From the NCBI GenBank assembly GCA_947259705.1, contig CAMYNL010000014.1, positions 36,875 to 100,874 on the forward strand: a stretch of DNA of 64,000 bases, read 5' to 3'. Below the pieces are notes generated by a model. It worked only from the letters and a program-made list of their open reading frames with translations, had not been told where the DNA came from and made no database searches. Below, one piece after another: positions 1 through 64,000 of this stretch (positions within the stretch are counted from its first letter, which is position 1; the number at the start of each line of letters is the position of its first letter). Position numbers and translations under genes: made by a program. Source of the stretch: an uncultured Gammaproteobacteria bacterium. GTDB lineage: Bacteria > Pseudomonadota > Gammaproteobacteria > Arenicellales > JAANXG01.

Positions 1-1
1 T

Positions 2-343
2 CAGCATTTGAACCACGTGAACGGTGCCTGGAACGAGTTCCACGACCAGGTTAGCGGCTTGCGCCTGAAGATCCCCCATATGGGCTGGAACACCGTTACG
101 CAGACCCGGCCCCATCCGCTCTGGAATGGTATCGCACAGGACGAGAGGTTTTATTTCGTCCATAGTTACTGCGCCCTGGGCAGCAATCCCGGCGAGATTT
201 ACGGGACCTGTGAATACGGCCGGCGTTTTACCGCTGCGGGCGGGCGCCGGAACATGTTCGCGGTGCAGTTCCATCCCGAGAAAAGCCAGCACGCGGGGCT
301 CACCTTGCTGCGCAATTTTGCTGGCTGGGACGGTGGCGCCTGA
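2..343 (+). CDS. hisH: Imidazole glycerol phosphate synthase glutaminase subunit, 3' part (5'-truncated by window)
   Basis: [15 protein letters not shown] and catalytic QFHPEKS motifs; directly upstream of hisA. Confidence 0.93.
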
Positions 344-386
344 GCGCGCGGTAAGATCAGTATTGGAGGTAACTAAGGACTTAATT

Positions 387-1124
387 ATGCTTCTGATTCC
401 AGCAATCGATATCCAGGGGGGCAAGTGCGTCCGCCTGCGCCAGGGCAAGATGGATGACAGCACGGTGTTCGCGGACAATCCCGCGGATGCCGCTGCACGC
501 TGGGTTGCCGCGGGCGCAACCCGGCTGCACATCGTGGACCTGGACGGGGCGTCGGCGGGGCAACCGGTCAATGCGGAGATCGTGCACGCGGTCTGCGAGG
601 CGTGCCCCGGAGTGCCGGTACAGATCGGCGGCGGCATCCGTGACGAGGAGACCGTGGAAGCCTATCTGGATGCAGGCGCACAGTTCGTGATTCTGGGGAC
701 CAAGGCCGTGAATGAGCCGCATTTCGTCAGCGACCTGTGCGTGGAGTATCCAGGACACGTCATCGTCGGGCTGGATGCGAAGAATGGCAGGTTGGCTGTG
801 GATGGCTGGTCAAAGCTGTCGAAGCATGATGTCATCGATCTGGCCCAGCACTTCGAGAACGACGGCGTCGCCGCCATCATCTACACGGACATCTCCCGGG
901 ACGGCATGCTGACGGGCGTCAACGTCGAGGCCACCAAGCGGCTCGCGGAAGCTGTCCGCGTTCCGGTGATCGCCGCTGGCGGGGTCACCGATCTCGATGA
1001 TGTGCGCAAGCTCTGCGACATTGCCGACTCCGGCATTCTGGGGGTGATCACGGGCCGCGCAATCTATGAAGGAACGCTGGATTTTGCCGAGGGACTGAAA
1101 CTCGCCAGCGGTTGCCGAGAGTAA
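387..1124 (+). CDS. hisA: ProFAR isomerase
   Basis: Starts [20 protein letters not shown]; [15 protein letters not shown] and [12 protein letters not shown] motifs; ATG at 387 within track ORF 126..1124. Confidence 0.96.
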
Positions 1125-1127
1125 TCC

Positions 1128-1898
1128 ATGGGACTGGCGAAACGCATAATTCCCTGTCTGGACGTGGACGCCGGAAGGGTGGTGAAGGGGGTCCGGTTCG
1201 TCGACATCCGCGACGCGGGGGATCCGGTGGAGGTGGCGCGTCGATATGATGAACAGGGCGCCGACGAGATCACCTTTCTGGACATTACCGCCAGCTCGGA
1301 TAACCGTGACACCATGGTTCATGTCGTGGAGCAGGTGGCGAGTGAAGTGTTTATCCCGCTAACTGTGGGCGGAGGGATCCGAGTGATCGAGGACGTCCGC
1401 AGGATGCTCAATGCCGGTGCTGACAAGGTGTCCATCAATACCGCCGCGGTTAACCGGCCGGAGTTCGTCCGGGAGGCCAGCGAGCATTTCGGCGCGCAGG
1501 CCATTGTGGTTGCCATCGACGCCAAGCAGGTCGGTGATGGTGAGGACCCGCGCTGGGAGATATTCACTCACGGCGGGCGGACTCCCACCGGTATCGACGC
1601 CGTCGAGTGGGGGCGTCGCATGGCCGAGTACGGGGCGGGCGAGATCCTGCTGACCAGCATGGACCGTGACGGCACCCGCAATGGATTTGATCTGGCGCTG
1701 ACCCGCGCCGTAGTGGAGGCCGTGCCGGTTCCGGTCATTGCCTCCGGCGGCGTGGGTAACCTCGAGCATCTTGTCGAGGGCGTCCTGCGGGGCGGCGCAG
1801 ACGCGGTGCTGGCAGCGAGTATTTTTCATTTCGGTGATTTCACCATCGCCGAGGCCAAGCAGTGCATGGCGGCGGCCGGGGTCGAAGTCCGCCTTTGA
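1128..1898 (+). CDS. hisF: Imidazole glycerol phosphate synthase cyclase subunit
   Basis: [18 protein letters not shown] and [10 protein letters not shown] motifs. Confidence 0.97.
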
Positions 1899-1938
1899 AC
1901 CCGGGTTGATGCTTGACGGGCAGAATAGAGGGCGAGGC

Positions 1939-2337
1939 ATGACGAACGAAGACTGGTTGGACCGGGTCAAATGGAACGAGCAGGGACTGGTGCCCGCGAT
2001 CGCCCAGGAGGCCCACAGCGGCAAGCTGCTGATGATGGCGTGGATGAACCGCGACGCCTTGCGACTCACGGTGGAGACCGGTACCGCTGTTTACTGGTCA
2101 CGTTCGCGGCGCAAGTTGTGGCACAAAGGGGAAGAGTCGGGCCACCGGCAACTGGTGCGCGAAGTGCGCATGGACTGCGATAACGACGTAATTCTCATTC
2201 AGGTTGAGCAAAAAGGCGGCATCGCCTGTCATACTGGCAGGCATCACTGTTTTTTTCAGCGGCTGGAAGACGGCGGGTGGCGAGTGGTTGAGCCGCAGCT
2301 CAAGGACCCTGCGCAGATCTACAGCAGAGGCGGATGA
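1939..2337 (+). CDS. hisI: Phosphoribosyl-AMP cyclohydrolase
   Basis: [22 protein letters not shown] and [10 protein letters not shown] motifs; ATG at 1939. Confidence 0.95.
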
Positions 2338-2340
2338 GTT

Positions 2341-2664
2341 TTGGAGGAACACATCCTGACCAGACTGGCGCAGCTGCTGGCACAGCGCAAGACCCAGGAC
2401 CCGGATCAATCCTACGTTGCCGGTCTGTACGCGAAGGGTCTGGACGCGATCCTGAAGAAGGTCGGCGAGGAAGCCACCGAGACGGTGCTGGCGGCCAAGG
2501 ACGGTGACCCCGACAGATTGGTCTATGAGACTGCTGATCTATGGTTTCATACCTTGGTGATGCTGGCCCATCAGGATCTGGGCCCGGACGAGGTGCTGGC
2601 GGAACTCGAGCGACGCTTCGGTACGTCTGGATATGCGGAAAAGGCGGGCCGTAACAGTCGATGA
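2341..2664 (+). CDS. hisE: Phosphoribosyl-ATP pyrophosphohydrolase
   Basis: [19 protein letters not shown] and ETADLWFH motifs; TTG start (start uncertain). Confidence 0.93.
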
Positions 2665-2693
2665 ACATTTACATGTGTGATTAGGAGAAGCAG

Positions 2694-2924
2694 ATGGGCG
2701 TTGGTGGAATTAGTATTTGGCAGCTGTTGATCGTCCTGCTGATAGTCATCCTGCTGTTCGGCACCAAGAAGCTGCGGAACATCGGGTCCGACGTGGGTGG
2801 TGCAATCAAGACCTTCCGGAAATCCATGAAGGAAGACGAAGCGGAGCCCGACAAACAACTGGAGCAGAAATCCGAGCAGACGGCGGATGATGAAGTCGAG
2901 ACGACACATAAAGACAAGGCCTGA
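2694..2924 (+). CDS. tatA: Twin-arginine translocase subunit TatA
   Basis: [35 protein letters not shown]. Confidence 0.96.
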
Positions 2925-2957
2925 CTGACTTAGCTCCGGCATTGAAAGATCGGCACG

Positions 2958-3332
2958 ATGTTTGACATCGGCTTCTGGGAGCTGTGCCTCATTGGCGTGA
3001 TCGCACTGCTGATCCTGGGTCCCGAGCGGCTTCCCAAGGTGGCGCGCACGGCGGGCTTCTGGGCCGGCCGCGCGCGGCGTTTCATGGCGGAGGTAAAGTC
3101 GGACATCGACGCTGAGATCCGTCGCGACGAAATTGAGTCGCTGCGCCAGGTTGGTGACGACATCAAGCGAGTGCAGCGCGACGTCGAGTCAGCCGGACGG
3201 GATATTGACCGTGATGTCGCCGCGGCCGACGAAGCCATAGCGGGCGCCGTCAACGCACAGCACAAATCCGCGGCCTCCGGAGAGTCCGACTCCGCCGCGA
3301 GCGAGCCCACAACGGGCTCCGGTAAGTCCTAG
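2958..3332 (+). CDS. tatB: Twin-arginine translocase subunit TatB
   Basis: MFDIGFWELCLIGVIALLILGPERLP. Confidence 0.96.
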   Translation: MFDIGFWELCLIGVIALLILGPERLPKVARTAGFWAGRARRFMAEVKSDIDAEIRRDEIESLRQVGDDIKRVQRDVESAGRDIDRDVAAADEAIAGAVNAQHKSAASGESDSAASEPTTGSGKS

Positions 3333-3337
3333 GCGCC

Positions 3338-4186
3338 ATGGCGGCGGCCGGTCAGACAGCGAAAGACACCTTCATCTCCCACCTGATGGAGCTGCGCGAC
3401 CGCCTGTTGCGGTCCGTGCTGGCGGTGCTGGTACTGTTCCTCATCGCGGCCCCGTTTGCCAATGATCTCTACACATTCTTCGCGCAGCCACTGATGTCGG
3501 CGTTGCCGGAAGGCAATACCATGATCTCCACCGAGCCCCACGGCCCGTTTTTCGTCCCCTTCAAGTTCGCGTTTGCGGTCGCGGTCGCCTTGGCCATGCC
3601 CGTTCTGCTCTATCAATTATGGGCCTTCGTCGCGCCAGGACTGTATGAAAACGAGAAGGCACTGGTATTCCCGCTGCTCGTTTCCAGCACCGCGCTGTTC
3701 TATGCCGGTATCGCGTTTGCTTACTACCTGGTGTTTCCGATCATCTTCGCCTTCTTCACCAGCACCGCCCCGGAAGGGGTGGCGGTGATGACGGAAATCA
3801 ACGCCTACCTGAGCTTTGCGCTCAAACTGTTCTTTGCGTTCGGGGTCGCTTTCGAGGTCCCCATCGCCACCGTGCTGCTGGTCAAGGCCGGTGCCACCAC
3901 GCCCGACCGCCTGGCCGCCAAGAGACCCTATATTATTGTCGGGGCATTCGTGGTGGGCATGCTGCTGACCCCGCCGGACATCTTCTCCCAGACCATGCTG
4001 GCGCTTCCCGTCTGGCTGCTGTTCGAGCTGGGGCTGATATTCTCACGTCGTTTCCGACCACCGGAGGAGGAAGACGAGGACGCGGCGGGCGATGAGCTCA
4101 TGGCCGAGGAGGAGATGGAGCGCGAGTTGCAGTCTGCGACACAGGAGATCGACCATGCCGATGACCGGAACACCACACCCAGTTAG
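3338..4186 (+). CDS. tatC: Twin-arginine translocase subunit TatC
   Basis: FISHLMELRDRL, six hydrophobic segments and LTPPD motif; acidic C-terminal tail. Confidence 0.96.
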   Translation: MAAAGQTAKDTFISHLMELRDRLLRSVLAVLVLFLIAAPFANDLYTFFAQPLMSALPEGNTMISTEPHGPFFVPFKFAFAVAVALAMPVLLYQLWAFVAPGLYENEKALVFPLLVSSTALFYAGIAFAYYLVFPIIFAFFTSTAPEGVAVMTEINAYLSFALKLFFAFGVAFEVPIATVLLVKAGATTPDRLAAKRPYIIVGAFVVGMLLTPPDIFSQTMLALPVWLLFELGLIFSRRFRPPEEEDEDAAGDELMAEEEMERELQSATQEIDHADDRNTTPS

Positions 4187-6071
4187 TGAGCGGGCGGCAG
4201 CGCGCGCCGGATCTTGGCGGCGCCTGATCCTGATCGGCGTCGCCATGGTGTCATGCACCGGCGTCGCCGCTGCCACCGAGACGCTGAGCAACCGGCTCGA
4301 AGGGCATCCCTCGCCCTACCTCGCGTTGCACGCCCAGGACCCGGTCGCATGGCAGGAGTGGGACGAGCGCGCGATTGCCCGGGCGCGGGCCGAGAACAAG
4401 CTCTTGTACCTCTCGATCGGGTATTTTTCGTGCCACTGGTGCCACGTGATGCAGCGCGAGAGTTACCGGGACGGGGGGGTGGCCGCGTTTCTCAATGCCA
4501 ATTTCATACCGGTGAAGGTGGATCGCGAGCTGGAAACAGCGCTGGACGCCCGCATGATCGAATTTGCCCAGGCGACCCAGGGCCGGGCGGGCTGGCCGCT
4601 GAACGTGTTCCTCACACCGGAAGGCTTTCCGCTGTACGCGGTTCTCTACCTGCCGCGCGATAATTTCATGCAGGTGCTGCAGCGTCTGCAAGGCCTGTGG
4701 CGCGACGACCACGCCAATTTGTCGTCCGTTGCTCGCCGGGAGGCCTCGTCGGCCCAGGGTCCCGGCGCACCGCGTCTCGACGCCAAAATGGTGGATGAAT
4801 ACGCACGCCGGATCGTGGTGGGGGCCCTCGAGATCGCCGACCCGCTTCACGGCGGCTTCGGCGACCAGAACAAGTTCCCGATGTCACCGCAGCTGGATTT
4901 TCTGCTCGCCGCCCAGCAACGCGCGGCGGCCGAGCCACTGGCCGCCATGCTGGAGCTGACCTTGGACGGCATGGCGCGCAACGGTCTTTACGATCATCTT
5001 GGGGGTGGCTTTTTTCGCTATACGGTGGACCCCTCCTGGGAGACCCCTCATTTCGAGAAGATGCTTTACGACAACGCTCAGCTCGCGCTGCTTTACCTGC
5101 GCGCCGCGGACGTGCTGCAAAAGCCTGAGTATCGCCTGGTGGCCCGCGAGACCCTGGATTTCATGGCGCGAGACATGATGGCGGACGACGGCGCCCTGGT
5201 GGCGTCCTTCTCAGCGGTGGACGCCAACGACGTCGAGGGCGGTTATTACCTGTGGGATCAGGCGGAACTCGCGCGGCGACTCACCAAGCCGGAGCAGCAG
5301 GTGTTGATGCTGGCATACCGTATGCAGGACGCACCGACCTTCGACGCCGGCTGGCTGCCCATGCTGGGCCCTTCCGCAGCCGATATCGCGGTTACCCTGG
5401 GCCGCCACGCCGACGCGGTGAGCAAAGACCTGGAGAGGGCCCAGGGCAAGCTGCGGCAGGTTCGCAGCGGCCGGACGCTGCCGGTGGATTCCAAGCTGCT
5501 GGCGGGCTGGAACGGTTTGGCCCTGACCGCGTTTGCCACCGCGGCCCAGGCTCTCCAGGAGCCCCGTTACCGAGAGACGGCGAGGGCGATTCGAGATTAC
5601 CTGGTCGGAGAGCTCTGGGATGGCAAGCAGTTGCTGCGGGCGGTGCGGCAAGGGCGTGTCCTGGGGAGGGCATCCATCGAGGACTACGCCTACGTGGGCC
5701 GGGGTCTCTATGCCTGGGCGCAGCTGACGGCCAGGCCGTCGGACATGGGATTGGCGCTGGCCGTGGCGCAGCAAGCTTGGGAGCGCTTCTACGGACCGCA
5801 AGGCTGGCGGCTGACCGAGCATAGCCTGATCGCGGTCGGTGACACACACGACGTGATCGAGGACGGTCCCATGCCCTCGCCCTCGGGTGTCATCACACGT
5901 CTGAGCCTGGCGCTGGCCGCCGCGACCGGAGACGAGGCGCTGCGCGATCGCGCCCTCGGGGCACTGAACAGCGGGCACGATCTGATCGCGGCCGAACCCT
6001 TCTGGTACGCCAGCCAGGTCCTCGCCATGGTGTCGGCGTTCGAGGCGAAGACCGGCACAGTAAGCCGGTAG
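4155..6071 (+). CDS. Thioredoxin-domain protein, YyaL/SSP411 (DUF255) family, with N-terminal signal-like segment
   Basis: SPYLALHAQDPVAW, SCHWCHVM (CxxC), FIPVKVDRE, GWPLNVFLTP and PHFEKMLYDNA; AGGAG upstream of ATG 4155; overlaps the tatC end. Confidence 0.88.
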   Translation: MPMTGTPHPVSERAAARAGSWRRLILIGVAMVSCTGVAAATETLSNRLEGHPSPYLALHAQDPVAWQEWDERAIARARAENKLLYLSIGYFSCHWCHVMQRESYRDGGVAAFLNANFIPVKVDRELETALDARMIEFAQATQGRAGWPLNVFLTPEGFPLYAVLYLPRDNFMQVLQRLQGLWRDDHANLSSVARREASSAQGPGAPRLDAKMVDEYARRIVVGALEIADPLHGGFGDQNKFPMSPQLDFLLAAQQRAAAEPLAAMLELTLDGMARNGLYDHLGGGFFRYTVDPSWETPHFEKMLYDNAQLALLYLRAADVLQKPEYRLVARETLDFMARDMMADDGALVASFSAVDANDVEGGYYLWDQAELARRLTKPEQQVLMLAYRMQDAPTFDAGWLPMLGPSAADIAVTLGRHADAVSKDLERAQGKLRQVRSGRTLPVDSKLLAGWNGLALTAFATAAQALQEPRYRETARAIRDYLVGELWDGKQLLRAVRQGRVLGRASIEDYAYVGRGLYAWAQLTARPSDMGLALAVAQQAWERFYGPQGWRLTEHSLIAVGDTHDVIEDGPMPSPSGVITRLSLALAAATGDEALRDRALGALNSGHDLIAAEPFWYASQVLAMVSAFEAKTGTVSR

Positions 6072-6075
6072 TCTC

Positions 6076-8085
6076 GTGTCTCCGCCACTGAACCGCCGGC
6101 AACGGGACGCGGTGCGGCACACCGTGGGTCCTTTGCTGGTACTGGCCGGCGCCGGCAGCGGCAAGACCCGGGTCATCACCTACAAGATCGCACATCTGCT
6201 GGGTGCCTGTGGATGCGATGCGAACACCGTTTTCGCGGTGACCTTTACCAACAGGGCGGCGCGGGAGATGAAGTCGAGGCTGTCCGGGATGCTGGGCCCC
6301 GAACAGGTCAAAACACTGTCGGTATCAACGTTCCATAGTCTGGGTCTGCGCATATTGCGCGAGCATGCGCGGGAGATCGGCTTGCGGCGGGGCTTCTCCA
6401 TCATCGATGCCGCTGATGCGGCGCTGGTGGTGCGCGAACTGACCCGCTCGGAACTGACCGCTGAGCGCAGTCTCAGCGATCGCGTCAAGGATCAGATATC
6501 GCGCTGGAAGAACGACCTGGTGACCCCGTCCGTGGTGGACGCAGCCGCCGGCAACGATCCAGTCACGGCGGCCGCGGCCAGGATCTATGCCGACTACGAG
6601 CGCCGATTGCGGGCCTGTAACGTGGTAGACCTGGATGACCTGGTGCTGGCGCCGATCCTGTTGTTTCGGCAACGGCCGGAGGTGCTGGACCGCTGGCAGG
6701 CCCGCGTCGCATACCTGCTGGTGGACGAGTACCAGGACACCAATGCCAGTCAGTACGAGCTGGTCAAGCTGCTGGTGGGTGAGGGCCGGGGGCTGACAGC
6801 GGTCGGTGACGATGACCAATCCATCTACGCATGGCGTGGCGCACAGCCGGAGAACCTGGAAACTCTAACGCAGGATTTTCCGGATTTGACGGTGGTCAAG
6901 CTCGAGCAGAACTATCGGTCGACGGGGCGGATCCTGCACGCGGCCAACACCTTGATTGCCAACAACCCGCGACCATTCGAGAAGAACCTCTGGAGTGAGC
7001 TGGGCCATGGTGATCCCATCGACGTCGTCATCGGACGCAATGAGGAGCACGAGGCGGAACGGGTGGTGTCGCGGATCCTGCATCATCGTTTTCAGCACAA
7101 CACGGCTTACGGTGACTACGCCATCCTTTACCGCGGCAACCACCAGTCGCGCTGGTTCGAGCTGAAGCTTCGCGAAATGCGCATCCCCTATTACCTGAGC
7201 GGGCAGCTGTCTTTCTTCGACCGCGCCGAGATCAAGGACGTGATGGCGTACCTGCGATTGCTTACCAACCCCGGTGATGACAATGCGTTTTTACGCGTGG
7301 TCAATACGCCGCGGCGGGGCATTGGCACCCAGACACTGGAAAAGCTGGGCCGAATCGCAGCCGCCGCTGACACCAGCCTGTTCGCCGCGATTTCTCAGGC
7401 CGGTATTGAGCGCGAGCTCAGCGCGCGCCAGACGGCGCCGCTGCGGCTGTTCGCCGACTGGTTGAATGAACGTGCCGACGCCCTGCTGCAGGCTGACCCG
7501 GTGGACCTGGTACAGGGCCTGCTCGACGACATGGGCTACGAGGACTGGCTGCGTAACACCGCCGGGAGTCCGCGGGCCGCCGAGAACCGCTGGAACAATG
7601 TGCGCGAGCTGGTCGCCTGGCTGGGCCGCTTGAGCAGGGCGGAGCCGCGCTGGGATCTGCCGGACCTGGTGGCTGCACTGACCCTGATGGACATGCTGGA
7701 CGAGCAGGACGAGGGCGACGGCAACGACATGGTGTCGTTGATGACCCTGCACGCCGCCAAAGGTCTGGAGTTCCCGTACGTGTTCGTCACCGGGGTGGAA
7801 GAGGACCTGCTGCCGCACCGCTCCAGTCTTGTCGAGGAAAGCATCGCCGAGGAGCGTCGGCTTTTCTATGTCGGCATCACCCGCGCCCAGCGTCGCCTGA
7901 GCCTGTCAATGGCCCGCCAGAGGCGGCGCTACCAAGAAGTGGCGGAATGTCAGCCCAGCCGGTTCATCGATGAGCTGCCTGCCCAGGACCTCAACTGGCT
8001 CGATGATCGGGGCGTCCAGGTCGAGGGTGAACGGCAGCAACTGGGACAGGCGCACCTGGAGAACCTGCGCGCCCTGCTGAGGTGA
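6076..8085 (+). CDS. rep: ATP-dependent DNA helicase Rep (UvrD family)
   Basis: AGAGSGKT, VDEYQDTN, VGDDDQSIYAWRGA, LEQNYRS, TLHAAKGLEF and EERRLFYVGITRA; 669 aa with no PcrA/UvrD C-terminal domain. Confidence 0.9.
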   Translation: MSPPLNRRQRDAVRHTVGPLLVLAGAGSGKTRVITYKIAHLLGACGCDANTVFAVTFTNRAAREMKSRLSGMLGPEQVKTLSVSTFHSLGLRILREHAREIGLRRGFSIIDAADAALVVRELTRSELTAERSLSDRVKDQISRWKNDLVTPSVVDAAAGNDPVTAAAARIYADYERRLRACNVVDLDDLVLAPILLFRQRPEVLDRWQARVAYLLVDEYQDTNASQYELVKLLVGEGRGLTAVGDDDQSIYAWRGAQPENLETLTQDFPDLTVVKLEQNYRSTGRILHAANTLIANNPRPFEKNLWSELGHGDPIDVVIGRNEEHEAERVVSRILHHRFQHNTAYGDYAILYRGNHQSRWFELKLREMRIPYYLSGQLSFFDRAEIKDVMAYLRLLTNPGDDNAFLRVVNTPRRGIGTQTLEKLGRIAAAADTSLFAAISQAGIERELSARQTAPLRLFADWLNERADALLQADPVDLVQGLLDDMGYEDWLRNTAGSPRAAENRWNNVRELVAWLGRLSRAEPRWDLPDLVAALTLMDMLDEQDEGDGNDMVSLMTLHAAKGLEFPYVFVTGVEEDLLPHRSSLVEESIAEERRLFYVGITRAQRRLSLSMARQRRRYQEVAECQPSRFIDELPAQDLNWLDDRGVQVEGERQQLGQAHLENLRALLR

Positions 8086-8278
8086 GCGGGATCCAGTCGG
8101 CAGAAAAGCCCCACAACCCCCGGTGCCATCTGCTATAATCGCGCGCCCGCCGTGTAGGTTGATTCGCCTGACGGTCGGACCCAGGGCACCTCAATTTCAA
8201 AATAGCTGGCATTCAATACCGTTGGTAAATCGCTGTATCCAATCCGGGTGTGGCTAGATCAATTCGCTAGGAGTTCTC

Positions 8279-8878
8279 ATGGCCGACGATCGCGTAGACA
8301 AGGGGCGCCGCCGCTTCCTCACGGCAGCGACCACCGGCGTAGGCTTGGTGGGCGGGGCATTTGCCGCAACGCCGTTCATACTCAGCATGGCACCGAGCGA
8401 GCGCGCCAAGGCTGCTGGGGCGCCGGTTGAAATCGACATCAGCAAGCTCGAAGCGGGGCAGATGATTCGCGAGGAGTGGCGCGGTATGCCGGTCTGGGTG
8501 CTGAACCGCACCCAGGACATGCTGGATCGGCTGCCGAAGATCGAGGAATGGCTCGCCGACCCCGAGTCCGCGAACAGCAGCCAACCTGAGTTCGCGATCA
8601 ACGAATGGCGCTCTCTGAAACCGGAGATTCTGGTGCTGGTGGGGATCTGCACCCATCTGGGCTGCGCGCCGGTGGAGAATTTCGCGATCGGCCCCGGATC
8701 AGGCCTGGGAGATGACTGGCCCGGCGGATTTTTCTGCCCCTGTCACGGTTCCAAGTTCGATCTCGCGGGCCGGGTCTACAAAGGTGTCCCCGCGCCGGAC
8801 AACCTTGCCGTCCCGCCATATAGATTCCTCAGCGACACCGTGATCCTGGTGGGTGAAGATGGAGGTGCTGAGGCATGA
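8279..8878 (+). CDS. petA: Ubiquinol-cytochrome c reductase Rieske subunit
   Basis: Tat motif GRRRFL; CTHLGC and CPCHGS Rieske boxes. Confidence 0.97.
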   Translation: MADDRVDKGRRRFLTAATTGVGLVGGAFAATPFILSMAPSERAKAAGAPVEIDISKLEAGQMIREEWRGMPVWVLNRTQDMLDRLPKIEEWLADPESANSSQPEFAINEWRSLKPEILVLVGICTHLGCAPVENFAIGPGSGLGDDWPGGFFCPCHGSKFDLAGRVYKGVPAPDNLAVPPYRFLSDTVILVGEDGGAEA

Positions 8879-10131
8879 GCGGTAAATTTCTGACCTGGAT
8901 CGATGACCGTTTTCCGCTGACCAAAACGTGGAACGAGCACCTCGCCCAGTACTACGCACCAAAGAACTTCAACTTCTGGTATTACTTCGGCTCGCTGGCA
9001 ATCCTCATGCTGGTGTTGCAGATAGTGACCGGTATTTTCCTGACCATGCACTACAAGCCGGATTCGAATCTGGCGTTTGCTTCGGTCGAATACATCATGC
9101 GCGACGTGCCTTGGGGCTGGTTGATGCGTTATCTCCACTCCGTCGGCGGCTCCATGTTTTTTATCGTCGTCTACCTGCACATGTTCCGGGCCCTGCTCTA
9201 CGGATCCTACCGCGAACCGCGGGAACTGCTCTGGCTTATAGGCTGCGTGATCTTCGTGGCGCTGATGGCTGAGGCCTTCATGGGCTACCTGCTGCCCTGG
9301 GGCAATATGTCGTATTGGGGCGCCCAAGTGATTATTTCCCTGTTCGGCGCTATTCCCTACATCGGGGACGGGCTGTCGGAGTGGATCCGCGGTGATTTCG
9401 TGGTCTCGGACGCCACCCTAAACCGCTTCTTCTCGCTGCACGTGGCCGCACTGCCACTGGTGTTGGTCGCGCTGGTGTTCGTGCATATCGTGGCCTTGCA
9501 CAAGGTCGGGTCCAATAATCCGGACGGCATCGAGATCAAGCAAAACAAAGATGCCAACGGTGTGCCCAAGGACGGCATTCCGTTTCACCCTTACTACACG
9601 GTCAAGGACATCGTCGGGGTCGGGGTGTTCATGATGCTGTACCTGGGGATTGTGTTTTTTGCCCCGGAATTCTTCGGTTTTTTCCTGGAGAAAGACAATT
9701 TTGCGCCGGCCAATTCGCTGCAGACGCCGCCGGATATCGTACCGCTTTGGTACTTCACCCCGTTTTATTCGATCCTGCGGGCGATCACTTACCCGCTGTT
9801 CGGCATTGACGCCAAGGTGTGGGGTGTCGTGGCCATGGGCCTGTCCATCTTCCTGTTGTTCCTGTTGCCCTGGCTGGACAGGTCACCGGTAAAGTCCATC
9901 CGATACCGCGGTCCAACCTACAAGGTGATGCTGACATTGTTTGTAGTCGCCTTCATTATCCTTGGCTATATGGGCATGAAGCACCCGGACCATACCGATC
10001 TGATCTGGTTCAAGAACGTACGCTGGGCACAGCTCGGGACCTTGGTGTACTTCGCCTTTTTCGTTTCGCTGCCGTTTTATTCGAGGCGGGAGAAAACCAA
10101 GCCGGTGCCGGAAAGGGTGACGTTCAAATGA
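8875..10131 (+). CDS. petB: Cytochrome b
   Basis: YLLPWGNMSYWGAQV, RFFSLH and PLWYF (PEWY equivalent); ATGA overlap with petA. Confidence 0.97.
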   Translation: MSGKFLTWIDDRFPLTKTWNEHLAQYYAPKNFNFWYYFGSLAILMLVLQIVTGIFLTMHYKPDSNLAFASVEYIMRDVPWGWLMRYLHSVGGSMFFIVVYLHMFRALLYGSYREPRELLWLIGCVIFVALMAEAFMGYLLPWGNMSYWGAQVIISLFGAIPYIGDGLSEWIRGDFVVSDATLNRFFSLHVAALPLVLVALVFVHIVALHKVGSNNPDGIEIKQNKDANGVPKDGIPFHPYYTVKDIVGVGVFMMLYLGIVFFAPEFFGFFLEKDNFAPANSLQTPPDIVPLWYFTPFYSILRAITYPLFGIDAKVWGVVAMGLSIFLLFLLPWLDRSPVKSIRYRGPTYKVMLTLFVVAFIILGYMGMKHPDHTDLIWFKNVRWAQLGTLVYFAFFVSLPFYSRREKTKPVPERVTFK

Positions 10132-10853
10132 AGAAGATAATCATTGCCTTGGTGTTGGCGGCGATGCCGCCCCTATGTACTGCGGCGGAGTCCCAGGTGC
10201 CGTTGGATTCGGTCTATGTCAATTTGAACGACAAGGCTTCGCTGCAGCGTGGTGCGCGGCTGTTCGTCAATTTCTGTCTGTCCTGTCACAGTGCCTCATT
10301 CATGCGCTACAACCGCATGGCGAATGATCTTGATATCAGCGAGGATCTGCTGAAGGAAAACCTGATGTTCGCCAGCGGCAAGACCGGGGCCCTGATGAAG
10401 ACGACGATGCCGGCGGATGACGCCAAGAAATGGTTCGGCGTCGCGCCACCGGACCTGACCGTGGTGGCCCGGGTGCGCAAGCCCGAATGGATCTACACCT
10501 ACCTGCGCAGTTTTTATCTGGACGAAGCGTCCCCCAGCGGCTGGAACAACACCCTGTTCGAGAATGTGGCCATGCCTCACATACTTTATGAGTTACAGGG
10601 CAGTCAGCGGGCGGTGTTCAAGGAGGAAAACGGGGTCACGGAGTTCGACCGCTTCGAGCTGCAGGAACCTGGCACCATGACACCGGCGGAGTACGACAAC
10701 GCAATGCGGGACCTGACCAATTTCCTGGTGTACCTCGGGGAGCCCGCGAAGCTGAAACGTTACACCATCGGGGTTTTCGTGATTCTGTTTTTGATCATGC
10801 TGACCGTGCTTAGTTACCTGTTGAAGAAGGAATACTGGAAAGACATCCATTGA
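10128..10853 (+). CDS. petC: Cytochrome c1
   Basis: Signal peptide, CLSCH heme motif, PPDL and C-terminal TM helix; ATGA overlap with petB. Confidence 0.96.
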   Translation: MKKIIIALVLAAMPPLCTAAESQVPLDSVYVNLNDKASLQRGARLFVNFCLSCHSASFMRYNRMANDLDISEDLLKENLMFASGKTGALMKTTMPADDAKKWFGVAPPDLTVVARVRKPEWIYTYLRSFYLDEASPSGWNNTLFENVAMPHILYELQGSQRAVFKEENGVTEFDRFELQEPGTMTPAEYDNAMRDLTNFLVYLGEPAKLKRYTIGVFVILFLIMLTVLSYLLKKEYWKDIH

Positions 10854-10907
10854 CGCGCCCTGCCGGCATCTGAGGAATCGGCGCGCCGCGGACGCAAAGG
10901 CAACTAT

Positions 10908-11534
10908 GTGATGGTTACACCTGCTGGCCGCAAGCCGATCATGGCGCTGTATTCCGGGCTGGACTGTGCTTACAGTCACGGCGTCCGGATAGTCCTCCTG
11001 GAGAAGGAGGTCGAGTGTCAAGTCATCTATATCGATCCGGATACGGGCACAGATGAGCTTGCGGAACTGAACCCATATAACGAGACACCCACACTCATCG
11101 ATCGGGACCTCGTGCTGTACGGCGCGCAAATCATCAACGAGTATCTGGACGAGCGTCTTCCGCACCCCCCCCTGATGCCGGTGGATCCTGTCAACCGGGG
11201 GCGGGCTCGACTGATGATGATGCGCTTCGATCGCGAGTGGCTGTCGCAGGTGGATCGGCTCAGCCACGGGCAGGCGATAGACCTCGATGAGGTATGTGTA
11301 GTGGTGCGCGACGGCCTGATTGCCATGTCGCCAGTGTTTGCTGAACAACAGTTTCTGCTGGGGGATGAGTTCAGCCTTGTCGACTGCTTCCTGGCGCCCT
11401 TGTTGTGGCGACTGCCCGCGCTGAAGATCGAGTTGCCGCGGCAGGCCCGCCCGGTCATCGACTACTCGGAACGTATATTCGAACGGCAGGCCTTCATGGC
11501 GAGCATGAGCGAGATAGAGCGCGACCTGCGCTAG
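10908..11534 (+). CDS. sspA: Stringent starvation protein A (GST fold)
   Basis: LNPYNETPTLIDRDLVLY and YLDERLPHPPLMPVDP; usual position after petC. Confidence 0.93.
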   Translation: MMVTPAGRKPIMALYSGLDCAYSHGVRIVLLEKEVECQVIYIDPDTGTDELAELNPYNETPTLIDRDLVLYGAQIINEYLDERLPHPPLMPVDPVNRGRARLMMMRFDREWLSQVDRLSHGQAIDLDEVCVVVRDGLIAMSPVFAEQQFLLGDEFSLVDCFLAPLLWRLPALKIELPRQARPVIDYSERIFERQAFMASMSEIERDLR

Positions 11535-11542
11535 GATCGTTC

Positions 11543-11920
11543 ATGACCACAACCAAGCCCTACCTCATCCGCGCTATCCGCGAATGGGCCCTGGATAATG
11601 ATTTCACCCCCCAGATCCTGGTGGATGCCGCCGTTGACGGCGTGCATGTGCCGCGGGATTACGTAAGGGACAGCCAGATCATCCTCAACATCGGAGGCCG
11701 GGCCGTGCAGATGCGGGAGATGGGCAACGAGGTGGTCAGCTTCACGGCGCGGTTCCGGGGCGCCCCGTTCGAAGTCGAGGTGCCCGTCGCCGCGGTGCTG
11801 GCGATCTACGCCCGTGAGAACGGGCAGGGCATATTTTTCAAGGAACCGGACACGCCCCCCGAACCGAACGCCGACGGTGAGGCCAAGGATAGCAGGCCCC
11901 ATCTGAAGCTGGTCAAATAA
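11543..11920 (+). CDS. sspB: ClpXP adaptor SspB
   Basis: KPYLIRAIREW, IILNI and IYARENGQG; C-terminal RPHLKLVK ClpX-binding tail. Confidence 0.95.
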   Translation: MTTTKPYLIRAIREWALDNDFTPQILVDAAVDGVHVPRDYVRDSQIILNIGGRAVQMREMGNEVVSFTARFRGAPFEVEVPVAAVLAIYARENGQGIFFKEPDTPPEPNADGEAKDSRPHLKLVK

Positions 11921-11928
11921 GCGCTGCC

Positions 11929-11956
11929 CTTGAAATCACGGCATAGGTGCCGCATT
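11929..11956 (+). promoter_or_regulatory. Sigma32 (RpoH)-type promoter for hslVU
   Basis: CTTGAAA-N14-CCGCATT upstream of hslV, similar to the CTTGAAA/CCCCAT consensus. Confidence 0.75.
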
Positions 11957-11986
11957 GAACCCCCTCTCCGTGACAGGAAATAATCC

Positions 11987-12532
11987 ATGAGTGGAAGCGA
12001 ACTCCGAGGCACCACGATACTCTCGGTGCGACGGGACAACAGCGTCGTGATCGGGGGCGACGGGCAGGTCTCTATGGGTGAGACCGTTCTGAAGGGCAAC
12101 GCACGCAAGGTCCGCAGGTTGTACAAGGAGCAGGTGATTGCCGGGTTCGCCGGCGGTACCGCGGACGCATTTACCCTGTTTGAACGGTTTGAGGGCAAGC
12201 TGGAGAAGCACCAGGGCAACCTTACCCGTGCCGCCGTGGAACTGGCCAAGGACTGGCGCACGGATCGAATACTGCGTCGCCTGGAGGCGCTGTTGGCGGT
12301 AGCTGACCGGGACGCGTCGTTGATCATTTCCGGCAACGGTGACGTCATTGAACCCGAGCAGGGGATCATGGCGATCGGCTCCGGGGGACCATTCGCGCTG
12401 GCCGCCGCCCGCGCTTTGATGGAAAACACCGACCTGGGTGCACGGGAGATTGTTGCCAACGGGCTCAAGATAGCGGCGGACATCTGTGTCTACACAAACG
12501 AAAATCTCACTATCGAAGAACTGTCAAGATAG
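11987..12532 (+). CDS. hslV: ATP-dependent protease subunit HslV
   Basis: GTTILSVRR (catalytic Thr), GFAGGTADA and AIGSGG. Confidence 0.97.
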
Positions 12533-12540
12533 GACTCGGT

Positions 12541-13869
12541 ATGTCGTCAATGACGCCCAGAGAGATCGTCGAGGAACTCGACAAGCACATCATCGGCCAG
12601 GCCGCTGCCAAGCGGGCGGTGGCGATCGCCTTGCGCAACCGATGGCGCCGGATGCAGGTCGCCGACGCCGACCTGCGCAACGAAATAACGCCAAAGAATA
12701 TCCTTATGATAGGACCGACGGGCGTCGGCAAGACGGAGATCGCCCGCCGTCTAGCCAGGCTGGCGCGAGCGCCATTCATCAAGGTGGAGGCAACCAAGTT
12801 CACCGAGGTGGGTTACGTGGGCCGCGAAGTCGATTCCATCGTACGAGATTTGATGGACATGGCGGTCAAGATGACCCGCGAGGAGGAAATAGGCAAGGTG
12901 AGCCCCCGAGCCGAGGATGCGGCGGAAGAGCGCATACTCGACATCCTGTTGCCGCCCGCGCGCGACTTTGACGATGACGGCGCCGGCGCGGATGGCGCCG
13001 CCCGTCAGCGATTTCGCAAGCTACTGCGGGAAGGTCAACTGGACGAAAAGGAAGTGGAGATCGAAGTGTCGGCGCCCACCATGGGAGTCGAGATTTTCGG
13101 GCCGCCGGGTATGGAGGAGATGACCAATCAGCTGCAGAGCATGATGCAGAACCTGGGCGGAAGGCGTCCGCGGCCGCGCAAGGTCAGGATCAAGGAAGCG
13201 TTGAAACTGCTTACCGAAGAGGAGGCCGCGAAGCTGATCAACGATGAGGACATCAAGCTGCAGGCCCTGCAGCGGGTGGAGCAGGACGGTATCGTATTCC
13301 TCGACGAGATAGACAAGATCGTGGGCCGCTCTGAGACCCATGGCCCTGACGTCTCCAGGGAAGGCGTGCAGCGTGATCTGCTGCCGCTGGTGGAGGGCAG
13401 CACCGTGTCGACCAAGTTCGGTATGGTCAAGACGGACCACATCCTCTTCATTGCATCCGGGGCGTTTCAGCTCAACAAGCCGTCCGACCTCATCCCTGAG
13501 TTGCAGGGGCGTCTGCCGATCAGGGTCGAACTGGATGCGCTCACCAGCGACGATTTTGTCCGCATCCTGACCGAACCCGACGCTTCATTGACAGAACAGT
13601 ACGCCGCACTGATGGGAACCGAGGGCGTGCAGCTGGAGTTCAGCCAGGACGGGGTGGCGCGGGTCGCGGAGATGGCGTTCCGCGTCAACGAGCAGACCGA
13701 GAACATTGGGGCCCGACGCCTGCATACAATGATGGAAAGGCTGCTGGAGACCGTGTCCTTCGAGGCCGCCGACCGCGGCGGCAACGCGATCACGGTCGAT
13801 GAGTCCTACGTCGACGAGCACCTGCAGGAGGTGCTTGCCGACGACGACCTGGCCCGTTACATCCTGTAG
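12541..13869 (+). CDS. hslU: ATP-dependent protease ATPase subunit HslU
   Basis: [36 protein letters not shown] and C-terminal RYIL. Confidence 0.97.
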
Positions 13870-13901
13870 CCTGCGGCCGATGGGATCCTCCCGGTTTCGG
13901 T

Positions 13902-13930
13902 CTTGAAATCCCATTTCCAGCCTCCACATT
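13902..13930 (+). promoter_or_regulatory. Sigma32-type promoter for hsp20
   Basis: CTTGAAA-N15-CCACATT. Confidence 0.72.
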
Positions 13931-13979
13931 AAGGTCATCAGCACTGTTGAGATGTGCAACCGAATGTGGAGGTAGCGAA

Positions 13980-14432
13980 ATGAACGAGATTGTACGCAGG
14001 CCGGAAGGTCAGACGATTTGGGATGTATTCAATGATTTCGACGGTTTCTTTGATGACGTACTGCGCCCACGCCGCGTCTATGGCAGGGCCGAGGGTGGGG
14101 CGCTGATGCCGCCGGTAGACGTCACCGAGACCGAGCATGAGTACCTGGTCAAGGCGGAGATGCCCGGCGTCAAGAAGGACGACCTGGATGTCAGCATCCA
14201 CGATGGTGTGCTCACCATCAATGCGGAATCCAAGTATGAACAGCAGGACAAGGAAGAAGGCCGGATCATCCGACAGGAACGGCGTTACGGCAAATATGTC
14301 AGGACAATGCGCCTGGGCAAGGGCGTCGATGCATCCAAGGTGCAGGCGGAATACAAGGACGGTGTGCTTTACCTGAACCTGCCCAAGGTCGAAGAGGTGA
14401 AGCCGAAGAAGATCGACGTTAACGTCAACTGA
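13980..14432 (+). CDS. Small heat-shock protein Hsp20/alpha-crystallin
   Basis: PPVDVTET, AEMPGVKK, ERRYGKYVRT and AEYKDGVLYLNLPK; C-terminal IDV (IxI) motif. Confidence 0.94.
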   Translation: MNEIVRRPEGQTIWDVFNDFDGFFDDVLRPRRVYGRAEGGALMPPVDVTETEHEYLVKAEMPGVKKDDLDVSIHDGVLTINAESKYEQQDKEEGRIIRQERRYGKYVRTMRLGKGVDASKVQAEYKDGVLYLNLPKVEEVKPKKIDVNVN

Positions 14433-14460
14433 CCTGACACCGGAAAGCCACGGTCGTATA

Positions 14461-14490
14461 AGGGGGTCGCGTGAGCGGCCCCCTTTTTTT
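14461..14490 (+). terminator. Rho-independent terminator
   Basis: AGGGGGTCGC-GTGA-GCGGCCCCCT hairpin followed by a T run. Confidence 0.88.
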
Positions 14491-14535
14491 GTTCGCCGTC
14501 AATCCTGATGCCCCATGCTTCGGCACTTGCTATAG

Positions 14536-15462
<927 letters not shown>

Positions 15463-15517
15463 GCCTCGTTCCCGCGCAAGGCGGGCGCGCCGCGGCGCCG
15501 GGAAATACTGCCATTGA

Positions 15518-15531
15518 TTGATCCAGGTCAA
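15518..15531. promoter_or_regulatory. FNR/DNR-type box upstream of ubiU
   Basis: TTGAT-CCAG-GTCAA; -10-like TATGTT at 15554-15559. Confidence 0.78.
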
Positions 15532-15724
15532 CGAGTCGCACGACCCCGTGCACTATGTTCCACCGGTTGCACTCGCTCCGCGTGCGGTGAGTCCCGTTAA
15601 CTGCCCAGACCGGCCGTTGCCGCTCACGGCCAGGCGACAGCGCTCGGGTGGCCGCGCAGTATAATGCGGGCGCAACGACAATAGCGGCGACAGGGAGAAA
15701 AGCCGCAGATACGGGAGTCGATAC

Positions 15725-16720
15725 TTGGAACTAGTCTGTCCGGCGGGCAACCTGCCGTCACTGAAGATCGCCGTCGACAATGGTGCCGACGCGGTGTATT
15801 TCGGTTTCCGCGACGATACCAACGCTCGCCATTTTGCCGGCCTCAACTTCAATGACCGCAGCGCGGCGCGGGGAATGGAGTACGCACGGGCCCACGGCGT
15901 AAAGTTGTTCGTGGCCATTAACACCTATCCGCAACCATCGGGGTGGCCGCGCTGGACGGCGGCCGTGGACCGTACCGCGGAGCTCGGTGCGGACGCCCTC
16001 ATTGCTGCCGACATCGGCGTAATGGATTATGCGTCGCGGCGACATCCGCGTCTGCCCCTGCATCTGTCGGTGCAGGGTTCGGCCACCAGCCACGAGGCGA
16101 TCCGGTTCTACGCCGAACGATTCGGCATCAAGCGGGCCGTGCTGCCGCGGGTGTTGTCCATCAGGCAGGTGACCCAGGTCGTCGGCAACAGCCCGGTCCC
16201 GATCGAGGTATTCGGTTTTGGCAGCCTGTGTGTAATGGTGGAGGGCCGCTGCCTGCTGTCATCCTACGTCACTGGGAAATCACCGAACACCTATGGTGCT
16301 TGTTCACCCGCCAGCGCGGTGCGCTGGCAGGAAACTGCCACGGCCATGGAAACGCGCCTCAACGGGGTGTTGATCGATCAGTTCGACAGGGACGAAAGCG
16401 CCGGTTATCCAACTGTCTGCAAGGGCCGGTTCCGGGTCCGTGGAAACGTCTACTACGCGATCGAAGAACCCACCAGCCTGAATACGCTTTCCCTCTTGCC
16501 GCAGCTGCAGAAGATGGGGGTCTCGGCCATCAAGATAGAGGGAAGACAGCGAAATCCGGCCTACGTAGGGCGGGTCGCAAGAGTGATGAGGGCGGCGCTG
16601 GACGAGTGCCGTAGAGACCCCGACGGTTTCTCCCCCCGCGCCGAATGGCTGTCAGAGCTGGGCCAGGTAGCCGAGGGCACCCAGACCACCCTCGGCGCTT
16701 TTCACCGCTCGTGGCAGTGA
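15725..16720 (+). CDS. ubiU: O2-independent ubiquinone biosynthesis protein UbiU (U32 family)
   Basis: MELVCPAGNL start; CVMVEGRCLLSSY, CS and PTVCKGRF Cys pattern; KIEGRQR. Confidence 0.9.
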   Translation: MELVCPAGNLPSLKIAVDNGADAVYFGFRDDTNARHFAGLNFNDRSAARGMEYARAHGVKLFVAINTYPQPSGWPRWTAAVDRTAELGADALIAADIGVMDYASRRHPRLPLHLSVQGSATSHEAIRFYAERFGIKRAVLPRVLSIRQVTQVVGNSPVPIEVFGFGSLCVMVEGRCLLSSYVTGKSPNTYGACSPASAVRWQETATAMETRLNGVLIDQFDRDESAGYPTVCKGRFRVRGNVYYAIEEPTSLNTLSLLPQLQKMGVSAIKIEGRQRNPAYVGRVARVMRAALDECRRDPDGFSPRAEWLSELGQVAEGTQTTLGAFHRSWQ

Positions 16721-17688
16721 CCGGCGGTACAGTCAGCAGCGCGACCGGCGCCGATGCCCACGCAGGAGCGGAGGGTGAATGCGGTGTCCGCAGGCTGGCC
16801 CTGGGCCCGGTCCTCTATCATTGGCCGCGCGACGTCATGTTCCGGTTCTACGAGACGATGGCCGACGCTCCGGTCGACGTGATCTATCTGGGCGAAGTGG
16901 TATGTTCCAAACGCCGCGCCCTAACCCAGACGGACTGGCTGGCCCTGGCCTCGGAGCTGGAGGTGGCGGGCAAGCAGGTGGTGTTGTCGACCCTGGCGCT
17001 GATCGAGGCCGGGTCGGAACTGGGCGCGGTACGAAGCATCTGCGAGAACGGCCGCTTCATGGTCGAGGCGAATGACATGTCGGCGGTGCAGATGTTGGCG
17101 GCGGCTGGTACGCCTTTTGTGACCGGCCCGGGCGTCAATATCTACAATTCATGCACCCTCGAGGTGCTCGCGCGCTGCGGGTTGAAACGCTGGGTGATGC
17201 CGGTGGAACTGTCCGGCAGCACGCTCCATGACATTCACGCCGGGCGTCCCCCTGGAGTGGAAACCGAGGTGTTCGCCTACGGCAGGCTTCCACTCGCGTA
17301 TTCCGCCCGCTGCTACACGGCCCGCGCCCGCAACCTTCCCAAGGACCAGTGCGGGTTCTGCTGTCGGGAAGATCCAGACGGCCTGTTGCTGCGCACCCGG
17401 GAAGATGAAGCGTTCCTGGTGCTCAATGGCACCCAGACGCAGTCGGCGCGGACCTTCACGCTCGCCGGTGAACTGGCGGACATTGGTGCGCAGTACTTTC
17501 GACTGAGTCCGCAGTCGCAGCACATGAGCCAGATTATCGAGTTCTTTGCCGCCCGGCTGGCCGGTGGCCAAGGGCCTGCGTGCGAGCCCGGGCGGCTGTA
17601 CCAGTACATGCCCACCGGGCCATGTAACGGTTATTGGAACGGCACGGCCGGCCTGCAGCAGCCGGCGGGGGCGTGCGGTGATGCTTGA
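16717..17688 (+). CDS. ubiV: O2-independent ubiquinone biosynthesis protein UbiV (U32 family)
   Basis: [30 protein letters not shown] and CGFCC; GTGA overlap with ubiU (start uncertain). Confidence 0.9.
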
Positions 17689-19189
17689 ACAGATTCTGCG
17701 GCAGGCAGCGGCGCGCGCGGCGCACTATTCGGACCTGCGCGGATTTGCCCGCGACCTGGAGGCTGGCGGGGACCTGCGGCGCATCCGGCTGGAGATAGAC
17801 CCGCAGCTCGAGGTGACGGAGGTCTGCTATCGCACGCTACGCGCCGGCGGCCCTGCCTTGTTGTTCGAGCGCCCCAAGGGCGCCACCATGCCTATGCTCG
17901 GCAACCTGTTCGGTGACGGGCGACGAGTGGCACAGGCGCTGGGTCTGGCATCGGTTTCGGCCATGCGTGACCTTGGGCGTGAGCTGGCTTTTCTCAAGGC
18001 GCCGGCCCTGCCCACGGGCCTGGACGATGTGGCGGACACGCTGCCCAGGTTCTCCAGGCTGGTCCATGTCAACCCGAGGCTCGTGCGGGACGCCGCGTGC
18101 CAGGAGCAGGTGATCGAGGGCGCCGACGTGGACCTTTCCCGGTTGCCGATACAGACCTGCTGGCCGGAGGACGTGGGTCCTCTCATCACCTGGGGCATGG
18201 TGGTCACCCGGGGGCCGTACAAGAAACGTCAGAATGTCGCCGTCTACCGGCAGCAGTTGATCGACCGCAACAAGGTGATCATGCGCTGGTTGCACCACCG
18301 CGGCGGCGCCATCGATTTTCGTGAATGGCGGGAGGCCCGTCCCGGCGAGGCTTTTCCCGTGGCGGTAGTCATCGGCGCCGATCCCGCCACCATCATTGCC
18401 GCGGTCGCGCCGATCCCCGATTCCCTTTCCGAGTATCAGTTCGCCGGCCTGATACGAGGTGCCAAGACCCAGTTGACGACCTGTCTGGGCAGCGACCTGC
18501 AGGTCCCGGCCGGCGCGGAGATCGTCCTCGAAGGCCATATTCATCCCGGCGACACGGCGGAGGAAGGTCCGTTCGGTGATCATACCGGCTACTACAACGC
18601 GGTCGACCGGTTCCCGGTGTTGACCGTGGACCGCATCACGCATCGCCACCAAGCCTGGTACATGAGCACTTACATGGGCCGTCCGCCCCATGATGAACCG
18701 TCGGTGCTGGCGGCCGCCCTCAACGAGATGTTCATACCATTGTTGCAGGAACAGTTCCCGGAGATCGTGGACTTCTACCTGCCCCCGGCCGGATGTTCCT
18801 ATCGCGTGGCGGTGGTCAGCATCAGGAAACGCTATCCCGGCCATGCCAAGCGGATCATGTTCGGTATATGGTCCTATCTCCGCCAGTTCACGTATACCAA
18901 GTTCGTCATCGTCGCGGACGATGACATCGACGTCCGCAACTGGGACGAGGTGATCTGGGCGCTGACCACCCGCATGGATCCCGCGCGCGACACGGTCCTG
19001 ATCGAGAATACACCCATTGATTACCTGGATTTTGCCAGTCCCAGGGCCAACCTGGGATCCAAGATGGGGTTGGACGCGACCAACAAGTGGAAAGGGGAAA
19101 CGGAGCGCGACTGGGGTCGACCGATAGAGATGTCGGCCGCGGTAAGCTGCCGCATAGACGGCCTGTGGGCAGAGCTGGGTATCGACTGA
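17681..19189 (+). CDS. ubiD: UbiD-family 4-hydroxy-3-polyprenylbenzoate decarboxylase
   Basis: [44 protein letters not shown] and [11 protein letters not shown]. Confidence 0.9.
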
Positions 19190-19192
19190 GGC

Positions 19193-19675
19193 TCAGCCGA
19201 ACAGTCGTTGATAAACAGGTAGCGAGCGCTTCAGCAGGAAGTCCAGCGGCCGCAGCAATGCAACCTCGTCCTCGTCCAGGGCGGCAAGGAAGTTCTTGAG
19301 TCCCAGTCCCAGCTCGGTGTCTCCTTCCATGTGAAGTCGGCGCTGGAAGAACAGCGTGTCGGGGTCCTCGCGCCGGGCGGCCAGCAGCAAGAAGTCATAA
19401 AGCGTGCCCTGCACCACCAGGTCCGGGTCGCCACCGGCGGCCGCCAGGGCAGTGTCGGTAACGGTCAGTAGCAGCTTGATATTGGCATCCTGTACGTCCA
19501 GCATGACGCGGCGGCCGGCAAGGAAATCCAGTTCGTCACGTGCCAGCTGCACGGCGAGGGCGTGATTCAACGCTGTCACCGCGACGGCGGCGTGGAACGA
19601 CGCCGGCACCACGGCCATGGGCAGCGCCAGCAACCGCGGCAGACGCGCGGCTTTGTGCTCGGGACGGGTCGACAT
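19193..19675 (-). CDS. ubiT: Anaerobic ubiquinone accessory factor UbiT (SCP2 domain)
   Basis: EDPDTLFFQRRLHMEGDTELGLGLKN. Confidence 0.88.
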   Translation of the reverse strand: MSTRPEHKAARLPRLLALPMAVVPASFHAAVAVTALNHALAVQLARDELDFLAGRRVMLDVQDANIKLLLTVTDTALAAAGGDPDLVVQGTLYDFLLLAARREDPDTLFFQRRLHMEGDTELGLGLKNFLAALDEDEVALLRPLDFLLKRSLPVYQRLFG

Positions 19676-19732
19676 GTTGCTTCCGATGGTCACACCAGGT
19701 TGGAGATTCTATGATATCCGGCGGCCATGCCA

Positions 19733-19746
19733 TTGACCCTGGTCAA
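19733..19746. promoter_or_regulatory. FNR/DNR-type box upstream of ubiT
   Basis: TTGAC-CCTG-GTCAA; minus-strand TAGAAT at 19706-19711. Confidence 0.82.
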
Positions 19747-19886
19747 TGTTTCGGGTGCTGTCACCAAATCCGCCACTGCAGGGTTCGCGTTCGCCGTCGT
19801 ATGGGTATACTTGGCACAACCCGGCTTGACTCGCAGACATCCTCGGTTCGGGGATCTCATCCGGGCGGCCAACGAAGGAGATTTTG

Positions 19887-20336
19887 ATGAGCCAGAGAGT
19901 GTGGAACGTTTATCTGTCCGGTGAGATCCATTCGGACTGGCGCGAGCGTATCGTGCGTGGTGTGCGGGACAGCCAATTGCCGATCGAGTTCACGTCTCCG
20001 ATTACCGATCATGATGCCAGTGACATGTGCGGCGTCGAGATTCTGGGCAGCGAAGAGAAGGAATTCTGGCGCGATCGCAAGGGCGCGGGCATTAACGCAA
20101 TCCGCACCTCCACGCTCATCCGCAAGGCCGACATCGTGGTGGTACGGTTTGGCGAGAAGTACAAGCAGTGGAATGCGGCGTTCGATGCCGGCTATGCGGC
20201 GGCGTTGGGCAAGTCGCTGATCGTTCTGCACGAGCAGAGTAACGACCATGCCCTCAAGGAGGTCGACGCGGCCGCCAGCGCCACCGCGAGGACCCCGGAA
20301 CAGGTGGCGACTATATTGTCATACGTGGTCTCCTGA
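19887..20336 (+). CDS. YtoQ-family protein (nucleoside 2-deoxyribosyltransferase-like)
   Basis: VYLSGEIHSDWRE, DHDASD, VRFGEKYKQWNAAFDAG and HALKEVDAAA. Confidence 0.85.
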   Translation: MSQRVWNVYLSGEIHSDWRERIVRGVRDSQLPIEFTSPITDHDASDMCGVEILGSEEKEFWRDRKGAGINAIRTSTLIRKADIVVVRFGEKYKQWNAAFDAGYAAALGKSLIVLHEQSNDHALKEVDAAASATARTPEQVATILSYVVS

Positions 20337-20471
20337 TTTCGCAGCGCAGCGGTGTGTCGGCACCAGCGGTGGCGAACGGCGAACGGCCGGCGGTGCTGCG
20401 GCTACAATAGAGACAGGGCTACGTTGCCCCCGTCCCCTTTAAAGGACAACACATTAACCGGAGGCAAAGAC

Positions 20472-20855
20472 ATGCGATACGTGGTTGAGACCGACAAGCC
20501 CGCCCAGCAGGCGGTAGAAGACTTGAAGGCTGCAGTCGAGCGGCATGGATTCGGCGTATTGCATGTCCACGATCTGAAGAGCACCTTTGCCAGCAAGGGC
20601 TTTGACTTCCCCAGCGAATGCCAGATCCTGGAGGTGTGCAATCCACAGCAGGCCATAAAGGTACTGAGCGAAGACATGGGCCTCAACATTGCGCTGCCGT
20701 GCCGCATCTCGGTCTACGAAGAGGCGGGGCGGACCAAGATCGGTATGGCAAAACCGACCGAGATGCTCGAAGCGCTGTCAGACTCGCCGGTGCTGAAACG
20801 AATTGCACAGGAGGTGGAGCAAAAGACCATGCAAATGATCGACGACGCCAAATAG
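20472..20855 (+). CDS. DUF302 domain protein
   Basis: GFGVLHVHDL, ILEVCNP and LPCRISVYE. Confidence 0.85.
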   Translation: MRYVVETDKPAQQAVEDLKAAVERHGFGVLHVHDLKSTFASKGFDFPSECQILEVCNPQQAIKVLSEDMGLNIALPCRISVYEEAGRTKIGMAKPTEMLEALSDSPVLKRIAQEVEQKTMQMIDDAK

Positions 20856-21044
20856 GTCGATGGATCGCGCGTTCCACCGCCGACGTGCCGAGAACAGCCG
20901 TGAGCAGGACCGGCTTCGTTTGTCGCGGCACAGTTCTTTTCCGCCAATGCGAGACGGCCGACGTCGGCCGCCCGCGGTCCGCATGCGCGGGATAGTACTC
21001 ACTGCCGCAGGAAATCGCTGCACGGAGATCCATTGGAGTTGTTC

Positions 21045-21962
21045 ATGAACAACTTGCCAAGGCCCCTCGGGAGCAGCTTGCTGGTCGCGGTGGCTGCCGG
21101 CGCAGTTGGCACGGCGATGGCCGCGCCCCCGTCTCGCGACTCTTCGCTGCAGTGGTCGTATTCGCTGACGCCGATATACCAGTGGGACGCCAAGCTGGAT
21201 CAGGGCGGCGAGTTTTCGTCCGAGCGCCTGCTCCTGCACCTGCAGGCGGAGAAGCGGTTCGGGCCCCGGATCGGTGCCGGGCTGGGGCTGCAGTATGGTT
21301 ACGAGGATTACGACTTCGACGGGGTGACCGGATTTGGCGGCGCGCGGTGGAACACCCTGAACCGTTTTTCTCTCAGCCTGCCTTTCAGCTACCGGACCGA
21401 GAGCCCCTGGCAGCTGCTGTTTTCGCCCAGCCTTGAGATATCTGCGGAGAGCGGCGCCGAAATCGATGATTCACTGGGATATGGTGCCGTCGCCGCGGCG
21501 GTCCGACGGATTGGTGCCGACCTGAGTCTCGGGTTTGGCCTGGGCGCCTTCCGACGCATTGAGAAGAGTTCCTATTTTCCGTTTATCGCCGTGCGCTGGC
21601 AGATCACCGACCGGCTCAGGCTCGCCAACCCTTTTCGTGCCGGCCCGAGTGGTCCGGCAGGCCTGGAACTTGCCCTCGACATGGGTAATGGATGGGAACT
21701 GGCAGCCGGCGGGGCATACCGCTCCTACCGTTTCCGCCTGGATAAGGACGGCGCGGTTCCCGGCGGCATCGGCGAAACCGAGCAGGTTCCGGTCTTCCTG
21801 CGCGCAAGCAAGCGGTTGCGTGCCACGCTGCGGCTCGATCTCTACATTGGCGCGGCGCTGGCCGGGAAGCTGACGCTCGAGGACGGCGACCGCCGGGAGT
21901 TGGCCAAAGACGACTTCGATACCACTCCCTTTGTGGGCGTAGCGCTGGCCGGGGAATTCTGA
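21045..21962 (+). CDS. Putative outer-membrane beta-barrel protein
   Basis: Signal peptide, alternating amphipathic strands rich in Y/F/W/G and C-terminal Phe (GVALAGEF). Confidence 0.7.
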   Translation: MNNLPRPLGSSLLVAVAAGAVGTAMAAPPSRDSSLQWSYSLTPIYQWDAKLDQGGEFSSERLLLHLQAEKRFGPRIGAGLGLQYGYEDYDFDGVTGFGGARWNTLNRFSLSLPFSYRTESPWQLLFSPSLEISAESGAEIDDSLGYGAVAAAVRRIGADLSLGFGLGAFRRIEKSSYFPFIAVRWQITDRLRLANPFRAGPSGPAGLELALDMGNGWELAAGGAYRSYRFRLDKDGAVPGGIGETEQVPVFLRASKRLRATLRLDLYIGAALAGKLTLEDGDRRELAKDDFDTTPFVGVALAGEF

Positions 21963-22065
21963 GCCACCGCCGCTGAGACACGTGGTTCACCTAACTTTTT
22001 GAAATTCCAAGCTTTTACTCACGACTGAGCAATCCCGGGGTAATCGGTCAAGACCTATAAGTATA

Positions 22066-22093
22066 TTGACATTTTCTAATATAACAATATACT
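22066..22093 (+). promoter_or_regulatory. Near-consensus sigma70 promoter
   Basis: TTGACA-N16-TATACT in an AT-rich patch upstream of the repeat-protein gene. Confidence 0.75.
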
Positions 22094-22148
22094 ACTGCTT
22101 CGACGATCCTTCCAACGACCGAACCAATCACCATTGGAGACCCTCAAC

Positions 22149-22670
22149 ATGAAACAGTGGATTATCGCTCTTATCGCCGTTGCCGGCATTAACGGTGCCG
22201 CGTGGGGCGCTGACGCGCAGCCCCCGGCACCGGATGTCACCCCGGCTTACGACTTTACCGAGTTCACCAAGATGTGGGAGCAGTTCCTTCCTACCGGACA
22301 GGGGCAGATTCCGACTGCCACGGCCATGCAGCTGAACCATCCAGGCGCCTATGCCCAGTTCATGAATCCGGCGACCTATGCCCAGTTCATGAATCCGGCG
22401 ACCTATGCCCAGTTCATGAGCCCGGCCTTCTATATGCAGTTCGCGGACATCAACAGGATGATGCAGTTCATGAATCCGGCCGCGTACGGGGTGTTCATGA
22501 ACCCGGCCAGTTATATGCCGATGATGAATCCCGGTGCCTACATGGTCTACATGAATCCGGCCTTGTACACGCAGTTCTTGAACCCGGAGGCGTACAAGAC
22601 CTTCATCGACCCGAACCTGTATACGCAGTGGCTCAATCCGGCGAGCTACAAGGTCCCGACCGGCGGCTGA
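22149..22670 (+). CDS. Secreted protein with about 12 nine-residue (M/L)NPAxYxQF repeats, rich in Met/Pro/Tyr
   Basis: GGAGA RBS, Sec-type signal MKQWIIALIAVAGINGAAWG, repeat register visible in translation, own promoter and terminator. Confidence 0.85.
   Translation: MKQWIIALIAVAGINGAAWGADAQPPAPDVTPAYDFTEFTKMWEQFLPTGQGQIPTATAMQLNHPGAYAQFMNPATYAQFMNPATYAQFMSPAFYMQFADINRMMQFMNPAAYGVFMNPASYMPMMNPGAYMVYMNPALYTQFLNPEAYKTFIDPNLYTQWLNPASYKVPTGG
22348..22428 (+). repeat. 27-bp coding tandem repeat x3
   Basis: CCTATGCCCAGTTCATGAATCCGGCGA twice exactly, then a near-exact third copy. Confidence 0.95.
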
Positions 22671-22697
22671 GCGGACACCGAAGAACATCGCTCAAGG

Positions 22698-22732
22698 AAG
22701 GGCAGGGTCCGGCAGGGCCCTGCCCTTTTTCT
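22698..22732 (+). terminator. Rho-independent terminator
   Basis: AAGGGCAGGGTCC-GGCA-GGGCCCTGCCCTT followed by a T run. Confidence 0.88.
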
Positions 22733-22808
22733 TTGCCTGCGGCCGGTGGCCAATCCCTTGGCGATGGGGTAGAAAGAGAAGCCCCCTTGCTGTACATAGG
22801 ACAGCACT

Positions 22809-23603
22809 ATGCTCGAGAACGTCAAGCAAACCAACCCGCTGATTCTGATAGCGGGCATCATTCTCATCCCTGTTACCGTGGCGGTGGTGAGCCTTTGGGT
22901 GGACACGCGCATCGACGATCGGCAGCGCACGCTGGCGCAGGATCTCCACCAGCGCCAGGAAAGCCTGGCGGTAGCCCAGACCATTGACGCCTACTTCCAG
23001 GGGGTAGGACAGGTGTTGTTGGGCGAGATGGACTCGGCGCTGCGTGATCGCATCATCGTGGCCCGCACAAATGCGCTGCTGACGCGGCTCAACCGGCCGG
23101 TGGACCGGGCCCTGATCGTACGCTTCGTGAACCAGATGCAACCGGAACTCACCAAGCGGCCCGAACGGGTGTTGGAGCGATCGGCCCAACCATACATCGA
23201 TCTCTCGGGCATCGACCTGAGCGGCACGGACCTCGCGTTCATCAACCTGTACCGCGCCGACCTGAGCGGCGCGATCCTGCGCGAGGCCAGGCTTACCTGG
23301 GCCAACCTGTCCCACGCCAATCTGCGCGGTGCCGATCTCAGCGGCGCGAGCCTGAATGGTGCCGAATTCAATGGAGCCGTGTTGACGGGGGCCAGGCTGC
23401 GTGGCGCCCGGATCGGTGGTGCCAGTTTTCGAGCTGCCAGACTGGACCGAGCGGACCTGGGCGGTGCCGACGCCACGGATTTCGAGTTCGAGGGCATCAC
23501 CACCGGGACCAGCTTCGCGGCGGCAATCCTGACCGGCGCGCGGTGGTTGGACGGGAGGTTGTGCGGGCCCGACTCCGTGGGCAGCTGCCGGGTGCCGAAG
23601 TGA
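22809..23603 (+). CDS. Membrane-anchored pentapeptide-repeat protein
   Basis: N-terminal TM helix; about 18 A(D/N)Lxx-type pentapeptides (LSGID LSGTD ... LDRAD LGGAD). Confidence 0.88.
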   Translation: MLENVKQTNPLILIAGIILIPVTVAVVSLWVDTRIDDRQRTLAQDLHQRQESLAVAQTIDAYFQGVGQVLLGEMDSALRDRIIVARTNALLTRLNRPVDRALIVRFVNQMQPELTKRPERVLERSAQPYIDLSGIDLSGTDLAFINLYRADLSGAILREARLTWANLSHANLRGADLSGASLNGAEFNGAVLTGARLRGARIGGASFRAARLDRADLGGADATDFEFEGITTGTSFAAAILTGARWLDGRLCGPDSVGSCRVPK

Positions 23604-23940
23604 GGCTCCATCAACGGCCGGCCAGCCGTCCGACAGGACGATAATCCACAGGGCGCCCGGCTGCACCCGATATTTCGGGCCGCGGGCTATATCGGGGTCT
23701 GGCGCTGCGGTGCGTCGGATGCAATGCGCCCTGATCGATTCGCGATCAAGCTTGCTGCCCTCGACCAAGGTCGAGCCCCTCACCGGTTGGTTGCCGAACG
23801 CGGCTATGCCGCGGACGATCGGGTCGCCTTGCGCACTGGCGTATGGCATGGTGTGAGCCCGAACGGCGCACCTCGCAGGTGGCCATCGGCACCTCCAGTG
23901 CGATGCGCTATGCCAGGGGGCGCCGCCCGATTGAGCATGC

Positions 23941-25020
23941 TCAGGATCCCGGGTCGGCCCGGTCCCTGAGCAGCCGCTCGACCATGTCCTCCAGCGACTT
24001 GAGCCGCTTGCGAAATTCAAAGAGCTTACGGAACACGGTAATATTGCGCGTGTATTCCCGGAACGGCTGCGGTGGCGTAGTCGCGTACATGCCGGGTTCG
24101 GGTATGTCCTCGGTGACACCACAGCGATGCACCATGACCACGTCGTCCGCAACGGTCATGTGGTCGAGCACACCGGTCTGGCCGCTGGCGATGACGCGCT
24201 TGCCGAAGCGACTCGATCCCGCTATCCCGCACTGCGCCACAAGCAGACAGTCCTCGTCGAGGAATACGTTGTGGGCGATGTGGCACAGCGCGTCGATCTT
24301 GGTGCCGCGGCCAATCCGGGTTTCGCGATAGGTACCGCGGTCGACGGTGCAGTTGGCGCTGATGACCACGTCGTCTTCCACCACCACGATGCCTTTCTGA
24401 GGAACCCGCTGCCAGTGCTTGGCCCGATCGCGGACAAACCCGAAACCGTCGGCGCCAATGACACAGCCCGGCTTCAGCCGCACTCGCTTCCCGACGCGGC
24501 AGCCACGGCCGATGAAGACCCGCGCATGGATCACGGACTCGTCGTCTATGAAGGCGTCTTCCTCGATGATTGCATTGGCCTGCACCACGCTCCGCGCTCC
24601 GAGTTGGACGCCGCGGCCGATCACTGCGTAGGCCCCCACCGTCACGGTGTCAGGGACGCTGACGGAGGGATGGATGACCGCCGTGGGATGTATGCGTGGC
24701 CACTCGGTGCAGTGCAAATCGACATCGTCGAAGTGCTGGCGCAACAAGGCGTGGGCAAGCTTGACGTCCTCCGTCACCAGTATCGCGAGATCACCGATAT
24801 CCTGCAGCTGCTGCGCCAGCTCGGGGGTGGTGACCACCGCCGCCGGGGACGCCTCCCGGATGGCGGTAAGCACGGCCTCATCGTCGACAAAAATAATATC
24901 ATTCGCGGAGAAATCATCCGCGGGCGCGAACCCCGAGATGGTCCCGTTCGGCCCCAGACTTTGCAGCAGCAAACCGGACGGGTGGAAACGTTCGTAGATT
25001 TCGGAGACTGTTATGGTCAT
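23941..25020 (-). CDS. LpxD-like UDP-3-O-acylglucosamine N-acyltransferase (hexapeptide repeats)
   Basis: IHPTAVIHP, IGADGFGFV, TVDRG, TKIDALCHIAHNV and LLVAQCGIAGS. Confidence 0.85.
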   Translation of the reverse strand: MTITVSEIYERFHPSGLLLQSLGPNGTISGFAPADDFSANDIIFVDDEAVLTAIREASPAAVVTTPELAQQLQDIGDLAILVTEDVKLAHALLRQHFDDVDLHCTEWPRIHPTAVIHPSVSVPDTVTVGAYAVIGRGVQLGARSVVQANAIIEEDAFIDDESVIHARVFIGRGCRVGKRVRLKPGCVIGADGFGFVRDRAKHWQRVPQKGIVVVEDDVVISANCTVDRGTYRETRIGRGTKIDALCHIAHNVFLDEDCLLVAQCGIAGSSRFGKRVIASGQTGVLDHMTVADDVVMVHRCGVTEDIPEPGMYATTPPQPFREYTRNITVFRKLFEFRKRLKSLEDMVERLLRDRADPGS

Positions 25021-25078
25021 CAGCCTTGCATCACGCGAGTGGAGGCCCACGGATGATAACCAGTGCCGCGACGCGGGG

Positions 25079-26356
25079 CTAGGTGGGCGGCGGCGGACTG
25101 CGGGGCGGGATCCTAAGTGTGCTTAGCAGCAGGCCGCCGGCAATGAACAGGACCAGCAAGGTCAGGATCGAGATGCGGGTGCTGTCGAAGACGACGGCGG
25201 TCCAGCCCATGAGCAGCGGGCCGATCACGGCCGCGAACTTACCGAGCAGGTTGTAGAAACCAAAGAACTCCCCCGCCGCCTCCTTGGGGATCAGATGGGC
25301 GTAGAGCGATCGGCTCAGGGCCTGCACGCCCCCCTGCACCAGCCCGATGGCCACGGCCATCGCGAAGAACTCCCAGGTCTGGTCGATGAAATAGGCCCAT
25401 ATGGTGATCCCCACATAGGCCGCGAGGCCGATGAGAATCCCCGGCTTGGCGCCGATGCGCTGGCCCAGCAGGCCAAATGCCAGCGCGGAGGGAAAGCCGA
25501 CGAACTGCACCACCAGCAGCGCCGTGACCAGGTCGGTGGCGGTAAAGCCGAGCGCGAGCCCGTAGTCAACGGCCATCCGCACCACCGTATCCACCGCATC
25601 GATATACAGCCAGTAGGCGATCAGGAACTGTACCACCACGCGGTAGCCGCGGATCTTATGGAAGGTCGTCACCAACTGGCTGAACCCTCGTCGTGCCGCA
25701 ATCGCCAGGCTTACTCGTCTCTCTTCGCCAGCCTCATGAACGAGGCGTGCGAGCGGCAGCGAGAAAACCGCCCACCACAATGCGGTAGCCAGAAAAGAAA
25801 GGCGAACGGCCTGGCTGGCGTCGGGGATGCCGAACCATCCCGGCTGGAGTGTCATCATCACGCAGCCGGCGAACAACAGGCCGCCGCCGAGGTATCCCAT
25901 GGCGTAGCCCAGCCCGGAAACCAATTCGAAGCGGTGCGCAGGCGCCACGTCGACCAGCAGGGCATCGTAGAAGATGTTGGCACCTGCAAAGCCAATCCCG
26001 GCCACGACGTAGAGCGCGACCGCGGCGGCCCACTGGCCCTCCCCAAGCAGATAGAGGCAGGAAGTGGCGGTCACGCCCAGAGCCGCGAAGATAAGCAGGA
26101 AGCGTTTTTTCAGACGTCCCTGATCGGCAATGGCACCGAGGATGGGCGCCAGAATCAACACCGCGACGCTGGCCAGTGAATTTGCCAGCCCCAGCCGGAA
26201 CGTGCTTTCGGTGACGGCGGCGCCCTCGCTCCAGTACTGCTTGAAGAATACCGGGAAGAACCCCGCAATCACGGCGGTGGCGAAGGCGGAATTGGCCCAG
26301 TCATACAGCGCCCAGGCCCAGACCTGCCGGTCACTCTCGCGGAGCAGGGTGCGCAA
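25079..26356 (-). CDS. MFS transporter (UMF1/Atg22-like)
   Basis: WAWALYDWANSAF, IFYDALL, LIPKEAAGEFFGFYNLLGKF; about 12 TM segments. Confidence 0.88.
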   Translation of the reverse strand: MRTLLRESDRQVWAWALYDWANSAFATAVIAGFFPVFFKQYWSEGAAVTESTFRLGLANSLASVAVLILAPILGAIADQGRLKKRFLLIFAALGVTATSCLYLLGEGQWAAAVALYVVAGIGFAGANIFYDALLVDVAPAHRFELVSGLGYAMGYLGGGLLFAGCVMMTLQPGWFGIPDASQAVRLSFLATALWWAVFSLPLARLVHEAGEERRVSLAIAARRGFSQLVTTFHKIRGYRVVVQFLIAYWLYIDAVDTVVRMAVDYGLALGFTATDLVTALLVVQFVGFPSALAFGLLGQRIGAKPGILIGLAAYVGITIWAYFIDQTWEFFAMAVAIGLVQGGVQALSRSLYAHLIPKEAAGEFFGFYNLLGKFAAVIGPLLMGWTAVVFDSTRISILTLLVLFIAGGLLLSTLRIPPRSPPPPT

Positions 26357-26410
26357 GGCCTAGGAATTCATATTGGCCCGGGAGACGGAAGGCATGTCGC
26401 CGGCCGACAT

Positions 26411-26698
26411 TCAGTCATGGGCGACGGGTTTGTCCGTGAACAGGTAATCCCGCAGTTCCTTGTCCATGGCCGGATCCCGGCGCCTGATCCATTCCAGCAC
26501 CATGGCGGCATGTTCCTTTTCCTCGTCACGGTTATGGCTCAGGATGGCGCGCAGTTCCGAATCCTTGCACGCATCGACCCGCTGGTTGTACCAGTCGATG
26601 GCCTCGAGTTCCTCCATCAGGGAAACAATGGCACGGTGCATGTCCCGGGTCTCGTCGCTCAATTCATTGATGTCTTCGTGATAACCTTCGTTTGCCAT
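26411..26698 (-). CDS. Encapsulin-associated-type ferritin-like protein (EncFtn family), 95 aa
   Basis: RAIVSLMEELEAIDWYNQR and HNRDEEKEHAAM ferroxidase motifs. Confidence 0.9.
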   Translation of the reverse strand: MANEGYHEDINELSDETRDMHRAIVSLMEELEAIDWYNQRVDACKDSELRAILSHNRDEEKEHAAMVLEWIRRRDPAMDKELRDYLFTDKPVAHD

Positions 26699-26940
26699 TT
26701 CGGGTTCTTTCGTCTTGATTGAGGAGTTGTATCTTAAACGGAAGTGAAAAGTTCGCCCAGTGGCCGGATGATTCATGGCACGGTCCGCCCGGGCACGATA
26801 TCCGGCAGCCGTCACCGACTGGTACCACTTCGACGCGGACAGCGCGGGCCTGCCATCTGGCAGGTGAGGGCCCCGCCGCTGCGACAACCGAGCGTGCGCG
26901 TATACTAGCGGGCCTCCCGACACCCAGTGCTGGATCACAC

Positions 26941-27861
26941 ATGACGACACAGAGCAAGTTTTCAGGCGTTCTGGTGCCGGTCGCCACACCTTTCACCGCG
27001 ACGCTGACACCGGATCATGCGGCGTTCGCGCGTCACTGCCGGTGGCTGTTGGATCGGGGAGTGGATGGTCTCGCGGTATTCGGTACCACCAGCGAGGCCA
27101 ATTCTCTGGCCATCGAAGAGCGGGTCGATATGCTCGATGCATTGATCGACGCGGGCGTCGCGCCGGCCATGCTGATGCCCGGCACCGGGACCTGCGCGCT
27201 GACCGATACCGTGCGCCTGACCGCTCAAGCTGTTGAACGCGGTTGTGGAGGAGTGTTGATGCTGCCGCCGTTCTACTACAAGGACGTCAGCGACGAGGGG
27301 CTTTTCGCCTATTACTCGGAGGTGATCGAGCGTGTCGGCGACGGGCGCCTGCGGGTGTACCTCTACCACATCCCGCCGATCGCCCGGGTGGGTATTTCCG
27401 CCGCGCTCATCGAGCGCCTCGTCGAGGCGTTTCCGGAAATCGTCATGGGTATCAAGGACAGTTCCGGCGACTGGCGCAATACGGCGGCCATTCTGGAACG
27501 CTTTCCGGGTTTTGCCACCTTTTCCGGTTCCGAATCACACCTGCTCGCCACTCTTCGGGGCGGGGGCGCCGGCTGTATCACCGCCACCGGTAACGTCAAT
27601 CCGGCCGGGATCCGGGAACTGTGCAAACACTGGCGCGGAGCGGACGCGGACCGAATTCAGCAGCGGGTGACCGCCATACGCAGCGTGGTCGAGGCCTTTC
27701 CCTTGATCGGCGCCACCAAGGCCATGATTGCCGATCATTACGGGGACGAATCCTGGCTCAGGGTCCGCCCGCCGCTGATGCCGCTGCCGGAGTCGCAGCT
27801 TGCTGCCCTGCGCTCGGCCTTGTCGGCGTTGGAATTCAGCATGGGCCGCGGTGGTGTCTAA
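26941..27861 (+). CDS. DapA/NAL-family aldolase of unknown substrate
   Basis: GTTSE, YLYHIP and Schiff-base GIKDSSG. Confidence 0.85.
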   Translation: MTTQSKFSGVLVPVATPFTATLTPDHAAFARHCRWLLDRGVDGLAVFGTTSEANSLAIEERVDMLDALIDAGVAPAMLMPGTGTCALTDTVRLTAQAVERGCGGVLMLPPFYYKDVSDEGLFAYYSEVIERVGDGRLRVYLYHIPPIARVGISAALIERLVEAFPEIVMGIKDSSGDWRNTAAILERFPGFATFSGSESHLLATLRGGGAGCITATGNVNPAGIRELCKHWRGADADRIQQRVTAIRSVVEAFPLIGATKAMIADHYGDESWLRVRPPLMPLPESQLAALRSALSALEFSMGRGGV

Positions 27862-27926
27862 ATGCCAGCGGCAGGGACAGTCAGTGCATCGATGGCGGAT
27901 TCTCCGACGGCTATCGGCGGTGGCTG

Positions 27927-29075
27927 ATGATGCTGGCCGGCCGCGATGCCAGGATAGACTTCTTCCGCGGCTTCGCGCTGCTTACCATTTTCATCGAGCA
28001 CGTCTACTACAACAAACTTGGCGGATACACGCTGCGCAGCTACGGTATTGCGGATGCAGGCGAGGTGTTCTTCTTCCTGTCCGGGTTCGTGGCCACCCTG
28101 GCCAACGATCGCATCGTTGCGACATATGGCTACGGGACGGCACAGCACAAGGCCCTGTCGCGTTGTGCCAGGATCTACCTGGCTCATGCCGTCGCTTTCC
28201 TCGTCGTCGTCGCACTCACCGTATTACTGAGCCGGGGTGAGGGCTTCGGCGTGGTGTTCTCCGTATACGGATTGAGCGATATCGCCGCCGGTGACTGGTC
28301 CACGTTCGTGCATGGCCTGATGATGCTGCATCAGCCATACCTGTTCGGTATCCTGCCGGTATTTGTGATCCTGTCGGCATCGACACCCGTCATGCTCTAC
28401 GCGTTGCGGCGTTCGCCGCGCGCCTTGTTGGCGATCTCCTTATTCGTCCACCTCGCGGTGCAACTGTTTGACATCAACCTGCCGACCTATCCAAACGGTA
28501 CTCCATGGGCCTTCAACCCCCTGGCTTACCAATTCATGTTTGTGCTGGGAATGTTGTTCGGCTGGAACTATCTTAACCAGCGATTCCGGCCGAGTTATTC
28601 GATCCGCACAATGGCTGTAGCGTCAATGTTTCTGCTGCTTATTTTCCTGTTGCATCAGTTCATACCCTTTCTGCACAGGCATTTTCTTCCTGAGTTGTCC
28701 TGGTATGTTGGAGGCATACCGCTGAGCGACAAACAGAACATCGAACCCATGCGCATAGCCCACTTTCTGCTGTTGGCCTACTTCGTCACCGGCCTGGTCC
28801 ACTACCTGGAGGACCTGCCGCTCAAAATCAGAAGCGTGATCGCTGTTCTGGCGCGACCCGTGGGAAGCTGTGGCCGCCACTCGCTGACGGTGTTTGCGTG
28901 CAGCATCGTGTTGTTTTATCTGGGCAGCCTCGTGATCGCTTCGCGTGGTGACGGGGCGGCGGTGTGGGTCCCGCTGAACATTATCGGTTTTACTATGCTA
29001 TTGTTGGTGGCGTCATGGCTGTACCGCCGGCGCCCGGGAGCCGGCTTGCGGGTCGTTCATGCGGGGACCGGATAA
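27927..29075 (+). CDS. OpgC-domain membrane acyltransferase
   Basis: RDARIDFFRGFAL, DAGEVFFFLSG, FNPLAYQF and GRHSLTVF. Confidence 0.85.
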   Translation: MMLAGRDARIDFFRGFALLTIFIEHVYYNKLGGYTLRSYGIADAGEVFFFLSGFVATLANDRIVATYGYGTAQHKALSRCARIYLAHAVAFLVVVALTVLLSRGEGFGVVFSVYGLSDIAAGDWSTFVHGLMMLHQPYLFGILPVFVILSASTPVMLYALRRSPRALLAISLFVHLAVQLFDINLPTYPNGTPWAFNPLAYQFMFVLGMLFGWNYLNQRFRPSYSIRTMAVASMFLLLIFLLHQFIPFLHRHFLPELSWYVGGIPLSDKQNIEPMRIAHFLLLAYFVTGLVHYLEDLPLKIRSVIAVLARPVGSCGRHSLTVFACSIVLFYLGSLVIASRGDGAAVWVPLNIIGFTMLLLVASWLYRRRPGAGLRVVHAGTG

Positions 29076-29144
29076 TAGTGGTGTATATTCGGGTTGTTCG
29101 GACCCCAGGGTCGCGCGGTGGCGCCTCCCGAAGGGTCTGATTTC

Positions 29145-29468
29145 ATGTACTGTTCCTCGCTTCCAAAGCATCTCCCGGTTCCCGCGCTGCTGTTGGTGGT
29201 CGCGGCCCTGGCGCTGGCTCAGGAACAGCAGACCATCGTGCTCGATCTGGATTACGACAACATCGAGCCCCAGGTCGAAACCAGGGAGTATGAGAATCGG
29301 CGGGTGGAGGAATATCGCGTCAACGACAACCTCTACGCCATCAAGATCAGGCCCAAGAACGGGGAGCCTTACTACCTGATCGACCCGGACGGTTCCGGCC
29401 AGATGGAGTGGCGCCGTGATACCAATGAGAATATCCGCGTCCCGAACTGGTCCCTGATCAAGTGGTGA
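29145..29468 (+). CDS. DUF2782-like secreted protein
   Basis: RVEEYRVNDNLYAIKIRPKNGEPYYLIDPDG and VPNWSLIKW. Confidence 0.8.
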   Translation: MYCSSLPKHLPVPALLLVVAALALAQEQQTIVLDLDYDNIEPQVETREYENRRVEEYRVNDNLYAIKIRPKNGEPYYLIDPDGSGQMEWRRDTNENIRVPNWSLIKW

Positions 29469-29521
29469 CTTGGCGCCAAACCGGTTACGTTGACTGAAAA
29501 CTGAATGCAACAGGAATCCCT

Positions 29522-30541
29522 ATGAGACGCTTGCGATACACGATTGCCACCCTCGCCCTGGTGCTGCTGAACGTGCCACCCGCGCTAGCGGACACCCTGG
29601 CGGAGGTGAAGCAGCGCGGGGCGGTGCGCTGCGGTGTGAACGACGATCTACCCGGGTTCGCGAGAAAGACCGCCGCCGGCGACTGGGCCGGCCTGGATGT
29701 GGACATGTGTCGTGCGGTGGCGGCGGCGGTGTTCGGTGATGCCGAGAAGGTCCAATTCATCCCCTTGAACGCCACCCAGCGCTTCGAGGCGCTCAAGGCC
29801 GGCAAGATCGACTTACTGGCCCGCAATTCCACCTGGACCCTGAGCCGTGACCTGGGCCAGGGTATGGATTTCGTCGGCACGAACTATTATGACGGTCAGG
29901 GATTTCTCGCTGCCAGCGCAGGCGGCATCCACAGCGCCCTGGAGCTTGGTGGGTCGGATGTCTGCGTCCAGGCGGGTACGACGAGTCTGCAGAACGTCAA
30001 GGCCTATTTCACCCGGCATCGGATGAAGCTGCGGCTGCATGTCTTTGACAGCACGGCCGCGGCTCTCGTCGCGTACCGGGCGGGTCAGTGCAACGTGCTG
30101 ACCAGCGATCAGTCGCAGCTCTATGCGTTGCGCAGCGAGCTGCCCGATCCCGACGCGCATGTCGTGTTGCCGGAGTTCATCTCCAAGGAGCCGCTTGGAC
30201 CGGTCGTGCGCGAAGGCGATTCTCCCTGGGCCGACATTGTGCAGTGGACGCTGTTCGCCATGATCAATGCAGAGGAGCTGGAGATATCCTCGGCCAATGT
30301 GGACCGCATCGCCGAACAGGCGTCGGACCCGGCGCTCCGCCGTTTCCTCGGCAAGGACGGTAATCACGGCGCCGATCTCGGGATCAGCAGCAGTTGGGCC
30401 TACAACGTGATCAAGCAGGTGGGGAACTACGCAGAATCATTCGACCGCAATGTCGGTCCTGGATCGGCCCTGAAGATCCGCCGCGGTCAGAACGCACTGT
30501 GGCGGGACGGCGGGTTGATGTTCGTACCGCCCATACTCTGA
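29522..30541 (+). CDS. General L-amino acid ABC transporter substrate-binding protein (AapJ/BztA-like)
   Basis: GLDVDMCRAVAAA, LARNSTWTLSRD, YYDGQGF, ISKEPLGP and VGNYAESFDRN. Confidence 0.9.
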   Translation: MRRLRYTIATLALVLLNVPPALADTLAEVKQRGAVRCGVNDDLPGFARKTAAGDWAGLDVDMCRAVAAAVFGDAEKVQFIPLNATQRFEALKAGKIDLLARNSTWTLSRDLGQGMDFVGTNYYDGQGFLAASAGGIHSALELGGSDVCVQAGTTSLQNVKAYFTRHRMKLRLHVFDSTAAALVAYRAGQCNVLTSDQSQLYALRSELPDPDAHVVLPEFISKEPLGPVVREGDSPWADIVQWTLFAMINAEELEISSANVDRIAEQASDPALRRFLGKDGNHGADLGISSSWAYNVIKQVGNYAESFDRNVGPGSALKIRRGQNALWRDGGLMFVPPIL

Positions 30542-30572
30542 ACAATCGCCGCGCGATTATCGCGGGTGCCGG

Positions 30573-31607
30573 TCAAGCCGTCGGGCCAGGGCGCTGCCCG
30601 TGGGCTCCGCCGGACGCCGGCGCGGCAGCGTCCCTTGTATCGAAACCGATCCTCTTGCGTACGAAGTACAAGGGGCGGCGCTTGACCTCGCCGTACACCC
30701 GCCCGACGTATTCACCGATGATGCCCAGCGATACCAGCTGCACTCCACCGACGAACAGCACCGCGATCATCAGCATGGCCCATCCGGCCACCCAGGACTG
30801 GGTGAACAGCCGCACCAGCATGGTGTAGACGATGAGTGCCAGCGCAAATCCGGCGGCGGTGAAACCCAGCCAGGTCGCCAGCCGCAGCGGTGTCAGTGAA
30901 AAGGACAGCACGCCGTCGACAGCAAAGCGCACCATCTTGCGCAGCGGATATTTTGACTCCCCGGCCAGCCTGGGGTCGCGCTGGTAGCGCAACGGTTGCT
31001 GGCGGTATCCGACCCACGCCACCATGCCGCGCAGGAACCGGTCCCGCTCCGGCATTGAGGTCAGGGCGTTGACCACGCGGCGGTCCATGAGGCGAAAATC
31101 ACCGGTGTCGAGGGGGATGGGCACATCAGACAGGCGGTTGATGAGGCGGTAAAATCCGCGTGCTGTCCACAGCTTGAATGCGCTCTCGCCGGCGCGGTCG
31201 CTGCGCACGCCATAGACCACGTCCGCGCCGTCACGCCACTGCTCCAGCATCTCGATGATCACTTCCGGCGGGTCCTGCAGGTCTGCATCGATGACCACCA
31301 CGGCATCGCCCGATGCATGCTCCAGCCCTGCGGTCACGGCTACCTGGTGGCCGAAATTGCGAGAAAGCGCGATAACGCGAATGCGCTCGTCCGCTGCCTG
31401 CCGATCACTCAATACCGCCAAGGTGTCGTCCACGCTGCCGTCATCGATAAAAATCAGCTCGCAACGGATCCAGTCGAGCCCGGAGACCACCGCGACAAGT
31501 CGATCGATGGTGCGGGCGACCACCGGGTCCTCGTTGAAGCAGGGTATTACCACCGATAACATAGGTGGTGCGGCGAAGCGGCGGAGGCTATCGGAGGGAT
31601 CAGGCAT
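30573..31607 (-). CDS. GT2 polyprenol-phosphate glycosyltransferase (GtrB/CsbB-like)
   Basis: DDGSVD, SRNFGHQ, DADLQDPP and TGDFRLMDR; two C-terminal TM helices. Confidence 0.9.
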   Translation of the reverse strand: MPDPSDSLRRFAAPPMLSVVIPCFNEDPVVARTIDRLVAVVSGLDWIRCELIFIDDGSVDDTLAVLSDRQAADERIRVIALSRNFGHQVAVTAGLEHASGDAVVVIDADLQDPPEVIIEMLEQWRDGADVVYGVRSDRAGESAFKLWTARGFYRLINRLSDVPIPLDTGDFRLMDRRVVNALTSMPERDRFLRGMVAWVGYRQQPLRYQRDPRLAGESKYPLRKMVRFAVDGVLSFSLTPLRLATWLGFTAAGFALALIVYTMLVRLFTQSWVAGWAMLMIAVLFVGGVQLVSLGIIGEYVGRVYGEVKRRPLYFVRKRIGFDTRDAAAPASGGAHGQRPGPTA

Positions 31608-31803
31608 GACGGTCGTTCGAGGGTGGTTTCCTTACTCAGGTTGGTTCAAGTATACAACCATGGCGCTGACCGACCCGGGCGCGAGACCGACGAACCGCGT
31701 TCATATTTCGCAAGGCGTCGGCCGATGCGCAGGTCCAATCCGGTTCGGCCCGGTCCCGCCTGGCGTTAAGGGTATAATCGCAGGGTGATCACAACATCCA
31801 TGC

Positions 31804-34443
31804 ATGCTGATGCAGCCAGATGAATCCAGCCCGGCGGGTGCGGGCGCCGACAAGGCGATGAAGGATCCCGTGTGCGGCATGTCGGTGGCGCCGGACGCTG
31901 AGCTGCGAGCGGTGTACGAGGATAGGACCTATCTGTTCTGCTGCCGGACTTGCCTGGAGAAGTTCCAGGCCGATCCCGCCAGATTCGCCGCCCCGGCGGT
32001 GGTCACCACGGACCCGGTGTGCGGCATGCAGGTTTCTCCCGACAGTGAGCGGCGTTTTGCCTACCAGGGCATCACTTACCTTTTCTGCTGCGACGGTTGC
32101 ATGAAGAAATTCAGCCAATCACCGCAGGATTACCTCGACAGCGGGGACGAACAGAAGGCCGGTTCGTGCTGCGGCCACTCGGGCGGAGGTGCAAAGATCG
32201 CGCATGCAGATGCGGCGACACTGGAGCACATCTGCCCCATGTGTCCCGAGGTCAGCCAAGTCGGTCCGGGCAGCTGTCCGAGCTGCGGCATGGCGCTGGA
32301 GCCCGCGGTACAGACGGCGCCCGTGACCCGCACGGAGTATGTCTGTCCCATGCATCCGGAGGTGGTCCGGGATGAAGCGGGGGACTGCCCGCTGTGCGGC
32401 ATGGCGCTGGAGCCGCGTACGGTCGCGGTCGAGGAAGACAACCCGGAGCTGGCCGACATGACGCGGCGGCTGAAGGTTGCCGCCGCGCTGTCGCTGCCGG
32501 TGCTGGCGATCGCCATGCTGGCCGACATGGCGCCCCAGTTGCTGCCCGCCGGCGTGGCGGCGCGTACCTGGCAGTGGTTGCAGTTCCTGCTTGCCACCCC
32601 CGTGGTGTTGTGGGCGGGGCTGCCCTTCTTCCAGCGCGGCTGGCATTCCCTGCAAAATCGAAGCCTCAATATGTTCACGCTCATCGCCCTGGGCGTCGGT
32701 GTCGCCTGGCTGTACAGCTCGGTGGCGCTGCTACTGCCGCAGATCTTTCCGGATTCCATGCGCCATGGGGATGGGTCGGTGGCGGTGTACTTCGAGTCCG
32801 CCGCGGTGATCGTGACACTGGTGCTGCTGGGCCAGGTGCTGGAGTTGCGCGCCCGCAGCCGGACCAGCGCGGCGATCAGGATGCTGCTCGGTCTGGCGCC
32901 CAACACGGCGCGCGTAGTGGGGGAAGACGGTCGTGAGCGTGACCTTCCCCTGGAGCAGGTAGAGGTGGGCGACGTGTTGCGGGTGCGGCCGGGTGAGAAG
33001 GTGCCTGTTGACGGGCGGGTCACCGAGGGCGCCAGCAGCATAGACGAGTCGATGGTGACCGGGGAGTCGATCCCGGTGAGCAAGCAGGCCGGGGATGCGG
33101 TGATCGGGGCTACATTGAACGGACAGGGCAGCCTGCTGATGCGCGCCGAGCACGTGGGCGGCGACACCCTGCTGGCACAGATCGTCCAGATGGTTGGCGA
33201 AGCCCAGCGCAGCCGGGCGCCGATCCAGAAACTGGCTGATGTCGTGGCGGGTTATTTCGTTCCGGCGGTGGTGCTGGTCGCGCTGCTCGCCTTCCTGGCC
33301 TGGCTGGCGTGGGGACCTGAGCCACGCCTGGCCTATGCGGTAATCAATGCCGTGGCCGTGTTGATCATCGCCTGTCCCTGCGCCCTCGGGCTCGCCACGC
33401 CGATGTCGATCATGGTGGGCACCGGCCGGGGTGCCAGCGCCGGGGTCCTGATCAAGAATGCGGAGGCCCTGGAGGTGTTGGAGAAGGTCGACACCCTTGT
33501 CCTGGACAAGACCGGCACCCTGACCGAGGGCAGGCCGGCACTGGTGCAGGTACTCCCGGCGCCCGGCTTCGCCGCGGACGAGCTGCTGGGACTGGTGGCG
33601 GCAGTGGAGCGCGGCAGCGAGCATCCCCTGGGGGAGGCCATCCTGCGGGGTGCCGAGGAACGCGGACTCGCCATCGCCGGCGCCAAAGGTTTTCATGCCC
33701 ACAGCGGTAAAGGCGTCAGCGCCAGGGTGGCGGGGCGGACTGTTGCGCTCGGCAGTTCCGCGTTCCTGTTGGAATCCGGCATCGACACCGAATCGCTGAG
33801 TTCGCGCGCAGAGGAGTTCCGGGGCCAGGGACAGACGGTAATGTTCGCGGCGGTGGATGGCCGCCTGGCGGGGTTGTTTTGCGTATCCGATCCGATCAAG
33901 GAAACCACCGCCGAGGCGGTGACCGCGCTGCATGGCGAGGGGATCGAGCTGGTGATGCTCACCGGGGACAACCGGCGCACTGCGGATGCGGTCGCCGCCA
34001 GGTTGCGTATAGACCGCGTGGAAGCCGAGGTGTTACCCGATGAAAAGGCGCGCATCGTTATCCAGCTGCAGCAGCAGGGACGGGTGGTGGCAATGGCCGG
34101 GGACGGCATCAATGATGCCCCGGCTTTAGCCCAGGCCGACGTAGGCATTGCCATGGGTACCGGGGCCGATGTAGCCATGGAGAGCGCTGGTATCACCCTC
34201 GTGAAGGGCGACCTGCGGGGGATCGTTCGCGCCCGGCGGCTCAGCCGTGCCACCATGCGCAACATCCGGCAGAACCTGTTTTTCGCCTTCGTCTACAACT
34301 CTCTCGGCGTGCCGGTCGCGGCCGGGGTGCTGTATCCGTTTTTCGGCCTGTTGCTGTCGCCCATGATCGCCGCCGCGGCCATGAGCTTCAGTTCGGTGTC
34401 GGTGATTTCCAACGCGCTGAGACTGCGCAACATGGAGCTTTGA
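31804..34443 (+). CDS. copA: Cu(I)-translocating P1B-type ATPase with two YHS and two CPMxP metal-binding domains
   Basis: CPC, DKTGT, TGES, SEHP, GDGIND, YN and MSFSS motifs; DPVCGM twice. Confidence 0.92.
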
Positions 34444-34495
34444 ACGGCGGTCTGCGCGCGATCGCGGGCGGACCCGCTCGGACACACATGTTTGA

Positions 34496-35425
34496 ATGAG
34501 CAACACCTTGATTCGCAAGCTGAAACAAACCATAGCCCGGATTACCCTGCTGCTGTGCATGGAAGGGTCGGCAAGCGTGTTGGCGGCACCTGTGCTGGTG
34601 GACACCGAGTGGCTGGCCAGTCGCCTGGGTGCTCCGGGGCTGGTGTTAGTCGACATGGCGGCGGACGCCACCCAGTACCAACGCTTTCACCTGCCCGGTG
34701 CCGTCTACCTCCCCTACGAAGCCCTGGTTCGGCAACGCAAGGACGGGGTTGTACTGCGCGCACCCGACGAACGCCTGTTCAGGGTGCTGGGCGCATTGGG
34801 TATCAGCGCCGAGTCTCACGTGGTGGTCTACGATGACATCGGTGGCCTGCAGGCCGGCCGCTTGTTCTGGGAACTGGAGCGCGTGGGGCACGCGCGCATG
34901 TCGGTACTGAACGGTGGACTGGTGCGGTGGATACTCGAAGGGCGCAAGGTGGAATCGAGACCGCAACGGCCGCAGGCGGTGCCATATGTCCCGTCGGGCC
35001 AGGGCGCGCGCCGCAACGAGGCATCGCTGCAGGAGGTAAAGCTCGCGCGGGACCAGGACGCGGCGCTGCTGCTGGATGTCCGCACTCGGGAGGAATACCA
35101 GGGCGATCCGCGAGGCAAAGTGCCCGGCGGCCACATCCCCGGGGCCCGATGGTGGCCATGGGACCAGTCGGTGGATTTTGGCGCCGGTTTCCGGTTCAAG
35201 TCGCGGCAGGCGCTGCAACAGAGCCTGGCGGCGGTGGGCGCCGGAGACAGGCAGCAGCCCATCGTAACCTATTGCCGCACTGGGCACCGCGCCGCCCAGT
35301 CTTACCTGATCTTGCGCAGCCTCGGGTACGAGAATGTTAGGCTCTACGACGGCTCAATGGTGGAGTACGAACGCGATCGCCCGGCGCCGTTGGCGCGCGG
35401 TTCGAAACCGGGGGTGTGCTGCTGA
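34496..35425 (+). CDS. Tandem-domain rhodanese/sulfurtransferase with probable signal peptide
   Basis: HLPGAV, VVVYD, LNGGLVRW, LLDVR, GHIPGA, YCRTGHRA and LYDGSMVEY. Confidence 0.88.
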   Translation: MSNTLIRKLKQTIARITLLLCMEGSASVLAAPVLVDTEWLASRLGAPGLVLVDMAADATQYQRFHLPGAVYLPYEALVRQRKDGVVLRAPDERLFRVLGALGISAESHVVVYDDIGGLQAGRLFWELERVGHARMSVLNGGLVRWILEGRKVESRPQRPQAVPYVPSGQGARRNEASLQEVKLARDQDAALLLDVRTREEYQGDPRGKVPGGHIPGARWWPWDQSVDFGAGFRFKSRQALQQSLAAVGAGDRQQPIVTYCRTGHRAAQSYLILRSLGYENVRLYDGSMVEYERDRPAPLARGSKPGVCC

Positions 35426-35445
35426 AACTGCCCCGACGGCAAGGA

Positions 35446-35459
35446 TTGACCCAGGTCAA
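35446..35459. promoter_or_regulatory. FNR/DNR-type box upstream of the CBS protein gene
   Basis: TTGAC-CCAG-GTCAA. Confidence 0.8.
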
Positions 35460-35516
35460 CAACCGTCACGGCAATAACGAACACACTGCTACCGAGCGGA
35501 TACGAAGGAGACGGTC

Positions 35517-35972
35517 ATGACAGCAGGTGCAATCTGTGTGCGTGACGTGGTGATTGCCGGCCCCGCGATGCCGGTGCAAGAGGCGGCGGGCTTGATGCGC
35601 GACTACCATGTCGGCAGTTTGGTAGTGGCAGAGGAGATTAACGGTAAGACCACACCGGTCGGCATTCTGACCGACCGGGACCTGGTGGTGGAGGTGCTGG
35701 CCAAAGGGCAGGATGCAGAAGGGATCACCGTCGGTGATGTAATGAGCGATCACCTCATGCTGGTGGTGGAGAACGAATCCTTGTGGAACGTGATCCAGCG
35801 TATGCGCAGCGAGGGGGTGCGTCGGGTGCCGGTAGTGGACAGCGGCGGCGCCCTGGTCGGCATCCTGTCGGTGGACGACATGCTGCAACTGCTGGGTGAC
35901 GAACTCAGTGCCCTGGGCCGCTTGATTGGTAATGAGCAGGAGCACGAAGCACGGCGTCGCGACCAGCCATGA
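35517..35972 (+). CDS. CBS-pair domain protein
   Basis: MRDYHVGSLVV, VGILTDRDLVV, GVRRVPVVD and LVGILSVDD. Confidence 0.92.
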   Translation: MTAGAICVRDVVIAGPAMPVQEAAGLMRDYHVGSLVVAEEINGKTTPVGILTDRDLVVEVLAKGQDAEGITVGDVMSDHLMLVVENESLWNVIQRMRSEGVRRVPVVDSGGALVGILSVDDMLQLLGDELSALGRLIGNEQEHEARRRDQP

Positions 35973-36019
35973 CGGGCCGCGCCGGCCGCTGGTTGCGGGT
36001 GAGGTCGGGGAGTGCCTGG

Positions 36020-36384
36020 CGGGGCCAGCGTTGGTGAGTGTCGATGAATTCCGCTCGACCCAGAACGTGGCCCTGCATGGCCCGTTCGAGTTCTACCCTG
36101 CCTGGCGCGCCCGCCCAGGTCCGGCAACGCGGTAGCGAGGGCATACAGCCGGTGGAAGTAGCGGTGCCTGCCGGCGAGCCGACCGGGTCCGCCTTACGTG
36201 GACCTCTTCCAGTCATTAAAACCGCAGGCGGCGCCGGGCTCGTCAACAATCAGCACCAGGCTGCGGGTGCCGTCATGCTTGCCTGGCCAGGCGAGGGGCC
36301 GGGACCCGTCATCGCCGTCGTACGTATAGCGGTGCGGCTCTTCGCGCCGGCTGCGAAGGCGCGGCTGCTTGTCGTCAATACCAT
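36020..36384 (-). pseudogene. Degraded YbhB/YbcL (PEBP, Raf-kinase-inhibitor-like) gene
   Basis: Manual minus-strand reading: MVLTTSSRAFAAG / RYTYDGDDGSRPLAWPGKHDGTRSLVLIVDEP / NDWKRST*GGP / GRHRYFHRLYAL / ELERAMQGHVLGRAEF; two frameshifts and TAA at 36194-36196. Confidence 0.8.
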
Positions 36385-36396
36385 CCCCGGCTGCCT

Positions 36397-36669
36397 TTAG
36401 GTGTGATTAGCGGGATGGCCGATAATTCCGGAACGCAGCAGGAACTCACGCAGGTGCCGGACGTCCTGCTTGCTGGCGCTGCCGGTGTGGTGCGGGCGGT
36501 GCAGGGTCCCCTCGATGCCGTTAAGCGCCACCCGAAAACGAGCGCCATGCCCGGACTGGATCCGGGCGCCCAGCGAATTCAGCAGGGACTCTATCTCCCG
36601 CCAGTGAATGTTGCTGCTCACCGGTTCCGTGAAGATCGCATCCAGGGTGCGCCGGTGCTTTTGGCTCAT
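36397..36669 (-). CDS. HicA-family toxin-like protein (orphan)
   Basis: KHRRTLDAIF, SNIHWREIESLL, GARFRVALNG and HRPH. Confidence 0.8.
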   Translation of the reverse strand: MSQKHRRTLDAIFTEPVSSNIHWREIESLLNSLGARIQSGHGARFRVALNGIEGTLHRPHHTGSASKQDVRHLREFLLRSGIIGHPANHT

Positions 36670-36754
36670 GGTCCTCTCCGCAGCGCGGGTGTCGTTCAAG
36701 GATAACATCACCAGCCGCCTCGTGTATCCGGTATTCCGGGCCAGATCCACTTAC

Positions 36755-36768
36755 TTGACCTCGGTCAA
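36755..36768. promoter_or_regulatory. FNR/DNR-type box between divergent hicA-like and cytochrome c genes
   Basis: TTGAC-CTCG-GTCAA; plus-strand -10-like TACTCT at 36792-36797. Confidence 0.8.
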
Positions 36769-36831
36769 AGCGTTGACCCCCTGCGGGCGCGTACTCTGTC
36801 CGTGATCTTTACGGACAAACCGGAGTTGGCT

Positions 36832-37371
36832 ATGCGTCATGTATTTTTAGGCAGGGCCTTGATCACGGGGGCCTTAGCGTCAGTCGGGCGGATCGTAGGT
36901 TTGCTGGCGGCTCTTGTCCCGATGAGCCTGATCGCGCTGCCGGGCGCGTTCGCGGATGCTGACAAACCCTACGAAGTCATTGAAGGCAAGGTGGATAGAG
37001 CCACCTACCTGGGGTGGCGTACCTTCAATTCGGCCTGTTACATCTGTCACGGGACAGATGCCAGGGGAACGTCAGTCGCGCCCGACCTGGTGGCCCGAGT
37101 AAAGGATATGAGTCCGCGGGAATTCGCCGATGTTGTGCTCACCCGCTATCGCATCGTACTGCCGGCCGGCAGTGTGACGGGAGACGACCAGACCGATCTG
37201 CGGGCCAGCATGCTGGACCTGGTGGTGAAACGGGAGCGGGGCGAACTGACCATGCCCGCATGGGGTAACGATCCCAACGTGAAGCCCCATGTCATGGACA
37301 TCTATTCCTACCTGCGCGCTCGCGGCGATGGCGTGCTCGGACCGGGGCGTCCGGACCAGATCGAGCGCTAG
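36832..37371 (+). CDS. Periplasmic monoheme c-type cytochrome (resembles quinoprotein-associated cytochromes)
   Basis: Signal peptide, YEVIEGKVD, CYICH, APDL and MPAW. Confidence 0.85.
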   Translation: MRHVFLGRALITGALASVGRIVGLLAALVPMSLIALPGAFADADKPYEVIEGKVDRATYLGWRTFNSACYICHGTDARGTSVAPDLVARVKDMSPREFADVVLTRYRIVLPAGSVTGDDQTDLRASMLDLVVKRERGELTMPAWGNDPNVKPHVMDIYSYLRARGDGVLGPGRPDQIER

Positions 37372-37989
37372 CGCGACCCGCAGCCGGGGGGTGGCGTGGC
37401 GCACGCCTCGCTCGTTCGTGCAAGCGGATCTTCAAAGCTGAAGCAGAGGTGTGAGATTACCCGCTGCGGCACGGGGTGTTTGGCTCCCCCGGCGCGGTCA
37501 ATGGGCCCAGCCAGGCCAGATCGGGGTGGTTGGTATCGGGGTCCAGGCAGATGGTCCGGCAGTCGACACCATCGCGTCTCCTGCTACGCACCGGTCTCAA
37601 GCCGCTTCGTCTCAATCGCCTGTGGCCAGTGGCAGGCGTGGAAATCGTGAAAGACGGCGAAGGGGCGGCTGTTCCAGCAGGAGCGGGGCGTACCGGCTGT
37701 TTGCAGGGCGTCGAAACCGCAGCAAGTCAGTGAATCGTAGCGCAGGCCCGACCTCCCCCGGCTGCGCTGGCCATTAAAACAACGCCCAGGGGCGACCCGT
37801 TCTGGATGGTGTTCGTTGCACGGACGGCAGCGGCCGCAGCATGAGGGCCTGCGGCGACGACAACCGGACCGACGCGACCCGGTTGTCCGCCGGGTATGCG
37901 ATAATCTGACTATAGTTTCGTGCTGCACGGACCCAAGGGCCACGCACCGGGCAGACCAACAGTAGAACGTCGACGCAATACAAAGCGAT

Positions 37990-39000
37990 ATGTTGGGGAT
38001 GCTGTACATAAAGCGAACCACGATATTCTTGCTTGTAACGGCCATCGGCGCCGGGTTCGCGCTATGGCTGAGTTTGGATGGCGGGCTCGATTCGAAAGCA
38101 AATACCTCCATCCTCTCCCGCCAGGTCGAACCTGCCGGCGAGCTGCCAAAAGGCTTCGTGGTGTGGAGTTCCAACCGCTCGGGCAATCACGATATCTTCA
38201 AGATGACCTTGCCCGACAGGCAAGTCACTCGCCTTACGGACCACCCGCATGCAGAGTACTTCCCGCGCATCTCGCCCGATGGCAAATCCATCGTGTTTTC
38301 CCGCTCACGAAAACCCAAGGTGTCGCAACGAAAACACCTGCCCTGGGACGTCATTCTGCTCGATCTGGATACCGGGAATGAACGGCTATTGGCACCCTAT
38401 GGCAATACGCCGACCTGGTCAGTGGATGGTCGCCGGGTCTATTTTCAACGCAATGTGATGCAGTTTGTGCAGCACGATGTAAGCACCGGGAATGAGTCCA
38501 TCCTCTTCCAGAGCGGTACGGGGAAGGTGAGGGAAGGTGCCGGGCTACAGACGCCTCATATCGGGCCGGACGGTAAACAAATCGCGGTGACCCTGCGTTT
38601 CAAGCAGCACTTGATGGGCATCGTGGATCCGGCGGGCAACATTTCAAGGATTTCGGACGGTTGCCAATTGACCTGGAGTCGGCGGGGGGACTTTCTTTAC
38701 TTCGTTGATTATGGTGGGCGAATGAAAAATGCCATATTCTTCTATGAACCGTCCCGCAAACAGGCTCAGATGTGGCTGGACCTGCCGGGTGAGTTCAGCC
38801 ATGAGTATTTCCCCAAGCTATCGAACGATGAACGCTACCTGGCGTTCGGCGCCAGCCGCAGTGCCAAAGACCACGAGCATGATCGGGCGGATTACGAGAT
38901 CTTTCTGTGGCAGGTTGGTACACCACCCGGAAATGTCACCCGGCTTACCTTCAACAAGGCCAACGACGGTTGGCCGGACGTGCATTTTCACAAGGACTAG
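37990..39000 (+). CDS. TolB-like/PD40 beta-propeller protein with N-terminal anchor
   Basis: WSSNRSGNHDIF, PRISPDGKSIVFS, PTWSVDG and PKLSNDERYLAF. Confidence 0.82.
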   Translation: MLGMLYIKRTTIFLLVTAIGAGFALWLSLDGGLDSKANTSILSRQVEPAGELPKGFVVWSSNRSGNHDIFKMTLPDRQVTRLTDHPHAEYFPRISPDGKSIVFSRSRKPKVSQRKHLPWDVILLDLDTGNERLLAPYGNTPTWSVDGRRVYFQRNVMQFVQHDVSTGNESILFQSGTGKVREGAGLQTPHIGPDGKQIAVTLRFKQHLMGIVDPAGNISRISDGCQLTWSRRGDFLYFVDYGGRMKNAIFFYEPSRKQAQMWLDLPGEFSHEYFPKLSNDERYLAFGASRSAKDHEHDRADYEIFLWQVGTPPGNVTRLTFNKANDGWPDVHFHKD

Positions 39001-39723
39001 ACAAGGAAGGCCCGAACTGACGCGTTTGAAAACCCGCCGTCGCCGATGCAACGGCCAGTCTCCAGTCCGCTCGCCTCCTGTCACCGGCATGGCGGCAGCC
39101 GGGTCATGCGGGGGGATTGTGGACCGCGGGGCGGCTGCATGTCATCCGGGGGTCCAAGCACGATCAATAGCGATGGAATCCTGCCGTCTGCAGTGATAAG
39201 TTACCGCGCGCTGAGACCGGCTGTGGCGCCTGGTGAATGAAACTCCGATCGACCACGGGTCGTCGATGTGGGTCCGCTTCGCAGAGTCCCATCTGCGCAG
39301 CTCTCCGTCTGCGTTGATCGGGTCCGCCCGGGGCCGGCCGAATGGGATGGTCGCGAACTCTTTGCCGGCCGGTATTGGGCTTGAAAGCAACTCCGGTGCC
39401 GCCCCACAAGTTTTACCGATACATGGAGCGCTGTTGATACCGGCATGCCGACTTGCATATCCAGCACGGTTGGCCTTGGGTTTCCCGGGTTCGATTGAAA
39501 CCTGCGTCCGCTTTCAGGGCTGCGGGGCCGGTGGTGGTTTGTGCGGGTGGTCACATCGCCAAGAGTGGGATTGAGTGCAGGTCGCCGGGCATGGGATGGA
39601 TTGTTGATCCTTCGTTCTGGTCGTTGCGCCTCGGACTTTGCCATGTCACTAGTGGCTGCGCACCGCGCGGACTGGAACCAATCGAGGTGGGTGTGGTGAT
39701 GAAATGGGTTGCTCGCTGAATCA

Positions 39724-40683
39724 ATGGTGAAGCCAAAAGTCAAAAGACTGTTCCAGGTCGCTGTAACGGTTGGGTTGATATTTTACGTCTGCTACTCCGC
39801 AGGTGTTTTTTCTAAGAGCGGAAGAGACGAGTTCGCCGCCGTGATTTCGCAAGTCGATTGGGGAATTGTCGGACTTTCAATCTTCATCACCTTCGTGCAG
39901 AACCTGGTCAGTGTCTGGAAATGGAAGCTGGTGGTCGTCGCCAAGCACCTGAAAGCGGGATTTCTTGTGTTGCTCAATTATCTTTTCGTCAGCAGGTTAT
40001 ACAACCTCATTCTACCAAGCAGTATGGGGGGAGATGTCATTCGCATATACAGGTTGGGAAAATTGAATGCAAACATGGAGGTTGCCGCAGCCTCGGTATT
40101 CGTGGAGCGTTTTGTTGGGATGCTGGTACTGTTGGCCCTGTCGTGCATATCGTTGGTGTTTATGGTTCACGGCGGGGGCATGTTGTTCTTTTTGAGCTTC
40201 ACTTTTCTGCTTCTTGTTACCTTTATGTTGGGATGGGCCGCGGTGGATGCGCGTTTCGTGGGGATATTACAGGCGCTGGCCGACAAAACTGACTTGGCGA
40301 TTCTTTTGAAGATTTCAGGAAAGTTTGAAGCCTTTCAGGCCTCAATCAGGGAAGTCGGAAGGAACAAGATCTTTCTCATAAAGCTGTTTTTCTATTCAGT
40401 GCTGTTTTATGTGCTTGCAATCCTGAGTGTATGGATCAGTGCTTTGGCTTTCGACCAAAGCGTCAGTCTGGTCGACATGGTGATCGCCGTACCATTCATC
40501 ATGTTGATAATGAATCTTCCAGTATCTATCGGTGGGCTGGGCCTGATGGAGGCCTCGTATACCGTGGCATTTGAAATACTCGGGTACAGCGCGGAACTGG
40601 GATTGATCACAGCCTTGTTGATGCGAGGAAAAGCCTTACTCGATGCATTGGTCGGTGGGGTGATTGAACTTGGCAACGCATAG
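39724..40683 (+). CDS. UPF0104/lysylphosphatidylglycerol-synthase TM-domain (flippase-like) membrane protein
   Basis: KWKLVV, NLILPSSMGGDVIR, SVFVER and LPVSIGGLGLME. Confidence 0.85.
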   Translation: MVKPKVKRLFQVAVTVGLIFYVCYSAGVFSKSGRDEFAAVISQVDWGIVGLSIFITFVQNLVSVWKWKLVVVAKHLKAGFLVLLNYLFVSRLYNLILPSSMGGDVIRIYRLGKLNANMEVAAASVFVERFVGMLVLLALSCISLVFMVHGGGMLFFLSFTFLLLVTFMLGWAAVDARFVGILQALADKTDLAILLKISGKFEAFQASIREVGRNKIFLIKLFFYSVLFYVLAILSVWISALAFDQSVSLVDMVIAVPFIMLIMNLPVSIGGLGLMEASYTVAFEILGYSAELGLITALLMRGKALLDALVGGVIELGNA

Positions 40684-40977
40684 CCACAGGAGACCCAAGC
40701 ACAGGCGCTGAAGTTGACCGAACCCACACGCGCCGTGCTCGTGACGCCTGGCCATTGCTCAGCGGGAACCGGCAGGTGTACCGTTGATGCGAATGCTAAC
40801 GAGACTCCGTGGCGCCCGCTCTGGTTGTTCACGAACGTTTTCGTCCGCGGCATTCTGGAAGCGAGGCTTACGTACACTCGTCAGGCGAGCGGGCTGTCCA
40901 CGGGAGGTCCCTTGCACGTCGTTCTGCTCGGGGAGGAGCAATCAACCGTGATTCGAGATCCCGGCTAGTCGGGCCAT

Positions 40978-42474
40978 ATGTTCATCGATTCCAGGGAGTT
41001 GGCTCGAAGAAGTGTTCTCGACACTGATGTATGCATCATTGGTGCGGGGGCGGCTGGTATTACCATCGCTCGCGAATTTGTCGGACCTCCGTACAGGTCG
41101 CGTTGCTGGAGAGCGGGGGCTTTGAACACGACGATCGGACAGAGTCGCTGTATCGAGGAGAGAACGTCGGACTTGGCACATTTGCCCCGCACGTCAACCG
41201 GTTGCGTTACTTTGAATGAACAACCAATCACTGGGCCGGTCACTGCCGGCCCTTGAGTCCTATCGATTTCGAAAAGAAGGACTGGATGCCGCACAGCGGG
41301 TGGCCGATTTCGAAGATGGAACTGGATCCTTACTACCACAAGGCGCAGCCCATCCTGGGTCTGGGTGGGCTACCAGTATGAGGATCTTGAAACGCTGGAG
41401 GGCCAAACGGGGCTGTCTCGACTGAGCCTAGACGGAAGCCGACTGGAGTCGGTCGTTTACTGCCAGAGTCACCCGACGCGATTCGTGCAAGTGTACAGGG
41501 ATGAGTTGGGGCAAGCGCCGAACATCCGGGTATACCTGCATGCGAATGCCCTGGAGCTGGTCGCCAACGAATCCGTTTCCAGGGTTGACTTGGTGCGGGT
41601 CGCCTGCCTTGACGGACCCCGATTTTCCGTCAACGGAAAGTTTATAGTCCTGGCAACCGGCGGCATGGAGAATGCGCGGCTTCTGCTGCTTTCCGACCGC
41701 CGATCTCCGAATGGTCTGGGAAACGATGGTGGCCTTGTAGGACGCTACTTCATGGACCATGTGGTGCTGCGGCCCGGGGTCGATATGTCGTTCACCAAGC
41801 CCGGGGTCGATCTCCGGTTGTATCACTACTTTCATAGGATGGCCGGGGGCGTCGTGTTCGCGGTAATGACCGCCACCCATGAGTTGCTTCGCAGGGAAGA
41901 AATGGCTAACTTCCGGATACATCTCGTGCCATCGCCTGCGAAGTACGATGTATTATTGGGCAGCTTGTTTTCTCGGCTTGACGATTATGACGGAGAAGGT
42001 TATTTACAAAAGACGAGTGATAACTCCATATCCATGCATTTGGTGCTTGAACCGAACCCTAATCCCGATTCCCGGATTACCCTGTCGAGTACCCGTGATC
42101 TGCTTGGTCAGCGGCAAGTTCGGGTGAGATGGTTGCTTACCCCGTCGGAACTGTCCAATGCAGATCGAGCGCTTGAGTTGGTGGCCATCGAGTTTGGACG
42201 TATGGGTTCAGGGCGAGGACATGGAGCGATGTTCACCGACAAATCCAGGTGGCCGGGCAACCTGGAGGCCGGCAAGCACCATTGCGGGACAACTCGAATG
42301 TCCGATAGCCCCGAGACCGGCGTCGTGGACGCAGACTGTCGTGTTTTTGGCATTGATAACCTCTACATTGCCGGCAGCTCCGTATTTCCAACCATCGGTT
42401 ACGCTAATCCTACACTGACAATTGTTGCGTTGGCGCTTCGATTGTCGGAGCATATCAAAAGACTTATTCAATGA
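40978..42474 (+). pseudogene. GMC-family FAD oxidoreductase, disrupted
   Basis: IIGAGAAG; frameshift at about 41085; in-frame TGA at 41217-41219 (RLRYFE*TTNHWAGHCRP); frameshift at about 41368; intact C-terminus HHCGTTRM...GSSVFPT...NPTLT. Confidence 0.88.
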
Positions 42475-42905
42475 TTGCCACCCTTGTTCCCCAATCGAGA
42501 CGTACCTTTATCAGAAACGTGTTGAGCGCCACCGCTGCCGCGTTTGTCGGGCCGGGGTGCGGCGTCTTTGGCCCGCCTGGGATCGAGGAAATCGGCCATT
42601 ATCTGGCCGGTCTTATACGGCACCCGCAGGCGGCCGCAGACATTGGAAGCAGCGTTCTTCAGACAGATGCGGCAATCAGGTCAATGTCGCCAGAACAACT
42701 GACCGCCCTGATACTGAGGGAGACGGGGCTGGGAGATGTGGACAGACTCGAGGTCAGTCTCGATGAGATCGGCAGGATTCTAAAGAAAAGAGTTCGGCAG
42801 GACTTTGCAGACGAGACTGTTGTCACGGTAAACGGATGGCTGCTGTCACAGACCGAAGCGCGGCTTTGCGCCCTGGTGAAACTTCAGCGCAGCGCCGAAT
42901 CTTGA
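42471..42905 (+). CDS. Tat-signal small protein, possible lipoprotein and GMC partner subunit
   Basis: SRRTFIRN followed by a hydrophobic stretch ending GPGC; C-terminal VRQDFADETVVTVNGWLLSQTEARLCAL; ATGA overlap with the GMC gene. Confidence 0.72.
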   Translation: MIATLVPQSRRTFIRNVLSATAAAFVGPGCGVFGPPGIEEIGHYLAGLIRHPQAAADIGSSVLQTDAAIRSMSPEQLTALILRETGLGDVDRLEVSLDEIGRILKKRVRQDFADETVVTVNGWLLSQTEARLCALVKLQRSAES

Positions 42906-43113
42906 TCCCGGGCCCCTGACGTCCAGGTATCACAACAACAGGGAGCAGCGGACCCGGGTCATGCGTCGGGTCAGCGGATTTCAGACCGGGAGGGAGTCCG
43001 GCAACACAGTCGAGAGTGTCGTTGTTGACCGCGCAGGCCTGTCGGTCGCGACATGAACATATCCGATGTCACTGTGCGGGTCGGTCGTCGGTGTTCTATA
43101 TAATCCAGGTGAA

Positions 43114-43803
43114 ATGGACAACCAGCATTCAGTTGTACAGAAAGAATTTGACGCACTGGCCGCGGAATATGAATCCAATCGACTTTCCCGATGGTACAAG
43201 GCGCACAGCGATGAGATCCTGAATCATTGCCCGCAACCGATAACGGGTGACATACTGGAAATTGGTTGTGCGACAGGGCATCTCCTGCGACAACTTTCCC
43301 AAAGGGCCCCGCAGGCCGCACTCGTGGGAATCGACGTCTCCCCGGAGATGATCGCCGCGGCGAATCGAAAGTCAGCCGGTGCATCGTCCAGCAGGTTAGT
43401 ACTTCTGGCGGACGACTGGGAGGATCTCGGCGAAAACAGTCTCGAAATTCTGCGTCGGTTTAATTTCCAGCTCATCATTTGTGCCAACACCTTTCACTAT
43501 TTTCGAGATCCGCGCAAGGCTTCTGAAAAGATATACAAGATGCTGGGCGACAATGGTATTCTTCTCGTGCTGGAGCGGGAAAAGCTCAACTCGCCATTGA
43601 CCACACTCTGGGATCTCCTTCACCGTTACTTCATCAAAGACCAGGTCAGGTTTTACGGTGCTGGGGAACTCGTCGATCTCTTCAGGGATGCCGGGTTCGA
43701 AGATGCCCGCATCGTGACGACGATAAGAAGATATTTCTGGAAGGGCAAGCTGTTCACGAGTATAGCCTTGATACGATGTAAAAAACGCATGGGCGACGAT
43801 TGA
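43114..43803 (+). CDS. Class I SAM-dependent methyltransferase
   Basis: ILEIGCATG, GIDVSPEMI and ICANTFHY. Confidence 0.88.
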   Translation: MDNQHSVVQKEFDALAAEYESNRLSRWYKAHSDEILNHCPQPITGDILEIGCATGHLLRQLSQRAPQAALVGIDVSPEMIAAANRKSAGASSSRLVLLADDWEDLGENSLEILRRFNFQLIICANTFHYFRDPRKASEKIYKMLGDNGILLVLEREKLNSPLTTLWDLLHRYFIKDQVRFYGAGELVDLFRDAGFEDARIVTTIRRYFWKGKLFTSIALIRCKKRMGDD

Positions 43804-43807
43804 TACC

Positions 43808-44875
43808 ATGGTTAATCGCATATTGCTGGAAGATGTGCAGCAACGGGAAATGCCTGAAGAGTTCAAAGAGCTTCGAGGCAGGAAGTTGCTGGTGACTGGA
43901 GCGGCTGGTTTTATAGGTGGCGCGCTGTTCAAGCGGTTGGTGGAGTACGGACTGGATGCAGTTGGAACCGTCATGTATCAGGAGGAGGCGCAGGAGTTGC
44001 GCAAGAGCGGCTACCAGGTAGAAGTCCTTGATCTCGCGGGTAATGAATCGTGGTCCGAAGTTTTACGTGATGTCGACATTGTGTTCAATATCGCCGCGTT
44101 GTTTCAGGAAGTGGAACACGGTGAAACCATGTACAACAAGGTCAACGTCGACGGCACGTTGCGACTCGTGCAGGAAGCCGCAAAGGCCGGCGTGAAGAGG
44201 TTCGTGCATTGCAGTACCGTGGGCGTCCACGGGCATGTCAAGGAAATCCCATGCACCGAGCAAAGCCCCTTCAATCCTATGGACGAATACCACAGGAGTA
44301 AACTCAAGGGAGAGTTGGCAGTCTTGGATTTCGCCAAGCCCCTGCCGAAGGACGGTATGGTGGTTACGGTGAATCGACCGGCCATGGTATATGGTCCGGG
44401 CGACGTACGGATGATGAAATTGTTTCAAGCCATCGCGAAACGAAGATTCATGATGATAGGATCCGGTAAGACCCTGGCTCATCTGGGGTACATCGATGAC
44501 CAGGTGAACTCGTTCTTGTTGTGTGCCGTGAAACCTCGGGAGAATGTGCACCTGCAATCGTTCAACATCGCATCAGGATCTCCGATAACACTGAATGAAC
44601 TGGCTGCCAAGATTGCCGAGGCCGGCAACGTTGCGCTGCCAGGGGTCAAGATCCCGGTTGCGCCTGTATGGTTCGCGGGCCTGCTGTGTGAGATCGTCTG
44701 TCGGCCCTTCGGGTTGAAGCCGCCCGTGTTTCGCCGTCGCGTGGGATTCTTCACGCATGACCGCTCATTTGACCTGAGCAAAGCAAGAAAACTGCTTGAT
44801 TATGTGCCCAGAGTTGACGAAAAGGAGGGAATTCGAATCACGCTGGATTGGTATCGCAAACACGGTTTCGTCTAG
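43808..44875 (+). CDS. NAD-dependent epimerase/dehydratase (extended SDR)
   Basis: VTGAAGFIG, HCSTVGV, YHRSK (YxxxK) and RPAMVYGP. Confidence 0.92.
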   Translation: MVNRILLEDVQQREMPEEFKELRGRKLLVTGAAGFIGGALFKRLVEYGLDAVGTVMYQEEAQELRKSGYQVEVLDLAGNESWSEVLRDVDIVFNIAALFQEVEHGETMYNKVNVDGTLRLVQEAAKAGVKRFVHCSTVGVHGHVKEIPCTEQSPFNPMDEYHRSKLKGELAVLDFAKPLPKDGMVVTVNRPAMVYGPGDVRMMKLFQAIAKRRFMMIGSGKTLAHLGYIDDQVNSFLLCAVKPRENVHLQSFNIASGSPITLNELAAKIAEAGNVALPGVKIPVAPVWFAGLLCEIVCRPFGLKPPVFRRRVGFFTHDRSFDLSKARKLLDYVPRVDEKEGIRITLDWYRKHGFV

Positions 44876-44896
44876 CCACCACTCGATGAGAATGCA

Positions 44897-46813
44897 ATGT
44901 GCGGCATCGCTGGTATAACCGGCCCGGACAGGGTTACGGCAATAGTTCCCATGACGGAAGTACTGACTCATCGGGGGCCCGACGACTCCGGTTTTTATCA
45001 TGATGACCATATCGCGCTTGGGCAGAGACGCCTGAGTATCATTGATCTCAGTACGGGTAAACAGCCCATATCCAACGAGGACGGCACGTTACAGCTGGTC
45101 TGTAATGGTGAGATCTATAATAGCCCGCAGCTTCGTAAGACGCTGATTGCAAAGGGTCATCAGTTCAAGACGGCCACGGACGTTGAGGTCATACTTCATC
45201 TGTATGAGGAGCATGGCGAAAACTGCGTTGGTTTCCTCCAGGGAATGTTTGCCATCGCATTGTGGGATAGCGTCAACAGGAAGTTGTTTTTAGCGCGTGA
45301 TCATCTGGGACAGAAGCCTTTGTTTTATTGTGAGCGCAATGGAAGTTTTGCATTTGCGTCGGAAGTCAAGGGGATACTTGCATCCGGTATAGTGGACCCG
45401 GGTATTGATACGCAGGCGCTCTGGCATTATCTCTCTCTGCGCTACATGCCCGATAATTATTCAATGTTCGCGGGCATTCAAAAACTTCCGGCAGCGACGT
45501 CCCTTGTGTTTGCAGGGGGTAAGGTCAGCTCGCGGCGATACTGGAATGTCGACTTCAATATAAAGTTATCCGGGCGGGAAGAAGATATAGCCGAGCAACT
45601 GCATGCTCTTCTCAAGGAAACGGTCGCAAGTCACTTGCTTAGCGACGTGCGTGTGGGCACGTTTCTGAGCGGTGGCATAGATTCGGGCACCATAGCGTCA
45701 TTGATGGCGATACAGAGTCCAGAGAGAATCCCCAGATTCTCTATCGGTACCAGGGAGAAGCAGTTCAACGAGTTGCCGTACGCGAAGCTGGTTTCCGACA
45801 AGTTCAACATGGAGACCTACGAGAAGATCGTAGAACCGGACCTGATTCACAGTATACCGTCGATGATTTATCACATGGACGAGCCATCTGACCCATTTGG
45901 ATTTGGCGTTTATCTGGTAGCGCAGCTGGCCGCGGAGCACGTTAAAGTTGTCCTGAGCGGTGATGGGGGCGACGAGAACTTCGCTGGTTATGATCGTTAC
46001 GTCGGCCAGCGGCTCGTGGATTACTACTGCGTGTTGCCGAAATGGTTCAGACAAGGATTCATTAAGAAGCTTACGGATCGCATCCCGGAGACCTTCGGTT
46101 ACAAGAGCCTCGCGCAGAAGGCGGCGTGGGTGAACGAGATGTCGCTGTTTTCCGGGGGGGAGCGGTACGCACAAAGCCTCGGCGTTTTGCGTTTTACCCA
46201 TCAGGCCAAGCAGCAGCTTTTCACCGATGCCGTACAGAAACAGTTTTCCGAATATCGGTCATCGGAAAAGATCCTAGAGTATTTCAATGCTGATAATGCC
46301 AGTGATGTAGTCGATAAAATGCTCTACACGGATCTTATGACCCGTATGCCGGACCACCTTCTCACTATCGGTGATCGCATGACCATGGCCCATTCCCTCG
46401 AGAGCCGCGCGCCACTGATTGACCATAAAGTAGTGGAGTTTGCGGCGAGTATTCCGGCGAATATGAAATTGAGGGGCAACCAGACGAAACATATGTTGCG
46501 CAAGGTGGCGTCGCGTTATCTGCCTGACCAGGTGGTAAAGCTCGAGAAACAGGGATTCCGGTTTCCGCTGGGTGTCTGGTTTCGTGCTGATCTCAAGGCG
46601 TTCTTACGGAGTCTATTCAGACAGTCACGTTTTGTCGAGTTAGGTATATTTGAACAGAGTTACATCGACACGCTGCTGGATGAACATATAGACGGAAAGG
46701 TCGACCACAATTATCGTATCTGGATCCTGTTGAACCTGGAGATATGGTACCGCCTGTACTTCGAGGGGGAGACAGTCGATTCCATGCGTGACTTTACCGG
46801 CCAGTTGGCCTGA
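44897..46813 (+). CDS. Asparagine synthase-like glutamine amidotransferase (AsnB family), probably glycan-amidating
   Basis: MCGI (Cys2), HRGPD, NGEIYN, RDHLGQKPL, FLSGGIDS and LSGDGGDE. Confidence 0.92.
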   Translation: MCGIAGITGPDRVTAIVPMTEVLTHRGPDDSGFYHDDHIALGQRRLSIIDLSTGKQPISNEDGTLQLVCNGEIYNSPQLRKTLIAKGHQFKTATDVEVILHLYEEHGENCVGFLQGMFAIALWDSVNRKLFLARDHLGQKPLFYCERNGSFAFASEVKGILASGIVDPGIDTQALWHYLSLRYMPDNYSMFAGIQKLPAATSLVFAGGKVSSRRYWNVDFNIKLSGREEDIAEQLHALLKETVASHLLSDVRVGTFLSGGIDSGTIASLMAIQSPERIPRFSIGTREKQFNELPYAKLVSDKFNMETYEKIVEPDLIHSIPSMIYHMDEPSDPFGFGVYLVAQLAAEHVKVVLSGDGGDENFAGYDRYVGQRLVDYYCVLPKWFRQGFIKKLTDRIPETFGYKSLAQKAAWVNEMSLFSGGERYAQSLGVLRFTHQAKQQLFTDAVQKQFSEYRSSEKILEYFNADNASDVVDKMLYTDLMTRMPDHLLTIGDRMTMAHSLESRAPLIDHKVVEFAASIPANMKLRGNQTKHMLRKVASRYLPDQVVKLEKQGFRFPLGVWFRADLKAFLRSLFRQSRFVELGIFEQSYIDTLLDEHIDGKVDHNYRIWILLNLEIWYRLYFEGETVDSMRDFTGQLA

Positions 46814-46822
46814 AACCAGACA

Positions 46823-47578
46823 TTGGAAAAGAAGACAGAAATAAACAAGACCCACAAGGTCATAACGGAGCAGGGCTCCGCCTTGTCTAAATATCAGAAT
46901 GTGATTCTTGGCACGGACTCGATAGCGTTCCTGGTCTATTTCGAAGTTTGCGCCTGGCTGGGAAAGATACCCGGCGCGGTCGGGATCCTGGTGCGAAAAC
47001 TGCTATGGCCCAGGCTTTTCGGTAGCTGCGGGAAGGGGGTTATGTTTGCCGAAGGTATCGTGCTGCGTCATCCAAGAAGAATTCACCTGGGAGACAACAT
47101 AGTATTGAGTGAGGGCGCCGTCCTCGATGCGCGGCATGATGACGATGAGCGCGCTTTGGTGCTGGGCGACAACGTCATGCTTTCCGTCAACGTGATGATA
47201 TCCTGCAAAAACAGCTGCGTCGAAATTGGTTCAAGAACCGGCCTGAGTGCACATACCATCATTCACGCTACAAACAACTGCCCGGTGCATATAGGTGAGG
47301 ATGTGATTGTTGGTCCGCAATCTTATATTGCGGCCGGGGGAAACTATAATTTCGACCGACTCGACGTGCCGATCAAGGATCAGGGGATCGCCCAGGATGG
47401 CGGCGTTATATTGGAAGACAACGTTTGGCTCGGTGCCAAGGCCACCGTGCTGGGTGGCGTCACCATGCATTCCGGCAGCATCGCCGGGGCAGGCGCCGTG
47501 GTGACCAAGTCCATACCCGCGAATACCATTTGCGCGGGGGTCCCGGCGAAGGTGGTCAGGACGCGCGGGTTGTCCTAG
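46823..47578 (+). CDS. Hexapeptide-repeat O-acyltransferase
   Basis: LbH repeats; VILEDNVWLGAKATVLGGV and AGVPAKVVR; TTG start. Confidence 0.88.
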   Translation: MEKKTEINKTHKVITEQGSALSKYQNVILGTDSIAFLVYFEVCAWLGKIPGAVGILVRKLLWPRLFGSCGKGVMFAEGIVLRHPRRIHLGDNIVLSEGAVLDARHDDDERALVLGDNVMLSVNVMISCKNSCVEIGSRTGLSAHTIIHATNNCPVHIGEDVIVGPQSYIAAGGNYNFDRLDVPIKDQGIAQDGGVILEDNVWLGAKATVLGGVTMHSGSIAGAGAVVTKSIPANTICAGVPAKVVRTRGLS

Positions 47579-48354
47579 CCGCCATTCCGTTTCCTGACCA
47601 GGGGGAGGGCCTCCATTATCGCATCGAACCATCGCTGTGCCATCTTCTCCTCCCCTTTTTCATTCGGGTGAACACCGTCATAGTTGTCCTTCTCGGCATC
47701 ATAATCGCTGAAATGATCCACCAACAGAACCGGTGAATTGACCGTATTCATCATCTCCACGACCCCAGGTATGGCCATGTTGACCGCGACCACGGCTTCG
47801 CTGTCGCCCTGCTTGCGCTTGGTCGGTATGAGTTTTGCCACCAGGATTACGGCGTTGGGGTTATCGGTTCGCAGCAGGGTGATTACCTGCTTGAGCTCGT
47901 CGGCGATCTGCGCGCTACTCTGGCGGTTGAATGCATCATTCGTTCCCAGATGGACCAGGGCGATATCAAAATCGTAACCCTGCATCCACTGCGACAGACT
48001 GCCCGATCCGGTCTTGTTTCTGGGGTTGCGTCCCTTGACCAGGTCGCTTGCCTCCCATCCGAAGTGGCCCTCATGGTCCTTGTCGAACTGCAATCCCTTG
48101 TAATCCGGTTGCGGGGTGTCGCCTTTCGAGTATCTGTCAGTTTGGGTATTCATCGATCCGACGAAGTCGAACTTTACACCTGCGTCGATCAGTCTCTTCC
48201 AGAGCGGGTACCTGTAGCTGGCCCGATTGATTTCGGCATGCGTTATGGAATCTCCCAATGGAAGGATCCTGTATACATAGTCGTCAGCGATCACCAACGC
48301 TGGCGAGAGCATTGCGGTAACAATAGATACCGAGGCAATGAAACGGGCGATCAT
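47575..48354 (-). CDS. Secreted SGNH/GDSL hydrolase
   Basis: Signal peptide; GDSIT, HEGHFGW, HLGTND and DGVHPN. Confidence 0.88.
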   Translation of the reverse strand: MIARFIASVSIVTAMLSPALVIADDYVYRILPLGDSITHAEINRASYRYPLWKRLIDAGVKFDFVGSMNTQTDRYSKGDTPQPDYKGLQFDKDHEGHFGWEASDLVKGRNPRNKTGSGSLSQWMQGYDFDIALVHLGTNDAFNRQSSAQIADELKQVITLLRTDNPNAVILVAKLIPTKRKQGDSEAVVAVNMAIPGVVEMMNTVNSPVLLVDHFSDYDAEKDNYDGVHPNEKGEEKMAQRWFDAIMEALPLVRKRNGG

Positions 48355-48835
48355 CCGCTCACCGTTGGGTTTGCCGGCCAAAGGATCAATAATTGATGCA
48401 CGTGAGTAAGCCAATGTAGTATCCACCATAGATTGAGCGTAAAAACTTTAATATAGAAACGGGGCGAAGGGCAATGTCGCCACGTCGCGCCCGAAACGGT
48501 GGGAATACCGGCAGGCGGCTGGGGAGTGCGTGTCTTTCAGGTGTGCGTACACCGGGGTTGCGCGAAGCAGGGATGGTCCTCGAGCTAGTCACCCGATACT
48601 GCTGACGGACGGTCTGGAGGGCTTGAGGCCGTATACGTCTTTCGTGGCCTGTCTTGTCCTAGCGTGTATGCGGCGGGGCCCCGAGGGTATTTCTTGGGAC
48701 TGGCACTGGATATAATCACCGATTCGACAAAGGCGCCGAATCTCCGTGAGCTTGACCGCACAACGGCCTCCGTGATCGATAACAGTTTGCCTTCGCGCCC
48801 CACGAATAAAGCAACTAGCCGCTGACAAGCTCCGC

Positions 48836-51328
48836 ATGTTCCTGAAAATCGAAAGGCCCCATTTGTTGGCAGTCCTTTTTCTGGCTGTCTGCGCCACCGG
48901 CTATCTCTTTGACGTGCTTTTTCTGGACAGACATCTGAGTGCGTTTGACATCCTGCTCGAAAAGCCCTCCTGGAAACTAGAGTTCGGGGATATTCGGGCG
49001 AATAACGGCATCTTGGTCGATTCACCGACGGCGCATTATCCATACAAGAAGGAATTCTGGGACGCGACCCGCCAAGGCTATAACGCGCACTATCTGCCCC
49101 ACATTTTCACCGGCAAGCCCACGGCAGGCCAGGGCGTCGGCATGCTGTCGACGAGCCCTTTTCAGTTCTTCCTGGATATACCGAATGCGCTGGATTGGAG
49201 TACTTGGTTTCGGCTCCTGCTCGCCGCTGTGTTCATGTATGTGTTCCTCATACAGCTGGGGGTCGGCATCACGGCCGCGGTACTGGGTAGCATTGCATGG
49301 ACATACAACATGCACCAGATAGCCTGGCTCATGTTTCCTCATCATCTGGCAACCCAATTATGGCTGCCTTTGCTGCTGAGTCTGAACCTGCTGTTGTTGA
49401 AGAAACGGGCGGACCCGGCCGCCGCCCTTGGCTTGGTTTTCGGCGTTGTTTTCTTCTTCTCAAGTGGTTACACCCAGATAGTACTTTATACCTTCATCTA
49501 TATCGGCCTGTTCAATGTCTTCTACATGTTGATCGTGCAGCGCGGCCCCGCTGTCGAAAAATTGAAGACCTGGTTCCACGTTCAGGCGATATACGTCATT
49601 GCCGGACTCATCCTGCTGCCGGATGTGCTGTGGCAGGGCCAGGAGATCGCAGAAGGATTGAGAGGCAACCAGAAGTTCCGGTACAGCTCTCATGAGCTGG
49701 AGCTATCCATTGCGTCTGTGGGCGCCCTGCTCTCGGACCTGCTGCCCAGCTCGATCGAAGCGGCCCGCCTTTTCCTGCCCAATTACGAGAGTGAACTGGG
49801 TCACCCTCCTTCATTGAAGCAGTTTTTCAACAGCAATACCGTTGAGTATCAGGTCTTTTTTGGTCTGGTCTGCCTCTATCTGTGCCTGTACGGATTGATC
49901 GGGGGCGTTATCAGCAGGAATCGACAACTCATATTGTTTGCTGTTCTGCTTTTGTTGTGTATTGGTCTACTTAATGGTAACCAAACGTTGATAGGCCTGC
50001 TGGGTCTGGTTCCTTTCGGAGGCGCTGGAACTTATTCTCGCATTGCTACTTTGATTTTGTTTACCGCAGCAATTTTTGTTGCTTTTGGTGCCAGGCAATT
50101 CGTCGCGGATCTGTCCGGTAAGCGGTATTTCTCCATGGTATTCGTCGTGCTGCTGATCCTGGGATGGCTCGCCATGGCCAAGTGGAAACATCAGGACACG
50201 CTTGCTCTGCAGGAATTCGTACCCTGGATCGGATACCTGTTAGCCTTTGTCGTTACCTCCGCCGGACTGGCGCGACTCGGACATATTCGTCTCGTTATTC
50301 CCATCGCGGTAATAGCGAGTTTCGCCGAGTTAGTTTTGGCTGGATTCAATTTCAATACTCGGCTCGAGGGCAAATACCACTTTCCCGAGAATTCCATCAT
50401 CAAGCAGATCCGAGCCACGGATGGCTATTTCAGAACGGCCTTGTTGATGGACAATACTGCCTATCACCATAATATCTTCACCTATTATGATCTTTCAACG
50501 ATCGGTGGATATTCAACCGTTGTTCCAAATGACTATGTGTACTTCATGCGCGAAGCATATAAGAAAATACATCTCTCGTTGAATGGAATAATATTTCTGT
50601 TCGACGGCAATCTTCAGATACTCAGGCTGCTCAACACACGATATATCGTGTCGAATCTGCCCTTGGAAAGCGACTTGATCAGCCCGGTCTACAGCAATGA
50701 TGTCGAGACCTTGTATCAGTTCAAAGAACCCCTGGACAGGGTGTATTGCGCGTCGCATCAGATAGTTAATAATGACCCAAGATCGGTACCCGGGCATTTG
50801 GCTGCAATGGCCTTAAGGTATGACAGGCCGATAATCGTCGAAAACCCGGTGCTTGATGAAGAATCACTTACCAGGTTGTGCAAGGTGTCAGAACTGGAAG
50901 TGTTCACGAGTAAGCTTGTTTTCGAGGTCGACTCGGACCGTCCCTCGGTGGTGTTTATACCTGTTAACCATCATATGTACTGGAACGCGCGCATAAACGG
51001 AAAGACTGCAACCGTGCACAAGGCGAACTATGCGTTTATGAGTGTTGTAGTGCCGGCAGGAAACAGCCGTGTTGTGCTAGAGTTCGTAAATACGAAACTC
51101 GTAGTGGGCGCAGTACTTTTTATTGTGCTGGGGATCATCGCAATCATGATCGGGTGGGCCCATGTCCATTCGCGTTGGCAGAAGACCGCAATCTTGGTGT
51201 GTGCCACTGTGGTCATAGGAAAAAGCCTGTTGTCAATCCCTGGCATAATGAACTCCGATGTTCCGGAGCGAAGGTGGCCGGAAAAAACACAGGCTGATCA
51301 GAGAGAAGGCAAACATCGGTTACCGTAA
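48836..51328 (+). CDS. YfhO-like polytopic membrane protein (putative GT-C glycosyltransferase)
   Basis: Many TM helices, WTYNMHQIAW, IGGYS periplasmic domain, WNARING...HKANYAFMSVVVPAGNSRVVLEF tail. Confidence 0.78.
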   Translation: MFLKIERPHLLAVLFLAVCATGYLFDVLFLDRHLSAFDILLEKPSWKLEFGDIRANNGILVDSPTAHYPYKKEFWDATRQGYNAHYLPHIFTGKPTAGQGVGMLSTSPFQFFLDIPNALDWSTWFRLLLAAVFMYVFLIQLGVGITAAVLGSIAWTYNMHQIAWLMFPHHLATQLWLPLLLSLNLLLLKKRADPAAALGLVFGVVFFFSSGYTQIVLYTFIYIGLFNVFYMLIVQRGPAVEKLKTWFHVQAIYVIAGLILLPDVLWQGQEIAEGLRGNQKFRYSSHELELSIASVGALLSDLLPSSIEAARLFLPNYESELGHPPSLKQFFNSNTVEYQVFFGLVCLYLCLYGLIGGVISRNRQLILFAVLLLLCIGLLNGNQTLIGLLGLVPFGGAGTYSRIATLILFTAAIFVAFGARQFVADLSGKRYFSMVFVVLLILGWLAMAKWKHQDTLALQEFVPWIGYLLAFVVTSAGLARLGHIRLVIPIAVIASFAELVLAGFNFNTRLEGKYHFPENSIIKQIRATDGYFRTALLMDNTAYHHNIFTYYDLSTIGGYSTVVPNDYVYFMREAYKKIHLSLNGIIFLFDGNLQILRLLNTRYIVSNLPLESDLISPVYSNDVETLYQFKEPLDRVYCASHQIVNNDPRSVPGHLAAMALRYDRPIIVENPVLDEESLTRLCKVSELEVFTSKLVFEVDSDRPSVVFIPVNHHMYWNARINGKTATVHKANYAFMSVVVPAGNSRVVLEFVNTKLVVGAVLFIVLGIIAIMIGWAHVHSRWQKTAILVCATVVIGKSLLSIPGIMNSDVPERRWPEKTQADQREGKHRLP

Positions 51329-51379
51329 TGCGCATGTTCTGCTTCGCGTTTATCAGGGCGATTACTAGTTGTACATTAC

Positions 51380-52921
51380 ATGCGCAAACTAGATAGAGTG
51401 CATATCAAGCCCGGCGTTGTTTTATTCATATTGTTCGGGTCCGTATTGGTCTCCATTTGGTCCGTGTACGCGGATCCAATAATCAATATCGACGGTATTC
51501 TCTACATCCGAGCCGCCGAGGCTTTCTCGAGGGGAGATACCGAGACAGCTCTGTCTATCTATAAATGGCCCTTCTACCCTTATCTCATCCACACTGTCCA
51601 TGAAATTTCCGGTGTCGAGCCGATACTGGCCGCCCACCTTCTGAATGCGGTATTCAACATTTCCAGCTGCATCGTGTTTGTACTGTTGATTCGCGAGTTC
51701 GGCGGGGCGCAACGAACGCTGCTGATCGCATCGGTTGTAATTGTTCTGTTCCCGGGTCTAAACGAGATACGGTCCTATATTGTTCGCGATCATGGATACA
51801 TCCTGTTTTACTTGTCGGCGCTGTTGTTCCTGGTGAAGGCTCTGCAGGCGCGGAGCGTACCCAAGCTGGTGGCCAGTGTGTTCTGCATGGTCACGGCGAT
51901 GCTGTTCAGAATAGAGGGCCTCGTGTTCTTGGTCGCAATCCCGCTCATCTATCTCAATTCCGTACTGCACATCAAGCCGACGACTCGAACAGGCCGGATT
52001 GTCGTCGTAGCGATCGTCGCCATGTTGCTGGTTGCTGCATTTGGATGGTGGTTCCATACACCCGAGGAGGTATCCGACCATACGCGATTCTCGCTGGAGA
52101 CCATCGGCGAGGGCTGGAACCAGGCATTCGGGGCACTTGAAGCGAAAATAGAAACACTGAAAAGCGAAATCATCAATACGTCGTCCAGCAGTATTGCACG
52201 TTTAGTATTCCTATGGTCCGTAATTGGTATCATTCTGGCGCAGGTTCTGGTCATCTTGAGCGTACCTTATACGATCTTGGCCGGGTATGCGTTCAAAAAA
52301 GATCTTGTCTTTCCCAACAACGTTGCAACAAAGCCATGGGCTTTGTTCGTTTTCTGCAATGTTGTAATACTGTTCCTGTTCACATTGACCTGGTTTTTTG
52401 TTACCGACCGCTATCCCCTGGCCCTGGTGGTGACGCTCTTGGCAACAGTGCCGTTCGCACTGGATCAGCTCTATGAGAGATGGAGGTCCAGCGGAAACGG
52501 AACAACTTTGACCAAACTCGGATACGGCTTGTTGGCTGTGATTCTATTTTTCAATTGCTTAGAGGGACTTACGAGCTACAGTGACAAACGCTACCTGCGG
52601 GAATCCGGATTCTGGTTGAGGGACAATGCGCACCCCACAACCAGGCTGTTTACGAACGATCCCGTAATCGGATTCTATAGCGGGCTCCCGGGTGACAAGG
52701 TGACCACGATCGAAGATCGGGGGGGCTTGCTGGATAGATTCTACCGAGGTAAATGGATCGACTACGACTACGTTGCATTGCAGATCGATCCGGACCCGGG
52801 GTTCGAACATCATTTGAAGAAGACCCTGTGGGTAGTTCCGGAGAAGGTGTTCGTGAATGAGCGAAGCAAGGAAGTTCGCATATACAACATCAAAAAACAC
52901 CGCGAAAGGAAGGATCAGTGA
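51380..52921 (+). CDS. Polytopic membrane protein, GT-C (ArnT/PMT-like) candidate
   Basis: INIDGILY after TM1, WPFYPYLI, IVRDHGY, DRY motif and a soluble C-terminal domain. Confidence 0.65.
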   Translation: MRKLDRVHIKPGVVLFILFGSVLVSIWSVYADPIINIDGILYIRAAEAFSRGDTETALSIYKWPFYPYLIHTVHEISGVEPILAAHLLNAVFNISSCIVFVLLIREFGGAQRTLLIASVVIVLFPGLNEIRSYIVRDHGYILFYLSALLFLVKALQARSVPKLVASVFCMVTAMLFRIEGLVFLVAIPLIYLNSVLHIKPTTRTGRIVVVAIVAMLLVAAFGWWFHTPEEVSDHTRFSLETIGEGWNQAFGALEAKIETLKSEIINTSSSSIARLVFLWSVIGIILAQVLVILSVPYTILAGYAFKKDLVFPNNVATKPWALFVFCNVVILFLFTLTWFFVTDRYPLALVVTLLATVPFALDQLYERWRSSGNGTTLTKLGYGLLAVILFFNCLEGLTSYSDKRYLRESGFWLRDNAHPTTRLFTNDPVIGFYSGLPGDKVTTIEDRGGLLDRFYRGKWIDYDYVALQIDPDPGFEHHLKKTLWVVPEKVFVNERSKEVRIYNIKKHRERKDQ

Positions 52922-53126
52922 ATTCGTTCTGTAGGAACCCCGACTCGTTGCGAAAATTTTGAACGGCGCCGCAATCATCCCCACAGGGAGAGGATTTTCT
53001 GCATCAGCCTGGAGTACAGCAATTTATGGGAATCTCCGTTGCTTCCATGTCTGACTCAGAGCAGGCGTTTAGAACTTTTTTGGCTGGCCATCCTCGGGGT
53101 GTGGATGCTCTGAATCGAGCATACTC

Positions 53127-53340
53127 ACGAAAGCGATTCGTATACACAATATATAGACCACCGGATGTTTCGCAGCCCAAGGATGTAGAGAAGCCTGTTT
53201 CGAAGGGCAGCGAATTGCTGGTTAAGATATATGCGACAACAGTGACGACAGGGAATTGCCACGTGCCAAAGGCTGACTCGTTTGCTGCCAGATTGTTGAA
53301 TGTTCTGATAGGTCCAACGACCTCCTCCCCAATCCTCGGA
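53127..53340 (+). pseudogene. N-terminal remnant of an MDR (quinone reductase/alcohol dehydrogenase) gene
   Basis: ACG-AAA-GCG-ATT (former MKAI), +1 frameshift, then VYTIYRPPDVSQPKDVEKP...ELLVKIYATTVTTG...ILG. Confidence 0.7.
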
Positions 53341-53508
53341 CCGGCGTCGTTAGAGAACTGCGGGCACACCTGAGCTAGGTGGGGCTTCGTAAATTCAAGT
53401 ATGAGCTACTACGTACGATTTATATCAAGAAAAGACTCTTTGATCTCATTCTACGATCAGATCGGCACCCCAGCGACAAGCTGTCCGTTAAGGTGCCAAC
53501 GTTTATGG

Positions 53509-54360
53509 TTAATTCTGTTTTGCGCAGGCCTTGATGGCCCTCGCCATCGTGCTCCCGGTCTGAAAGCGTTTGTCAGCTCGCTTGTCCAGTGCAATGGCGA
53601 GTAAGTCCTCGACTGCTGGGGCAAGTTCAGCCCGTCTCTGGCGCACCCCCGGGGCGGGGTCAAAAACTATATGCCCCATCAATTCAGAGTAAGTCCTCCC
53701 CTCGAAAGGCAGGGTCCCGGTCAGCAGTTGAAAGAGCATCACGCCGAGGGAATAGAGGTCGGTGCGGTGATCTACTTTCTTGCCGCTGATCTGTTCCGGC
53801 GACATGTAGCCGGACGGGGTACCGAGTACGGCGCCGGTCCGGGTTCGAGTGCTGTCGAGCAGCCGCGCGAGTCCGAAGTTACCGAGGGTGACCACGCCGG
53901 TTGCGGGTTCAAAGTTGATGTTTGCCGGTCTGACGTCCCGGTGCACGACGAGGTGCCGATGAGCATAATCCAGAGACTTGGCGATCCGTTCACCGATGGA
54001 AAGTGTCTTGTCGACGGGCAGCAAGTTCCCCGGTTCGGTGTGGTCAGCCAATGTGGCTTCCTGACGATATTCGATGACCGAGAATACGAAGTTTTCATAT
54101 TCGCCGGCCTCATAAACGGAAATGATGCCTGGATGCCTGAGCCGCCCGGCCGCCCTGGCCTCCTGCAGGAAACGCCACTTCAATTCTTTCCATTCGTTTT
54201 CCGACACCCCAAGGGGGCTGGGCATCAGCTTCATCATCACGTAACGCTTCAGGACGCTGTCCCAGGCCCGATAGCTGATGCCGAACTCGCCTCGCGGCAG
54301 CTTTTCCTTCAACAAATAGCGGCCGATACTCGCAACCGCGATCGATGATGACGTCGTCAA
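53509..54360 (-). CDS. Ser/Thr kinase-domain-only protein, probable pseudokinase
   Basis: IGRY, FLQEARAAGRLRHPGII, YMSPEQ and DLYSLG present; HRDVRPAN, NFG instead of DFG and a degenerate Gly loop LPRGEFG. Confidence 0.85.
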   Translation of the reverse strand: MTTSSSIAVASIGRYLLKEKLPRGEFGISYRAWDSVLKRYVMMKLMPSPLGVSENEWKELKWRFLQEARAAGRLRHPGIISVYEAGEYENFVFSVIEYRQEATLADHTEPGNLLPVDKTLSIGERIAKSLDYAHRHLVVHRDVRPANINFEPATGVVTLGNFGLARLLDSTRTRTGAVLGTPSGYMSPEQISGKKVDHRTDLYSLGVMLFQLLTGTLPFEGRTYSELMGHIVFDPAPGVRQRRAELAPAVEDLLAIALDKRADKRFQTGSTMARAIKACAKQN

Positions 54361-54554
54361 GTCTTAGGAGTCCCTTGGACGATCATTGGTATTTTTCGAT
54401 CCACGCCACCTGCGCGGGCAGCGGTGCGATGCGACTGCCGGCAAAAAACGCAAGCGTAAATTCGGCAACCATTTTCGGGTTTGTTGTTATACTTGTTTGA
54501 GATGTCAAACCCTCGCAGCCGTTCCTGGTTTCGCCAAGTCGGTGAAATTTCTGC

Positions 54555-56051
54555 ATGCTCAACATTCCCGGATATAGGATAGAAAGACAGATCGGTCAAG
54601 GCGGAATGGCGACCGTTCATCTGGCGATCCAGGAGTCACTCGACCGCCCGGTCGCGCTGAAAGTGTTGAACAACCCGAATGTGCCCGGTTTCTCGGAGCG
54701 TTTCCTGCGTGAGGGCCGCATTATCGCCGCCCTCAACCATGCCCATATAGTCACCATCTACGATATCGGCATTCACGACGATGTCCATTACATTTCCATG
54801 GAATACGTGACCGGCGGTGATCTGAGACAGCGAATCCGCGACGGTATGACGCGGAGCCTCGCGCTGGAGACGATTGCAAGAGTCAGTGGTGCGCTGCAGG
54901 CCGCGCATACCGGGGGCGTCGTCCACCGGGATGTCAAACCTGCCAACATCCTTTTCCGCGATGACAGCACGCCGCTGCTGACGGATTTCGGCATCGCCAA
55001 ACAACCGTTGTCAGATGGCGAGCTGACCGCTACCGGTGAACTGCTTGGTACACCCCACTACCTGAGCCCGGAGCAGGCACAAAACAGGAATTTGGACGGG
55101 CGGGCGGACATCTACAGCCTGGGTATCGTGCTGTACGAGATACTGGTCGGCGACAAGCCATATCGGGGCGACTCGGACATCAGCATCATCTTCCAGCAGG
55201 TCTACGAACCGCTGCCAAGGCTACCGGTTGAATACGAAGACCTGCAGCCGCTGCTCGACCGCATGACCGCAAAGGACCCCGAACAGCGATTCGGCGACAT
55301 GGAGCAGGTGGTGAAGGCGGTAGAGTACTTGTCACGCCCGGTCGACTCGCCTGCGCCGCGCACCCTGCCTGCCCGGGCCGATGCCGGGGCGATCCAGCGC
55401 ATTGCCCGGCACGCGGCGATGATCCTGGGATTGGCCGTGGTGATGGCCACGGTGCTCTACATAACACGCCCAGCTCCGGAAACGGCCGGTAGCGACGCGT
55501 CTGGTGAGGACGGTCTTGTGTCAGGAACCGTTGTAGCGGCGACCGGGCCCAGTGCGGCACGCACATCCCCTGACGGAGATGATGCGTCACCGGTGGCATC
55601 CGGTGTCCGTCGTCAGGCGCCAGCAATAGAGGCTGCGGCGCGGTCGGCGAAGGCGACCGAACTCCCGGCACACGCCGCCGCCAGCGAACGGATAGCGCAC
55701 TATATCACCCTGGGGGATGCCCGGCTGGGCGAGTTCAAGCTGACGACGCCGGTGGATGACAGTGCCTTGACCTACTACCAGCGGGCGCTGGAACTGGATC
55801 CCGGCAGTGCCGCGGCGCGACGTGGATTGACCCGTATCGCGGACCGCTACGCGGCCCTGGCGGACGAACAGATCTCGAGAGGACGCCTGGGCAAGGCCAG
55901 GCATTACGTCGATACCGGCCTCGAGTTGGACCCCTTTCATTCCAGGCTGCAGGCCCTGGACCGCCGCCTCAAGATCCAGACCGGCTCGCGACGCATTGTG
56001 AAGAGCGTGGAGGGCTTCCTCAAGGACATGAAGGACAAGATCGAAAATTGA
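54555..56051 (+). CDS. Membrane-anchored Hanks-type Ser/Thr kinase with a periplasmic TPR-like domain
   Basis: IGQGGMATV, VALK, HRDVKPAN, TDFG and YLSPE; TM at about aa 290; LTTPVDDSALTYYQRALELDP. Confidence 0.9.
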   Translation: MLNIPGYRIERQIGQGGMATVHLAIQESLDRPVALKVLNNPNVPGFSERFLREGRIIAALNHAHIVTIYDIGIHDDVHYISMEYVTGGDLRQRIRDGMTRSLALETIARVSGALQAAHTGGVVHRDVKPANILFRDDSTPLLTDFGIAKQPLSDGELTATGELLGTPHYLSPEQAQNRNLDGRADIYSLGIVLYEILVGDKPYRGDSDISIIFQQVYEPLPRLPVEYEDLQPLLDRMTAKDPEQRFGDMEQVVKAVEYLSRPVDSPAPRTLPARADAGAIQRIARHAAMILGLAVVMATVLYITRPAPETAGSDASGEDGLVSGTVVAATGPSAARTSPDGDDASPVASGVRRQAPAIEAAARSAKATELPAHAAASERIAHYITLGDARLGEFKLTTPVDDSALTYYQRALELDPGSAAARRGLTRIADRYAALADEQISRGRLGKARHYVDTGLELDPFHSRLQALDRRLKIQTGSRRIVKSVEGFLKDMKDKIEN

Positions 56052-56477
56052 TCGACTGGAGGTGCCCGATCCGCGAACGGCCTGCTGCCCTGCCGAACTG
56101 CGATATCTACCGGCGCCGTGGCGGCGCATCCGCATGCTCCTCCCGCCGCGGTTTGCCCCGGCCTCCCATCCCGCTGCGGCCAGCCACTGCGCGATGGCAG
56201 GGCGTAGCCGAGCCGCGGCATCAAACACCTGTGCCCTCCTGGCGACAGGGAGACGAGTCCCAACCAGTGCAGGCATGATCCCGCCGCCGCAGGCTTGATC
56301 AGGCACCTGTCCGGGCCACAACCTGGTCCCGTCATCCCCGGGCGTGCCCGGCGCAAGCCGGGCTACGCCGTAAAAGCGCCCTGTTGAACAGATCCGTCCG
56401 GGCGGCATGCCGCCATCAGCGCGGGCCGCAGGGTAACTTCGTGTGGACCGGTGTGACCGCGACCGCCACTCGGCGCG

Positions 56478-57701
56478 TCATCCTGACCGACCTGGCTTGG
56501 CGCCCCCGTCATGCCGGCCCGAAGAGCGGTAGAACTCGGCGATGGCATCGTGAACGGGCGCCAGGTTGACCTGGTAAAAACCGAGCCCGCCGCGGCGAAG
56601 TTCAAAATCGCGTTCCTCGCCAACGCCCATCTGGCGCCAGTAATCCGGGTGATCGTCGAAGTGCAGGTCCGGCAGCGAGTCGTCCACGGGGGTGAACCGT
56701 CCGTCGCCTTGCGATCGATAGGCGTAGGCATGCAGGCCGAGAGTATCGGTCCACTGGTTCACACGCAGCAGCCCAGGATACAGGGCGCAGCCGAGGGCCG
56801 CGCCGGTCAGCACGCCCACGACGGCGCTCTCCACGGATGGCACCCCCTTGCTCCGCAGCAACCTGGTCACGACTATCGCGGCCAGCAGGCCCGCGCCCGC
56901 GAAGAGTTCATAGGCGGGGCGAACTGCGTAGGTCTCCCCCAGGAGTAGGAAACCGTCAACGATCGTGTAGGCGGCCAGCAGCAATAACATCACCAAACAC
57001 GCCAGGGTCCACGGGTGCTTCTCCAGTGCAAAGGCGGTCGAGACGGCCGGCGCGGTGTCCACCTCGAGGCCATGGACCTGTTCGTTGACGTACCGCACGA
57101 CAGGATTGTGCTTGATCCAGTCCTGGAACTCCGGTCCCTGCTGTTGCAGGGCCCGAATGTACGCCCGTTCCTCGCGCAGCGAACGGGGCTTGTAATCGCT
57201 CGGCTCCACCCAGGGATAGAGGAGCACTCGACGCCGATTGCCTCCCGTTTCGAGTATCAGGGCGGCGAGATGGCCGCCGGCATGGCGGAACATTCTGCCC
57301 ACCTGCGCCGTCCGCACCTGGCACCACTGCAGCGCCCAGTCCCGCTGCAGCAGATTCAGCGGAGCGCCAAAGGGGGAGCGGAACTCGATGCCGGTCTCGG
57401 TGAGAATCAGCCGCTCGCGGTTCCGCGACCCGCGCGCAAGCAGCACAAAGAACCCGAAGATCAGCGGTGTCGCCACCAGGACAAACAGAGCCTTGCGGTC
57501 TTGCAGCACCTGTTCCCAGAGCAGCCGCATGATGTCATCCGTGCCCGGTAACGGGCAGGTCTTGCGCGCGATCAAGAATAACAACGCGATCGCCACGACG
57601 ATCAGGAGTGCCGTCAGCAGGCCGATCCATATAAGTGCTCGAAGCTGGGGGGAACCGCGCATGAACCCCCGATTGTGCAGAACCAGCAATCTCGCCTCCA
57701 T
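56478..57701 (-). CDS. Hypothetical polytopic membrane protein
   Basis: 407-aa ORF with two N-terminal and three central TM segments; no recognised family; start uncertain. Confidence 0.7.
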   Translation of the reverse strand: MEARLLVLHNRGFMRGSPQLRALIWIGLLTALLIVVAIALLFLIARKTCPLPGTDDIMRLLWEQVLQDRKALFVLVATPLIFGFFVLLARGSRNRERLILTETGIEFRSPFGAPLNLLQRDWALQWCQVRTAQVGRMFRHAGGHLAALILETGGNRRRVLLYPWVEPSDYKPRSLREERAYIRALQQQGPEFQDWIKHNPVVRYVNEQVHGLEVDTAPAVSTAFALEKHPWTLACLVMLLLLAAYTIVDGFLLLGETYAVRPAYELFAGAGLLAAIVVTRLLRSKGVPSVESAVVGVLTGAALGCALYPGLLRVNQWTDTLGLHAYAYRSQGDGRFTPVDDSLPDLHFDDHPDYWRQMGVGEERDFELRRGGLGFYQVNLAPVHDAIAEFYRSSGRHDGGAKPGRSG

Positions 57702-57958
57702 AGCGTGTCATTATGCCCGGTCGATCTACGGGCACCGGGTGCGGCAGGCGCCGACACCCCACCTGGATCTTAGTGTAGACAACCGGTTCGTGGTAACCGG
57801 ACGTGGTGACCGATTGATGCCGTCTGGAGCGGTCGCGGCCGTAGATGAAACCGGAGGCGGACCACGCCACGACTACCTGCGACACCGTGCAGGGAATCTC
57901 ATCCAGCGTGGCGATGCGGCGCCGGCCCCGCTGGCGTATCTGGTTCCGGGGGGATCGT

Positions 57959-59170
57959 TCAGAGGTCCGCCGTGTCGGCGCGCGGTCGGTAAAGTATGGG
58001 TGCGAAGGACGCCATGAAGCCGAGGTACGCGAGGCACCATAGGACGCCCCCGGTGATGATCCAGACCAGTTGCGATGCCGGCACCACCAGCGGCAACAAC
58101 ACACGGAAGACGGCTGCCAGGTTGATGACCGCGAACGCTGCGGAAGTCAGCGGCGCCGGAACGAGCGGACGACCGGTGTGACCCAGCGAGACGCGGGCCA
58201 TCATGCCCAAGGTCATCACCCCGATTGCTCCGGCCGTAAAGGCGTGGGTCGGCGCATTTGCCGGCACCAGTCCGGCCCCGGCAAGAGCGGTGAGACCGAG
58301 ACCCGTCGCCAGCCATGCATAGCCGACGTGCAACACCCACAGCAGGGGCTGTGACCATATGCGATGCGAATACCAGCCAAGCAGGCGGGCCAGGTGCGCG
58401 GCGGCGCTGCAGGCCGCGATCAGGCCAACCAGCCCGCGTGAAGCGCCGCCCACGGAGCATACGGCCAACAGAGCCAGGCTGGCCAGTGCCAGGCCGTCCA
58501 GCCATGGTTGCTGCCTCGGTTGCGTCCCGGGTAGCGCGCGCGCGGTGAAAAACGGAATCACCCTGCCGCCGATGAGCGCCATCAGCAGCATGGCCAGGTA
58601 TATAGTGGCTGTGAGTCCCGGCAGCGCGGTACCGTCCACGAACCCGAGCTGCTCGGCATGCACCGCCATATTGGCCAGTGTCATCATCAGCAGCACGGGC
58701 ACGAACACCAGGTTGCGTCGCTGCCCGCTTCGCACCAGGGGGACCAGCAGGCTGGCCGCCAGTATTGGCAGAAAGGCGACGTCCAGTATCGCCACCATGA
58801 CCGGCGGCACCGGCCACGGCAGCAGCGGCAGCACTCGGCCCAGCAGCCACAGCACTACCAGCAGACCGAGCGTCTTGCCGTTTGCCGTGGGGAGCGAGGT
58901 CCAGTTGCGGACGGCCGTGAGCAGGAACCCGGCGATCACCGCCGCTGTGTAGCCGAACAGCATCTCGTGGCCATGCCAAACGACCGGGCTGTAATAGTTC
59001 TGCAGGGTCAGTCCGAGGGCATAGGCGGCGGTCCACCCGCCCATCGCGACCACTGCGAACGCGCCGGCAGCGAGAAAGAACGGGCGGAAGCCCAGCGACA
59101 GCAGGGCTGCTGGCCCGCGACCGGCACTGGCGGAGACCGGAGACGAAACACCATGCACGGACCGGTTCAT
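57959..59170 (-). CDS. nnrS: NnrS-family protein
   Basis: GFRPFFL, WHGHEMLFGY, GFLLTAVRNWT, GGRVIPFFT and MARVSLGHTGR. Confidence 0.93.
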   Translation of the reverse strand: MNRSVHGVSSPVSASAGRGPAALLSLGFRPFFLAAGAFAVVAMGGWTAAYALGLTLQNYYSPVVWHGHEMLFGYTAAVIAGFLLTAVRNWTSLPTANGKTLGLLVVLWLLGRVLPLLPWPVPPVMVAILDVAFLPILAASLLVPLVRSGQRRNLVFVPVLLMMTLANMAVHAEQLGFVDGTALPGLTATIYLAMLLMALIGGRVIPFFTARALPGTQPRQQPWLDGLALASLALLAVCSVGGASRGLVGLIAACSAAAHLARLLGWYSHRIWSQPLLWVLHVGYAWLATGLGLTALAGAGLVPANAPTHAFTAGAIGVMTLGMMARVSLGHTGRPLVPAPLTSAAFAVINLAAVFRVLLPLVVPASQLVWIITGGVLWCLAYLGFMASFAPILYRPRADTADL

Positions 59171-59346
59171 TGACGGTGCGGTCGGCGGGCGGCGCGCGCC
59201 GCCTTGTCATGAAACGCCGGCTCAATGGCACTGGCCATGCGTTTCATTGTCATCCTGCAACCGCGGGGGTGGGGACTCGGTATCGCGTCAAGGCGGCGGG
59301 TGGCAAGCCCGGCCGGCCGCTGAACGACTGGGGTATGGGTATTCAT
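59167..59346 (-). CDS. Possible 59-aa small ORF coupled to nnrS
   Basis: GGAGGAGG upstream of ATG 59346; its TGA overlaps the nnrS ATG (ATGA). Confidence 0.3.
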   Translation of the reverse strand: MNTHTPVVQRPAGLATRRLDAIPSPHPRGCRMTMKRMASAIEPAFHDKAARAARRPHRQ

Positions 59347-59408
59347 GGGCGACAAACCCTCCTCCGGCTCCTATGGCCGCAACATGCCGAGATCGCTGCA
59401 TAAGCTCC

Positions 59409-59422
59409 TTGACTTAGGTCAA
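59409..59422. promoter_or_regulatory. FNR/DNR-type box (nnrS side)
   Basis: TTGAC-TTAG-GTCAA. Confidence 0.85.
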
Positions 59423-59477
59423 GTCGCTGATTTGGCTATTGTTTCCGGGCAACTTGGGTGGGTATTCAAAATGCGGC

Positions 59478-59491
59478 TTGACCTAAGTCAA
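59478..59491. promoter_or_regulatory. FNR/DNR-type box (norC side)
   Basis: TTGAC-CTAA-GTCAA; -10-like AAGAAT at 59515-59520. Confidence 0.85.
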
Positions 59492-59562
59492 GGAGCGCCG
59501 CGGCGTCGATAACCAAGAATGCATGCTATGCCGCAAATACATCGCATCCTCGAGGAGACAGC

Positions 59563-61427
<1,865 letters not shown>

Positions 61428-61449
61428 GGGCGGCAGAGGTGATCAACCG

Positions 61450-62328
61450 ATGACTGAACAGGCCCGGTACGCCGGAAGCGGTGAATCGCGGGGAGACCTG
61501 ATGACGGCGGTGAAACGCGAGCAGTTCGATGCCGCCCGGGACCTCCCCCGTTACCTGCCGCAGGGCACCGAGGTGGAGATGTTCCTGCGTGCCCATCGTC
61601 GGCGCCTGCCGGTACTCATCAAGGGCCCCACCGGCTGCGGCAAGACGCGTTTCGTCGAGCACATGGCGGCCCGCCTGGGACGGCCCCTGTACACCGTCGC
61701 CTGTCATGACGACCTGAGTGCCACCGATCTCATCGGCCGACACCTTATTGATGGTAGCGGCACCTACTGGAGCGACGGCCCGTTGACCCGTGCGGTACGG
61801 GAGGGTGCCATCATTTATCTCGACGAAGTGGTGGAGGCGCGCAAGGATACCACGGTGGTCCTGCACCCATTGTCGGATGACCGTCGCATGCTGCCCATCG
61901 AACGATTGGGCCAGACACTGAAGGCGCCGGCGGACTTCATGCTGGTGGTGTCCTACAACCCCGGTTACCAGAATCTGCTAAAGGGCATGAAGCCCAGCAC
62001 GCGACAGCGTTTCGTCTCGTTGCGGTTCGGATTCCCGGAACCGATGCTGGAGGGTCAAATCGTCGCCGGGGAAGCAGGCGCCGACGAGGCGACTGCAGAG
62101 CGGCTGGTGCAACTGGCCACTGCCCTGCGCCGGCTCAAGGACTACGATATCGAGGAAAGTGTCAGCACTCGCCTGCTGGTCTACTGCGCCGGCCTGATCA
62201 CCGACGGTGCATCACCGCGCGAGGCCTGTCTCAGCACCCTGGTGGAGCCGCTTACCGATGATGAGGAGACGGTCGCCGCCTTGATGGAGCTGGTCGATGC
62301 CGCCTATCCCCACACAGACCACAGCTGA
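61450..62328 (+). CDS. norQ: CbbQ/NirQ/NorQ MoxR AAA+ ATPase
   Basis: GPTGCGKT, ACHDDL, YLDEVVEARKD, SYNPGYQ and STRQRF. Confidence 0.95.
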   Translation: MTEQARYAGSGESRGDLMTAVKREQFDAARDLPRYLPQGTEVEMFLRAHRRRLPVLIKGPTGCGKTRFVEHMAARLGRPLYTVACHDDLSATDLIGRHLIDGSGTYWSDGPLTRAVREGAIIYLDEVVEARKDTTVVLHPLSDDRRMLPIERLGQTLKAPADFMLVVSYNPGYQNLLKGMKPSTRQRFVSLRFGFPEPMLEGQIVAGEAGADEATAERLVQLATALRRLKDYDIEESVSTRLLVYCAGLITDGASPREACLSTLVEPLTDDEETVAALMELVDAAYPHTDHS

Positions 62329-62713
62329 TGTTCCCGGTCAGGGCCTCGCGGTCGCGGCGGAGTCCCTTTACGTGGTTAACCTGCTGCTGCTGCCGGGGGC
62401 AGCGTTTCTGGCGTTGTGGTGGTTGCATCACCGGCACGCGGACTCGGCCCCGCCGCTGGCGGCCAACCACTTGCGGCAGACGTTTCGCGCCTGCCTGTGG
62501 GCCGGGGTTCTGCTGGTCGTCGCCAACTTGCTGATCATTGCCCTTGGCGGCTACCGCACGCCCGCTACCTGGGTGGTGGTGGTGCTCTACTTCACCTGTT
62601 GTCACAGCGCGCTGGTGCTGTTCGGGGTCCTGGGCCTGGCCCGGGCCATGGCCGGCAAGTTGTACCGCTTCCCGCTGGTAGGCGCGCCCCTGCTGCCAGA
62701 GACAGGATCGTGA
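62297..62713 (+). CDS. Small 3-TM membrane protein of unknown function
   Basis: LAVAAESLYVVNLLLLPG...YRFPLVG hydrophobic ORF between norQ and the ferredoxin gene; start uncertain. Confidence 0.75.
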   Translation: MPPIPTQTTADVPGQGLAVAAESLYVVNLLLLPGAAFLALWWLHHRHADSAPPLAANHLRQTFRACLWAGVLLVVANLLIIALGGYRTPATWVVVVLYFTCCHSALVLFGVLGLARAMAGKLYRFPLVGAPLLPETGS

Positions 62714-63642
62714 TGCCGCGGCAACGTCTGCGCCTGTGGACGCGCGGTGCATTCTTCGCGCTGTTTGTCCTGGCGCCCCCACTGGACCTGCTGCGACTGG
62801 ACCTGACGCTGGGGCACTTCATCCTGTTCGGGCACCCCTGGACACTGGGCCTGGACCCGTTTCTCGTCGGTGCCGCCAGCCCGCTCGCGGCAGCGTGGAA
62901 CCTCGTGATCCGTGGATTCCTGCCGATTGCGCTGGTGGCGGGCGTACTGGCTTGGGCGGCATGGCGTTACGGCCGCGTCTACTGCGGTTGGCTGTGCCCG
63001 CATTTCTCGGTGGTGGAGTCCATCAACGGCTTGATGCGCAGGGCGGTGGGGCGCCTCAGCCTGTGGGACCGTGAACCTGCCGCCCCGTTGCGACCCGATG
63101 GCAGCCCCTACCCACGCCGGGGGGTCTACCGGTGGCTCACCGCCCTGGCAGTGCTGGGCTTTGCGCTGTTGTGGTCGGTCACCCTGCTGACCTACCTGCT
63201 GCCGCCGGCGGAGGTGTACCGCAACCTGGTCACGCTGTCGCCGACCCGCAACCAGGCATTGTTCCTGTCGGTGGCGACGGTGTTGTTCTGCCTGGAGTTC
63301 CTGCTGGCGAGGCACCTGTTCTGCCGCTACGGCTGCGCCGTGGGTCTGTTCCAGAGTTTCGTCTGGATCGCGAACCCGGATGCGCGTGCGGTCACGCTGG
63401 ATCGGAACCGCGCCCACCAGTGCGTGGATTGCTTCGCGGCCTGCGACGACGTGTGCCCGATGCGCCTGAAGCCACGCGTCATCAAGCGTCGCATGTTCGC
63501 ATGCACCCAGTGCGCCCAGTGCCTGGATGCCTGCCAGCAGGTCCAGGCCGGGCGCCACCGGCCGCCGCCATTGGAGTGGGTGGAGGGCGACACCGCTCGC
63601 ACCGCCGACAAGCCAGCGCGATTGTTTGCCGGGGAGAGGTGA
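62713..63642 (+). CDS. Membrane polyferredoxin (CcoG/NapH/RdxA-like)
   Basis: CGWLCP, CRYGCA, CVDCFAACDDVCP and CTQCAQCLDAC; 4-5 TM segments. Confidence 0.88.
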   Translation: MPRQRLRLWTRGAFFALFVLAPPLDLLRLDLTLGHFILFGHPWTLGLDPFLVGAASPLAAAWNLVIRGFLPIALVAGVLAWAAWRYGRVYCGWLCPHFSVVESINGLMRRAVGRLSLWDREPAAPLRPDGSPYPRRGVYRWLTALAVLGFALLWSVTLLTYLLPPAEVYRNLVTLSPTRNQALFLSVATVLFCLEFLLARHLFCRYGCAVGLFQSFVWIANPDARAVTLDRNRAHQCVDCFAACDDVCPMRLKPRVIKRRMFACTQCAQCLDACQQVQAGRHRPPPLEWVEGDTARTADKPARLFAGER

Positions 63643-63646
63643 GTTC

Positions 63647-64000
63647 ATGGAAGAGGTGGTAGGCCGACTCTGGGACCGTCTCATTACCGGTATCGCGTGC
63701 AGCCACTATCCGCAGGCAATGGTGTCATTGGAAGACATTCGCCGCGACGCCGGGCTGCTGTTTCGTGCCTTCGGCGGCGATGCCGGTTTCAACCTGGAAC
63801 CGTCGTTTCCGACCCCGAACCCGGCGCGCCGCGGGCTGCTGCAGCGGGTCGCCGGCATCGAGCGGCACGTTGAGTTGGCCTGGTGCGACGACCGCGCGCT
63901 GCGCCTGCCGCGCAGCCTGGCATTGTTCCCCGATGCCGATCTCAACCGCGATCTCTACCTGTGGCTGGCGGCGCTGGCGGCGGTTGGCAGCGGCCGCAGC
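63647..64000 (+). CDS. norD: Nitric oxide reductase activation protein NorD, 5' part
   Basis: MEEVVGRLWDRLIT, LLFRAFGGD, LLQRVAG and LFPDADLNRDLYLWLAA; runs off the window end. Confidence 0.88.
   Translation, partial: MEEVVGRLWDRLITGIACSHYPQAMVSLEDIRRDAGLLFRAFGGDAGFNLEPSFPTPNPARRGLLQRVAGIERHVELAWCDDRALRLPRSLALFPDADLNRDLYLWLAALAAVGSGRS

Follow-up and report, generated by a model that had tools for sequence, protein, structure and literature searches.

The window analysed here, a stretch of 64,000 nucleotides from the genome of an uncultured gammaproteobacterium (the host), contains a gene at 22149-22670 (+) whose translation, a 173-aa nonapeptide-repeat protein (P0001), is a member of an undescribed family with multiple copies per genome, confined to marine Gammaproteobacteria with reverse Dsr (rDsr) sulfur oxidation. 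The family accompanies dsrAB across several lineages, and in genomes it is almost mutually exclusive with the canonical sulfur globule proteins (Sgp, PF17228). A function in the handling of zero-valent sulfur outside the cytoplasm is tentatively proposed.

Gene organization and protein layout

The coding sequence, supported by homologues, by its GC3 of 0.80 and by RNA contigs, is preceded by a sigma-70-type promoter-like site (TTGACA-16 nt-TATACT, 22066-22093, +) with 11 of 12 consensus matches, and RNA contigs start at or before 22116. A Shine-Dalgarno GGAG (22136-22139, +), identified by reading the sequence, lies 9 nt upstream of the ATG, and an intrinsic-terminator-like hairpin, GGCAGGGCCCTGCC followed by a T-run (22711-22734, +), stands where RNA depth drops past about 22700. 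On the opposite strand, the ORF at 22128-22688, though longer, is a shadow of the repeats, with a GC3 of 0.51 as against 0.80 in the + ORF, which resembles the other window genes in this respect.

Residues 1-20 of the protein (22149-22208, +; MKQWIIALIAVAGINGAAWG, followed by AD) look like a Sec/SPase-I signal with an n-h-c layout and a cut after AWG, and in the family alignment the N-terminal hydrophobic segment and the A-x-A-type site are conserved throughout. A variable linker (residues 21-61, 22209-22331, +; pLDDT 53-71) leads to twelve in-register 9-mers of the form [F/M/W]-M-N-P-x-x-Y-x-x (residues 62-169, 22332-22655, +; pLDDT 89-95). From residue 62 on, units 1-6 read LNHPGAYAQ, FMNPATYAQ (twice), FMSPAFYMQ, FADINRMMQ and FMNPAAYGV, and units 7-12 read FMNPASYMP, MMNPGAYMV, YMNPALYTQ, FLNPEAYKT, FIDPNLYTQ and WLNPASYKV; FADINRMMQ is the one degenerate unit, and the register is unbroken. 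At the DNA level a tandem repeat is limited to the first 3.3 units (27-bp period, 93% matches), and the remaining units are conserved as protein, without recent DNA duplication.

The mature part of 153 aa contains 15 Met (9.8%), no Cys, a single His and many Trp, Tyr and Phe, and its charged residues number 12 of 153 (about 8%; 8 Asp+Glu and 4 Lys+Arg); its GRAVY of -0.25 is mildly hydrophobic. The sequence-only reading, which had described a Met-rich, Cys-free protein of about twelve 9-mers with a Sec signal, few charges, a near-consensus sigma70 promoter and a terminator, is borne out on each of these points, with a signal-like N-terminus, a linker and 12 units in perfect register.

Family searches and predicted fold

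Searches of Pfam, NCBIfam and PDB sequences, with both the protein and the family profile, returned no meaningful match, in agreement with the earlier statement that the family was not recognised, and a literature search with the motif strings gave nothing relevant for the repeat. In large protein collections, 184 relatives of the + frame were found, forming 142 clusters at 50% identity; they are mostly 190-230 aa long, and every named one is annotated as "hypothetical". A contig search with the single protein detected no relatives, and a profile-based contig search detected them. Five long apparent homologues (P0122, P0158, P0168, P0173 and P0180) turned out to be low-complexity or 9-mer repeat proteins of no relation to the family and were excluded, and for a compositionally similar repeat protein (c6) homology was not demonstrable (hhalign probability 3%).

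In the alignment of the family, the conserved residues are characteristic of each slot of the repeat array; Pro and Tyr vary little or not at all, and at many positions the share of N, M, F/W and Q exceeds 90%. Such slot-specific conservation is the signature of a fold and not of low complexity. Additional FNWFDPxxW motifs flank the repeats on both sides in most members; the window copy lacks them and represents a minimal member.

AlphaFold2 modeling with 31 sequences gave a pLDDT of 74, which rose with 115 sequences to 82 overall and about 89-95 over the repeats (pTM 0.59), all five models of the latter run reaching 80-82. Each 9-mer is predicted to form one short helix of 6-8 residues, so that the repeat solenoid suggested in the sequence-only reading agrees with a high-confidence, regular helical repeat in the models. 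As judged from the sequence, Y6, F/W9 and M1' (i, i+3, i+4) would lie together on one side of the helix, with T5/Q8 on the opposite one. When two models were compared with the PDB by Foldseek, one had no match and the other only GPCR noise (E >= 3, TM about 0.12).

Distribution and co-occurrence with reverse Dsr

All named records of the family come from metagenome-assembled genomes (MAGs) of marine Gammaproteobacteria. The carriers include "Arenicellales" with the host's own family, Candidatus Poriferihabitaceae and other sponge MAGs, the Olavius algarvensis Gamma3 endosymbiont, "Chromatiales" MAGs and sediment bins. Three paralogues are present in the host genome, and carriers among the host's relatives have 1-5 matching stretches each.

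The phyletic comparison with dsr and sgp genes that had been suggested for this protein was carried out on 61 relatives of the host, 30 further carriers of other lineages and 400 evenly drawn genomes of the class. Among the relatives, the family occurs in 21 of 61, and all 21 of these carriers have DsrB above the curated cut-off; none of the 28 DsrB-negative relatives carries it, and 12 DsrB-positive relatives are without it (Fisher p = 3e-8 by genome and 0.004 by genus, both uncorrected for phylogeny). The association also holds inside genera: one genus (g12) comprises one genome with both the family and DsrB and one with neither, another (g7) two genomes with both and one with neither, and a third (g6), from the host's own family, has neither. 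Outside the relatives, DsrB was found in 29 of the 30 carriers, the exception being a "Rhodothermales" bin, to which the contig in question was probably misassigned. In the class sample, dsrAB evidence accompanies all eight carriers, of which six have a full DsrB, one a dsrB truncated at a contig end together with dsrA, and one a dsrA-type match.

The family follows Dsr and not Sox, since all eight SoxB-positive, Dsr-negative relatives are without it. SoxC is present in 4 of the 21 carriers among the relatives. SoxB and two copies of dsrAB are encoded in the host genome, and SoxC is absent from it; in organisms with SoxB and dsrAB and without SoxC, such as Allochromatium and its relatives, S0 arises as an intermediate. 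A search for fccB in the host genome did not find it. The two host dsrAB copies (C21:85733-87909 and C62:3534-5730) differ in that the second DsrB is more divergent (446 vs 550 bits), and dsrAB duplication was also observed in seven relatives (G004, G007, G009, G010, G013, G016 and G019).

Complementarity with canonical Sgp

In a six-frame search, PF17228, the profile for proteins of the SgpA-C type, was absent from the host, from 60 of the 61 relatives and from all 22 further carriers covered. The search is sensitive, since by the same procedure 52 of 401 class genomes were positive; 45 of these 52 are also DsrB-positive, so that PF17228 shows a Dsr dependence of the same kind as the repeat family. 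None of the class-sample carriers of the repeat family has PF17228 (one-sided p = 0.02 within Dsr-positive genomes). The sole relative with a canonical PF17228 gene (G009; L093 1426-1788, encoding a Gly/Tyr/Pro-rich protein of 120 aa) also carries the repeat family, which indicates that the two can coexist. The comparison with sgp showed the repeat family to be complementary to canonical Sgp, with near rather than complete mutual exclusion. About 67 of the approximately 118 DsrB-positive class genomes have neither PF17228 nor the repeat family, and thus rDsr requires neither of them.

Gene neighbourhoods

The ORFs of 79 loci were clustered and the recurrent clusters annotated, and four locus types recur. 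The Gamma3-type locus comprises a DUF255 thioredoxin, a MotA/ExbB-like cassette, the family gene, a thioredoxin-like protein, TolC-like and HlyD-like proteins and Usp. In the second type, a TlpA-like thioredoxin, a family gene, a Spy/CnrX-like Met-rich protein, another family gene and a dihaem cytochrome c follow one another. The third type begins with a cytochrome c, the FccB flavoprotein (fccAB), a rhodanese and a dihaem cytochrome, and continues after the family gene with a cytochrome c, a Met-rich CxxCH protein, a cytochrome c4 and TlpA. In the fourth type, the family gene is followed by another Met/Pro/aromatic repeat protein, for which homology to the family could not be demonstrated. 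In a tally of 126 immediate neighbours by Pfam family, thioredoxin-fold proteins lead (about 15), followed by TolC-like outer-membrane efflux proteins (OEP; 8), cytochromes c (7) and MotA/ExbB (5), and the 25 commonest families of these flanking proteins include no cop/cus/sil, multicopper-oxidase, Oxidored_molyb or Msr families.

In five genomes (G009, G024, G027, G031 and G042), the distance between family genes and fccB, soxB or dsrB is 1-40 kb, and two of the three host copies have a gene for a TlpA-like thioredoxin within 2-3 kb. The copy in the window is isolated: no sulfur gene is linked to it, and its neighbours are unrelated and otherwise housekeeping genes. Two nearby genes were considered as partners and rejected: the upstream DUF6268-like, outer-membrane-type (beta-barrel-like) gene has no conserved counterpart in the closest orthologous locus, and the DUF302 protein encoded at 20472-20855 has no signal peptide, secreted DUF302 proteins occurring in only 8 of 68 loci. 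A Pfam scan of 10 flanking ORFs (15725-26989) and 20 larger ORFs of the window found no molybdopterin oxidoreductase or Msr.

Two further sets of genes were noted in the course of this survey. In five loci (L032, L036 and L046-L048), a protein of ~180 aa (cluster c21) with MDPxxW/MNPxxM-type Met-rich repeats, a single haem-binding CxxCH motif and no Pfam match is encoded just downstream of the family gene, always with a small cytochrome c on one side and a dihaem cytochrome c4 on the other. In the host, C17:16893-21600 (locus L091) contains a cluster of several secreted low-complexity proteins, namely a 226-aa Met/Pro/aromatic repeat protein with N-terminal Cys residues, a TlpA-like thioredoxin, a 308-aa Gly/Met/Pro-rich protein and a 161-aa protein with a CxxxxxxxCP...CP motif, the latter preceding the second family paralogue, which comes last. 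This cluster could form a separate periplasmic module.

Transcription and selection

Words of a 640-bp stretch around the gene are contained in 14 RNA-labelled runs, mostly sediment metatranscriptomes. In one of them (X25), two contigs with 0-2 mismatches span 22116-22377 and 22390-22663 at a depth of 20-30. Over the gene, contig depth, which is a poor measure of expression, is about 20-30 in X25 and X26 and about 4 in X28, and in the 2.5 kb on either side RNA contig depth is 0-3. Such coverage is consistent with an abundant transcript that is short and monocistronic and begins immediately past the predicted -10 box, and the claim that the gene is monocistronic and highly expressed is supported by the metatranscriptome contigs within the limits of contig depth. 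RNA contigs are also present for the second host paralogue (contig C17). At the host dsrAB copies, RNA contigs are only short fragments conserved community-wide, for which a depth comparison is uninformative. A gene for a membrane-anchored pentapeptide-repeat protein (22809-23603, +), just past the terminator, has weak RNA coverage only.

In a strain variant from X26, the seven amino-acid changes are confined to the linker and the four changes in the repeats are without exception synonymous, which indicates that the repeats are under purifying selection. The closest relative (P0002, from an ENA contig; 209 aa, 77% identity) enters the +1 frame of the repeats after residue 116; this switch is a frameshift from an assembly error or a pseudogene copy in a related strain.

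Comparison with known systems

Sgp proteins carry a Sec signal, are repetitive with regularly spaced Pro, occur as several paralogues, have in some loci a neighbouring exporter and are "extremely hydrophobic" (PMC10386293), and the globule association of SgpD has been addressed by globule proteomics or a fluorescent fusion (PMC10386293). The repeat family resembles SgpA/B/C/D of Allochromatium vinosum in comprising small, Cys-free or Cys-poor, predicted Sec-exported proteins with several paralogues, stand-alone genes, regularly spaced Pro, many aromatics and a dsrAB-tied distribution, and an exporter adjoins some of its loci, as with Sgp. However, there is no sequence relationship between the two: PF17228 is not matched even at E <= 10, a Pfam scan of P0001 at this threshold giving two chance matches only. 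The repeat family is Met/Asn/Ala-rich, predicted to be all-helical and strictly periodic over nine residues, whereas the Sgp of G009 is a Gly/Tyr/Pro-rich protein of about 100-120 aa. The repeat protein is also larger (15-20 kDa mature) and less hydrophobic than Sgp, and its association with globules is putative.

MrpX of Azospira suillum, with 20% Met and 44% charged residues, is encoded in a yedY1Z1-mrpX operon under SigF and co-transcribed with yedYZ (PMC4436054). It is likewise a small, exported, Met-rich protein; in contrast, the repeat protein has 10% Met, few charges, ordered repeats and its own sigma-70-type promoter, and Msr genes are absent from its common neighbours and from the scanned window ORFs. 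SilE/PcoE, CusF and the Met-rich domain of CueO share with the repeat protein an enrichment in Met and aromatics and a periplasmic location, which is a predicted one in the present case. Compared with SilE/PcoE/CusF, the repeat protein matches no profile of theirs, has one His, is predicted to be folded rather than disordered and shows no metal-resistance operon context in the neighbour tally, the only metal gene being a P1B ATPase 9 kb away in the window.

Proposed function and alternatives

Reverse-Dsr sulfur oxidizers are major players in marine sediments and animal symbioses. To our knowledge, the holding and moving of extracytoplasmic S0 is known only for Chromatiaceae-type Sgp, and most of the lineages considered here lack Sgp. 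A family that is predicted to be exported, apparently highly transcribed, tied to dsrAB and complementary to Sgp is a concrete candidate for this missing step of S0 handling. We propose, with some hesitation, that the repeat protein is a periplasmic binder, coat or carrier for zero-valent sulfur, an analogue and not a homologue of Sgp; this is rated the likeliest function because of the sulfur ties of the family, its Sgp-like traits and the absence of canonical Sgp. The body of the protein, Sec-exported and Cys-free, would be a rod or solenoid of twelve Pro-capped helices of 7-8 residues, in which each 9-mer would place Tyr/Trp, Phe/Trp and one or two Met on one face, generating a thioether/aromatic ladder. 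Hydrophobic S8 or polysulfane supplied by truncated Sox or by FccAB would be bound or coated non-covalently in the periplasm, and the repeat protein may serve as the envelope of the deposit or as a carrier phase until the sulfur reaches cytoplasmic rDsr. Since the protein has no Cys, any binding of sulfur would be non-covalent, as opposed to the covalent carriers SoxY and rhodanese, and a regular surface of thioethers and aromatics is a plausible non-covalent binder of hydrophobic S8 or polysulfane. In this scheme we infer the periplasmic location, the sulfur ligand and the coat or carrier role.

The idea of a sulfur coat had already been raised from the sequence; the link to sulfur has since gained substance from the dsrAB tie, the linkage to fccB, soxB and dsr and the complementarity with Sgp, while the coating of globules itself stays conjectural. 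The high apparent in situ transcript level is a further point for a sulfur role. On the other hand, the window copy is unlinked to sulfur genes, the host is without fccB and the protein is only mildly hydrophobic; the DsrB-positive genomes that lack the family and the four carriers with SoxC also count against it, and the co-occurrence with dsrAB could reflect shared habitat or lineage.

The last possibility leads to another reading, in which the protein is specific to its lineage and has a structural role unrelated to sulfur, in the envelope or outside the cell (as part of a matrix or sheath, or associated with the outer membrane), its distribution reflecting ancestry and habitat only. The unrelated neighbours of the window copy, the confinement of the family to a few marine gammaproteobacterial lineages and the confident, regular repeat model, typical of structural proteins, would all suit such a role. 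It is nevertheless improbable: presence and absence co-vary with dsrAB even inside genera, linkage to fccB, soxB and dsr recurs in different families, and the family spans several orders with dsrAB evidence in its carriers, except for the one probably mis-binned bin. A better, though still unlikely, candidate is a periplasmic accessory of sulfur-oxidizing electron transport that does not itself bind sulfur and acts as a scaffold or holdase for partners such as c-type cytochromes, its flexible Met/aromatic surface gripping proteins and working together with the thioredoxin-like proteins encoded nearby. Protein-binding Met-rich surfaces of the SRP54 M-domain and of calmodulin offer an analogy, the dsrAB tie is equally compatible with this role, and it is consistent with the commonest neighbours (thioredoxin-fold proteins, TolC-like OEP, cytochromes c and MotA/ExbB) as well as with the Spy/CnrX-like "Metal_resist" protein found between tandem family copies in some loci. 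However, no partner is common to all locus types, the window copy is alone, and high expression together with several paralogues is easier to reconcile with a protein needed in bulk or in stoichiometric amounts than with a dedicated assembly factor.

The two remaining explanations, both derived from the Met content and both put forward in the sequence-only reading, gained no support from the neighbourhood survey, in which the common flanking families included neither cop/cus/sil nor msrPQ genes. A periplasmic Cu(I)/Ag(I) buffer acting through Met thioethers and aromatic cation-pi contacts, in the manner of SilE, PcoE, CusF and the CueO inserts, would be in keeping with 10% Met and many Trp, Tyr and Phe, with the Metal_resist-like neighbour of some loci (under the curated cut-off), with TolC/HlyD-type genes nearby in the Gamma3-type loci and with the YHS/HMBD P1B-type ATPase 9 kb downstream in the window. 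Yet the protein matches no metal-binding family in Pfam or NCBIfam and has almost no His, its Met spacing of M-x5-M-x2-M is unlike MxxM/MxM motifs, cop/cus/sil and multicopper-oxidase genes are missing from the 25 commonest neighbour families, and a strict dsrAB tie is unexpected for copper homeostasis, which makes a metal buffer very improbable. The chances of a sacrificial Met oxidant sink, in which a methionine sulfoxide reductase of the periplasm would regenerate the Met as with MrpX and YedYZ/MsrPQ, appear slimmer still. The protein is Met-rich, predicted to be exported and apparently highly expressed, and its periplasmic thioredoxin-fold neighbours could in principle feed a reductase; but its composition is not that of MrpX (about 8% charged residues and 10% Met, as against 44% and 20%), Oxidored_molyb and MsrA/B are not among the common neighbours, and the conserved, confidently folded repeats suggest that Met has a structural or binding-surface role and is not expendable.

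If the sulfur coat or carrier reading is true, it would explain how abundant uncultured marine rDsr organisms without canonical Sgp, among them sediment Arenicellales, Olavius Gamma3 and sponge symbionts, hold periplasmic S0, and the repeat family would serve as a metagenome marker gene for rDsr physiology. The wider claim, that the family represents both a new fold and, beside Sgp and without homology to it, a second class of proteins that coat or carry zero-valent sulfur, is a more doubtful one. In any case, a confident repeat architecture (pLDDT 90-95) without a PDB analogue is a worthwhile structural target.

Other features of the window

Several other genes of the window were noted. At 31804-34440 a P1B-type heavy-metal ATPase is encoded that carries two YHS domains as well as HMBD domains, and directly behind it comes the gene for a two-domain rhodanese (34496-35422); this pairing of a copper-type pump with a sulfurtransferase (31804-35422) is unusual. 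A U32 peptidase-family gene (15725-16720), UbiD (17546-19189) and an SCP2 protein (19193-19693, -) are grouped, and the set resembles genes of O2-independent ubiquinone synthesis (UbiU/V, UbiT) beside UbiD. A 333-aa ORF at 14533-15531 (-) has no Pfam match, and in a 192-aa ORF at 26411-26989 (-) an EncFtn-like (encapsulated ferritin) domain accounts for no more than the C-terminal 85 residues, the N-terminal 100 being without an assignment. Finally, a DUF255/DsbH-type thioredoxin of 659 aa, of the same family as in the Gamma3-type loci, is encoded at 4092-6068 (+), 16 kb from the repeat gene and beside uvrD and cytochrome bc1 genes (8279-10128).
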